A DNA stretch of 64,000 nt from Owenia fusiformis (taxonomy: Eukaryota). The translations under genes were made by a program, and so were the position numbers. Below are positions 1 through 64,000 of this stretch, piece after piece. The DNA lies in assembly GCA_903813345.2 (NCBI GenBank), contig CAIIXF020000001.1, positions 11,594,001-11,658,000 on the forward strand, read 5' to 3'. Within the stretch, counting starts at the first letter, position 1, and each line of letters opens with the position of its first letter. Below the pieces are notes generated by a model. That model was not told the DNA's origin and did not search any database. It saw only the letters and a list, made by a program, of their open reading frames with translations.

Positions 1-83
1 AACATGGAAAGAGCTGCCCCTGTATAGGTGTCGCCATATTCATATTCAAGAGCTCCAATAGCACGATGTAAACTCAATTTGTC
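1..83 (-). CDS. Exon of vWA/EGF gene (middle of downstream vWA domain; runs off window start)
   Basis: Acceptor tttacAG, then DKLSLHRAIGALEYEYGDTYTGAALSM; phase 0, continues exon 17157-17350 (...VKFHLDRYK) as expected for a vWA fold. Confidence 0.85.
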
Positions 84-1347
84 CTGTAAATATTAAAATA
101 TAAATGTGTAAATGCAAATGTTAAATCTTAAACCATTTTTGTTCTTGTTTTTCCTGTAGCTTTTATTTATTTTATGGATCAGGTTGATATTTCAAACATT
201 GTATACTGATGAACTTGATGAATTCTGATTAACGTCAAGTTTTGGTAGTTGCAGATGGCTCTCAATTAAAATTAAAATATTCTCTAACACAAGAAAAACT
301 AGGGATACTATAAACTTTTTATTTCTACTTTCCAGTTTTCATGCATCAAAACACTTCAACCATACTACACCTGTTGAGAATTCGAAAAATACCTTGTACC
401 CTATTGAAATCATTTTTTGTTTGAGATTTTTGATACTTCTTATAATAATATTTTCGTCTTTTACATTACACTATACTTGGCAATATCACTTAAATATTTG
501 GAGATCTCTTAAATAAAGAGTGAATGCATGGCCATAGCTAATGAAGCAGGTGAAAATATTCATCTAAATTCAATGTTAAGAGCAAACCAAACTCAGAATC
601 CCATGTATTGCCCATGGTCTTACCGAAATTATTGTGTGGTTTAAAATGCAGCTCTAAAATTCATCCAGCTTTTCCATTTAATTTAATATCTAATCAAACT
701 AATTCCCCCTCAAATGATCCCCATGTACATGTTACTGTAAATCATGTTATTGCCACAGAAATTCTTAAACAAAATAGTCTTAAAAAATTCCACAAAAAAA
801 CTTTTTTTGATTACAATAATTATGATTAAAACCTCACAAACAAACTGATATTAGATAGCTTAGAATAATTTGAAAGGTCGGTTTTTCTATAAATGTGTTT
901 TAATTGAGAAATATGAGCATAGAATTGACCAATTTCAAACAAAATGTGTTTTTTTAAATTGTCTTCCAGAGTGACCAGATCAGCCTGACCTTGTAATTCT
1001 TGCAAAGGCCATCAATTTCAATTCTAATAATAGATCTGTCAATCAAATCTTGGACTGCATTGTACTGAAATGTTATTTCTAGTTTGATTGTTCATGTTTT
1101 GGGATTTTGATTTTCTATAATAACTAGAATTGAAGTTTTGAAATAATGTTCAACATTTAATTTTGATGCATTATAAAAAGTATTCAAATATATGAGGTCA
1201 AAATGACCTATTTCATGCAACAAACTAGTGAGGTTTATAATCTAGGAAAATCAGCAATGATTTAAAATTATAAAAATGAATTTTGAAAGAAAAACATAAT
1301 TTCTGATAAAATCTTAGTTGATTGATTAAGTTGTTTGTAGATATCTA

Positions 1348-2262
1348 CACGGGTAACTAGAGTATCCGCGTATATTGAGTATGACCGGTTCTTAGGCTAC
1401 GAATATGACCTGTTTTGGAAAGTCATGAGAGGCACAGCTGCTTAAAAATGGAAAATAAAGGTTAACTTCTATATTATCCTTTTTGAAATTGTGTTTGTTG
1501 AATATAGTTTATGCTGTATTTAATAGTAATGTAACAAAAAAATGTTAAACATGAGCTATTTTAGCAATGTAACTGTTCATAATGGAATATCAATCAGAAA
1601 GTACAGATTTCTCGCCTTAGAGCCAAATCATTAATATCACAGTAGAAAAAAACAAATCCCAAACCTTTTTATGGCTAACCTGAACAAGATCTCCAAATCT
1701 CAGTTTATATGATCCCCCGTAGAGTGAGCAATAGAAGGATCTATCTTTTCCCAGAGGATACGCTTGTGAAATGTCGTGGAAACGAGTGTAACACGGCCCA
1801 CTGATTGTTTCACAATCGTATTCTCCAATAATGGGGCACCAGTGACATTCGTATTCTCAAAAATTCAAAGATGTATCATATTTGGACAGAGCAGGCTAAA
1901 TTATTTAAAATATTCATGACTAATTCGTAGATCTAGCTATATATTATACATACGATGTGTCATCCTCTTCGGAGTTGCGTTGTGTTACACAAAAACTGAT
2001 CAAAGATGCTGGAAACTAGGATTTTACGGCTTCAATCTAATATTAATACGTTTTCTCTTGATTAAGGCCCCTTGTGATATGCCTGGCATTATAAGTATAC
2101 CAAGTATCATTCATTGACCAAGTAGGATAAAAAGAAAACGTTCGAAAGTGTTCATAAAAAGCAAGTACTCACCTCGTCTGTTTATAGGAACAGAAATACG
2201 GTCACACTCGTAAGCTTAGAACCGGTCATACTCAATATATGCGGATACTCTAGTATCCCGTG
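1348..2262. mobile_element. Non-autonomous DNA transposon (MITE), CACGGG...CCCGTG ends
   Basis: About 65-bp imperfect TIRs (cacgggtaactagagtatccgc / gcggatactctagtatcccgtg); TATCTA on both flanks (could also be read as TA). Confidence 0.85.
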
Positions 2263-2947
2263 TATCTAGGACCTCAAAAGGATTCAAATTGAATGTATTA
2301 CCATTACTTTTACTACATTTTAAATTTACTCCAAATAAAATTTTAAGAATATTATAGAAATAAGAATTGAAATGCAAATATTATAGATTTCAAATATTCA
2401 TCCTCAGGATAGAAGCCCTAAAGCAAGAAATCCTCAAGAATAAATGTTTACAACTTGAAATGATAAAACTTAAAAAGTGAACAGACAGATTCACGTAAGG
2501 GGTATCAGATTGACTATGTCGTGCAATTGTGAAATTAACTATATTGGCTATGGGCTAATTTTAAGAACATGAGTACAAATAACATGATTATTCTCAACCT
2601 TAACTTAACAAGATAACATCTTTTTCACCAACTAGAGCCAATTACTGTTGCATGTACAAATCTTGGGCATGCTAACCAAACATTATGAGTTGAGTTTTTT
2701 AACAGTATGAACTAATGAACTTACATTCAAAAACATGATTTGAATCTATGAATGAAGTCAATGAGGTCAATTACAAATGTTTTCCTGGACTGTCCATATG
2801 ACATTGATGGAAGTGTGTGGTTTGAATGAGAAGAGTTTTACACGTGCACTGACTTAATTTAATTCATGAAAAGGGACAAACGGTGAGTAAAATTGGCATT
2901 TTAAAGTTTAAAATAAGCATATGTGAATCATAATCTGTAACTTGATC

Positions 2948-3028
2948 AGGCTAGTAGCCAGGGGGATGGGTTTGGGGGGTTTGAGCGAAAAAAGTGAACC
3001 CCCTCAGCAAAAGTTGGCTACGGGCCTG
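2948..3028. mobile_element. Short GTAGCC...GGCTAC-type MITE remnant
   Basis: caggctagtagcc...ggctacgggcctg ends, GC-rich core; relatives at about 33943-34187 and 47856-48066. Confidence 0.55.
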
Positions 3029-3240
3029 TTGTTTGTGTGTAACTGGCAGCATGACAGTACCACTAGCATTCAATTTCAGATATTATAAAATGGAAAAATC
3101 TCAAGAAGCCAAGATTTATCTGAATTTTAAAGAGTTCATGAATTTGTCAAGGGGATTCAGTATCATTGAAAAACAAGGCATTACATGCAAAATGTCACAA
3201 CCTGCCATTTGTTACAGATGCCAAATACCTACTGCCTTCT

Positions 3241-3716
3241 AGTCTCCTCCCCATTGCCATTCATCTAGTTTCCTCCCCTTGCCATCTACCTAGGCTCCTC
3301 CCCCTTGCCATTTACCCAGTCTCCTCCCCATTTCCATTTACCTAGTTTCCTCCCCTTGTCATTTACTTAATCTCCTCCTCATTGCCATTTACCTAATCTC
3401 CTCCCCCATTGCCATTTACCTAGTCTCCTCCCCATTTCCATTTACCTAGTTTCCTCCCCTTGTCATTTACTTAATCTCCTCCTCATTGCCATTTACCTAA
3501 TCTCCTCCCCCCTTACCATTTACCTAATCTCCTCCCCCATTGCCATTTACCTAATCTCCTCCCCTTACCATTTACCTAATCTCCTCCCCCATTGCCATTT
3601 ACCTAATCTCCTCCCCTTACCATTTACCTAATCTCCTCCCCCATTGCCATTTACCTAATCTCCTCCCCTTACCATTTACCTAATCTCCTCCCCCATTGCC
3701 ATTTACCTAGTCTCCT
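3241..3716. repeat. Minisatellite, about 26-29-bp unit (tctcctcccccattgccatttacctaa)
   Basis: Roughly 17 directly visible tandem copies. Confidence 0.95.
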
Positions 3717-3807
3717 GTCTTAACCTAGATATGGCCCCATAAAGTATGTGTTTCACAAATGTGTTATTATTTCTTATTTTTTACCCGTTTTTATTTCAGC
3801 GTCCACT

Positions 3808-4515
3808 ATGGATCAACACAATGCCTATAATACTACAGCCAATATTGCCCCTGATATAGCGAAGATCATATTTGATGTCATACAACAGTACTATGGACTC
3901 TTTATGCTGTTTATTCTATTTGTTGTATGCCCATTAACATGTTTTCTTACGGAAAAATGTCGACAATGTGTGGCCCCAAGCAAGTTTAGAAAGAAAACTA
4001 AAATGAACTCTGGGGAAGGAGATAAAAATAAGTCCCAGAGTGGATTTAAAAGATACTGTGACCATATAATGATGTTGATGTATCATATTGCGACCAGGAA
4101 CACAAAAGTTGGACCACCATCTAGTGATTTTCAAATAGCTCAGGAAAATCTCATTGAAAACCTCCCACAAGGACTAAGAACCCCTTCAAAAGATGAAAAC
4201 AACAATAGTACATGTAGTAGTGATGCCCATGATCAAAATAACAAGGAAAATGTAGAAACCCCACGCAAGATATCCCCAACTCATGTCATCAAAGGTATTG
4301 ATAACAATACAATGTTAAAGCAGCCAAAGGAGCTTGATGAAAACAATGTGTTTAATGACCAGATTAAAAAATCTATGTATCATATTGAAAAGAGAATCAA
4401 TCATACTGAGGATAAGGTTGCACATGTTCAGATAATTGTGGTGCCAAAGATCACTGTTACGTATGCCCATACCAAAGATTTGGATTCTTCAAATGACAGT
4501 GTGTTTCTACCTTGA
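3808..4515 (+). CDS. Orphan single-pass membrane protein (235 aa from ATG 3808), nested antisense in vWA gene intron
   Basis: Pyrimidine tract + AG at 3798-3799, then a 708-nt ORF in AT-rich DNA; one hydrophobic segment YYGLFMLFILFVVCPLTCFL followed by basic KFRKKTK. Confidence 0.65.
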   Translation: MDQHNAYNTTANIAPDIAKIIFDVIQQYYGLFMLFILFVVCPLTCFLTEKCRQCVAPSKFRKKTKMNSGEGDKNKSQSGFKRYCDHIMMLMYHIATRNTKVGPPSSDFQIAQENLIENLPQGLRTPSKDENNNSTCSSDAHDQNNKENVETPRKISPTHVIKGIDNNTMLKQPKELDENNVFNDQIKKSMYHIEKRINHTEDKVAHVQIIVVPKITVTYAHTKDLDSSNDSVFLP

Positions 4516-4718
4516 AATATAGGATAGGCCAAATAGCAAGAGCTAACTGATCGGACTAGTAAATTTGAGCCTGTTTCATGTACCAGGTTTAGAGGATGAT
4601 ATAATGTACAGGTCCAAATGCTGAGTTCCAATGAGAAATGTTAAAATACAATTGAAGTTTCATCTGACTTAATTAGTAAAATTTTGGTATAAATCTATTT
4701 TCTTAAAATCATTTATAA

Positions 4719-6585
4719 CTAGACTTTTGAAGATTGCAAGCAATCTCACGGAGGCCCTCTTAGGCATTTTTGACAATTTGAAGGTCAACTAAAGGACAAA
4801 TATGAAATCTGAGGTCAGATGTGAACTCCTGAGAACTTGTAGATTATTTTCAAAAAAAGATTTTGTCAATTTGAAGCAAGTTTAAATTTGACCTTGAAAA
4901 ATTTCAAAATTGACCTTTTTTCAGCTTTTGAACTCTTATATCTCAAACTGGGACAAAATTCCATTAGATAGTCAATTGCTAATATGTGTAGAACCCTTAG
5001 AGGAATGTGTATATTTCGACTTCGGATTAAAAATATTGGTTTGTAGTCTCGAACTTTGCGAAACTTAGATAGCACAGTTTGTGACCTAATTCCATGATCT
5101 TGACCTTTGACCCTGAAAAGTTTTCCTTTTTAAGACCTCAGTAGGTCTTTTGTAATTAGGCTGACCTAAATTTGAATCCAAAGACTCAATTTGAAAAATA
5201 AACTTTTTTACCTTTCGAAGGTCACTGAGGTCAACTAAAGGTCAAAGGTTAAATCTGAGGTCAGATTTGGACTCCTAGGAACTTGTAGATGATTTTTTAA
5301 AAAAAATTGGTCAGATTGAAGCAAGTTGAAAAATGACCTTTTTTGACCGTTTTTGACGTAAATGATCTCAAAAATGGTAAAAATTTAATGCTGACATATT
5401 GTGAACAATTTGTAGAGAATACTAAAATGTAGTTTCAGTTTAATTCATCGCAAGAAATAATGAAGTATAAGGACAAACTTGAGAAACTTGAAAAAATTTA
5501 GATTTGACCTAGATTTTGACCTTTGACCTAATTTGATAACCGTGACCCTTGACCTTGAAAATTTTACTGCTTTAGAGCTCAGTAGGTATTTTATGATTAG
5601 GCTAACCCTAAATTTGAATCCAAAAACTCAATTTGAAAAATCAATTTTTCTGACCTTTCGAAGGTCACTGAAGGTCAACTAAAGGTCAAATGTCAAATCT
5701 GAGGTTAAATATGAACTCCTGAGAAGTTGTAAATGATTTTTAAAAAAAAATTGGGTGAATTTGAAGAAAGTTAAAATTTGACCTTAAAAAATTTCGAAAT
5801 TTGACCTTTTTTCAGTTTTTGAGTTCTAATATTTCAAAACTGGAGCAAAATTTTAATAAATAGTCAATTGCTAATATGTGTAGAACCTTTAGAGGAATAT
5901 ATATTCTGACTTTCAGTAAAAAAAATTGATTTGTAGTCTCCAATTTTGAGAAACTTAGAAAACACAGTTTGTGATTTCGTTTGATGACCTTGACCTTTGA
6001 CTTTGCAAATTTTACTTTTTTAGGCCTCAGAAGGTCTTTTGTGAATAAATATACCGAAATTTGAATCCAGAAAATTGATTTGAAAAATCAACTTTTTTGA
6101 CCTTTCGGAGGTCACTGAAGGTCAACAAAAGGTCAAAGGTCAAATGTAAGGTCAGATTTGGAATCCTGAGAATTTGTAGATGAGTTTTAAAAAAAAATTG
6201 GTCAATTTGAAGCAAGTTGAAAAAAGACCTTTTTTGACCTTCAATATCTCAAAATCTAGGCAAAATTTCTCTAGACGGCAAAAGGCTAAGACTAATAGAA
6301 TACTAATATCTATCTGTATGCAAAAATTCAGCCAAAAATAATGAAGTGTAGTGTCGGGATTTGAGAAACTTGAAAAAAACTTAGATTTGACCTAGATTTT
6401 GACCTTTGACCTTGACCTAGATAAAAATTTCTTTCCCCCAATTTCAGCTGAGGTTCCTAGTAGGAGCATATAGTAAGTAGTTGAGAGCTAGTTGGAAGTA
6501 GGAGAAAAATGCTTTGATAGAATAAGAAGAATAAAGAAAAGCTACAAAAGCTATAGGAGGCCCTTTCAGGAGGGCCTCCTAATAA
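4719..6585 (-). mobile_element. Non-autonomous Helentron/Helitron-like element rich in TGACCTT repeats
   Basis: Minus strand: 5' hairpin TAGGAGGCCCT-n6-AGGGCCTCCTA, TTCTT-rich tract, internal repeats, sub-terminal AGGGCCTCC, 3' hairpin AGATTGCttGCAATCT, CTAG end next to TT. Confidence 0.7.
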
Positions 6586-7660
6586 TTATAGGACGTTATA
6601 TGAGCAATATGTAAGTGCTTTGAAGTATAAGTATGCACATGTTTTAATGTATTCATTTTGTATTTTTCTCTTCTGAGAAAGCTTTTGCCACTTAAATAAC
6701 ATGTGGCTAAATTAACATATAATGTATACTGTATGAATTCTGCATGCCCAAAGTAGCTAGATTTTGTAAAATATGTTACAGAAATATAAAATAAAAGTTA
6801 GAAAATCATGATATCTACATCACTGATCATAGCTTCTGACATGAGAAAATGTAGTAACGAAAAAAATTCTATGTTATTGTACTTCATGTTAATCTTGAAT
6901 AATATAGTGGCTAAATGGAACTGACTGTGGACTAGAACTGGAATTCAGTCGTCCAGGTTAAAGAAATTACATGGGTTGTATAAAAGATGAAATATGAAAA
7001 TCATTATGACGGCATTACGCACTAGTGAGCAAAATCAGTATATTTCATACAGAATGTCAATTTGAACTCTGAACAACAGATATTACGTATAGGCTATTAA
7101 ACTTTATTTGATTAATAATGCAATACACATCTAGCTATCTTTTTCAAATGACACATAACAAGCACTCTAGATCCTTCTTAAATGATTCCTTGATATTTCT
7201 ATGTTGGGTATGTGGACAAGATTACACATTTAAAATACACTTATTTCAGAAAATGTGTAGAAAATTATGGAAACAAACTTTTTCTTATATTATCCTGGCA
7301 TGGAAATAGCATGCTTTCAATGATTATGACATATTCTACACATCCCCATTGTTAAAAGCTTTCACATCACCTTGTTTGTATTCAATGAAATAACACGTGA
7401 ACAACCAGAATCCCAAAATTTTATGTAATTTTGGTTTTTATAAGTTAATTATACTTACCTATTATGTCATTACAATATGCTAAAAGCTACCATAGTCACC
7501 TTTTATTGGAACAATTATTTTCTACTTTCACTTTCACTTTCGGTTTCCCGGAAGCCCCGCCCACTTTACGTCATAGTTGCGCATGCGCACCATTCATTTT
7601 TCACTAGGTGAAACGCTTATTTTAAAGCTGATAAGCGGGGTGGCAAGGGAGGGCTTTTGA

Positions 7661-7775
7661 TGTAATGACATAATAGGTAAGTATAATTAACTTATAAAAA
7701 CCAAAATTACATAAAATTTTGGGATTTTACTACGTAAATTAATATCACTTACCAATTATGTCATTACAATATGCT
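7661..7775. repeat. DIRS internal complementary region (ICR)
   Basis: First half is the reverse complement of 7409-7474, second half of about 17010-17062; halves join at ...ttttgggattttactacg... Confidence 0.92.
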
Positions 7776-8061
7776 GAATCCCACCAGAGCAGGTGGAGGG
7801 ATATTAGCTTAGAAAATAAAATACTCCAAAAACAGCATTAACTGATTAGAATTCGTACTTGAATCACTATCCTTACCATAGGATATTAAGTTAAATAATT
7901 TTGCAACGCAAAACTAAAAGTAACAAGTGAAAATAATTTATCCAAGCACACTCCTTTGTTATTCATATCTTAATTATTGATAACAAATAATTGGAGATGA
8001 ATAACAAAAACTTTCCACCTTTTATTGGTAGAATTATGAACTATAAGACTTTAAAACTTAC

Positions 8062-9877
8062 TTAAACAGTTTTGTTCGCAGCAATGAAGTGGTTGCCTTC
8101 GAAGTCTTTCAAGGACACTTCCTTTAAGTAGAATGAAGTGAACGTGTTAAAGTTAGTCCATCTTCCAGCTTGAATAATCTCGTCTAGAGTGCAATTCTTC
8201 GCAAAAGCAATGGAAGTTGATAAGGCTCTGAGTTGGTGAGTTTTAACCTTATAAACCTGCTCAGCATGCTTGGGAAAAGACTGTAATGCCTTTGCTACAC
8301 AATTCTTCACCCATGAAGTTATTGTGTTAGCATGTATCTCTTCTTTATAGCCTTTCTTGTATGATATAAACAATCTTTGTTGTTTATCTCTCATGGGCTT
8401 TGATCTTCTCATATAAACTTTTAATGCTCTAACAGGGCATAAAAGTTTGTCATCTTGAAGATCTGGTGTCAAAAAACCTGTTAAGGCTTTTATCTCAATG
8501 TCCTTCAGGACAGTACCTCCAGCCTTTAGTAAGGTCTTGGGTACAAAGTCAGATTTGAATCCCAGAAAAATGGATTGCCAGTCAATACTATGTGACACCT
8601 TCTTAAGCACCAAGGCATGTATCTCACTGCGTCTTGCTGCAGATGCTAACAGAGTGAGAAAAACTGTTTTCCACGTAACAAATTTTAAATCAACTATCTC
8701 GATAGGTTCAAAAGGAGGTCTCATAAGACCTTGTAGGACCACATTTAAATCCCAGTTTGGAATTTTATTAGAGATATTCCTCGGTCTTTCTTGTTTGAAA
8801 TTAGATAACAAACAAGAAATCAAAGGATCTGAACCAATATCTAAATTCGAAGTTTCTTTCAGAGTATTACCTAAGGCTGTTCTGTATCCTGCTATAGTAA
8901 CTGGTTGAAGTTTTCTATCTTCAAATAACCAATTCAGAAAATCGGCTACTACAGTAACAGAAGTTCTGAATGGATCTCTATTCCGTTCAGAACACCAACT
9001 AGCCCAGACTCTCCATTTCAAGTCATATACCTTGATCGAGGAGTTTCTTTGAGGTTTTGCAATTCTTTCTGCAACCTTGTTTGAAAAGCCTTTGTTTTTA
9101 AAGGATTGTTTGACAGCCTCCAAGCGTGAAGCTTGAATATTTGGGGATTTTGATGAAATACCCATTGTCTTGTCTGTTTCAACATTTTTGGAACTACTGG
9201 AATGTGTAGAGGTTTCTCTACAAGAGACTCTAACAGTCTGGGATACCATGCTTGTTTCTCCCATAATGGGGCAATGAGAATCATTTCTACATTTGTCGTT
9301 TGCAACATCTTGTTCAGAACTAGAGAGATTAATGGTGTCGGGGGAAAGGCATAAGCCCACAGACCTTTCCAATCCATACTTAGAGCATCTACCTCCCATG
9401 CTAGCATATCCGGGACTGGTGACACAAATAGAGGTAATTTCGTGTTGTGTCGTGTCGCAAAAAGGTCTACTAGAGGTTTTCCCCATTTCCTGCAAATTGC
9501 ATGGAAAATTTGATCTTTCAGACTCCACTCTGTCGACAGAATCTGAGACTTCCTGGACAGAGCATCTGCCAGAATGTTCAATCTCCCTGGAATATGACGT
9601 ATTGTCATTTCTATATTGTTGACTTGATTCCATAGCAGAATTCTTTTTGTTACCTTGAATAACTGGTAAGAATGTGTGCCGCCTTGATTTTTCAAATAGG
9701 CCACAGTGGATGCATTGTCTGAGGATACTTGTATCCTTTTCCCCTGTACTTGAGGTTGAAAATGTTTGAGACTTAACTCTACTGCCATCAACTCCTTCAT
9801 GTTGATGTGCAGGTTCAGATCTTGTTTGGACCACATCTTTGAAACTTCTAGATTTTCTAAATGTGCTCCCCAAGCTG
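8062..9877 (-). CDS. DIRS ORF3, 3' part: tyrosine recombinase
   Basis: SAARRSEI (R), HQLRA (HxxR), GRW, TSFYLK (Y); LLCPVRALKVY motif; joins 14735-13654 in frame when the insertion is removed. Confidence 0.93.
9018..9877 (-). CDS. DIRS ORF2, 3' part: RNase H + Dam-like methyltransferase domain
   Basis: TAWGAH, HINMKELMAV, SDNASTVAY, HIPGRLNILADALSR (RNase H); EWSL, VDLFA, DAL..DW, YAFPP, LIAPLW..QAWY (DIRS MT domain). Confidence 0.92.
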
Positions 9878-9880
9878 TCA

Positions 9881-12800
9881 TAGACAGGTTCCAATTCAAA
9901 TAATTCAAGTTTTTGAGGCATTTTTTAGAAAAAGCAACAGACCTATTTTTACTAGATCAGTTTTTCATGCTGATAAAGATATTAAAAGATGACAGCTCAA
10001 CGGGGTGGTCACGACACTAAATTTGGGCATTTTTACCCCCCTAGGAAAATATTCTAGGGGGTACTATGAAACTAGTTCATAACTCAAAGGATATATGAGC
10101 TATTGTTCTGAGTTGTACACCATACATTGCTAGTACAAATATGAATACTATCCTTAAGTTATGGGTTGATACCCTTATTGGTCTCAGAAAAATACAAAAA
10201 ACAGGAAAAAGATACGCAATTTTTGTCCTGCCAATTTTATATTTGTAGCTTCAAGCACAATATGAGAGCTTTAACAGCTCATAGTAGTATTTTAAAAACA
10301 TTTCCAAGCTATGTGTGGTATTGTAATACATCTATTTTAGTTATGAAGTACTATTTTGTAATTTTAATATGACTTTATAGTGCCCTACCCCTGGAAAATT
10401 GAAGAAAGTGGATGTGGTGTATTTTATCATTTTGCAGCATTAAGTTAGAAACATGTATTGATAGACACCAAATCAATAAATTCATACCATCATCAAATGT
10501 TAGGTGAGATGCTAATTCATTTATTACTAGAATATAGAACTTAAGATATTTTATAAGTTTTCAATTAAGTACATGTATCATAATGAAATCTAGTGTAATC
10601 ACATACTAGAGAGGTTGGCATACAGTCTGGACATTGACATAAAGTCTAAACATTATAATCATCAATTGATCTCATTTGAGCAACTAGACTATGGTGGTCA
10701 TCATGCACAAGTAATGTACAGTAGAACCTGCTAAGTGAAACACCTCCGTAAGTGGAACACCTCCCAAGTGGAACACCTTTTCAAAGTCCCGTTTTAAAAA
10801 CCCATTGACTTAATGTTAATTGAACCTCTGTAAGATGAACACCTCCAAACTTGAACAGTGAACACCCCATATTGAAAAATTAACCTGCTAAGTGGAACAG
10901 TCAATTTCCATAGATTTCAATATTGATATGTGTAAACAGAATTAATCTCCTTCAATGATATCTGGGTATGAAAACAGGTAATACTGTGAAAATTGGCAAA
11001 TTAGGATTTTAATGGATTAACCTCCTGTAGAGGTCAACATGTGATGCAACCAATAATTAATTTGATAATCAGCAAATTAGGATTTCATAAGATTTTCATT
11101 CAGAAAATTGGATTAACCTCCTGTAGAACTGGACACGTGATGCTACCACTAATTAATATCCCTTGCTGTTTGTTTCAAACTTAATAAGTAAGATTAAAAA
11201 TGTCATTTAAAAACAATTGAATTATTAGCAGTAGGAACAAGTCTTTAAAACTTAATTCCCTAATCATTGTACCTGAGACTGGCACAATTGGGAGGATTAG
11301 GAATGTCAGAAAACATTTTTTTGGCAGAATGAGGAGGATTAAGAATGTCAGATACCTTTTTGAGTAAAATAAATGGATTATTAATGGTATATACCTGCCC
11401 TGTAATGAAGGGAGAATCATATTTCCAATGATACATATAAATCCTATATTTGATCTTGTATGTTCCCTGCGAACCCAAAACCTCCGTAAGTGGAACACCT
11501 TCTAAGTGGAACGCTTTGTGGCAGAATGGAGTGTTCCACTTATACAGGTTCTACTGTATTAACATAATAATGTTATAAAGGAGCATTTAGGTTATCGCAA
11601 ACAACTTCAGACAATTCTAACTTGAATTATGAATATTTTCTGACCATGAACATGGGTATATCTTTTAGATCTATTCATTATCTTCAAGAAAAGTAAATAT
11701 AATGATTAATCAGACCTAAGTGATATTAAAGGGAATGGCCCAATCAACATACTTTTTACTAAAAATGTTGACCTAATTTTCACCAAAGATGCAACCTTTA
11801 ATTATATTGTCCGATTGACTTTATTATCCCTGTATACCCTGACTTCATGGTCAGAAAATAGTCATAATCAAAGATATAACTGTCTGAAATTGTTTGTGAT
11901 AGCTTACCTGAACCTTTCCAGGTCAAATCAGGAGTGACAAAATTATTTCCTCCAAATTTTTGACATGTCTTCAAATACGATAATATTTTCTTCATAAGAT
12001 AGAGTGTCACTTGTGAAATTTATTGATTGACCTGAGATCGTACCATATCTTTATGACATAGAAGCGAAATAGCCATATTTAACTTTAATGATGTTTTTTA
12101 ATTGTTGTTTGCCACTTTTCGACAATTGTCAAAATTTGGGGGTTTTGGGGAGGGGTACAATTAGGTTAAAAAATTCACCCGATTCAGACTATCCTTAAAT
12201 GAGCACTGATTCACCCGAGAGCATGACTTTTTCAAAACATGTAAGTGTTATTTTTGGACCACTCACATTAATGTTTCGTCTAATTTTCCCTCAGAGTTTC
12301 ATCATCATTGTCCAAATCTTATGGCATATTTGTTGAGATATATGGATGTTCATTATTAAAATCTTGCCTTCCTTTGCAGTTGGAAAAGATTCGGCATTAG
12401 GTGTTATAAGTCCCAGAGCACGATAAATAAAAAATAACAACAAAATGACATAGAACTGATAGATGTTTTCTCCTGTGCGTGTCAGCCTTGGTCTACCAAG
12501 TTGCTATTCAGTAGGAAGAAACTCATTTTTCAGTTTCCATTTTAATTTCCTGACAAATAGGGCGATCATCCCAGGATTTTTTCTATGATCTATGTGTCGC
12601 CATAGCAACTTCTGTTTTAGAGAACAATAGAACAATAGAAAAGATTACTTTACCATAATTTTAATCATCCCACATTGTAGACATATTTAGAATTAAAAAT
12701 ATGAAGAGAATGACAAAACCCCTTAAAACACATTTCTTAGGAAACAAATAGTGTCGTATTCTTGTTTCTATGGCAACAGAGTTTTTTCTTTTTGTCATTT

Positions 12801-13653
12801 TTGTCATACAGATTACTTATCATACCAGGACCAAATCCTGAAAATTTGAATTCAGTATCTTCATTAGTATCTTAGATATATAGGTTTATTATAGTGTCCC
12901 CTGCAGATTTTATCGGATTATATAAGGAAAATGCTCTGAAGAGGGTTGCCCAAGGATGCCACTTAACAGTTCTGGTATTTTCCCAACCCTCTATTCATGG
13001 GAATAGTTAACCATTGTAAAGCTACTCATGGTTAACTGACAGAATTGATTGTATCTTCAACTAAGAAGACAATAAAATGTTAAAATCAGAAGAAAACCAA
13101 ACCAACTTTCTTCTATTTACCAGGGGTAGGGCATTATAAAGTCATATTAAAATTACAAAATAGTACTTCATCACTATAATAGATGTATTACAATATCACA
13201 CATAGCTTCGGAATGTTGTTAGAATACTACTTTGAGCTGTTTAAGTTATTATATTTTGCTTGGAGCTACAAATATAAAATAAGCAAGAAAAAAATGACAA
13301 AAATTGCATATTTTTTTCAAATTAATTGTATTTTTCCGAAACCAACAAAGATATCAACCTATAACTTTAGGGTAGTATTCATCTCTGTACTAACAATGTA
13401 TGCTGTAGAACTCAGAACAATAGTTTATATATCCTTTGAGTTATGAACTAATATTATAGTACCCCCTAAAATAATTTCACAGGGGGGTAAAAAACGCTAA
13501 AATTCAGTGTCGTGACCACCCCGTTGAGCTGTCATCTTTTAATATCTTTATCAGCATGAAAAACTGATCCAGAAAAAATAGGTCTGTTGCTTTTTCTAAA
13601 AAATGCCTCAAAAACCCTTTCCCTTGAGATATTCTGAAATTGGAACCTGTCTA
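9881..13653. mobile_element. Non-autonomous Academ-like DNA transposon inserted in DIRS RNase H
   Basis: TAGACAGGTTCCAATT...AATTGGAACCTGTCTA termini, about 500-bp imperfect TIRs, 3-bp TSD TCA (9878-9880, 13654-13656); no transposase ORF. Confidence 0.85.
10719..11556. mobile_element. Tc1/mariner-pogo-type MITE nested in the Academ-like element
   Basis: TA|CAGTAGAACCTG...CAGGTTCTACTG|TA, sub-terminal AAGTGGAACAC repeats. Confidence 0.9.
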
Positions 13654-14735
13654 TCATTGAACTGTCTGTGAACAGTTTTAGATCTATTGAATTCTGCATT
13701 TGAATCGGAACACCTTTCACAAGATTGTCCTTGTTTAGCCACCAGACTAAGTCTTGTCTTGTCATTTTGGACCATGGAATCAAAATGTTCATGTCCTTTG
13801 AGGCATTCCAATTTCTCTGGAGATCGTATTGCATCTCCCTCATGAACAATCTCCCTAATGGCACAATTTTCTCTGTTGCCGCTAGGAGACCCAAAATTCT
13901 TTTCCAGAATTTTGCTGTTTGTAAAGGTTTCGCTAGGAAACGCTGTATCTCTGTATCGAGTAACTCTACTCTGTATTGAGTGGGTAAAATTAGACCTTTC
14001 TTTAGGTCGTAAAGTGAGCCCAGGTAAGTAAGTTGCTGAGTTGGATTTAACTCTGACTTCTCCAGATTTAGGAGAAAGCCTAACTTTTTCGTTAAGTTGC
14101 ACACAGTCTTTGTGTTCTCTGAACTTACTTGGTGTGATGATGCTATTATCATCCAATCGTCGAGATACTGGAACATCTTTATATTTATTGAATGAAGGAA
14201 TTTTTTGATCTGAGAAACTATCTCTGTGAAAATTAAAGGAGCTGTTGCTAGACCAAATGGAAGACATTTCCATTGGAAGACTCCCCGATTTTTCACGGCA
14301 AATCTCAGATATTTCTGGTGAGACCTGGCGATAGGGACATGCAAATAGGCCTGTCGAAGGTCTATAGAAGTCATGTACATTCCCTTCTCCAGATTTCTTT
14401 TGATGATTTCTGGAGTGTCCATCTTGAATGATGGGACATTCAGAAATAGATTTAGAGTTGACAGGTCTGTCACGGGTCTCCATTTGTCGGATGACTTTTT
14501 TGGAACCAGAAATATTCGACTGTAAAACCCTGGGGAAGAAATGTCTTCTACTTGTTCTATAGCATTCTCCTCTAGGAGAGTGTTGATTAGGTCGAAAACT
14601 GCCGCTCTTTTTAGAGGATTGTGGAATTCTGACCAAAGGGGAGTCTTTTGTAACTTTGGCTTTTCTTTGAATGGAAGATAATAGCCTTCTTTTAAAAGGT
14701 TTATCACTTTTGCCGAAGCATTTATTTGACTCCAT
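13654..14735 (-). CDS. DIRS ORF3, 5' part: alternative-frame ORF overlapping RT
   Basis: Stop-free frame overlapping RT; rejoins the YR frame (RQFN|DSLGS) when the insertion and one TSD are removed. Confidence 0.75.
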
Positions 14736-14902
14736 TCCTGCCAGAATTCCATCAACCTCCCACCCACTTTGTCGTTTGACGATGTATGGAGGTAATTTTC
14801 GACCTGGAATAAGTCACTGTTTATCAGTGGACTTTCCTCTACCGACAGATTTACCTCTGCCTCTTCCTCGAGAAAAACTCTTTGAACCCCGTCCTTTTCC
14901 AC
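13654..14902 (-). CDS. DIRS ORF2, 5' part: reverse transcriptase to start of RNase H
   Basis: VGGRL..FWQEW, GFYSRIFLVPKK, WRPVTDL, SIDLRQAYLHVPI, LPFGLATAP, YLDD, LFTDSS. Confidence 0.95.
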
Positions 14903-16814
14903 GAAAAGAACTGTCTTTGTTCTGGAACTTATTGGAAGTTTTGGGTTTGTTTTTGTCCTCCTTTTTAGAGGTGTAGTCTAGAATTTGATTCTGCGCTATA
15001 TCATTTTTAGCTTTCCTCAAATTTTCTTTCACTTTGGCCAAGTTGTCTTGAAACAACTTCCCAGTTTGGGGCTCAAGAGTCATAAGTTCTTTGAGATCTG
15101 CAAAGGGGATATCTTTATCCGCCTTCATGGAAAGGTAAGAATGTCTCCTGCATGCTACTATTTGATTGAGCAAAAAAGCATTAAGACGATACCCATCCTC
15201 AATGCAGTGACCAGCTGCTTTAATTAATGTCAAAGCCTGTTCTATTTTCTGACATAAAGAAGGATCCATTCCTTCTTCTTTTAACAGATCCTCAAACAGT
15301 GGTTTAACAGAACCAATGAACCATTCAGTGTGAGAGGAAGTAACTAGATTTTCTCTAGACACACCCTCCCAATCTGTCAATGTCTTCAATGACAGATTCG
15401 CAAAATGAGGGTCTAATTTGGCCTTTTGCGAATCATTCTTCTTGAATGTTTTGGCAATGGACGAAAAATCTTCATCTATTTTGCAGGGTTCAAACTTATC
15501 CTCATCTGGTACGATTTGGTATAAGGCTTTAGGAAGTTTGTATCTTTTCTTACAAAGATTTGGTAAATCTTTGGAAAAGGCATCCTGGGGTAAGTCGTTA
15601 AAGATTTTGACTCCTTCAATCAAGTTATTCTTTACACCTGGGCAAAGTGGCAGTTGTAAAGAATTAGTCAATACTGAAGGTTTATCTTTCACTAGAGACC
15701 AAGATTTGACCTTATTCTTAGGTGTTGACATCTCTGCTATCTCAGGGAAAGATTTTTTAACGACTTCAGTGGCTGCCAAAAATTCTAATTTGGCTCTTGC
15801 CACCTCATTTGATGGCTTAGTATCAGGATCTTCCTGTTCACCATCATTCTCCAACTCTATAGTAACTGAATCATCATCTCTATTAAGAGAAATGGTTCTT
15901 GTAAGAGTAGGAGGTGATTTAAATTGTTGATCATCATTTATTTGAATGTGATCATCCTGTTCTTGTATGTGATCATCATTTACTTGAGTGTGATCATCAT
16001 TCACAGACCATGGCCTTGACTGTGTTCTCTTGGAAATATTTTGAGGTATGTATGCAGATGATCCTGCATACATCGCTCTCAGAACTTGCTGGTCTTGCAA
16101 GAAATTCTGAAACATTTCCTGTCTTTGATCAATTCTCGGATTGATAAATTGATCTCTCTCCCATTGATACTTATCGTACCTGGGTGAATCTTTATCATTT
16201 CTGTAACGTCTCCTTTTAGGACTTATAGAAGGAGATTGTTTACGATAGTACCTCTTCTTTGGACTTAAAGAAGGAGATCTATGAGACCTATAAGCAGATC
16301 TATGATGTGAAGATTTGTGTCTTTTCCTCGGACTTGAGGACAAAGACTTTGATCTAGACCTGGACTTTGATCTATGTTTGTACTTGTATCTAGACCTGGA
16401 CTTAGATCTAGACCTTTTACGATTGTGAAGTCTATCTTTAGATCTGTATCTCACCCTCGGACTTGAGGAATGAGAACGTGATCTCCTTGATCTAGACCTG
16501 GATCTAGACCTGGATCTCGATCTGTATCTACCCCTCGGACTTGAGGAAATAGATTTAGTTCTGTGACGTCGCCGTTTAGGAGAAGCCGAATCTCTGTGAC
16601 GATGTTTTTTACGTCTTTTAAACGAAGTGTCAGAGTCTGACCCACTTGAAGTTGAATTACTTCGACTTTCTCTACGGCCACGCCGAACTTTTTCTAGAAC
16701 TTTAGACTTCACAACCGGTGATTTACCTTTGTCCGAGCGCGCTGGGCTAACTCGCTTATCACCCTGGGTATTAACCCCTTCTGTTGTATCGAACTGCGTT
16801 GTATTCGTCGACAT
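14814..16814 (-). CDS. DIRS ORF1 (gag-like, 666 aa) with RS-rich N-terminus
   Basis: First ORF after the 5' ITR; long RS-dipeptide tract; RRHSYL...KLF motif and RG-rich C-terminus; overlaps ORF2 start. Confidence 0.88.
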   Translation of the reverse strand: MSTNTTQFDTTEGVNTQGDKRVSPARSDKGKSPVVKSKVLEKVRRGRRESRSNSTSSGSDSDTSFKRRKKHRHRDSASPKRRRHRTKSISSSPRGRYRSRSRSRSRSRSRRSRSHSSSPRVRYRSKDRLHNRKRSRSKSRSRYKYKHRSKSRSRSKSLSSSPRKRHKSSHHRSAYRSHRSPSLSPKKRYYRKQSPSISPKRRRYRNDKDSPRYDKYQWERDQFINPRIDQRQEMFQNFLQDQQVLRAMYAGSSAYIPQNISKRTQSRPWSVNDDHTQVNDDHIQEQDDHIQINDDQQFKSPPTLTRTISLNRDDDSVTIELENDGEQEDPDTKPSNEVARAKLEFLAATEVVKKSFPEIAEMSTPKNKVKSWSLVKDKPSVLTNSLQLPLCPGVKNNLIEGVKIFNDLPQDAFSKDLPNLCKKRYKLPKALYQIVPDEDKFEPCKIDEDFSSIAKTFKKNDSQKAKLDPHFANLSLKTLTDWEGVSRENLVTSSHTEWFIGSVKPLFEDLLKEEGMDPSLCQKIEQALTLIKAAGHCIEDGYRLNAFLLNQIVACRRHSYLSMKADKDIPFADLKELMTLEPQTGKLFQDNLAKVKENLRKAKNDIAQNQILDYTSKKEDKNKPKTSNKFQNKDSSFRGKGRGSKSFSRGRGRGKSVGRGKSTDKQ

Positions 16815-16901
16815 AGTAGACTTGTAACGCTCGTTTTTGGACCAATTTATCGCACTTTTGAAAATTTTGTGTGACTTTCAAAATGGTAGAAAAATGAATG
16901 G

Positions 16902-16943
16902 TGCGCATGCGCAACTATGACGTAAAGTGGGCGGGGCTTCCGG
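16902..16943. promoter_or_regulatory. Promoter-motif cluster in the DIRS ITR (mirrored at about 7548-7589)
   Basis: TGCGCATGCGCA (NRF1-type), TGACGTAA (CRE-like), GGGCGGGG (GC box), CTTCCGG (ETS-like) within 42 bp. Confidence 0.55.
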
Positions 16944-17156
16944 GAAACCGAAAGTGAAAGTGAAAGTAGAAAATAATTGTTCCAATAAAAGGTGACTATG
17001 GTAGCTTTTAGCATATTGTAATGACATAATTGGTAAGTGATATTAATTTACGTAGTAAAATCTGATATACTTACACACACATTCTGATCTGACAATATCC
17101 AGAAGTTTTTTATATATTTTTTCATTCTAATCCTCATTACAACTATAACAACTCAC

Positions 17157-17350
17157 CTTATATCTGTCCAAGTGGAACTTGACATGTGCCTGAGAACTAA
17201 ATGTGATCACGCCAACTCTGGTCTGGTCAGGTGATAGTTGGAGGTTCCATACAACATTCTGTACAAACTTCTTCACTCTGTAGAACTCATCTTCTTCTAT
17301 GCTACCAGAGGTATCCAGTATGAAGACAACATCAGCCATAGTGGTACACT
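17157..17350 (-). CDS. Exon of vWA/EGF gene: vWA N-terminal half with MIDAS
   Basis: AG/GTGAGT bounded; CTTMADVVFILDTSGSI...TRVGVITFS...FHLDRYK (DxSxS). Confidence 0.93.
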
Positions 17351-18813
17351 CTGTATAATAGGATTTTTAATAACATGTTAATTTCAGAGGTAAGATGAAA
17401 ACAAGACATCCATTTCACTAAAATATGAATAATATACAAATAACACACAATACAAAGCATTCTTTCTTTGTCCAATCATGGGCTTTCAATTAGATTCAAT
17501 TAGATTCTGGTTGAAAGCCCATGGTCTAATTCACAAAGAATAGATCTAGAGAGAAACACAAACTAATATACATTTCTTACAATTTTTTCATGCAAAATCC
17601 ATTTCACTGGTAGGATAGACACAATCTCTCTATTTACAAAAATATGAATAATATATTATTAAAAACATAACACAAGACTTTTTGCTTTGTCCAATTCACA
17701 AATAACAGATTTAAAGGGAAACATCAAATAAAATCAACTTATTTCATTGGCAGGATAGAAAACAATTTCTAGATTTAATTACATAACTAATTCTCTCTCA
17801 ATTAAAATAACAAAAAGAAAAAATGTATTTCAAGCAACAGATAATTGATTAAAAAGCCACCACACTAAGAAAATTAGATATTTTGCTTAACTAAATACAC
17901 CGACCTCATCCATAATGTAAGTATGCAATCAAGAATGTCATGGTGTTCCCATGGACATGACCAAGTGAGTGAAGATGCGTGATACACTACCTAAGCTAGA
18001 TCACTTTATTTACATATACAATATATGGGAGTACCATAACCACCATCATCAATTCCTTCAGCATACAATACATGCAGATCTCACCAACCAATTATTGGTG
18101 TACTATTACTTAAGCATGAAAAATATAGTTTTAATCATTTAATGGTATGTTACCCAGACCCTGCTTCCAAAATTAGACCATTATTTAAAGTGGCTTTATT
18201 TATGTAAATCATGTGTTAGCAATATCCTAGCAAGATTATTTCAAGTACTATAAGTATTCAAACAATAAAATAGTTCAATAACGTTGCAGAGATTAGCACT
18301 AGTCAATTTAAAAATGGGGAAGAGGCGCAGGCCTAAAAGTAACCCCTCACATCCCTAGTATTTTCCCCCTCTTATTACTCATGTGAACTTCAGCTACTCA
18401 TCCCCTAGAGTTTTTGGATTACATATTTAGCATGGTAATATGGGTGTTACAGTGTCTTCTCCCCTTACATTATTTCACATTTTTTAAATTTTTAGTTCTA
18501 ATACCCCTAACAAGACTTCCTTACTTACACTGACTGTTTTTATGTCCCCCAATATCCTTTTAAATGTTCAACACCCCCCCCCCCTTTCCCTCGCATTTTA
18601 AAGTTAAATGGTATAGCCCTAAATGAACTGCGCTTTACACAAGTGATTTATTACAGGATATTTAGCTGATTATGCATATTACAATTAATGATGTAACAAT
18701 AATATACAAATCAAATTTTTGAAATTGAAATGTTACAAAAGGATGTAGCTGTTTATATGAGTATTACAATTGATGATAAAACAACAACAAATGAATTATA
18801 GATTAAATTCAAA

Positions 18814-21027
18814 CACGCCTAACCATCGCGTAGGTAGGCGTCACCGTACAGCGTCAAAAAATAGCGGAGTACAGTTTTCTGTACGGTGACGCAAATTAAC
18901 TGCTTTGAAGCAAAAACTATGACATGTATTTAAAAAAAATTAATTTGATGAAAACTAATACGATTTCATGTGAAATAAAAACAGCATTCTCTTAGGAATG
19001 GTTTCAACTTTGTAATTATGATAAATGTTTTATGAGCACTGTTCGGATTTTTTCTGAGTGAATCGGCCCACATAATCGACCAGAGTGAAAAAAGGTTGTT
19101 TTTTCACATTTTGTTTGGTTATTATTTTCCCTGCCGTCTGAGAGTATGGATTCTTTTTATGAGAATATGTATTTGTCGACTACACATTTTAGAACGGGCG
19201 AAGATTCAACAAACAACCATTCATTATATATATTTAAAAAATATCAAATTTGTACGGTGACGCATCAGCTGTACGTTGACGATTCATTATAATTTGTGAG
19301 AAGTAATATAAAGAATTCATTATTTATTACTTCAAATCGCACAAGTTTTAGTGTGGAAGTTCAAATGTTGATCCAATCAAGTATCCCTCGTATACATGTT
19401 GTCAAAATGATCAGTGAAAGTTACTGCAGTCACTTTTGCATTTAAGATGGCGGAAAGGAAGTGTCGATCTCGATATTTTTAGTTTTCATCGAATTCTTTA
19501 TAGTTGGCGTTATGCTTTGATGAAGTATGAGACTAGACTTATATGAAATGGAAACTCTGGAGTATGATCATTTGTTCATATATAGTGCATGGGCGCTACA
19601 ATTCAACGATATCTTCCATCGCTTAATGGAAGGTTACTGGAAATGTGTGATACGGTAGGGGTCATGAAACCAAAAACTCAGTATATTTGTTGCTGTGTTA
19701 TTATTGTTTTAAAACAAGGGATGTCACAAGTAAATCTCATCTTGCACGTGTGACTTTTAGGATGAAAGTTGCAATATCTTGCATGGGGTAAAGATGGCTA
19801 TGTAGGCTATCTTTGTTAGTCATATGAGAAAAGCCTGGTCTGTATTTCAAATGATATCAAAGCATTGCGTCAACTTTCAAATAGTTAATTCCATGAAAAC
19901 TAAAAATATCAAAATAAATACTTCCTGTCCGCCATCTTAAATGCTAAGGTGACGGCTGTATTCTTCGCTTGATACTTATCAGTGATAATGTAGATCTGAC
20001 GCTTCTTTACCTCTTGTTCGAACAGTAAGCTTAGAGTTGAATGTGTTTCAGTATTTAATCCTTGTTATCAGACATACGAATTGATCTCTTCAATGTTGAA
20101 TGGGATACAACATTTGAATTTCCACACAAAAACTTATGGAATCTTAAGTTAATACTGAGGTCATATATTACACTTCATGAAATCTAAGGAATCGTCACCG
20201 TACAGCAGATGCGTCACCGTACAGATCTGATCTTTTTTAAATAAATGCACTGAATGATTATTTGCCGAATATTAATCTGTTCTAAAATGTGTAGATAACA
20301 AATACATATTCTCATAAAAATAATCCATACTCTCAGACGACAGGGAAAATGATAACCAAACGAAATGTGAAAAAACAACCTTTTTTCACTCTGGTCGATT
20401 ATGTGGGCCGATTCAGTCAGAAAAAATCCGAGCAGTGCTCGAAAAACTTTTATCATAATTTAAGTTTAAGTTTATTCCAATTTTAACATGTTACATACAT
20501 ATAATCATATACAATTTGACGCAAAGCGTATATTGTAGTTCAAAGATCAAAAGTCAATATTTGTAAATACAATTATTTTAATGGAGTGCAGGAATGCAGG
20601 AAAAGTGAGATGGTAGAGTCTGCTAGAGTTACATATAGTAAATTAATAAGTTGATATAATATGATGTTTAAGTGCTGCCTTGAACATAACTGTACTGACA
20701 CTGTGCTTAATTTCATTAGGTAGTTTATTATAATATGATGGTCCAATATATTTAAGTGAGTCCCAACCAAACTTAATGCGGTATTTAGGTTGGACTAAAA
20801 GGTGTTTAGATCTTGTGTCATGGCCATAGAAAGTTAAAACCATTCCTAAGAGAATGCTGTTTTTATTACACTTGAAATCGTATTTATTTTCATCTAATTA
20901 TTTTTTTTAAAACCCCCATTATAGTTTTTGCTTCAACTCAGTTAATTTTCGTCACCGTACAGAAAACTGTACTACTGTATTTTTTGACGCTGTACGGTGA
21001 CGCCTGCTTACGCGATGGTTAGGCGTG
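18814..21027. mobile_element. Long-TIR non-autonomous element, CAC...GTG ends, 5-bp TSD TCAAA
   Basis: cacgcctaaccatcgcgta / tacgcgatggttaggcgtg; TIR similarity over about 500 bp; TCAAA at 18809-18813 and 21028-21032. Confidence 0.88.
20461..20831 (-). mobile_element. 5'-truncated CR1/L2-group LINE 3' end inserted in the right TIR
   Basis: HDTRS...SLKYIGPSYYNKLPNEIK...FKAALK; tail aataaacttaaacttaa; absent from the left TIR. Confidence 0.75.
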
Positions 21028-21067
21028 TCAAAAGGAAAATGAAAAGAAATCACTCTGGTATACTTAC

Positions 21068-21070
21068 CTC
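21068..21070 (-). CDS. Candidate 3-nt microexon (GAG) of vWA/EGF gene
   Basis: ttattattttctaatcttAG|GAG|GTAAGTA; frame-preserving between two phase-1 junctions. Confidence 0.5.
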
Positions 21071-21253
21071 CTAAGATTAGAAAATAATAACAAAGTATAC
21101 AAATTAAACAAAATAATTATGAAAAACAAAATTATATATTCAGGTCTGTAATCTACATACTAAAAATTCAATGTAACTGAAAATAAAAAGTAATCAATCA
21201 ATAAAAGTCATCAATTGAGTGAACAAAAAATGTTTACAAAATGCAATGAGTAA

Positions 21254-21644
21254 GGGGAGGCATCAAAAGTTTGAAGTTGGATTGGAAACTGAATATATCT
21301 AGTTTTGAGTTTGACCCCCCTCCCCCAAAAACCAAATTCCACGAAAGTTCATCGCTGACTTCCGGTTTGAGAATTTGAAAAATTATTTCTAAAAGCGATC
21401 TAGTTTTTTTTAATTCCTATCGTAATTTGCGACTTTTAACAACTATTGATAGAATAGAATCCATTGGAATGATCTTGACGAAGAAAGCATCAGGTAAATA
21501 TTTATTTTTAAACATTCCAAGGCATTCCGAGTCAAAGTTGCAAAAACTGAACTGTTAGCAAACTGAAATGACTTGGAGCCCCCTCCCCCTCTTACTAGAT
21601 TTATTGAGTTTTCAATCCGACATTGAACTTTTGATGCCTACCCT
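21254..21644. mobile_element. PIF/Harbinger-like MITE
   Basis: ggggaggcatcaaaagtt / aacttttgatgcctaccct TIRs with TAA on both flanks. Confidence 0.75.
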
Positions 21645-21885
21645 TAAAGTATTGAAATGATCACAAATGGACACTGTACCATGGTAATATAAGTGTATAC
21701 ATGTAATTATAACATGATGACCTACTGTAGTAATAGCTAAACTAAAAATACTGAAAGAACATTCACTTGAAATGAAGAACTAAATGATCCTCCACACAAC
21801 ACAGAATGTTGGAATAAGTGTTTCCCCCCTGACTGAGTGAAACAATAAAGCAAACAGGAAGCCTTTCTAAAAATTGTTTACTAAT

Positions 21886-22233
21886 CACAGATCCTAGAAT
21901 TACATTTCTACATGGCAAATTTTATTTTTGCATAATTTTTAATTTTTAGAAATGCCGCATAATACATTCATCAGCGCATGCATATTCATATTTTTTGCGT
22001 AATTTACACTTTTCTCAGTGAATATCTCACCTAATATGATGTTTCGCTGCTTTTCTAAATCTTCATAATCATTAGTTAAAGAAATAATGTCTAAGCTTAA
22101 CAAAAACTCTGCAAGTTTAAATTGCCCATACTGGAAATGGTGATTCATATGGTGAGATTGGACCAGTGCTATCACATTTGCATTTTTCCCCCACATAATT
22201 TCAATATTTGCCTGCATCATTCTAGGATCTGTG
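21886..22233. mobile_element. Short MITE with CACAGATCCTAGAAT TIRs
   Basis: 15-bp perfect TIR; no clean TSD. Confidence 0.65.
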
Positions 22234-22268
22234 CCTTATATTGATTCAATAAATATCTAAAATCTTAC

Positions 22269-22382
22269 TTCTCTCGCATTTCTTCCCTGAGAAACCAGGA
22301 GCACATTGACAGTGGTACTTGTTCAGTGCAATTATACAGGTTCCTCCATTCTCACAGGGTTTCTTGGCACACTCTGTCATCA
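22269..22382 (-). CDS. Exon of vWA/EGF gene: EGF-like domain
   Basis: 114-nt phase 1-1 exon, ECAKKPCENGGTCIIALNKYHCQCAPGFSGKKCE. Confidence 0.95.
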
Positions 22383-23277
22383 CTGCAGAAAAACAATAAG
22401 AGTTTGATATTAATTTAATATACCTATACGCGCCAACTTTTAACGTGCGAAATATTCTTATCTCCGCGTTGGAGAGTTCAGTTTCGTGGTACAACTTTCT
22501 CAACATCCGGGCACTTTCCCATTGGAATAACATTGGCTGTGTTTTTCAATGACGCATTATGACTTTATTAGAGGTTTATCATGAATTATATTTGCACATA
22601 CTATAGGTATGATCATTATAAAGACATTTGACAAGTTTTTTAAAAATATATTCACCAGAATCGTCAAAATCCTAAGTTTAAAATTCAAGTGACGTCACAG
22701 ATTTCCCAGAAGTTGCTCAGTTCCCGGAACTTGCTCAGACGCCATAGAAAAACTAATCGAAGCAAATTGAATTTCCATCTTCTTTTCTAATTATTGTCTG
22801 GATTATAGAATAGTATTATACATATGTACTAATGTTGGATCGGGATAATGCCTATGAAGTTTTGTTTTGCGGACCAATAGAAAATTGTCCATTTTATCGT
22901 GTTGCATTGCGGGAAATATTTATGTTAATGACCAGTAATTTCCTAACGCGAAAAGGACTATTGAATTTAAGGTGGGATAAGAAAATGCTATAATCATATT
23001 GGTTTGGAGATCCGAGAAGCCCCTAATTTTGAAATACCTTTGTAATAATGGCGATATATTGAATTCTCATTGGCCTATAGTGTTCAATGCTTGAAATAGT
23101 AATGTACTTATAGCATAGCATTAATAGCTTGGGTTTAGAGACGTCACAGACCAGGCACTTTTCTTGCATTAAATCTTTGAAAACTGCAAGTGTTCCCCAG
23201 GTCCAACCAAATCACTCAAGAGGAATGAAACCTCATATCTGACTGAATCCCTGATACACCTCTTGTCTTTTACATAC

Positions 23278-23508
23278 CTCCACAAATCTGGCTCGTGACC
23301 CTCTCGATGACCTCTTGTCTGGTGTCATCTCCAGTATTATGGAAGATGTTCTGACCCTCAATGTCACTGGCAATCTCATTCAGCTCACTCTTATCTGCTC
23401 TGCCAAGGTTGATACCAATCCCAATGATGTGAATGCCTTCTGACTTAGCTTCTCTAGCCTGAGCTATCGTCACCTCTTCATTGAGTATCCCACCAGTGAT
23501 GAAAACAC
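23278..23508 (-). CDS. Exon of vWA/EGF gene: C-terminal part of upstream vWA domain
   Basis: 231-nt phase 1-1 exon, GVFITGG...AKSEGIHIIGIGI...ELNEIASD...IC. Confidence 0.9.
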
Positions 23509-23676
23509 CTACAAATGTAGGACATATAGTCATTTGCTTACTTATTGATAACCCTTAAATATATTAAGATAGTAGATACATTCAGACACCTAAGTCCTTT
23601 AAACGATTTCCTTGATGGCATTTGTAATGGTCTAGTATGTAAACTTAATCTGACCAATCACCATAACAGTCTTTAC

Positions 23677-23869
23677 CTATATTCTGAGCATCAGCTCTAT
23701 CTCCGAGTTTCTTATCGAATGCATCCTCAGTGAGCAATTTCAATCCATCGGCAGCGATCCACCCACATAGTAGAGACTAGACACTGCAGACATGACCTTG
23801 CCCTTGTCTGTCCCTTCACTCAATGGGAGTACAATCCTAGCATAGTTACTGTATGTTATCACACCAACC
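23677..23869 (-). pseudogene. vWA middle exon carrying a frameshift
   Basis: VGVITYSNYA...SLYYVGG in one frame, AADGLKLLTEDAFDKKLGDRADAQNI in another; 193 nt does not fit phase 2 to phase 1. Confidence 0.75.
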
Positions 23870-24652
23870 CTGTAATGAAAGATACATAGTTATTAGATCC
23901 TCCCCTCACAGTAGAGACACTGCAGACATGACCTTGCCCTTGTCTGTCCCTTCACTCAATGGGAGTACAATCCTAGCATAGTTACTGTATGTTATCACAC
24001 CAACCCTGTAATGAAAGATACATACTTATTAGATCCTCCCCTCACAGTAGAGACACTGCAGACATGACCTTGCCCTTGTCTGTACCTTCACTCAATGGGA
24101 GAACAATCCTAGCATAGTTACTGTATGTTATCACACCAACCCTGTAATGAAAGATACATAGTTATTAGATCCTCCCCTCACAGTAGAGACACTGCAGACA
24201 TGACCTTGCCTCCCTTCACTCAATGGGAGTACAATCCTAGCATAGTTACTGTATGTTATCACACCAACCCTGTAATGAAAGATACATAGTTATTAGATCC
24301 TCCCCTCACAGTAGAGACACTGCAGACATGACCTTGCCCTCATCTGTCCCTTCACTCAATGGGAGTACAATCCTAGCATAGTTACTGTATGTTATCACAC
24401 CAACCCTGTAATGAAAGATACATAGTTATTAGATCCTCCCCTAACAGTAGAGACACTGCAGACATGACCTTGCCCTTGTCTGTACCTTCACTCAATGGGA
24501 GAACAATCCTAGCATAGTTACTGTATGTTATCACACCAACCCTGTAATGAAAGATACATAGTTATTAGATCCTCCCCTCACAGTAGAGACACTGCAGACA
24601 TGACCTTGCCCTTGTCTGTCCCTTCACTCAATGGGAGAACAATCCTTGCATA
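23781..24652. repeat. 136-bp tandem repeat (6 full + 1 partial) of splice acceptor + 5' half of the vWA exon
   Basis: Units start at 23781, 23917, 24053, 24189 (8-bp deletion), 24317, 24453, 24589. Confidence 0.95.
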
Positions 24653-25479
24653 CTTCTGCAATGTTCGCTCATTATTACCCAGTCAGCGCATTGTTCAGAA
24701 TGCAATGGATGCTGTAACACTTCATCAGGAGAATGTAAGCCCCAGTAGCAATTGTTCTTGGAATAAACTTGTCAATTCAAAAAGAAATGTGTGTAGGAGA
24801 ATCATCACAACTTTGTTCACCGTATTGAATTATGCATAGAGAGGGGAGGTGCACATTTGGGGCATGTTTTATAAGGAACGGTAGTTTTTGACACAATTGG
24901 CAGGTAATCATCAAACTTTCACAACAAAATTCACATTGAATGAACTAAACAATTCGGAAATTTCAAGACAAAATATGCTAAATTAATCGAGTTATTCAAC
25001 TCTCTTGCGGTCCCGTTTTTTTGGACACCCTGTAATAAGAATACAGGCAAGAGCAATAGAGTCAAGATTTCCAATCTGAATTCAGGCAAAAGCAGTAGAC
25101 TAGAAAATTGAAAAATTAATATAATGTTTATCCAATCGTTCATACTAATAAATCTGTAAGATGAATGATGTCAACTAACACTACCTTTTTATTTATTAAG
25201 AACAATTAGCAGAAATAAAATTTAAAAGAAAGGAAAATCTGGACTGTGCAGGTGAACAATTTCGTTTCAAGCTTTCATTTAATAAGGTATTGATGGGAGA
25301 TACATGATGTTATGATGATTTTAAGTCAATAATTACAAGTTACTTGTTATGTAACATTTTATGTATCAGCAATGAATGCGTTTGAAAAAAGATTATTTGG
25401 TTTAAAACAGTGAAAACTATATATATAATACTTGTCTGCTTATTTTCATTGTTTAAAACATTTATTCCTTCAGGGCACC

Positions 25480-26038
25480 ATGGCAAACTCAATTGCATTG
25501 CATCTTTTGAAACTACTTTTTATGGTGCGACTGGCACAAGCTTTGGACCTGTCGGATATGGGCATCAAAACGTAAGTTTAAACATTCTCATATACTAAAT
25601 GAAATGCTCTGTATAGCTCACTCTAGAGTATTCCTTATACTGGAATATACTAAACCTGCTAGTGACTACACTGTCTCTGAATAATAAACTCATATCATTA
25701 AAGTGCTAATAGCTGATTCTCATCAAAAATAACCCAAAAATATGTTCATTTTCTTTCTGTAGTTATTAAAGGTTCAAACATACTGTACAGCGTATACTCA
25801 TGTACTGTCCTGGTTACTTGTGAAGGATTTTTCAGGATTTATTTTTCTATAAAAAAGGTATACATCCAAGTCTATTGATTGTTCTGTTTAGGGAGATCCG
25901 TTATGTAGATGCTTCCAAACTATGCAACCCAGGATGTAAACAAAATGAATTCTGTTGTGTAGATACCGAAAAAAGCAAAAAACAAAGATTCTGTACTCCA
26001 AAAAATGGTGGCAAGAATTGCTATGAAGCTATCTTAGG
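25480..26038 (+). CDS. Secreted Cys-rich peptide (exons 25480-25571, 25892-26038; possible mini-exon 26233-26245)
   Basis: ggcaccATGG context; MANSIALHLLKLLFMVRLAQA|LDLSDMGIKTEIRYVDASKLCNPGCKQNEFCCVDTEKSKKQRFCTPKNGGKNCYEAILG; in-frame GTAAGT/AG intron. Confidence 0.7.
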
Positions 26039-26349
26039 GTTGGTACCTATTTCATATTGATTCTGTACTTTCATGGTTGGTACTTATTATATTGATTCAT
26101 GGTTGGTACCTATTTCATACTTGGTAATCCAATGGTTGGTACCTATTTAATATTGATTCTGTACTTCAATGGTTGGTTTCTATTTCATACTGATCAAGTC
26201 ATCAATATTATATGTATCATTTTCTCTTACAGGAGTGTGCAAAAGGTTGGTCTTGTATATAGTCCTAAGTTATTTCTGTTAAAATATGTATACTACTTTT
26301 GAAAAACCTGCTTTATTTCAGCAAGACATTTCTGTTTGGCATTGAAGGA

Positions 26350-27960
26350 GCATGGGAGCCATATGCATTTCAGTAAGTACAAGAAAACAACAGTTAAGAC
26401 CAGTATACATACCAGAAAGTACCAGTAAGGACCGATATGCATAGAAGTACAGTAAGTACCACTTAACATTATATTTAAGACCAGTATGCATATCACTACA
26501 GTGTTTTCACTAGCATGGGAGCCATATGCATTTCAGTAAGTACAAGAAAACAACAGTTAAGACCAGTATACATACCAGTAAGTACCAGTTAGGATCAGTA
26601 TGCAAACCAGTAAATACCAGCAAACATGCTAGTTATGACAAGTATGCATACAAGGAAGTGCCCGTACAGTTATTGCCATTATACGTATCAGGAAGAGTCA
26701 GAAAACATGTCAGTTAGTACCAGTATATATATACCAGTACAAGTACCAGTACCAGTAAGGACTGATATGCATAGAAGTACAGTAAGTACCAGTTAACATT
26801 AGATTTTAAACCAGTATGCATACCACTACAGTGTTTTCATTAGGGTCTGAAAAAAGTCGGCCCCCGAGACCCCACATTTTAAAAACCTGGGTCCGGATCA
26901 GAAAAAGTAGGTCCCAAAATATGACTTAAATGTTAAATTTCAATTCAGTTTATCACATCTTCCTCCAAAAATAGTGATTTTTATAGGCTGAATGAATCTA
27001 ACTTTAGACTATGATTTGGGATATTTGAGGTTTGTTGTCCTTTTGACTTATATACATGTAGGCTAGTAAGTACCATTTTAAACATATACCTATAATATAT
27101 ATATAACTTGTAAACTGGTAAATATAACAGTAAGTACCAGTAAACTAACTAAAGTACCATTAAACATATCAGTAAGTAATAATATATGAAGGTCAACCAA
27201 AGGTTAAAGGTCAAAACTGAGGTCAGATTTGAGTTCCTGAGAACTTGTAGATGAAAAAAAGTTTGGTCAATTTAGAACAAGTTGAAATTTGGTAGTCAAA
27301 AATTTCAAAATTTGATCTTATTCAATTTTGAGTTTTAATATTTCAAAACTGGTGCAAAATTTTAATAGATAGTCAATTGCTAATATGTGTAGAAACTTAA
27401 GAGGAATATATATCCTGACTTTCATCAAAAAATATTGATTTGTAGTCATCAACCTTGAGAAACTTAGAAAACACAGTTTATGATTTAGTGTGATGACCTT
27501 GACCTTTGACCTTGCAAATTTGACTTTTTAGACCTCAGTAGGTCTAAAGGATTTGAGAAACTTTTGAGAAACTTTTGACCTTGACCTAGATAAAAGTTTC
27601 TTTCCCGCCAAGTTCAGCCAAGGTTCCTGGAAGGTGGGTGTCGGAGATAGTTAAAAGGTAGTAGAAAGAAGGAGAAAAGGTGTTAGGAAGAATAAAGAAT
27701 AAATAAATAAAGAATAATATTTATAAAATTGGGGCCTCCTAATAAAAGAAAGTGCCACAATACAAACCAGTAAGTACCATCATACATCCCATTGTATATA
27801 CACTTAACTACTAGTTTACATATCAGTAAGTACCAGTATACATATCAGTAAACACCAGTACACATATCAGAAAATACCAGTATTATATCTAATTAAAGAA
27901 AGTGCCAATATACATACTAGTAAGTACCAGTAAATATACAAGAAAGTACCATCATATACT
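26350..27960. repeat. ACCAGTAAGT-rich repeat with embedded TGACCTT/Helentron fragment; paralogous to about 45915-47415
   Basis: Collinear high similarity between the two regions. Confidence 0.85.
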
Positions 27961-28962
27961 AGTATTTATCCCATACTTGGACATGTAACAGGTACGAGCG
28001 GGCAGATACAGTATATCTGCCCGCTACGTCATAATCGCCGCTCGCATATTTGTCCATAATTTGTAACGTTTGCGTAATGACTGTAAACAACAATGGAGAA
28101 AACAAAGACAATCGGGATCTGTTTGATGGTTTAAAAAGGGGAAGGAGCATCCACTTAATCAATCAAAAATTCGAGAAAATAAATGTGGGAATATTTGAGA
28201 GAACAGGAAAATCCGCCCACGGCCAAGAAAACAAAACTGGACATGAATATTCTAAATATTTCCACGATTGAACAATGTGAACCAGATGACCAAGATTGGT
28301 ATGGGATAAACATATTATCCTATAGTCGGTTCAGGATATTGGGATTATCCCTTGGCCAATATAAATAGGGGTTATGCACTGGGAGGTTTTGATACAGGGA
28401 ATATCCCGAGGGATATACAATATATCTTCCTGAGGGACCGAAGGGAAGATATATTGTATATCCCAAGGGATATTTCCTGTATCCAAACCGACTGTGCATA
28501 ACTATTGTATTCCATACCTGATGAGGTTTGAAATAATAAGCATGTATCCCATATGCTCTGGTGTGTTTACTTGCAAAATATGTTATCATTTTCAAAAAAA
28601 ATTCAATTTTTTTCCAAATTTGATTTCAATTTTTTCAAAAATGAAAAAAAAAATCCAAAATTTTTTTTCACATTTTTTTGCATAATTTTTTTCAGAATTT
28701 TTTTTCAAATTTTTTTTCAAACTTTTTTTACCGAATTTTTTTTCAAATTTTTATTTTCAATTTTCTTTCCAAATTTTTTCTTGAGCGGGACATACGATTT
28801 ATATGTCCCAGAGCTCCGTTGGAGCGGGACATACGAAAAATATTTGCCCGGATATGGAATATATTCCCGGTTGATATGTCTCTGAAACCTCATCAGCTAT
28901 GGAATACTATATTATATTTGCCTCGGGATAATCCCAATATCCTGAACCTCATATAGGATAAT
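27960..28962. mobile_element. Two adjacent palindromic non-autonomous elements (about 27960-28312 and 28312-28962)
   Basis: tttatcccatac / gtatgggataaa and ggttcaggatattgggattatccc / gggataatcccaatatcctgaacc inverted pairs; absent from the paralogous intron. Confidence 0.65.
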
Positions 28963-28971
28963 CTCTATATA

Positions 28972-31769
28972 CCAGGTCGTTCAATAAGTTCACGGAAAAA
29001 CGCTCTCATTTCAACGATTTTTGATATTTTCTCATGAAATTTTCACACAATGTATAGAAAATACTTTCTGATTGATCCTTAAAATATCAGCGTCTCTTAT
29101 TGATTGGTCAAAAAAAGGGTTATTATGGTAACTTGACTTTTGGGTAGGCGGGGCACTTTTTACGTCACATTATTCATTAGAAAAACTACAGAAAAATAGG
29201 CAATTTATGAGTATATCACATCTCCGCCTTCTACTTGTACATGATATAACTTAATGTAATTGTTACAACTATTGTCCCCTAAGGTTTCAGAAGTATTCTC
29301 CCTCATGTTTGATGCACAGTAGCTTGCATTCAACCCATTGATGATACGGTGCTCTGAAGCCATTTGGAAAACTTGTTTGAATGGCAATCTTGACTGCAGT
29401 CGAAAGTAGTTTCATTGTTCCATGAAGTGCAACTAAACTACTAGCTGATCCTTCATCCTGGTGAAAAAGCAAAATCAAGGATTGTCTCATCTGGAGAGTA
29501 TGTAACTTGGGCACGGGGTGCCATCGAATAATTTTGGCAACGTACCGGAGAACGACATTTTACTAAGAAATGGCAATAATTTAGCACAATATATTTTTAA
29601 CTAGAGTTCTATTTTGATTTTGACAAAAGTAAGTATTCCATGCAATAACTATTTCATTCATGAGTTTGTAGGAATTCTGTTGGAACCCAGTTCTGATCAA
29701 GTACGAAGTTATTGAAATCGGCGCAGACGGACTTTACTCCGAAAGATAGTTTTTCGATTATAACTTTTCACAACATTTAGGTATAGACTTTTGAAAAAAG
29801 TACAGAATAGTCTTTATACTTTTGAATAATTCTGTTATTTCCCATTCACACGACTCTGATTTGTTTAATTTAAAAAAAAGTTTTAAAAATATTACTTAGG
29901 AACGTAACCGGAGCTGGGAACGTAACCGGAGCAGATCAGTTGAATTATTTAATCAAAAAAATTAAAATATATGATTTGTAACATGGTCATTTTCACATTT
30001 ATTTCACGTTTATATTTCTACTTTTCATATTGACCAATCCCCATCCATGTCATTTTAACAGGTCCCTTCATTACTTTACACCAGTGTTTCAAATATTTAA
30101 TTCCAATGTTTTCAATTCTTTTGTATACTTTCTACTATATCTTCCTTTATTTAAAGCAATTTTTAGCTTTTCATGGTGTGATTGTTTCGTACTGTTTTTG
30201 TATTCCATATAATAGCATTCACTCACATGTAGCTGAGTTTGGGTCTTGGCCCAGCCTAAGTAGTTGCTTAGAGTTAGATGATAATGTAGATTGTACAGAG
30301 AACGTTTGAAGTTTATTTGAAATAGACTATTTTATATATTTTAACTTTAGTTATCTGTTACTTTTATTTGCCACCCACGGGCCTTACACTCGCCCCGTTA
30401 CAGATTTAAAGCACATATACTAATTTAAAAACATACGGGATTGTTCGAATGCGTATTTATTACATTTTATTTAAAGAAAAAAAATGTATCCATTGTGAAA
30501 AATTAAATTTGGTATTTACCATGCATAAGTGCACTTACCTTAGAAAGGCTATCAGACATAGAACAATCATTGTATGGAGAATGAAGTGATTAAATGTAGT
30601 AAGCAAATAATTCCATTTGATTTCACCCATTGTATTTGTTCAGCGAACTATTAGAACCCACTCTGTTATACTAATTTCTAATTAATTTCTAATTTATACT
30701 AATTGCCATGCATTGATTTTCCTGTAAGTGAAGGGTAATAAATGCTCATTTTAACATTCATATGTGTTTGTAAATAATATATATGCTTTAAATCATATAT
30801 TGTATTTTTTAAATTATATAATTCCACTGATCTGCTCCGGTTACGTTCCCAGCTCCGGTTACGTTCCTAAGTAATATTTTTAAAACTTTTTTTTTAATTA
30901 AACAAATCAGAGTCGTGTGAATCAGAAATAACAGAATTATTCAATAGTATAAGGACTATTCTGTACTTTTTTCAAAAGTCTATACTTAAATGTTGTAAAA
31001 AGTTATAATCGAAAAACCATCTTTCGGAGTAAAGTCCGACTGCGCCGATTTCAATAACTTCGTACTTGATCAGAACTGGGTTCCAACAGAATTCCTTCAA
31101 ACTCATGAATGAAATAGCCATTGCATGGAATACTTACTTTTGTCAAAATCAAAGTAGAACTCGAGTTAAAAAATATATTGTGCTAAATTATTGCCATTTC
31201 TTAGTAAAATGTCGTTCTCCGGTACGTTGCCAAAATTATTCGATGGCACCCCGTGTTGGGACAGCTTTGCCATCTATTTTGCCAGTCATTTGTGATGGTT
31301 TCCTGCACAATATTAGCAGTGTGATCGGCTGCATTATCATGATGGAAAAAAGTTTGGCTGAATGGTTAAGTTTTAATCAACTTACCATAGCATTACTCTT
31401 TGTTGATTTTCTGGTCCACTGGTACAGCATTGACTAGCACGATTTCAGAAATGTTTGTGATAACAATGAACATCAATTTTCCCTCAGAACATTTGTAATT
31501 TAAAAAAGAACAAATAAAAATAGGGATCCTTCATTTGCACACATTGATCGCTTTCTGTAATGGTAAATTGTGTGACGTAAAAAGTGCCCTGCTACCCAAA
31601 AGTCAAGTTACCATAGTAACCCACATTTTTGACCAATCAAATCAGAGATGCTGATATTTGAAGAATCAATCCTAAAGTATCTTTAGCACATTGTGTGAAC
31701 ATTTTATGGGAAAATATAAAGAATCTTTGAAATGAGAGCATTTTTCTGTGAACTTATTGAACGGCCTGG
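28972..31769. mobile_element. Non-autonomous mariner-like element
   Basis: TA|CCAGGTCGTTCAATAAGTTCAC...GTGAACTTATTGAACGGCCTGG|TA, about 200-bp TIRs. Confidence 0.85.
29512..31255. mobile_element. Long-TIR non-autonomous element, CAC...GTG ends, 5-bp TSD TTGGG
   Basis: cacggggtgccatcgaataatttt / aaaattattcgatggcaccccgtg; about 430-bp near-identical TIRs; TTGGG at 29507-29511 and 31256-31260. Confidence 0.92.
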
Positions 31770-32016
31770 TATATAACTACCAGTTTACATATCAGTAAGT
31801 ACCAGACTACCAGTATACATTTCAGTAAGTGCCATTAAAATTATAAGTAATCACCATTACATAAACAAGTAAGTACCACTACTGATACCAACACATATAC
31901 ATATATACCACAAAATACCATACATACAAGTTAACATATACCACTTTTATAAATGTTATGTGATTTCATTTATATTCTAAAGTCAACATTTATATAAATT
32001 TCAATATTTACCACAG

Positions 32017-33051
32017 AGACAATAAAACAGGAGAGGCCATAGGATTCCTGCATGATGTTATCAAAGCACTGTGTGCCATTTGTGGCAAGAAATGTGACAC
32101 TGTGTTCATTGCAGAACACCTTGACCGCTGTTATGACCCAGAGAAAACAATGGGTGAAGGTATGTTATTCTATCATCTGTCTAAACGTCATATGGTTGCT
32201 ATAACCAATCATAAACATTAAATAGACTCTATAACATAACAAAGCACAATCAAGACCCCTTGGGACATTTTTGCAGACTGAATTTCATCACATATTCACC
32301 TATCTACCTACCAATGAAGTAGTTCCAAATCCCCCGCTTTATTTGCGTATATTCATGTGTGGTCTGATTTATTTAATAAATTGGACCATTTTGATGTTAG
32401 TTACAATAATAATAATAAAAAAAGTGAAATATTTTTCTTGTGTTAGGCAGATAACATTTTCTTTTACTGAACATATTTTAATTTGTATAACTATCAGATA
32501 TATAAGGGTAATATGAAAAAACACTGAAAGTCTAAGGGAATTTTGGGTAGCGATTTTTTTGTAATACCCTGACATGTTATTTCCCCGAATCAGCCACCTT
32601 GTGGCCAAACTGGCAACCACCTACTCGCATATGAGTAATTGATATGTAAACTTTATACATTCATTTCGATTAATAAGCACTTTTGGTGCAAATGTATGTC
32701 CTATCAACTTTATTCGTCACATTGCCTTCCTTTATCAATAATTTTGTCTGGCTCATTTTTTCTTGGCAAATGGTGAATGGAAACTGATATTTGGAACTCT
32801 GTATACTGATGTATTCCACTTTACAGATTTTACTGTGAGTCACCTAAATAAAATATCCATTATCATAAGAATGAACTTTAAAGGTCTAGATAATCGGCAC
32901 TTTGATGCTTGTATTGGCTGGGCAAGTACTCAATACAGGAGAAACACATATTCATTCTATGGGGCACTTGTGGAACCTACAAAGGCTCAAGTGTATGTGA
33001 AGAAAGGCTCTGGGATGTCGAAAGTGGAGCAGCTAGAAGGAAAAACAATAG
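32017..33051 (+). CDS. Family-3 solute-binding-protein-like gene, copy 1 (exons 32017-32159, 32884-33051)
   Basis: DNKTGEAIGFLHDVIKALCAICGKKCDTV...GEG|LDNRHFDACIGWASTQYRRNTYSF...YVKKGS...LEGKTIG; canonical in-phase splice sites. Confidence 0.75.
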
Positions 33052-34980
33052 GTAATAAATATGTAATCTTATATCACAATGAAACATCTAAAACTTATAG
33101 TACTCCACCAGTGATTTGCTGATTTACTACTTGGCTCAATCAACCTCACTATAAACATACTATGATAATTCAATATTTGGGTTTATAATCACAGGATTAC
33201 TATTTTTCATCACATACAAGACAAAAAGTAGTTGCACACAGTGCGGCTCCCAAATTCTTCTCTAAAGTAGACTCACTCCGACTAGATAACATAATATCAT
33301 ACCTCGATGTTTTCGTCATGCATTTATCAATCGGATGTCAATACTAATACCATTTTGGAAACTGATGGCAATACTCAAGTCAAAATCTAAAGGCTTTCTG
33401 TTACTGACTGGTCTTCATAGTCAGAGAAAATACTTTTTATATTCATATAATACTCCTACATGGTTAGAAAGCAATGAGTGTTTGTTTTTGAAGGAAAAGG
33501 TAAAGAAATATTTCTGGATTGGAAGCTCATATGATGCATTGCGAGTGTCAAATGGTTACTGATACACTTCGGTCAGATTAAACATTTATTATTAAGTTTT
33601 TAACTCATCATTAGAAGGTTAATCAAGAGCAGTAAGGGAATTAAAGGTTGGGAGTATGTGCACCTATTACACAAGACAAAATCGTATGAAATAACTTGCA
33701 ATGAGCTAGTTATGAAGCTTGTTATTATGGTCTTACTAGTGGTTATTATTGAGTAATGGTACAGGTATTCGATATGGTATTGCAGCTTACACTTAAGTAA
33801 TGGTACACGTATCCTTGGATTTTAGGCCCGAATACCGAGGTTTATTTTTTTAATTATCGTGTATTATTATTTTGTGTTAATATTAGTTAACCATCTAACT
33901 ATTGGCATGATATGATAACCTTGTTATATTAATATAGCGCATAGGCGTAGCCAGGGGGATACGATGAATGCGATCGCACCCCCCCCCCCTCCATAACCAA
34001 TGAAAGTAGAACCATTAGATAGAAGAAAAAAGTCTCAAAATGCTTTTTATTTGAAGCTTCTAGCTCGATTTTGAACGAAGTTGCACCAATTTTTGTAAAA
34101 TTCAAAACAAATCATCAAAAACATTTTTTTATGCCACGATCGCCCCCCCCCCCCCCTCCCCCCGACTGAAAGCTGGCTACGCCACTGTAACGTGTAATCA
34201 ATACGCTACATTTTGTATGTTCAATTTGTATACTAAAAACTGTTATTAATAACAGTTTGTAGATTAAAGATCCTTATTTAAAGACAACGTCGTCTTTATG
34301 AATTATTTAAGACATCAGTATTCTCAGAAATTGATTATCCGAAGCTAATACCAAGTTCTGACCAGCAGACGAACAATTTCAGACGTGGGCTAAGTTTGTT
34401 TATTTAACGGTTAGNNNNNNNNNNNNNNNNNNNNNNNNNNNNNNNNNNNNNNNNNNNNNNNNNNNNNNNNNNNNNNNNNNNNNNNNNNNNNNNNNNNNNN
34501 NNNNNNNNNNNNNNNNNNNNNNNNNNNNNNNNNNNNNNNNNNNNNNNNNNNNNNNNNNNNNNNNNNNNNNNNNNNNNNNNNNNNNNNNNNNNNNNNNNNN
34601 NNNNNNNNNNNNNNNNNNNNNNNNNNNNNNNNNNNNNNNNNNNNNNNNNNNNNNNNNNNNNNNNNNNNNNNNNNNNNNNNNNNNNNNNNNNNNNNNNNNN
34701 NNNNNNNNNNNNNNNNNNNNNNNNNNNNNNNNNNNNNNNNNNNNNNNNNNNNNNNNNNNNNNNNNNNNNNNNNNNNNNNNNNNNNNNNNNNNNNNNNNNN
34801 NNNNNNNNNNNNNNNNNNNNNNNNNNNNNNNNNNNNNNNNNNNNNNNNNNNNNNNNNNNNNNNNNNNNNNNNNNNNNNNNNNNNNNNNNNNNNNNNNNNN
34901 NNNNNNNNNNNNNNAAAAATGTTACAAAAACCGGGTACCAGTATAAAATCAACAGTATAGTATGATATTGGTATTATACA

Positions 34981-36657
34981 TTATCGATAGATGAGTAGTT
35001 TTTTATATGAAGATTTGAAAATATTTAGAGTGGAGCATTTTTTAATATCATGTGGTAGAGCATTCCAAAGATTAGGACCCAGATAGCGAAGGGAAAGTTT
35101 AGAGCATTTAGGGATATGAAAATAATGCAATTGTCTTGTGTAATGATGATGAATATTAATGTTGATATCAAACAAGTCTTGAAATAGATTTTTTGGAAGA
35201 CTGGGGTGCTTATTAAAGATTTTGTACATGAACTGACCAGTACAATATCTGTTGACATCAAAAATATTTAATATTCTAAGATCTTTAAATAGGGGAGCGG
35301 AGTGAGAAAGTCTATCCTTATTTAAAGCTAGCCTTAAGAATTGTTTCTGCAGTTTATGTAGACGATCATAAAATGATTTAAATGTGTTACCCCAGATTAT
35401 GTTGCAATAATTTAATTGAGAGTGTATCAATGAGTAGTAAATTGTTTTGAAACTGTCTATTTGAAGTAGATTTTTAATGTGATAAAGAGAACCAATGACG
35501 CGAGAAATCTTTGTTTCAACAGATTTTATGTGCTCTTTAAATTTCAAGTTTTTATCAATAATAATTCCAAGAAAGTCAATTTTTTCCCGGAAATTTATGT
35601 TCTCATTGCGTATTTTAAGATTCAGATTTGTTTGATTTTTTTGGGGTCCAAATAGAATAGCATTGGTTTTGCCAATATTAAGTGAAAGTTTGTTTGCTTT
35701 TATCCAGTCATCTATTGAATTCAAGTTAGCATTAGTTCTAGTCATAAGTTCATTTAAATCATAATCACTATCAAGAAGATTGGTGTCATCAGCAAACATA
35801 ATAAATTTTAGATTAGGGGCAACAAAAGGCAGATCATTTATGTAAAGAATAAATAATAGTGGTCCAAGTACCGAGCCCTGCGGAACACCACAATTTAGAG
35901 ATGATTGTTTAGATTCATAATTGTTAATGGTGACATATTGTTTGCGGTCTTTTAAATAACTTACAAACCAGGACTTAGCTATTCCTCTGATGCCATAATA
36001 TTCAAGTTTTTGTATCAAAATGTCATGATTAATTGTGTCAAAGGCCTTGGAAAAATCTAATGTTATGCCAATGCTCATTTTCCCCAAATCAGTTGATTTT
36101 CAAATTTGTTCAATGAAATATAAAATGGCCATGTAGGTAGAGTTGAATTTCTGAAATCCAAATTGATAAGTAAAAATAATTTCAAAATGTTCTAAAAAAC
36201 CAGTGAGTTTGGCGTGCATGAGCTTTTCTAACAATTTAGAAAATACAGATAAAACTGAAATTGGTCTATAGTTCGAAGGATTTGTAGTGACACCTTTTTT
36301 AAATACAGGTGTTACTTTGGCCAATTTGAGGGCGTCTGGGAAAATACCAGATTTAAAAGATAAGTTAAATATATACAAGAGTGGATCAATTAAAAACTGT
36401 CTTGCAGACTTAATAAGTGATGGTAGAATCCCATCAGGTCCAGGCGAGGAAGATTTTAGAAGACACATTTCTAATTCAAGCTCAGTTTTTGAGGTCTTTT
36501 TGAGATAAATAGATGATTGAACTTTTTGAGCTCTTGCTAGGTATTCATTAAAGCATTTTTGGGATTTTGGAATCTCCTTGGCTAGATTTTTACCAATATT
36601 GGTAAAAAAATTATTAAATCCATTGGAAATGATTTCATGATCTGTTGTTTCCAACAG
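34981..36657 (-). mobile_element. 5'-truncated CR1/L2-group LINE, RT with one in-frame stop at 36100-36102
   Basis: SPGPDGI, NYRPISVL, QFGF, LDFSKAFD, GVPQGSVLGP, FADD, HSAPLF. Confidence 0.93.
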
Positions 36658-36958
36658 TATAGAGTTTAGTGGACATACTGTATAGAGTTTAGTGGACATA
36701 CTGTAGTATATATAGTCTTCAACTTATTGGCATTGGTGTTCGGTGGTCGGTGTTCAGCTTTCAGCGTCTGTAACCAATGGCAGATAGTGACATTTTGCAC
36801 GTTAATGCCTATTCTAATCTGACCATTATGAGCTTTTCGACTCAATATTATATAAATAAAGGTGTCTATGTGGACTGACTTGTTGTAAATGGTAGTTGAG
36901 TGCAATATGTTCAACTCTGTAAAAGTCAATGTTAATAATCGCCATGGTTCTTTTGTAG

Positions 36959-38963
36959 GTTGCCTTAGTAACATTCAGTACAGAGGCTGATATCCAATTT
37001 GGCTTTGAGCAGTATTACACTAAGGAGGGTGTCCTGAGGGGTCTAGACAGAACAGACTACTATGGGGGCAGCACAAACACCGGAGAGGGCTTCCAAGTGT
37101 TGAATGAAGACGTGTTTTATGGAAAGGATCGCAAAAACAGACCTAATATTGTTATACTTATTGTGGATGGAGAATCAAATATCAACCCTGAAGTTACATT
37201 GAGTGAGGTATGAGATTGGAAAGGAGCCCTAAAGCTCATGAGCCACATCTGTATATCATATACACAAGGCAATTTTTGTATTGGTTACAGTTCATCATAT
37301 TATGATGTTACACATGTTTTTAGACCCATTTTGAAATATTTAACTGAACCATTAAATGTATTTAATATTAATATATTGAACATACATGGTGCTCAGCATT
37401 TTCTGATGTCATATATTATTAGCATGTAATGCTTAATCATTGAACTGTATACTGTATATGATATAATTTATCATTTAAAGTAAAGATATGTAAGCTAGGT
37501 ATTTATTCAATGTGTATTTCAGTCGAGAAAGCTGCGTAACTCTGGTGTTAAGATTATAGGTATTGGAGTGAACATGTCAAACAGAACTGAAGAACTGCAG
37601 AAAATAGTCAATGACCCATCATCAGTCTTCTTGGTAAGTATGTTTTACTCTGCTGCTCAGCCCACTTTATGGGTCAGCTGTCAAAAATTCTCTCGAGTGA
37701 CCATGGGATGACGAGACGCTAGCTATCTGTAATCTCAAAATGAAATTTTCATTCAGTTGTGAAAGCTATGACGTGTCGCAAAAAGGTGGCGCATTTGTTT
37801 TTTAAGAGTATCGCGTGAATGTAACTTTGATTCCTGGGATTATAAGATAATATTCTAATTAAAGTTATATATCATTTTAAAGCTTGCTCCTAAACTCTAG
37901 TTTATTAATAAATAGTTGATTTTGTTCACAAAAGTATGTGTTTTCTGTTGTATGTGGAAAAGTGGAGGACGAAAGGTTTTCAAAATTCATTAAAATAGGG
38001 CTAATTTACGCCATTCACCTATTTTCAAGCACAGCAACACGTATATTTATTTCACCTAAAATATCAATTGATTCGTGTTTTATGATGCTCCTAGCCCATT
38101 AACGATATATATATGATATCAGAGTTATTCGTCTAAAATGTTTTGAGATATAGAGGTAAATGTGGAGGACGAAAGGATTTTCATGTGTGTACATTTTTCT
38201 CAAAAACATCACATTCTATCATGTTAAAAGCGAGGATCCTCTGGATTACGCCACAAAATGTGTAACAATGCGTGCGCGAGCTTTTTGCGACACGTCTATG
38301 AATTTGAAATCTTCACCATTTCATTAAAGTGGAGAGTGGGTGTTTGTGTCCAGGTTATTTAGGTCATAATTTGAGTTATTGGGGTCTTTGTTTTCCTGAT
38401 GACTGCTTGTGCTCTTAGATGCCTCTTTTTTCTCTTTGGCATGTGTGCTTATATTACACATTGATGACATTTCCTTGTGAATTATTTGATTTCAGGTGCC
38501 TTCATTTGATCTTTTGGTGAATGAAACCAAGAAGGTGTATGACAGTCTATGTGATATCAAGAATGTCTCGATCAAAATAGGTAAGCTGACAGTTTTTGGA
38601 CATATTTTCCGAAATAGTTCCAAAGGTACATTTGTGTAATTACTGTTGGAATGGTGACAAAATCTTTGAGGTGAAACCATTGTATTTCGGTTCCTCTCTT
38701 GCAAACTTAATTTTGACCAGTCCTCTATGTTTCCTATGGAGATTAAGTTAATATTAATTTTGCATTTGGTTCAGAAAATATTGGGGAAGGCTCTGAAATA
38801 ACTGATACGTACTACATGTATTTTTGTTGTTAGAAATCCCCCCTAAGGCGAATGCTGGCAAGGCCCAATACATCTCATTACCAGGACCTGAGGCTGTTAC
38901 ATTGGATGCTTCTGGCAGTAAGGATGAACAACCAGGCCTGAGATACCAATGGGAGAAACAAAG
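36959..38963 (+). CDS. Fragment of a vWA + PKD-domain gene (exons 36959-37207, 37523-37633, 38496-38580, 38834-38963)
   Basis: VALVTFS...GGSTNTGEG...RPNIVILIVDGESN | ...GVKIIGIGV... | ...SLC... | PPKANAGKAQYISLP...VTLDASGSKD...YQWEK; all junctions GT-AG and in phase. Confidence 0.88.
37770..38296. mobile_element. MITE in intron
   Basis: gacgtgtcgcaaaaag / ctttttgcgacacgtc TIRs. Confidence 0.65.
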
Positions 38964-39597
38964 GTAGGCTTTCCATACATACATACAAGTGCATGGACAC
39001 ATAATGCTAGGCAACTCAAATCACAAAATTGAAATTTTTATGTTGGAACAGGTTTAAGTCATAATAGAATAGTCAACTTTTCCCTATAGAAGATTCANNN
39101 NNNNNNNNNNNNNNNNNNNNNNNNNNNNNNNNNNNNNNNNNNNNNNNNNNNNNNNNNNNNNNNNNNNNNNNNNNNNNNNNNNNNNNNNNNNNNNNNNNNN
39201 NNNNNNNNNNNNNNNNNNNNNNNNNNNNNNNNNNNNNNNNNNNNNNNNNNNNNNNNNNNNNNNNNNNNNNNNNNNNNNNNNNNNNNNNNNNNNNNNNNNN
39301 NNNNNNNNNNNNNNNNNNNNNNNNNNNNNNNNNNNNNNNNNNNNNNNNNNNNNNNNNNNNNNNNNNNNNNNNNNNNNNNNNNNNNNNNNNNNNNNNNNNN
39401 NNNNNNNNNNNNNNNNNNNNNNNNNNNNNNNNNNNNNNNNNNNNNNNNNNNNNNNNNNNNNNNNNNNNNNNNNNNNNNNNNNNNNNNNNNNNNNNNNNNN
39501 NNNNNNNNNNNNNNNNNNNNNNNNNNNNNNNNNNNNNNNNNNNNNNNNNNNNNNNNNNNNNNNNNNNNNNNNNNNNNNNNNNNNNNNNNNNNNNNNN

Positions 39598-39662
39598 GGT
39601 CTCGATCGACTAACTTAGAGCATGGAAGCTAGGCACGTAACCCATGAGGCCAACGCGCTACC
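39598..39662 (-). mobile_element. Possible tRNA-derived SINE head, cut by gap
   Basis: Minus strand ggtagcgcgtTGGCCTCATGGG...GTCGATCGAGACC resembles Pol III A/B boxes. Confidence 0.4.
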
Positions 39663-39739
39663 GATATGAAAGAACAAAAGTATTATATATTTTTACCGAG
39701 CGTCAATTCAAAATGGTCTTCACTTTTGACTCCACTTAA

Positions 39740-40152
39740 GGTCAGGGTGCATGATGGGAAATTTTCTGCATTCCTCAATTGAGTCACATGTTATTTTTCA
39801 AACAAGAATCACTCCTTCCTTTCATTGTCTATATCTTCCAGTTTTGCACAAAGAGTGCACTTATGTACCTAGAAAAGACTTGTGAGAAGAATGTTTTGAT
39901 AAAGTGTATAAAAAACAAGAAAATTCAGTGAAAAAAATCAGAAAATTTTCAGAAATGTTTTCACTGAATTTTCTCATTTTTTATACATTTTACAAAACAA
40001 ACCTTCTCACAAGGCTGTTCTAGGCACAGAAGTGCATTCTTTGTGCAAACTTGGAAGATGTAGACAATGTGAGGAAGGAGTTATTCATGTTTGAAAAATA
40101 ACATGTGACTCAATTGAGGAATGCAGAAAATTTCCCAACATGCACCCTGTCC
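39740..40152. mobile_element. Fully palindromic MITE flanked by TTAA (Kolobok-like)
   Basis: TTAA|GGTCAGGGTGCATG...CATGCACCCTGTCC|TTAA; two about 200-bp arms. Confidence 0.85.
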
Positions 40153-40696
40153 TTAACAGGCGTATAGCCTTTTTATTTTTTCGTGAAGCCACTCAGTAAA
40201 AATACGATTTCTCTGTGCTGATGTCCAATCAAGATCTATCTATGTGTTCCTGACACGTTTGGGCGTCCGGTGTGAAAGAAATTATGGTCCCCTGGGGATT
40301 ATGGTCCCCTTTCTAATCGGCCCTTACTGGCCCTGATTGTGTATAAGATAATAAGGGAAAGAGTAGTATTTAGGTCACCATATAAATCAATGGAAAGTAG
40401 GACCATAATTTGATAGGACCACCTACCCTTTTACACCGGGAATAGCAAGGTCTACACAAAGTTTGCACGCAAAATTGACGTAATTAATGACTGAAATCGG
40501 AAACACAAAATTTGAGATTCACAACAAAATTGCTTGTGAAAACTCTTTACAAAGTGTCCTAGAGACTCTAATCTACTTGGCTAAGGTTTTATTTGAAATT
40601 GCATTGCCTTCTTATGCAGGTAGAGGGGCATACAGAACACGGAAGCAAATGCTATGTTGAAAATTTTCTATATTTCAATTTGAACATGTTATTACA

Positions 40697-43600
40697 TGTT
40701 ATTACATGCTGGATTGTATAAAGGGATGCATCGAATAAATGAATAGATAACACAAAAACTTTTACATTGACATTTCTTGTATTTCTTCAGGAAGTAGATC
40801 TGAGTTCTGCACATGCGCAGATACAATCATGATAGGACTATTGCTCAATACAACTAGAATTGAAACTAGGATAACAATGTTGCTTATCCTCAAGTTACAA
40901 CATTCCCCTTCACTTAGTTTTACATCTCAGTTAAGTTTAAATGAAAACATGAGTGTTTCTCAATGTCTTTAGAATAAAATCAGTAATCTGATTTCCACAT
41001 AATGTAAAACGTAAATATAGCTTAGTGCTAACAAATGTCATTATGTCAGGGTTTCCCTTACATTATTAAATGTTCGAATCAGTGACCAATGTTTGATCAT
41101 TATAGAGAATGTTCCTCTAGTTTATAATAGAATGACATGTATACAGTCTTGGAAACAAAATACACTTTCTTTCCAGTTTATTCACATTGTTTTTCACCAG
41201 TATGTATGCAGTCTGATGAAAGTAGAAAAATCAGTTCATTCCTTTCTCCAGTATGTACATTACAAATTGTTTCCTCAAGTAAATAGATGATCAACACACT
41301 GATCAATCTATGACATATGTGGGGTACTTATGTGATCAACACACTGATCTACATGTACCTATAATATATCACTGCAGGTGTAATTTGGTGATCAACACAC
41401 TGATCCACCATAAAATAGCATCTATATGGTTAATCGGTCAGGGGGTTTTCTGACTCTTGTTGAACGTCTCACATTTGCAGGTTCAGGCACTGGAGATGAT
41501 GGGCTGCCATCCACTGGTGGGGAAGTTACGTGTCCAGAAATGGATCCCTTTTTAGGATTTGATAACCCGAGACCTCCCGGAACACCTGGGAAGGAGCTTG
41601 GTTGTGCTTTTGGCACTGGAACGGAGCTTTTCACAGGTGGGATTACCACTGGTGCGAAACTCGGTTCCGGAACAGACACTGGTGTGAAGCTTGCTTTAGA
41701 TACAGGGATTGGCCCATAATCAACATCAACTGGAATTAAGTTTGGCTGTTGAATTTCCTGAGTTTCCCCATTTTCCCCCTCACTAAATTTCAACCCTATG
41801 AGGTGATCAATGTGGACATACCTGACTTTACCCTGAACTTTGACAAGACAGGTAAGAGGACCACTGATTTTGACAATTTTTCCTCTAATCCACTTTTCAA
41901 CACCCCGTTTGTGATCTCTAACTAGCACTGGTTGATACAATTGCAAACTACGTGCACTGTTTTTTTGGAACTTGCCAAACTTTGATTTGCTTGTTTTGCT
42001 TCCATAGTTTGGGGCAAATTTGGCTTAAGTAGTGACAACCGTGTACGTGGCTCACGTTTTAAGAACAATTCGGCAGGCGTCTTGCCTGTTATAGAATGAG
42101 GAGTGTTCCGATATGCCATTAAAAAGCTTGAAAGCCGGTGTGACATTGAGCGATTTGTTTTGTTGTCTACAACTTGCTTTAACAAAGCTTTTTTCACCGT
42201 CTGAATGGTTCTTTCTGCAGTACCGTTTGAGGAAGGATGGTACGCAGGTACTAATGTTTGTTTTACCCCGTTTTCACGGAGAAAATTTGAAAACTCTTCT
42301 GAAGTATACTGTGGCCCATTATCTGACACATGTTCTTCCGCTAGACCATATGCGGCAAATAATTTGCGCAAAACTTCGATAGTTTTCTCTGATATGATGT
42401 TTGACATTTGAAATGCCTCCACCCATTTTGAGTACACGTCCATTATAAACAAAAACGACGCTTTGTCTTTTTCCGCAAAATTGGTGTGGATGCGTTGCCA
42501 AACGCGAGTTGGATAAGGCCAAGGCATGAGAGGAGCTGATCTGGGAGCATTACGTGTTGTAAGACATGTCTGGCAAGTACTCACAAGTTTTTCAATTGAT
42601 TCATCCATTTTTGGCCACCATACATGACCTCTAGCGAGTGCTTTCATTCGAGAAATACCCGGATGTTCAATATGTAATTCATTGAGAATAGTTTCACGAA
42701 ATGCCGGAGGAACAATAACTCGCAAACCCCATAATACACAACCTTGGTCTACCGCTAATTCATCTTTTTGCAAGAAGTAAGGCCGTAAATTTTCATCTGG
42801 GCAAAAGTTCGGCCAACCACTGAGCGTATACTGATACACTTGATTCAATGTAGTATCTTTCTTGGTTTGTTCCGCAATATCCCGAGCTTTGACAGGAATA
42901 GATTCAATTTCCGAGATTTTGAAAATTGCATTTTCTGTAGACTCATTAGCTGGAATTTCTAATGGAAGGCGCGATAGGTAATCTGCATTGCCATGGTCAC
43001 CAGAACTGCGGAATATCACTTTGTACTTATAGGCAGACAACAAAAGTGCCCAACGCTGTAATCGAGCGGAAACCATCACAGGAATGCCTGTTTTGGGACC
43101 AAATATTTTAGTCAAAGGTTTATGATCCGTGATGATTGTGAATTCTCGGCCATATAAGTACTGATGGAACTTCCTGACGGCATGAACAATTGATAGAGCC
43201 TCTTTTTCAATTTGACTTTAGTTCACTTCACTTGAGGTTAATTTTCGCGAACACGTGCTAATTATTCGTTCTTCACCCTCGACTTTATGTGAGATAATAC
43301 TTCCTATTCCCACCAAAGATGCATCGCACGATAAGTACACTTCCTTTGAGGAGTCGTAATGAATTAACACACTGTCCGATGTACATAAGTTCTTACACTT
43401 GTTGAAAGCGCTCTGACATTGAACAGTCCACTTCAACTCGGCATCTTTCTGGAGAAGGAGGTGAACTGGATGTAAGACTGTAGACAAGTCAACATTTTCT
43501 TTTGTCATGAACTTCGCGTAAAATTGGACTAGACCCAAAAACGCTTGTAAATCTTTGAGATTTTTAGGACGCGGACAGTCGCGAATTGCCTTGAGTTTAT

Positions 43601-45414
43601 CTTCTGTGGGTCTGATTCCGTCACTATCTACAATATGCCCTAAGAAGATTTGAGGAATTCACATTTACTCAGTTTTGCACGAACACCATGTTTTTCAAGT
43701 ACTGAGAGCACCTTTTCTAAGGTTTTCAAGTGAACGGAAACAGAGCCTGACGCAATGCAAATGTCATCGAGAAAAACGCATACGCCAGGTATTCCGCGTA
43801 ACATTGATTCCATTACTCTCTGAAAAATAGATGGCGCTGCTGAAACCCCAAACTGTAAACGCTGCGGTTCAAAAAGACCCTTGTGAGTACTTAGCATCAA
43901 ATAGTGTTTTGACTCTTCATCTAACTGTAATTGCAAATATGCTTGAGCGAGGTCAATTTTGCTATACACTTTGCCACCTGAAAAAGTTGTGAACAAATCT
44001 TGGGCAGTTGGAAGGGGGTATTGCTCTTCATGTAGAGCTTGGTTAATACTGACCTTGTAATCTCCACACATGCGAATACTACCATCGGTCTTTTGAATAT
44101 TAACTAGGGGAGAACCCCATTCCGAATAGTCAACTGGTTTGAGCACACCTTGTTCAGTTAATCTATCGAGTTCTTTTTCAACTACCGATCTCATAGCATA
44201 GGCTAACTTGCGCGGTTTATGAAATATTGGAGTAGCATTTTCTTTGATGCGCAAATGTGCAGTGTAGTTCTTAATTGTACCACCCTTTGTAAATACAGCT
44301 TCATGCCTAGAGAGAACTGACTTGAGTTTTATATTCTCATTTGTCACCCCTTCAGATTCGACAGAATCTACTTTGTCCCTGGGAGAACATTTACCCTTTG
44401 AGGACCCCCCTTGATGAGCAGATAAAATTGAACCCCAATCCAATTTAATTGACTTGAGCCAATTTTTCCCAACCAAAGCAGGATTGTTTCCCTTAACTAC
44501 CAATAGAGGGAGTTTGGTGGACACCTGATTATATAACTGGGGCCTCCACTTGACCCACCGATGGAATGGCACCACCACCATAGGCCTTCACCTTGCGAGA
44601 GCATCGTTGTAAGGGTAGATGTGGAAGATGTTTCCGGTAAAACACCTCTGACACAACGGATACATCAGCACCAGTGTCAATAGCCATCTGTATTGGTTGG
44701 TCATCAATGTGAAGGTTCACGATGAACGAATCGTCCTGGCGACCCTGTGCATTTTGCGTATATAGTAGATATAGATTCAAATCATCTTTATCAGAGTCAA
44801 AGTCCTCATTTACAGCTTTCAAGTTTTTCACAGTCTTGCGAAATGGTTTACGGGCCTTCGATTTCTGTTTACCCTTACCAGATTTTTTCTTGAAACAAGC
44901 CTGTTCAATGTGGCCTGTTTTCAAACAAAAACGACATTTGGAGTCTTTAAAGCGACAAGTGTTGGCTGCATGCGTTCCATCACATCAAAAACATGTTGTA
45001 GATGTGACTGCGTTAATGTCTGTTGAAGTTGCGGGTACATGAAATGTTTTTATGTTCCTCTGTGCCATTTCCATGCCAATAGCGGTGGTATAAGCCGTAT
45101 GAAAAGTCAAACCCCTCTCAGTTAGCAACTTTCGCTGAATTGCCTCACTTTGTAAGCCACAAACGAAGCGGTCCCTCAGATCCTCTTGTAAGAATTCACC
45201 AAATTCACAAGTCTTGGATAAATTCCTCAACACAACTGAAAATTCACTCACCGATTCACTCTTCAGTTGGTCCCTTTTATGAAACTTAAATCGTTCAGCT
45301 ATTATCAGAGGGGTTGGTTCATAGTAATCCTTCAGAATGGTGCTTAGAGCATCCAATTCCTTCACATCTGGATTGACTGGATGGCATAAGTCCGCCAAAA
45401 CGGCATAAGGCTCT
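40697..45414 (-). mobile_element. Decayed Ty3/Gypsy (Mag-like) LTR retrotransposon; 5' end lost in gap
   Basis: gag with CCHC knuckles, protease DTGA, RT FLDD, RNase H CDAS, integrase HPG...C..C / SDNGPQ; several stops and frameshifts; PPT aagtgaaggggaa then TG...CA 3' LTR about 40697-40902. Confidence 0.95.
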
Positions 45415-47642
45415 NNNNNNNNNNNNNNNNNNNNNNNNNNNNNNNNNNNNNNNNNNNNNNNNNNNNNNNNNNNNNNNNNNNNNNNNNNNNNNNNNNNNNN
45501 NNNNNNNNNNNNNNNNNNNNNNNNNNNNNNNNNNNNNNNNNNNNNNNNNNNNNNNNNNNNNNNNNNNNNNNNNNNNNNNNNNNNNNNNNNNNNNNNNNNN
45601 NNNNNNNNNNNNNNNNNNNNNNNNNNNNNNNNNNNNNNNNNNNNNNNNNNNNNNNNNNNNNNNNNNNNNNNNNNNNNNNNNNNNNNNNNNNNNNNNNNNN
45701 NNNNNNNNNNNNNNNNNNNNNNNNNNNNNNNNNNNNNNNNNNNNNNNNNNNNNNNNNNNNNNNNNNNNNNNNNNNNNNNNNNNNNNNNNNNNNNNNNNNN
45801 NNNNNNNNNNNNNNNNNNNNNNNNNNNNNNNNNNNNNNNNNNNNNNNNNNNNNNNNNNNNNNNNNNNNNNNNNNNNNNNNNNNNNNNNNNNNNNNNNNNN
45901 NNNNNNNNNNNNNNTATGCAAAGCAGTAAGTACCAGCAAACATGATAGTTATGACAAGTATGCATAGAAGTAAGTGCCAGTACAGTTATTGCCATTATAC
46001 ATATCAGGAAGAGTCAAAATACATGTCAGTTAGTACCAGTATATGTATACCAGTACAAGTACCAGTACCAGTAAGGACTGATATGCACAGAAGTACAGTA
46101 AGTACCAGTTAACATTATATTTAAAACCAGTATGCATACCACTACAGTGTTTTCATTAGGGTCTGAAAAAAGTCGGTCCCCGAGACCCCACATTATAAAA
46201 ATCTGGGTCCGGATCAGAAAAATTAGTAGTATGACTAAAATGTTAAGTTTCAATTCAGTTTATCATATCTTCCTTCTTGTCGAACTGGGTTGAATGATTC
46301 TAATGTTAGACTATGATTTGGGATATTTGAGGTTTGTTTTCCTTTTGACTTATATACATGTAGGCTAGTACATGTACTACTCTTAGATGGGTTTTTTCAA
46401 ACATTTTCCAGTCTTTATCATTTCTGTACTATGCCATATGAGCTCATATTAATTACAACTTATTGTAGTCATGTGATCAGACCAAACTAAGCAGTAAGTA
46501 CCATTTTAAACATATACCTGTCACTTGTAAACTGGTAAATATACCAGTAAGTACTTAGTAAACTAACAGTAAGTACCATTAAACATATCAGTAAACACCA
46601 GTACACATATCAGTAAGTAATAATATATGAAGGTCAATCAAAGGTCAAAACTGAGGTCAGATTTGAGTTCCTGAGACCTTGTAGATGATTTTAAAAAAAA
46701 GTTTGGTCAATTTAGAAAAAGTTGAAATTTGGTCGTCAAAAATTTCAAAATATGACCTTTTTTCAATTTTTGAGTTTTAATATTTCAAAACTGGTACAAA
46801 ATTTTAATGGATAGTCAATATGTGTAGAAACTTAAGAGGAATATATATCCTGACTTTCATCAAAAAATATTGATTTGTAGTCATCAACTTTGAGAAACTT
46901 AGAAAACACAGTTTGTGATTTAGTGCGATGACCTTGACCTTTGACCTTGCAAATTTGACTTTTTAGACCTCAATAGGTCTAAAAGATTTGAGAAACTTAA
47001 AAAAAACTTTGATTTGACCCAGATTTTGACCTTTGACCTTGACCTAGATAAAAGTTTCTTCCCCACCAAGTTCAGCCAAGGTTCCTGGAAGGTGAGTGTA
47101 GGAGATGGTTGAAGGGTAGTTGGAAGTAGGAGAAAAGGTGTTAGGAAAATAAAGAATAAATAAATAAAGAATAATATCTATAAAATTGGGGCCTCCTAAT
47201 AAAAGAAAGTGCCACAATACATACCAGTAAGTACCATCATATATACACATAACTAAAAGTTAACATATCAGTAAGTACCAGCATACATATAAGTAAACAG
47301 TACACATACCAGTAAATACCAGACGTATTATATCTAATAAAAGAAAGTGCCAATATACATACTAGTAAGTACCAGTAAACATACCAGAGGCAGAAAGTAC
47401 TATCATATACTAGTAGTTTACATATCAGTAAGTACCAGACTACCAGTATACATTTCAGTAAGTGCCATTGAACATATAAGTAATCACCATTACATAAACA
47501 AGTGCCACTACTGATACTAACACATATATATATATACCACAAAATACCATATATACAAGTTTACATATACCACTTTTATAAATGTTATGTGATATCATTT
47601 ATATTCTAAAGTCAACATTTATATTTTCAATATTTACCACAG

Positions 47643-50600
47643 AGACAATAAAACAGGAGAGGCTATAGGATTCCTGCATGATGTTATCAAAGGAGTGTGT
47701 GGCATCTGTGGCAGGAAATGTGACACGGTGTTCGTTGCAGAACACCTTGGCCGCTGCTTTGACCCAGAGAAAACAATGGGTGAAGGTATGTTATTCTATC
47801 ATCTGTCTAAACTTCATATGGTTGCTATAACCAATCATAAAACATTAAAGAGACTCAGTCCCATAGCCAGGATTTGCCAGTGCAAAGGGGGGGGGGGTCA
47901 CTTTTTGAAAAATTTCTGGAGGGGTCCACTTGTGACAATTTTGGTCCAAAAGTGGCCAAAATCACTTAAAATGTGCTCAGAATGGTGAAAAAATGCATGA
48001 TTTTGAAAGATTTTTTGGCCAGGGGGGTTCGCTCGAACCCATCGAACCCCCCTGGCTACAGGCCTGAGACTCTATAACATAGGAAAGCACAATCAAGACC
48101 TCTCGGGACATTTTTGCAGACTGAGTTTCACCACATACTTACCGACGAAGAAGTTCCAAATCCCCTGCTTTCAGTGTTAATTTTGCGATTGTACTGGCTG
48201 ATCTAATCATTTTCAAGGAAATCATTTTCACGGAGTTCTCAAGATATATAGTGGAAACTGTCCTATTTATTGACAGAGTTGGAGATTAAAGAAAAAAGAT
48301 ATTAGCCAAAATGGCTCGAAAATTTCAAAATTATAAGCCGGATTTACTGTAGGCCACAAGCGAAGATGTAGATGGAGCAAGCTACATTTGAGGGGGATCA
48401 GGGGGAGGGGCTATACATCATTTGTAATTATATTTGTTTGCTTGTTCATGTACCTTAGTTCATTTTTTACCTGTAATTAGCCCTCTCAATCTTCAGTTAT
48501 TTTCAGAATGTAAAATTGTATGAATAATCAAGTGGTAAAAACTTCATGTTATTCATTGTATTGATGTCTGTATTGTTAATGTTAATTATTTTTCAATTAT
48601 TCATGTGTGATCTGATTTATTTAATAAATTGGACAATTTTGATGTTAATTACAATAAGATAGCATCCAATGGACTAGATGCATTAGATTCACTTTTTGCT
48701 TTCTGTAAAATTAATAGACTTATAGTCAACACCCTTAAGACAAAGGTACTGATTTTTAACTCTAAATATTCAGATCCTTTCACTTTTAATAATCAAGAAA
48801 TTGAACGTGTAAATAAATATAAATATCTCGGTGTTATTCTTACTGATAACAATAAATTTGATATTAACACTGCTTATCTTAAAGAACAATCACGAAAGGC
48901 AATATTCAAAATCAAACAACAGTATAAGAAATTCAATGATGTACCGCCCGATGTTGCTCTTCACCTTTTTGATTCATTAGTCAGTCCAATACTTTGTTAC
49001 GGGTGTGAGATTTGGTATGATAAGAAACAGATGAAATCTATTGAAACATTGCATTTGTCCTTTTTAAAATCTATTCTAGGAGTCAAAACTCAAACAGCTA
49101 ATCCTGCAGTATATGGCGACCTCGGTAGATTTCCCTTATCTATCAAAATTGAATTATCTTTGATAAAATACTGGTTAAGACTTATAAAACTACCAGAATC
49201 TAATATTTTAAATCAAGCTTATTTATATGGTCAAGAAAAACATGAATGAGGGTTTAAATCATGGTCTGAAAAAGTTTATGATATTCTTCACAAATGTGAA
49301 CTAACAGAGTATTGGGATGACCAAAGTCAAAATACAGACAACTTAGTAAACTTGGTTGACAAGAAACTAAAGAATGCATTTATAAATAATTGGAGAAATG
49401 ATATTTTACAATATCCTATATTAAGAACATATAAGCTATTTAAGAAAGATTTTGAATTAGAACCATATTTGAAACTAGATAATAAAAAAATATAGATTAG
49501 CAATAGGTAGATTTAGGTTAAGTTCACATCGGTTAAAAATAGAATCTGGAAGACACATAAAACCCAAACCTAAACCAGTTAATGAAAGGTTGTGTAATAC
49601 TGTATATGTAAATGTGTGGAGGATGAATTTCATTTTATCATAAATTGTACAAAGCATTCTCAACACAGGCAAATATTTTTCAGTAAAATTCCTGAAATAT
49701 TACCAACATTTGACTTGAATAGTAACGATTTATTTATAAATATAATTTCTAATGATAATATCATCTTCCAACGATATCTTGGTAAATTTATATACCATTC
49801 ATTTAACAATTTAGAATAATCAGCAAAATTTGTGCATCACACTTAAAATATTTTGCCTTTCTTGTATGCTTTCTGTAAAAAATATATCAAATCATGTATA
49901 TTTTTATAAAGATGTAGTTTTAGTAAGTAGTTTAGTAGTAGATAGTAGTTTTAGTGAGTAGTTTATGACTAATGTAATCATGTTATGATACAATATGTCA
50001 ATAAAAGTTATATATATGCAAGTAGAAATAATCTTGATTTATGTCGTTAAATATCGATATATATTTCTAGATGTAGTCGGGGAGATTCCCCATAGACCCC
50101 ATGTTGTGAAATCACAAAAAGTGAAATATTTTTTCTTGTGTTGGACAGATAACATTTTCTTTTACTGAACATATTTTAATTTGTATAACTATCAGATACA
50201 TAAGGGTAATATGAAAAGTGAACCACTAAAAATGATAAATATTCAAGTCTAAGGGAATTTTGTAATACCCTGCCATGTTATTTCCCCCGAATCAGCCACC
50301 CGGTGGCGAAACTGTAACCACCTACTCGCATCTGAGTAATTGATAAGTAGACTTTATACATTCATTTGGATTAATAAGTACTTTTGGTGCAAATGTATGT
50401 CCTATCAACTTTATTCGTCACATTGCCTTCCTTTATCAATAATTTTGTTTTTTCTTCGCAAATGGTGAATGGCAACTGTTATTTGGAACTCTGTATACTG
50501 ATGTATTCCACTTTACAGATTTTACTGTATGTCCTCTAAATAAAATATCAATAATCATAAGAATTAACTGTTTAAGGTCTAGATAATCGGCACTGTGATG

Positions 50601-53600
50601 CTTGTATTGGCTGGGCAAGTACTAGTCTTAGGAGAAACACATATTCATTCACTGGGGCAATTGTGGAACCTACAAGGGCTCAAGTGTATGTGAAGAGAGG
50701 CTCTGGGATAACTACAGTGGCGCAGCTACAAGGAAAAACAATAGGTAGTAAATATGTAATCTTATATCACAAATGAAATGTGATTTGCTGATTTACTACT
50801 TGGCTCAATCAACCTCACTATAAACATACTATGATAATTTGGTATTTGGGTTATCACAGGATTACAATTTTTCATCACATACAGGACAAAAAGTAGTTGC
50901 ACACAGTGCGGCTCCCAAATTCTCCTGGAGGAGATGTCTCAAATGTCAAAATACCCAGGGATTTTTGAAAGATGAATATATGGGCAATAATAGGGTATTT
51001 CATGATTTCCCTCTTTAACTCATTCGCTACGAAGGACATGATATGACGTCATAAAGCACATACGTTGACTACTAAGGATGTGATATCACGTCCAAGCACA
51101 AACTCAATGTATTTTTTGGAATCTTGTAACCATGACAACTTATAAAATGGGACTTTTTTATGATACTGAAAAAGTATATCATATGCTTTAAAATGATATA
51201 TAACACTATATATGTATGCCAATGTATACACTACATATATTATTTCAGAGGTATCATATATGGCAATTTTCAACAAGGCATTAACATGACAAAATGTCAC
51301 CACCTAGTTAGGTCATTGAAGGTCAAATGTCAAATCTTAAGTCAAACCTAAAGTCAGATTTGAATTTCTGAGAACACGTAGATGATTTTGAAAACATTTT
51401 TTAGTCAATTTGAAGCAAGTTGAAAAAAGACCTTATTGACCTTGAGAAGGTCATTGAAGGTCAAAGGTCAAATCTAAAGTCAGATTTGAACTTCTGAGAA
51501 CTTGTAAAGTCAAATTTGAACTTCTGAAAAGATGTAGATGATTTTGATTTGGTCAATTTGAAGCAAGTTGAAAACAGACCTTTTTGACCTTTTTTTACCT
51601 TGAGAAGGTCATTAAAGGTCAAATGTCAAATCTAAAGTCAGATTTGAATTTTTGAGAGCATGTAGATGATTTTGAAAAAAAAATTAGTCGATTTGAAGCA
51701 AGTTGAAAAAAGACCTTTTTGACCTTTTTTGACCTTGAGAAGGTCATTGAAGGTCAAATGTCAAATCTAAAGTCAAATCTAAAGTCATATTTGAATTTCT
51801 GAGAACATGTAGATGATTTTGAAAAAAAAATTTAGTCAATTTGAAGCAAGATGAAAAAATACCTTTTTTGACATTGAGAAGGTCATTGAAGGTCAAATGT
51901 CAAATCTAAATTCAGATTTGAATTTCTGAGAACATGTAGATGATTTTGTTCCTTGATTTATTGCACGTTGGTGACGTCGCACCTTTTTTGATAGATCTCA
52001 TATCTTGGAAATATATATTGGTTCAAAAATATATTCTGCCATACTTTGTGCTTATTATAAAATTAGCAATTCAATTTAAACTTTATCTTAGAAATATAAA
52101 TCTTCCAGATTTGTTGAATTTTCTAGCAGAAATCTGCTACTCCTCCCCCCCCTCCATCCATTTTTTCCAATCGCAGGGCATGAAAAACATATGCCACATT
52201 CTTTCTAATAGATGCACATACTCAAATAAACGTACACCTGACCTTTCCATGAGACTCTGCCAACTTGAGTATCAAAAATCAAGAAAAAAAGAAAAAATTC
52301 AAAAAAGTAATTAGGCGATAATAGGGTACATTATTTTTATGTCACCACCAAAAGTGGTGACATATTGTTTATGTCACCACCAAAAGTGGTGATTTATGTC
52401 ACCACCAAAAGTGGTGACATATTGTTATGGTCTCCGTTTTTTGACATTTGACATTTGACCTTCAAATCTGACTTTAGATTTGACATTTGACCTTCAATGA
52501 CCTTCTCAAGGTCAAAAAAGGTCTGTTTTCAACTTGCTTCAAATTGACTAAATTTTTTTTTAAAAATCATCTACATGTTCTCAGAAATTCAAATCTGACT
52601 TAAGATTTGACTTAAGATTTGACATTTGACCTTCAATGACCTTCTCAAGGTCAAAAAAGGTCAAAAAGGTCTGTTTTCAACTTGCTTCAAATTGACTAAA
52701 AAAAATTTTCAAAATCATCTACGTGTTCTCAGAAATTCAAATCTGACTTTAGATTTGACTTAAGATTTGACATTTGACCTTCAATGACCTTCTCAAAGTC
52801 AAAAAAGGTCAAAAAGGTCTTTTTTCAACTTGCTGACTGATTTTGTTCCTTGATTTATTGCACGTTGGTGACGTCGCACCTTTTTTGATAGATCTCATAT
52901 CTTGGAAATATATATTGGTTCAAAAATATATTCTGCCATACTTTGTGCTTATTATAAAATTAGCAATTCAATTTAAACTTTATCTTAGAAATATAAATCT
53001 TCCAGATTTGTTGAATTTTCTAGCAGAAATCTGCTACTCCTCCCCCCCCTCCATCCATTTTTTCCAATCGCAGGGCATGAAAAACATATGCCACATTCTT
53101 TCTAATAGATGCACATACTCAAATAAACGTACACCTGACCTTTCCATGAGACTCTGCCAACTTGAGTATCAAAAATCAAGAAAAAAAGAAAAAATTCAAA
53201 AAAGTAATTAGGCGATAATAGGGTACATTATTTTTATGTCACCACCAAAAGTGGTGACATATTGTTTATGTCACCACCAAAAGTGGTGATTTATGTCACC
53301 ACCAAAAGTGGTGACATATTGTTATGGTCTCCGTTTTTTTTGCGACGGCGGTTGGTGGTTGGTGGTTGGAGGTTGGCGTCCGGCATCTGTAACAATTTCT
53401 TACAACTTCCTATAACTTAACAAATACTGTTTAGACTGACTTCAATTTTTTTCTAAATCATCTACATGTTCTCAGAAGTTCAAATCTGATTTTAGATTTG
53501 ACATTTGACCTTCAATGACCTTCTCAAGGTCAAAAAGGTCTTTTTTCAACTTGCTTCACATTGACTAATTCTTTTTTCAAAATCATCTACATGTTCTCAG

Positions 53601-55674
53601 AAATTCAAATCTGACTTTAGATTTGACATTTGACCTTCAAATCTGACTTTAGATTTGACATTTGACCTTCAATGACCTTCTCAAGGTCAAAAAAGGTCAA
53701 AAAGGTCTGTTTTCAACTTGCTAAGATTTGAATTTCTGAGAACATGTAGATGATTTAAAAAAAAAAATTTAGTCAATTTGAAGCAAGTTGAAAAAAGACC
53801 TTTTTGACCTTTTTTGACTTTGAGAAGGTCATTGAAGGTCAAATGTCAAATCTTAAGTCAAATCTAAAGTCAGATTTGAATTTCTGAGAACACGTAGATG
53901 ATTTTGAAAATTTTTTTTAGTCAATTTGAAGCAAGTTGAAAACAGACCTTTTTGACCTTTTTTGACCTTGAGAAGGTCATTGAAGGTCAAATGTCAAATC
54001 TTAAGTCAAATCTTAAGTCAGATTTGAATTTCTGAGAACATGTAGATGATTTTTAAAAAAAAATTTAGTCAATTTGAAGCAAGTTGAAAACAGACCTTTT
54101 TTGACCTTGAGAAGGTCATTGAAGGTCAAATGTCAAATCTAAAGTCAGATTTGAAGGTCAAATGTCAAATGTCAAAAAACGGAGACCATAACAATATGTC
54201 ACCACTTTTGGTGGTGACATAAATCACCACTTTTGGTGGTGACATAAACAATATGTCACCACTTTTGGTGGTGACATAAAAATAATGTACCCTATTATCG
54301 CCTAATTACTTTTTTGAATTTTTTCTTTTTTTCTTGATTTTTGATACTCAAGTTGGCAGAGTCTCATGGAAAGGTCAGGTGTACGTTTATTTGAGTATGT
54401 GCATCTATTAGAAAGAATGTGGCATATGTTTTTCATGCCCTGCGGTTGGAAAAAATGGATGGAGGGGGGGGGAGGAGTAGCAGATTTCTGCTAGAAAATT
54501 CAACAAATCTGGAAGATTTATATTTCTAAGATAAAGTTTAAATTGAATTGCTAATTTTATAATAAGCACAAAGTATGGCAGAATATATTTTTGAACCAAT
54601 ATATATTTCCAAGATATGAGATCTATCAAAAAAGGTGCGACGTCACCAACGTGCAATAAATCAAGGAACAATGGTCTATATGACCTGTAATAAATAGTTT
54701 TAAGTCATGTTATTATCACAAAATTAATGTCAATGCTGGTTTTTAAGAATAAATTTCTAAGTGACAAGTGGGAGAAATTAACATAAATTCATGTATTTGA
54801 AAATAAACTCAGTAACTCAGCAACAACTGGATGTTATATCCAATGAAGAGTGAAAAATATGGACATTTGGAGTCATTGAAAATAAAGTTAAGTACATGTA
54901 ACATGTGTAACATGTCTTATAGACACATCACTCCTCCCCCCTCTGTTCACTCCCCCTCCCCTCCGTTCAGTTGTAATTATTTTCGATTATTTTTATATAA
55001 TGCACAGAAACTTACAATAGCAATTACAATAATTTTGTGATAATGTCACTTACAACTATTTATTAAAGGTTTTATAGACCTCAGTTGCTTGATTTATAGC
55101 AAAAACGTTTGCAAATTGGTAGAGTTGCGCCTTATTCAACAGATCTCACTAATAAAGTTCTAATATAACAATATATTTGTATCAATTCATATTTTACAGG
55201 CTTCCGAAAATTTTGGTTTATGGACAAATTTTGTTACTCAGCAAGTGGAATTTATGGAAGTAATTTTATGGCTAAAGAAATTGCTATAACCAGAGGATGG
55301 GTTGATGTAATGGACCAGCTGAGAGTTGGGAATGTAAGTACATTTGAAAGTAGTCAAAATACCAGTCACAAAAAACAACAATATTAATTTTCACAGAATT
55401 TTGTTTTCTATAAAACTCTCTAAAACTATGTATCCAATCTATGTAATATACCCCCTCCCTCCTTAGATTGATGCTGCCTTTTTACCAGAAGGGGAAAAAG
55501 GAACAGAAGAGTTTGAAGCTATTGGGGACTCTATTGATTGCTCATTTGGCCGCAAAGTGGGCCTGATGCAAAGAAAGGATGTCGCTACAGAATGGTTTGG
55601 AGACTGTCTCCTCAAGTTTAAACAACATGAATTTCAGGGAAAGAATGTATGGCAAATGCTATGTGACCATTGGG
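47643..55674 (+). CDS. Family-3 solute-binding-protein-like gene, copy 2 (exons 47643-47785, 50577-50744, 55200-55333, 55467-55674)
   Basis: Four GT-AG exons of 143, 168, 134 and 208 nt splice in frame: DNKTGEAIGFLHDVIKGVCGICG...LQGKTIG|FRKFW...MDQLRVGN|IDAAFLP...VGLMQRKD...WQMLCDHWG. Confidence 0.8.
47856..48066. mobile_element. MITE with 5-bp TSD AGACT
   Basis: cagtcccatagccagg / cctggctacaggcctg; empty site visible in paralog at about 32224 (agactctataac). Confidence 0.85.
48660..50010 (+). mobile_element. 5'-truncated decayed LINE (RTE-X-like 3' end)
   Basis: VNTLKTKVL, YKYLGV, ILCYGCEIW, VYGDLGRFPL, RLSSHRLKIESGRH, VEDEFHFIINC; in-frame stop at 49247; absent from copy-1 intron. Confidence 0.88.
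51310..54671. repeat. TGACCTT-family repeat array with near-identical direct and inverted duplications
   Basis: About 51946-52442 recurs at about 52842-53340; about 51946-52833 is the reverse complement of about 53785-54671. Confidence 0.9.
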
Positions 55675-55836
55675 GTAAATCATTAACTCAGACTAAAACT
55701 TTTAAATCAATGTCAGTCCATAAGAACAGCCTCATTCAAATTAAGCTCTGAACAGTTGTACTGAATAATACGTGAACACATATATCACACATTAGGTATT
55801 GTCTAATTACAGTATTTAGTCACACATATACATATA

Positions 55837-56464
55837 CAGGGTGGTCAAAAAAAGTCAACCCTTGCAATAAGCTATATCTCAAGTACTACTGGCATTATAG
55901 GCTAATGTTCTCACATGTTTTAGAGGAAGGTCTAAAGTTTTTGTGGGTACTATAAAGGTCACCCAGTCTTAAATCTAGCAGAAGTTACATGGCATCAACA
56001 GACATGCTGGATTTATGGATGATGTCCTCAATCCATGCCCCATGGTTCTGGATGACTACTGCCCATTATATAATATTATTACCACCTTGCAGGGCCTGTT
56101 CTAGGGGTTTTAGTACTAGTTGAGAAGGCATTTAAATTGCTATATTGACGTGAGCAATATTGTGTCGGGCGTTAATGACTTTAGTCGGGCAATAATGACA
56201 TTATCCGCCCGGCTATGTTTCCCGGGAAAAGTGATATCGTTCAGTGCGTAAGATTTTCTATTTCAAATTTGCTATTTCAGCCCTGGTCATTAACGGTGGT
56301 ATTAATAGTAATAACGTCATTTCTGCAGGCAAAATAGTGAAATATTGGACCAATATTTCACTATATTGCCCTTTGAAATGACGTTATTGTACTATTAGCC
56401 CATTGATGTGGTTAATAACTGAGATATAGCTTGTTGCAAGGGTTCACTTTTTTGGACCATCCTG
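55837..56464. mobile_element. Tc1/mariner MITE
   Basis: TA|CAGGGTGGTCAAAAAAAGT...ACTTTTTTGGACCATCCTG|TA. Confidence 0.85.
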
Positions 56465-59400
56465 TACATATCACAACGAGAAACACTATATAATAAACAT
56501 CAATACGACGAGATAATAGATTTATTATCCAAATTGAATAATAACTGATAAGATCAGGTACTGTTGAATAACATTCTGCCCGGGATTTGTTATTAATCAT
56601 ATAGAAATGTCTTATCCGAACAGCTTACATGTACGTATTATCCGTTGCGGCCATTAACAATTTTACATATCTAATTAGCTAAGTAAATAAACATGCGTCG
56701 ACACAGTCGCAGTTGACTATGAAAAGTTCAATCATCAATCTTATTTTCATTTTCATGATTTAAAGATTTATTATGTTTAAAAAAGAAAATGTTTGATTTT
56801 TAAATTCAACCTTTAATTCTTATTATCAAGAACGCGCATGCAAATTCGCCAACCATGTACATTGTTTGCAGTCTGCGCAATTTAATGTAAATCATTGTAT
56901 ATTTTTCGATATACTGTAATACTATTCATTATTTGTAAAATTGAACCGAATATAATCTAAAATTAATCAGCTTTAAATACATTATATGTCATAAAAGTTG
57001 CCTTAAAACAATACAATTCGATCGTGCGTTTGTAAATGCTCTAAAGCCCCGCTAGTATATGAACGAATCCTAAATAGAAATGAGTAAAATTCGTTCCCAT
57101 TAGTGTGTACACGTTCTACACCGAGACTTCTCCTTTAAATCAAATCAGTCCACTAGTATGAGTTAAGAATGGACAGAGGGACGGATGGCTTCATTCAATG
57201 GGATAATTAAGATATTTCAAAACCAGTGTCATTCTTCTATGCATACATCACTCCAATCATAACATAAAACAAGCTGTTTATTTTAAAACTATTCTTTACG
57301 AATTTATGATAAGTGTATAATGTTCAATCATACAAATCGCAGTCAGTGATTGTTCTCCACACTCACCCCTCCCCCTTCCTGACATGAACTATTTTGTAAA
57401 ACCATTGACAGTGTGGAAAGGATTCTTACACTCTAGTGTCAAGGGGGGGGGGGCAGTTACAGAAATATACAAGGCGATGGTTCAAATTGGACAATTTTCA
57501 AAACTGCTCAACATGGTGAAAACTTCACGTTTTTAAAGAATGCTTGCCCGGCGAGTGGTTTGCTCTGGATTGCGAGAGAACAAAATCTTTGAGTTAGGAT
57601 TTTTCCTAATACTATCATTAATCTAAACAACTTTTTAAACCGTCTCTGACTACATATAATGCCAATTAATACCATCATTGTGTTGACAGGATTAAATATG
57701 ATATCTATGGAATTATAATTTAATGAACTCAATAGTCTAAATGATAATAAGTTCATAATTTAGTCTTGGCTGACTAGTCTTGCATCATCAGAGTTGGATT
57801 GCAAATACCTCCCTAAATCAAATATTTAAAATTTACAAATTTACTAGTGTACGGGGTGGGGAAACAAGTCTCTATCCAAACACTAAAGTTTAAAAAGAAG
57901 ACTATAGTGTCCCGTGAATTCATTATAATTATCTTAGACAATAGTGAAGCGGTACAATCATTGGAGTGTTAATTAATCGGAATGCAAGTTTGATTTAAAA
58001 TGACTCCTTTGGATCAAATATTTAAATTCTACTAGAATGCGGGGAGTGGAAACAAGTCTCCATTCGAGCAATAAATATCAAAAGAAAGATTTCAGTACCC
58101 CTTAACTTCACTCCCGGACTTCACTATTCACCACCACCCCTCCCCCTTCCACAAGTATCCCTTATGACCCCAGAATGTTCGTTTCTGTGCCCCCCCCCCT
58201 GTCCATGGCCAGTAAGTAATCTATGTATATATTGGCTCCCTCCCAAAGGTGGGAAAACCAGATGCAGGCATAGACATTGACAAGGTGAGGGGATTTAAAT
58301 ATAAAAATAGTCTTGTTTTTGGCTCCGACTTATATATTTTGGCACTCTTTAACGAAGCCGGTTTAAGGAATGAGAGGCAGAAATAGTTCCTAGAAATAAG
58401 ATGGCCTCATCGCGATAGCCGCGACCCCTTTGTCTTTATCCTTCCACAATCGGCAGATAAGAGTGGCTCTGGCATACCAGAATGAGTTGGCCTGTCTTTA
58501 CTGTAATCAAGATATGGTACCTAACCGCAGTTATTTTGGTTTTATAACGGGGATATTGCTCGAGCTTGAATAACAAATAAAAGGCATGTTCTTATTTCTG
58601 TATTCTGACCTTTAATTGTGTATTAAGTTGAGCTGCACGCCAAACGTTAAGATTGTTAAAACGCTTAAAATAAAACTTTATTCCTCTCAATTTACATAAA
58701 AATTAAACAGATTAGATTCGAATCTCAGTCACACCAGCACCACTGGTCAAAGGAAGTACAAATATCTATATTAATCAAATGTCTGAGAATTTGATAACTG
58801 TCTGGGATCCAATGTTAATTTTATTGAAGCAAACTAAGAAAAGTATAAAGATGAATTTTAAACGTTTAGAGGGAAAAGTCAAATATGCATTGTAACCCTA
58901 AAAATAATTCATTAAAGTGTCGTACACATTTTATAACATTTATATAAATAAAACAAATAAAGCACAACCCTAATGCCCGATAATGAATTCATATCGGCGC
59001 TAAACGGCCCTTGCAATAAAAACGCATCGAAGCAGGGAATGCTTGGAAAATTCTTCCGAGACTGACTTTTGTTATTTCAAAATTGAAATATGCCTAATTC
59101 CTATGAACACGCGATCTTTTTCCCTGGGTTTTACTCTTTTTTAGATTTCCTAGAAAAATTGAAACGTTCAGTCGTAAAACTTTAGATCAAAAGACTAATT
59201 AGGCACCTGATTGCGAAAGTTTGATTGCATTTCGATCGCCGGGATTTTACAAACGTATTGTTTAGTAGCGATCGTGTTCTTGGGATCTTGATAACTTCCT
59301 ATTTTAAGTTTTGGGTTGAAAGCAATGAGTATGTCGGACTTTCTCAAGTCTACATGATGAAACAATATCCCTTTATATTAGTCCAATCGGAATTTGCATA

Positions 59401-60207
59401 AACATACCAGTTTTATATTGCAAAAAGAACTGTAATTAAAAACCTACAGGTACATAAAAGCATCATGATAAATAAAACATTAAAGCATATATAAAGCCTA
59501 TTGTTATCGCACCCATCGCCCCCCCCCCCCTCCTGGCTACGCCTATGGATATTTTGGCAACTTTCACGTTTACCCCGCCCCCTAATAATTCTTGCGCCCC
59601 CTCTAAATATCAGACCCGTCAGGCGTTGAGGCATGGATCAGGATACCCTGACTCCCAAGCTGTGCGACTTCTGGCAACCGCTACACCTATATTCCCGGGG
59701 AAAACACTTTTAGAAAAATTGTCAAATATGGTTGTGTGTGGGCAAACACGGAAGAGGAGGAGAGGGGTGAGTGCATTGTGTGCGACCCTTCATCAGTTGT
59801 GTACCTTATTTTTTGTATGAATTTCTTCCGAATAGTTATGCTAGAGGGGTTCTGATATTTATTTCTGTTTTCAAATGAAATAATTTCACCCTTGCCCGAC
59901 TGACTTGTAGATAATGCACGAATCAAATAGCATGGAGATCAGATAATCAGATTGATTCGTATTTTCGCAATCAGATGAATTAACTTATTGTTTTCTCTGA
60001 TTAAAAGGCGGTTTGAAGCTACTTTTTACAGGATTTGTAAATTCGCAATCAGACTGGCTTATTTTAATATTTAGTCAGTGCAAGAGGAGGGGACTATAAT
60101 GTAGAATTGTTTTGATTTCGACACTAACTGAATAATTTATCACAATTGTTAAATAAGCAAACAGAAGCAGGTTTAAAAATGAGAATAGAGGCAAAAAAGT
60201 CTATACA

Positions 60208-61323
60208 TAGTACCCCACACACAATTTTGTCGCCCACTTTAATGTGTTGTAGAAAGAAATCCAATGAGTATTTTCTCATGAAATTTGGCATACATTAAAT
60301 TGAAACAATTTGTGACACTCAAATTTTTTTGTTTGGGGTAATATGACTTCACCACAATTTGACATCGGTTTCTAAATTGCTACGCATTTACAGATTTGGC
60401 CTAAATTAAGCAACATTTTGAAACAATTTGTAACAAATTGAATTACAAAAACAATTTGAATATTCTGGTCAATCCTATCCTATTTAACACCATAATAATC
60501 CACAGGTAAAAGCAAAACTGAACCAAGCAGGAGTGACTGTTACATTGTTATGATGTTACCCCTGAAAGGTCACATGTTAAATCCATGTGAATCATTTCAT
60601 GTTGTCCAACAAAAGGCAAGCGGTCAGTGGCCACCTGTGAGTCATTGGACGAATATGGCCTCTCTATAGTAGGCCAACGAAATTTTGAAGAGTGCAAGCT
60701 CACTGTTAATAATGCCTTAAATGACTTAAACAAAATACAAGCAATTTCTTGAGATTATATGAGATGCGAGCTATTGAAAAAGATTTTTTAATCGAGTGAG
60801 AAAGTAGGAAATGGTGTTGTGGTAGGATGGGATAGAAATCCACGCAGGGATGTCTTTAAGTGCACTGATAAATCTTTTTAGACTTAAAGCCAACAATTCA
60901 TATGATACATGCACCTACCCATGTATTGAAAGTATCAATAGGGGTCTTCACTCTTTAACAATAATAAAACCACACTTATAATATTCCTATTTAGGAGTTA
61001 AAACATCTCCAACACATAGTAACAATATCTTACGAGAACAGATAAACCATATGTAATGCAATAAGTTTGTAATCAAAATGTAATCAAAATGATATAAACT
61101 CTCTTTGAAACTGCAAAACTGGAAATTTTAGTCGAATTATGTTAAAACATGAATATTTTAAAATTGCTTGTTTTTCGTCAATATTACTTAAATTTCCAAA
61201 TAAAAAAATGTGAGTGTCACAAAATGTCTCAAGTTAAAGTATGCCGAATTTCATAAGCAAACTCTTTTTGGATATTTTTCTACAATACATCAAAGTAGGC
61301 GACAAATTGTGTGTGGGGTACTA
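60208..61323. mobile_element. Second TAG...CTA (Academ-like) non-autonomous element
   Basis: tagtaccccacacacaatt / aattgtgtgtggggtacta; TIR similarity over more than 100 bp; flanks ACA/AAA. Confidence 0.7.
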
Positions 61324-61344
61324 AAATGTAATTAAAACCCGGGA

Positions 61345-62017
61345 ATTAAAAGCAATTTAAGACTGTTAGATGATCTCTTCTGTAATCAAGGTGATGTTGG
61401 TACACTTCCGCCGTTAGAAAAACAAAGACTAAGACAAAGACTATATAGCAATTAATCCTTTTGTAATCATTTAATGTTAGATTCTTATTATTTTGTTGGA
61501 CAATGTTCAGACTTCTGACCAAGATTAATTCATTTATCTTTGTATTTAAAAAATAGTATTGCAATCAGACAGACGTTCTAATGAGTTAGAAAAATACATT
61601 TGTCCATTTCCTCTCAAGAAGTTTTCAAAGGTAATCAAGTCGATTTGTTTGAGTGTTTGGCATTGTTTTTCATAACTTGACGCTTCTATGAACAGAATGA
61701 CTTTGAAATGAGTTTTTATAATTTTAGCTTTTATACGGACATGCTTATTGTATATTTCTATATGAACGTTGTAGTTATGTGATGTAACATCGCCCCCCCC
61801 CAAATTACAGGTATACAAATTTTGGTCGGAATGCATTAACTTGCAATTAAAAGCAATTTTAGACTGTTAGATGATCTCTTATGTAATCTAGGTGATGTTG
61901 GTACACTTCCGCATTTAAGAAAACAAGGACTAAAACAAAGAGAACTAAGCAATTAATCCTTTTGTTATCATTAAATGTTAGATTCTTATTTTTTATTGGA
62001 CAATATTAAGACTTCTG
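61345..62017. repeat. About 175-bp direct repeat pair (about 61345-61517 and 61846-62017)
   Basis: attaaaagcaattt.agactgttagatgatctctt... occurs twice. Confidence 0.8.
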
Positions 62018-62150
62018 TCTCCGATTGTTATGCAGGTATGTGTATAAAATCATGTGAACAACATTATCCTGGAAACTCCCATATTCATTCTCATATTGTC
62101 TTACAGCTATTTCGCAAATGACATAATCCTAAACAACATATGGACATAAT

Positions 62151-62820
62151 TGTTGGAATTACACATGGCGTTTTACAAAAGCTTCTTCGGTTTTAACCAG
62201 GTTTAAGAATCAGGTGTAATCACAATTTGCGGTTTTACAAAAGCGCTTTTCTAAAACTCCAAGAACCCTTGTCACTAGTAAATGGCATACGTCGGTAGGC
62301 GTTTTAAGTGTGCAGTGTAATACCGATCGGTTTTTCTAAGACGCCTTACCCGGGTTTTTACTAGTTTTTAACATTTGCCCTAAACGAAATAAGACCTTAT
62401 ATCTAAATGAAAAATGGATGATGGTCGCCAGGTCACATCAAAAACAAGTGTTATCTTTAGAGAATATGTACATTTTTTTCTTTTTCCTTTTTATTATGTT
62501 TTCTCATAATTAATAAAACATAAATAAAAATTATGCAATGTCATGCATTTTTAATCAAATTATGGAAGATCAGTTTTGTCTTAGATGCAAAAAGAATACA
62601 TTTACAGGAGATGTAGGCTACACATACATGTATGCTGGATATTATCCATAACTACACGTACATCGTTAAAAGTGCACGAAAGGCGTTTTAGAAAAAACAC
62701 GTGTTATTCCAAAATATAATTCCTAAGCCGCTTTAGAAATGTTGGTGAAATCAGAATGGCGATTTTGTAAAGCGCCTTCCACTAAAACGTTTTAGCGGAT
62801 TTTGTGGTGTAATTCCAGCA
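62151..62820. mobile_element. Old MITE
   Basis: tgttggaattacac / gtgtaattccagca terminal pair. Confidence 0.5.
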
Positions 62821-64000
62821 AATATTGCAGAACTGAGCGAAAAGAAAGGTGGAACAAATCAGATTAAGATATTTTATTTTTGAAATGCACAAAGGGCAAC
62901 AGTTGAAGAACAAAAGTTAAAGGCGTTGTGAAATAGATCGTGCTTTTATATGATCCCCTTCTATAGTACCCTACCCTTTGCATTTGTTCGACTTCACTTC
63001 TTAAATGAGAGTTTCGTCTTCTCGTAGTTTATAATAAGACTCTGCACGCAGCGTAATAGTGCCCCTATTATCCATGTTCATGTTCTCATTTGATTTTTCA
63101 TCAGTTATGACTTGGTAACATTTGCTCTGATTTTCATTACGGCGCCCGGCCAATTGAGTATTTTATTCAGAATTGAATACAATTTTGAACAAAATACTCA
63201 TCGGCCGGGCGCCGGTGCTGAAAATCTGAGCAAATGTGACCACGGCATTATAAAAGCATACTCTTTAATACACGAACAGATTCAAAATGAGACTTTATCT
63301 ATCAGAGAAATAAAAATGGAAAATTTGTATTCTGAAAATATTAACTGATGCATTGGTTAGTATTAAATATTAAGTTTTACAGTCGGAAACCTCAAGGGGC
63401 GGGAAATTTGATTAAACAAAAAGCCGGATTAATATGTGGACAACTTGCAAATGAAATGTAAGTAACATGACAGAACGAGTGTGTACGCCCAATAAATACT
63501 TTTATAGTTTTAATGTGCATTCAAAGGACCCCGTTTGTAAAATTGATAGAAATGAATAGTTTTATTATCGGAAAAAACTGAGAAATATCTACCCGAGTCG
63601 CTAGAATAGTCAACATCATATCAGTGCGAAAAATTAGCTATATTTATTTTCTATGCGATATACACCTGATATTGATAGCCTTCCACGATCATGGTCCGTT
63701 GACATCATCAACCTTGTGATTTGCCATAAGTGATTAACCAATATTTTTTAATTAAAAGTCGGGGTTGACGTTTCTTGACTTTTCACACTGACATCAAAAC
63801 AAAACATAATTTGAAAATAAAAGGCATAAAATGGCCATTAAAAGTACATTTTTGAACAAAAGTATCAACTTATATTACACTGCACGCAAATACAAAGTGA
63901 AAAGTACGTCTTTCCAGGAGATTGAAATACGGATCGGTAAGTCAACAAATCTAACTGTTAAATAAACAAGCTTAGCCTATGTCTGCGATTGTTTGTCTGA

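Follow-up and report, generated by a model that had tools for sequence, protein, structure and literature searches.

The most probable explanation of our data is that the annelid Owenia fusiformis carries a small, worm-specific family of genes for secreted-looking proteins with an SBP_bac_3 domain, closest to the bacterial polar-amino-acid binding proteins, and that such a gene is present here as two tandem partial copies, one of them being the locus studied (the target copy). As parts of this explanation, four exons of the target copy probably code for most of a type-II periplasmic-binding-protein (SBP_bac_3) domain, and the family is likely to be nearest, in sequence and in fold, to the binding proteins of bacterial polar-amino-acid ABC transporters. 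Its members would be small, cysteine-rich proteins, apparently secreted and unattached to channel, transporter or receptor parts. The two copies, roughly 10% diverged, would stem from a segmental duplication that included the introns. All positions given here are those of the window, the whole stretch of 64,000 nucleotides that was analysed.

Exon structure of the target copy

The initial annotation had proposed four in-phase GT-AG exons giving about 217 aa. The exons were found where it had placed them, with canonical splice sites, and tblastn with the paralogues agreed. The features of the target copy are as follows.

47643-47785, + strand: exon A, acceptor cag, donor gtatgt; read from the sequence, splice sites printed by script
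50577-50744, + strand: exon B, acceptor aag, donor gtagta; sequence reading, script and tblastn
55200-55333, + strand: exon C, acceptor cag, donor gtaagt; sequence reading, script and tblastn
55467-55674, + strand: exon D, acceptor tag, donor gtaaat; sequence reading, script, tblastn and alignment
55675-55751, + strand: read-through tail of the ORF 55467..55751, used if the donor at 55674/55675 is skipped

Exon A, which is flanked by a phase 2 intron before it and a phase 1 intron after it, codes for the end of strand 1, helix 1 and strand 2 of lobe 1, and was matched by P0001, P0002 and P0004 in tblastn. In exon B lie a block that is invariant across the family and the Thr..Arg carboxylate-clamp motif, which is conserved; the exon is 78% identical to P0001 (phmmer) and has a second in-frame acceptor 6 nt downstream, at 50583. 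Exon C encodes lobe 2, where the alignment places a family-specific aromatic/Met/Asp/Cys motif in place of the Ser-Thr-Gln loop of LAO, and exon D leads back into lobe 1 and encodes the C-terminal helices. The intron phases of the target copy are 2 (entry), 1, 1 and 0, then 1 at the last donor, exon D ending in a possible phase-1 donor (g followed by gtaaat). Read-through at this site would add 26 further codons, the first of which starts at 55674, before a TGA at 55749-55751; this tail is Cys-free. A last exon was sought downstream of exon D and none was convincing.

The joined exons A to D form 217 codons that are open throughout (by script), far more than expected by chance. P0002 and P0004, Owenia paralogues from other loci, matched exactly exons A to D, in order and on the + strand, in tblastn (per-exon E of 1e-6 to 2e-13 for P0002). 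Alignment of the target product with eight family proteins was gapless at all three exon junctions. The product is 37-44% identical to full-length family members (blastp E 1e-51 to 1e-62) and 82% identical to the upstream copy at the protein level. It contains 10 Cys in 217 aa, in keeping with the Cys enrichment claimed for it, and its highest Kyte-Doolittle 19-residue window is 1.06.

The Owenia family

Eight family proteins were found in the databases. Six are from Owenia (P0001, P0002, P0004, P0005, P0007 and P0009) and sit on scaffolds of three different lengths, 37-62 Mb; the others are P0006, whose whole 284-aa frame lies within a Logan contig of 1089 bp, and P0008, from a JGI contig. 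Full-length members have about 280 residues (278-291 aa), a hydrophobic N-terminus, with a hydrophobic window at residues 1-5 in five of the eight proteins, and 10-11 cysteines. Past the N-terminus, no hydrophobic 19-residue window (Kyte-Doolittle >1.6) was found in any member. The protein had been described as stand-alone. This does not hold throughout the family: the upstream copy has an extra Cys-rich N-terminal module, P0005 is fused to antistasin/pacifastin/VWC domains, and P0008 carries domains in tandem. The Owenia paralogues are named 'Solute-binding protein family 3/N-terminal domain-containing protein' in UniProt, and the target shares their Cys pattern and motifs at the 37-44% identity noted above. 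It differs from them in being contained in no database protein of at least 122 aa (searched to 2000 aa) and in that neither its 5' exons nor the family's last conserved Cys are present in its assembled sequence.

Assignment to SBP_bac_3 and fold

The order of motifs had been read as that of a solute-binding protein of the SBP_bac_3 type, and that order proved correct. Scanned singly, none of the four target exons matched Pfam SBP_bac_3 (PF00497), and only exon B weakly resembled ArtJ-type proteins (E 0.56-0.77). Seven of the eight family proteins reached the PF00497 gathering score of 26.4 bits (29.8-49.8 bits), with P0009 at 24.0. The target is therefore assigned to SBP_bac_3 by transitive homology, because it is 37-44% identical to full-length relatives that match the model. 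NCBIfam equivalog and subfamily models all scored far under their cut-offs against the family (best 30.9 bits vs 256). When a family profile was run against the PDB, 25 sequences were retrieved at E<=0.01, all of them bacterial or reconstructed-ancestral binding proteins; the best match was STM4351, over the full length. With P0002, a single-sequence tblastn against plasmids returned 12 records at 21-30% identity (best E 2e-6), of which 10 carry the annotation of an ABC-transporter or transporter substrate-binding protein and 2 have no annotated feature.

The predicted PBP2 fold was examined on P0009, a paralogue about 40% identical to the target and without the clamp Arg, for which AF2 gave a model of moderate quality (pLDDT 73.7). 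In Foldseek, every row shown among ranks 1-50 was a bacterial binding protein or sensor domain, and LAO, GlnBP and ArgBP matched with a probability of 1.00 and E of about 1e-13; the predicted fold was thus borne out, on the paralogue. VIA-align, which is independent of Foldseek, aligned 214 residues with LAO at Z 16.3 and rmsd 8.4. Against LAO lobe A alone, 139 residues were aligned at Z 16.0 and rmsd 2.8. The rmsd of 7-10 A between the model and most of its structural matches probably comes from lobe opening. LAO/ArgT, HisJ, ArtJ, STM4351 and GlnH share this two-lobe fold over the whole domain, with the contiguous order lobe 1, lobe 2, lobe 1. The family differs from them in having at least 8 conserved cysteines and a eukaryotic gene with introns.

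The domain might instead be the ligand domain of an animal ionotropic glutamate receptor (iGluR) that has lost its channel, a reading that we regard as very improbable. The superfold is common to the family and to the ligand domains of iGluR/IR and GluR0 (Z 12-14): animal iGluR domains share the fold at Z 12-13.5 and hold the carboxylate by the same Arg-based means, and one family protein of the eight, P0004, gave a faint match to PF10613 (Lig_chan-Glu_bd; E 0.091). That match, at 13.3 bits, is far under the cut-off of 30. The family profile reached bacterial binding proteins at 3.9e-7, compared to 0.12 for the best animal iGluR domain, at rank 45, which agrees with the initial call of a bacterial-type rather than iGluR-like domain; a single-sequence tblastn already reaches bacterial ABC binding proteins. 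In VIA-align of the P0009 model, bacterial GluR0 scored Z 14.1 and the first animal iGluR appeared at rank 31 (Z 13.5). Furthermore, the 278-291 aa paralogues align straight across the B/C junction. The lobes are therefore contiguous and followed by no later hydrophobic window, as had been claimed in contrasting the protein with iGluR/IR, and the domain is uninterrupted by transmembrane segments, unlike the S1-M1-M3-S2-M4 arrangement of iGluR.

The ligand pocket

Pocket residues were mapped from a MAFFT alignment of the family with E. coli ArgT and HisJ, with the LAO numbering checked via residue names in PDB titles; at about 20% identity between the family and LAO, this alignment may be one residue off. 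Arg occupies the position of LAO R77, which we take to be the residue clamping the ligand alpha-carboxylate, in eight of nine family sequences including the target, and is lost in P0009. The same pairing of the exon B Arg with R77 was seen in the HMM alignment to 2y7i. Trp stands at the LAO Y14 position in all eight sequences. LAO S70, L117, S120, T121, Q122 and D161 are replaced in the family by W, R, W/Y, Y/F, M and P, respectively, S120 and T121 presumably being ligand-contact positions; the D161 column, where LAO has the Asp that binds the alpha-ammonium group of the ligand, is Pro in 8/8 sequences and is followed by Asp, Glu or Asn. Compared to LAO and HisJ, the family thus keeps the Thr..Arg carboxylate clamp and an aromatic residue at Y14, the only mapped LAO contacts retained, while the other contacts are mostly family-specific. 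Because most LAO contacts are replaced, the alignment suggests that the ligand is probably something other than a standard amino acid.

The upstream copy and the segmental duplication

P0001 is an annotated partial Owenia fusiformis protein that maps to 24600-33050 of the window. It belongs to the upstream copy, for which the following features were located together with the gap that precedes the target copy.

25474-25572, + strand: likely true start and hydrophobic signal-like segment of the upstream copy (P0001); tblastn, 100% identity
25893-26039, + strand: small Cys-rich module exon (6 Cys) of the upstream copy, before the binding domain; tblastn
26322-26372, + strand: first-strand exon of the upstream copy, donor gtaagt; tblastn
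32017-32159, + strand: exon A' of the upstream copy, 92% nucleotide identity to exon A, identical splice sites
32884-33051, + strand: exon B' of the upstream copy, 89% nucleotide identity to exon B
45415-45914, no strand: assembly gap of 500 N that borders the duplicated block on its upstream side; from the N-run listing

The hydrophobic segment at 25474-25572 was judged by eye and lies below the Kyte-Doolittle >1.6 window threshold. A Pfam scan of the Cys-rich module matched no family. The 3' end of the first-strand exon has an 83-nt local duplicate at 26512-26594. The P0001 annotation ends at exon B' without a stop codon and is labelled 'partial'.

Judging from the sequence, the target copy is a recent segmental duplicate of this annotated partial gene, introns included. 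Within the duplicated block, which begins at 45915, introns are 80-95% identical and exons 90.5%. Each copy has a private insertion, about 3.8 kb at 27967-31771 in the upstream copy and about 1.9 kb at 48171-50116 in the target copy. The initial annotation had left the first-strand and signal-peptide exons unplaced. They are now located for the upstream copy (putative signal at 25474-25572, first strand at 26322-26372), and those of the target are not in the assembled sequence: P0001 residues 1-143 had no tblastn match between 39598 and 47640. The first-strand and earlier exons of the target are either inside the 45415-45914 gap or absent.

Is the target copy a working gene?

The target copy may or may not be a working gene and is possibly incomplete. 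It could be a decaying, non-functional partial duplicate of the upstream gene that is open only because it is young, although we think this unlikely. dN/dS between the two copies is 1.03 over 306 nt (0.45 for exon A and 2.14 for exon B), exons have diverged as much as introns, and the 5' exons are missing along with the family's last conserved Cys at the C-terminus. Two positions that are invariant or near-invariant in the family are altered, Phe to Cys in the RHF motif and an acidic residue to Gly. Exon D is contained in no database protein of 122-2000 aa in a shared-word search, which weighs little. However, no stop or frameshift interrupts the 217 codons, none of the eight splice sites is damaged, and several variable positions of exon B are nearer the family consensus in the target than in the annotated copy; diversifying selection, in a secreted family that evolves fast, could also give a dN/dS close to or exceeding 1. 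Just as doubtful, in our judgement, is a single gene in place of two, with exons C and D as the true 3' end of the P0001 gene and A-B and A'-B' as a duplicated pair of which one is spliced into each mRNA. Such a gene would account for the end of P0001 after B' without a stop codon, for the lack of any C'/D'-like sequence elsewhere in the window and for the absence of signal, Cys-rich and first-strand exons upstream of exon A in the assembled sequence. The phases permit splicing of a first-strand exon to A or A', and of B or B' to C. When 26418-26509 is placed in register with 46064-46155 (94.6%), a first-strand exon is predicted at about 45963-46019 and is absent there, which in that register puts the duplication breakpoint inside an intron. 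The other register, 26599-27068 with 45915-46370 (89.8%), puts the first-strand exon in the N gap; the many short tandem repeats of this region leave the register ambiguous. Splicing of B' to C would also need an intron of about 22 kb spanning three gaps and two retroelements, inclusion of both exon pairs would change the reading frame and soon meet a stop codon (by sequence reading), and exclusive use of exon pairs is unusual.

It is improbable that the duplication is an assembly artefact in which two divergent haplotypes of one locus were placed side by side with gaps between them. The edge of the duplicated block coincides exactly with that of a gap (45915), the copies are separated by repeats and three 500-N gaps, and the 3' half is missing from one copy and the 5' half from the other. 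The B-C intron contains 690-nt inverted arms that are 100% identical, suggesting local assembly trouble. Against this, the copies differ far more than alleles usually do: block identity is only 80-95%, each copy carries its large private insertion, and the proteins are 82% identical.

Genomic context and origin

Retrotransposons flank the locus on both sides and occupy intron 1. Among the window ORFs of >=130 aa (14 of the 36 listed were scanned, most of the others overlapping N runs), only retroelement domains were found plus one Dam match, which is sub-threshold (23.5 bits vs 28.1). Bacterial ABC-importer binding proteins are encoded next to cognate permease and ATPase genes or work with their products; no permease or ATPase gene was found beside the family gene among these 14 scanned ORFs.

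The nearest relatives outside the family are bacterial, as would be expected if bacterial DNA had contaminated the assembly, but the intron structure in effect refutes this reading. Four GT-AG introns are present, and the G+C of 30-34% is like that of the rest of the window; the retrotransposons that flank the locus and lie within intron 1 are animal elements, and paralogues lie on the 37-62 Mb scaffolds. The spliceosomal introns, the flanking retrotransposons and the fusion of P0005 to antistasin/pacifastin/VWC are evidence of a genuine animal locus. Consistent with the proposed animal gene with introns, the annotated paralogue upstream comes from Owenia fusiformis. Family signature peptides gave no confirmed occurrence among 101 pattern matches in prokaryote genomes and none among 103 in JGI metagenome contigs. 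From the sequence relationships, a bacterial origin of the family by horizontal transfer is plausible but unproven.

Discussion

A family protein would be secreted and stabilised by disulphides, and its two lobes would close around a small carboxylate-bearing ligand. The conserved Arg at the LAO R77 position and the Trp at the Y14 position may hold this ligand, with specificity coming from the remodelled, more aromatic pocket. Such a protein could serve as an extracellular carrier, scavenger or perireceptor binder, outside any ABC importer.

A fuller history can be put forward tentatively, as a real possibility that we stop short of favouring. An annelid lineage may have captured a bacterial gene for an amino-acid-type binding protein, which then acquired introns and about four disulphide bonds, came to lie on scaffolds of three lengths and was joined by shuffling to antistasin, pacifastin and VWC domains and into tandem arrays, so that it is now a transporter-independent secreted binder of small molecules. 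Acetylcholine-binding protein (AChBP) of molluscs and annelids is likewise soluble and secreted, and is built from a ligand-binding domain found otherwise in a membrane machine. The likeness lies in the free secreted ligand-binding domain; fold and ancestry are unrelated, AChBP deriving from an animal receptor family while the Owenia family looks nearer to bacterial transport proteins. If the capture took place, the family would be an AChBP-like 'free binding domain' of bacterial ancestry, with possible roles in the capture of dissolved organics, in chemosensory perireception or in the interception of microbial metabolites at the surface or tube of the worm.

The ligand domains of animal glutamate receptors descend from binding proteins of this class, which, as free proteins, are to our knowledge seen as a prokaryotic tool coupled to ABC importers. 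One practical lesson concerns annotation: one copy here was unannotated and its annotated neighbour was truncated at assembly gaps. If our interpretation is correct, a multi-copy, intron-bearing, disulphide-rich and apparently secreted version in an early-branching annelid would represent a clear case of a bacterial ligand sensor re-used outside a transporter. It would also be a candidate for horizontal transfer followed by expansion and by the shuffling of domains. The family would then offer a scaffold for asking which small molecules a marine worm binds outside its cells.

Exons A–D are coding sequence of an Owenia family

The initial annotation proposed a four-exon gene. The following forward-strand exons (the target copy) were read directly from the DNA and checked by script, and all have canonical AG/GT borders.

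Exons of the target copy
47643–47785, +, exon A
50577–50744, +, exon B
55200–55333, +, exon C
55467–55674, +, exon D

Joined, these exons gave 217 open codons in the script check. When the Owenia paralogues P0002 and P0004 were placed on the window by tblastn, they matched precisely exons A, B, C and D, in that order, and these observations together bear out the four-exon structure. The joined product aligned with eight family proteins with zero gaps at any exon junction. It was 37–44% identical to the full-length members (E 1e-51 to 1e-62) and 82% identical to P0001, the annotated partial protein of an upstream copy. As judged from sequence, exons A–D are genuine coding sequence of a family of solute-binding-protein-like Owenia proteins.

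Taken singly, none of the four exon translations matched Pfam SBP_bac_3, and an Sgf11 match in the same scan was sub-threshold and was taken as chance. Exon B matched ArtJ-type proteins of the PDB weakly by phmmer, at the right position (E 0.56–0.77), and exon D had no phmmer match in the PDB. The exons by themselves therefore did not suffice to confirm the solute-binding-protein assignment. In a word-indexed search, no database protein of 122–2000 aa contained exon D.

Members and architecture of the family

An exhaustive phmmer search of 1.84 billion representative proteins with exon B (E≤0.001) returned four matches: P0001 (247 aa, 78% identity to exon B), P0002 and P0004 (287 aa each), and P0003, a repeat protein that was rejected as unrelated to the family. 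Exact look-up identified P0001 as an unnamed Owenia fusiformis protein labelled 'partial', and P0004 likewise as an Owenia protein. The DNA of the window is accordingly that of an annelid, and with the AG/GT-bordered exons this upholds the view of the locus as an intron-bearing animal gene. Word-indexed searches added the Owenia members P0005, P0007 and P0009, a whole 284-aa frame within a 1089-bp Logan contig (P0006), and P0008 on a 2.1-kb JGI contig. Owenia members are located on scaffolds of 62.2, 39.8 and 37.5 Mb.

Full-length members have 278–291 aa. A hydrophobic window lies at the extreme N-terminus in 5 of the 8 family proteins and elsewhere in none. Together with the gap-free junctions, this agrees with the contiguous, channel-free domain first proposed. 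The predicted enrichment in cysteine was also found, with 10–11 cysteines per member at conserved columns. In several full-length members Gly-Cys follows immediately after the hydrophobic N-terminal core and is succeeded by a Pro/Gly/Asn-rich linker, an arrangement that resembles bacterial lipoprotein signal sequences and that we take as a lead only.

Some members carry more than one module. A six-Cys module precedes the binding domain in P0001. P0005, whose gene lies on another Owenia scaffold, has antistasin, pacifastin (pacifastin-inhibitor) and VWC domains N-terminal to the binding domain, a fusion that may reflect either true domain shuffling or an erroneous merger in the gene model. In P0008 a partial binding domain and a complete one stand in tandem in one unbroken frame, with a short linker between them immediately after the conserved C-terminal Cys. 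UniProt already attaches the solute-binding protein family 3 domain name automatically to Owenia paralogues. Full-text searching of the literature found nothing on this family, and the terms 'solute-binding', 'periplasmic' and 'Owenia' do not occur in the main text of a compendium of metazoan horizontal gene transfer (PMC13342648).

The family is predicted to have the fold of bacterial binding proteins

Seven of the eight family proteins scored at or above the SBP_bac_3 (PF00497) gathering score of 26.4 bits (29.8–49.8 bits); P0009 reached 24.0 bits against this cut-off. At E≤0.01 a profile built from four members matched 25 PDB sequences. Every one is an amino-acid binding protein, either bacterial or a reconstructed ancestor, and the bacterial binding protein STM4351 ranked first (E 3.9e-7), aligned end to end. 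Raising the limit to E≤10 brought in animal glutamate-receptor domains, but only from rank 45 onward (E 0.12 for the first). Against plasmids, tblastn with P0002 matched 12 records at 21–30% identity (best E 2e-6). Ten of these carry the annotation of an ABC-transporter or transporter substrate-binding protein; the other 2 have no annotated feature there.

An AlphaFold2 model of the paralogue P0009, made with the eight-sequence alignment as input, had a mean pLDDT of 73.7. Foldseek matched it (E about 1e-13) to bacterial binding proteins and related sensor domains only, among the matches listed in ranks 1–50. A structure search independent of Foldseek placed the bacterial lysine/arginine/ornithine-type binding protein (LAO, ArgT) first, with Z 16.3 over 214 aligned residues at rmsd 8.4; against LAO lobe A alone the values were Z 16.0 and rmsd 2.8. 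Bacterial GluR0 came 23rd (Z 14.1), and animal iGluR domains began at rank 31 (Z 13.5). All clusters listed by an ESM Atlas feature search were bacterial SBP_bac_3 (score 0.92), and we treat them as a lead only, their 153–167 shared features being fewer than the 170 stated as typical of true members. The NCBIfam models for LAO, cystine and ArtI/ArtJ were matched far below threshold only, so that no named bacterial system qualifies as an orthologue. The family-3 identity proposed for the locus is thus supported through the family, by Pfam, profile and model, but not from the target exons alone.

The ligand site

We aligned E. coli ArgT and HisJ (NC_000913.3) with the family; identity was about 20%, at which the alignment may be off by one residue. 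The LAO numbering reproduces the site-mutant names in PDB titles (D11, Y14, D30, F52, S69, S70, S72, R77, Q122 and D161). In LAO, R77 contacts the alpha-carboxylate of the ligand and D161 the alpha-ammonium.

LAO site residues and their family counterparts
Y14: Trp in 8 of 8
S70: Trp
R77: Arg in 8 of 9 sequences, including the target; lost in P0009
L117: Arg
S120: Trp or Tyr
T121: Tyr or Phe
Q122: Met
D161: Pro in 8 of 8, then Asp, Glu or Asn

The clamp Arg is thus shared by LAO and most of the family, whereas the residues at S70, L117, S120, T121, Q122 and D161 are replaced. This pattern suggests that the carboxylate clamp survives in a pocket that has otherwise been rebuilt. The family ligand would likely be a carboxylate-bearing small molecule, not necessarily a standard amino acid.

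A duplicated locus

P0001 is encoded upstream of the target copy; its exons A' and B' correspond to A and B.

Exons of the upstream copy
24600–24734, +, first annotated exon (tblastn; overlaps a 136-bp satellite, doubtful)
25474–25572, +, likely start exon with hydrophobic segment (tblastn)
25893–26039, +, Cys-rich module exon (tblastn)
26322–26372, +, first-strand exon, encoding beta strand 1 of the binding domain (splice borders read; tblastn 26317–26373)
32017–32159, +, exon A' (placed by tblastn, borders from exon comparison)
32884–33051, +, exon B' (placed by tblastn, borders from exon comparison)

The satellite occupies 23779–24652 (6.5 copies matching at 95%; a higher-order period of 400 bp matches at 99%). 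The first annotated exon is probably an annotation artefact, because it begins inside this satellite and five other repeat units also contain its opening peptide. The true start more likely lies in the exon at 25474–25572. Through an 83-nt local duplication, 98% identical (26349–26431 and 26512–26594), the first-strand exon's 3' end and its donor occur twice, which places another potential donor 163 nt downstream.

By blastn the similarity between the two copies covers introns and exons alike, and each copy has private insertions.

Duplicated blocks (upstream = target)
26599–27967 = 45915–47418, 84–90% identity
31771–32229 = 47405–47856, 93% identity
32224–32340 = 48067–48171, 80% identity
32350–32409 = 48598–48657, 95% identity
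32419–33261 = 50116–50926, 86% identity

It is unlikely that the tandem copies are a haplotype artefact; the degree of divergence between them speaks against this. Exons A and B differ from A' and B' at 29 of 306 nucleotides, with an overall dN/dS of 1.03 (0.45 for exon A, 2.14 for exon B). The duplicate exon pair shows no sign of purifying selection.

Three readings of the target copy remain. It may be a separate gene with an unassembled 5' end. With P0001 as tblastn query, no 5' exon was found upstream of exon A in the assembled sequence; the duplicated block, starting at 45915, adjoins an assembly gap. The first-strand exon of the target is expected either inside that gap or at a site where it is absent, depending on a register that is ambiguous because of short tandem repeats. 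Alternatively, C and D may be the 3' end of the P0001 gene, which would then be the only gene here, with one of its two A–B pairs skipped. The P0001 gene model ends after B' without a stop codon, and no C' or D' copy occurs elsewhere in the window. The target may also be a decaying partial duplicate. In the family a conserved Cys lies a few residues past the Trp that closes exon D, and the target has a possible phase-1 donor at the end of exon D, where this Cys-bearing end would follow. A search downstream of exon D for a last exon with this Cys gave no credible candidate; AT-rich chance ORFs, e.g. at 56766, were rejected as unsupported. Read-through past exon D adds 26 codons, no Cys, and a stop at 55749–55751.

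Repeats and gaps in the window

The window has a G+C content of 24–41% and three 500-N gaps (34415–34914, 39098–39597 and 45415–45914). A non-LTR reverse-transcriptase remnant and a Ty3-like LTR element lie between the two copies.

Repeats and element remnants
13532–14977 and 34981–36723, −, RVT_1 reverse-transcriptase remnants
41422–45414, −, Ty3/gypsy-like LTR retroelement whose gag-protease, RT, RNase H and integrase domains fall in several broken frames; it continues into the gap that starts at 45415
48611–49249, +, target intron 1, RT-like by eye, no Pfam match
51250–54700, B–C intron, nest of perfect repeats
55832–55888 and 56413–56469, 57-nt inverted repeats, 86% complementary

The nest comprises inverted arms of 690 nt (52145–52834 and 53782–54471, 100% complementary), a 300-nt direct repeat (at 51941 and 52838, 100%) and several copies of a 239-nt unit; it represents either a foldback element of very recent origin or a local misassembly. 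Shortly 3' of exon D, the 57-nt repeats bracket about 520 nt, and the arrangement resembles a small foldback or MITE-like element inserted into the 3' part of the gene. An ORF at 9018–9956 (−) had a sub-threshold match to Dam, the bacterial/phage DNA adenine methyltransferase (E 4.8e-5, 23.5 bits against 28.1); it adjoins an RNase H-like match, in surroundings that look like a retroelement interior.

Origin of the family

Bacterial contamination was rejected because the gene has introns. Neither the exon B phmmer search nor the word-indexed searches, the latter of limited reach, found a homologue in any other named animal. Peptide patterns specific to the family, and blind to distant relatives, gave no confirmed match among 101 in the genomes of 185,579 prokaryote species or among 103 in JGI metagenome contigs. 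These scans found no close bacterial donor, and they argue against a near-identical one. Descent from an animal iGluR ligand domain was rejected on the profile comparison (best E 3.9e-7 for bacterial against 0.12 for animal iGluR proteins): the similarity of the family to bacterial binding proteins clearly exceeds its similarity to animal receptor domains. The sequence data would fit an old horizontal acquisition followed by expansion of the family.
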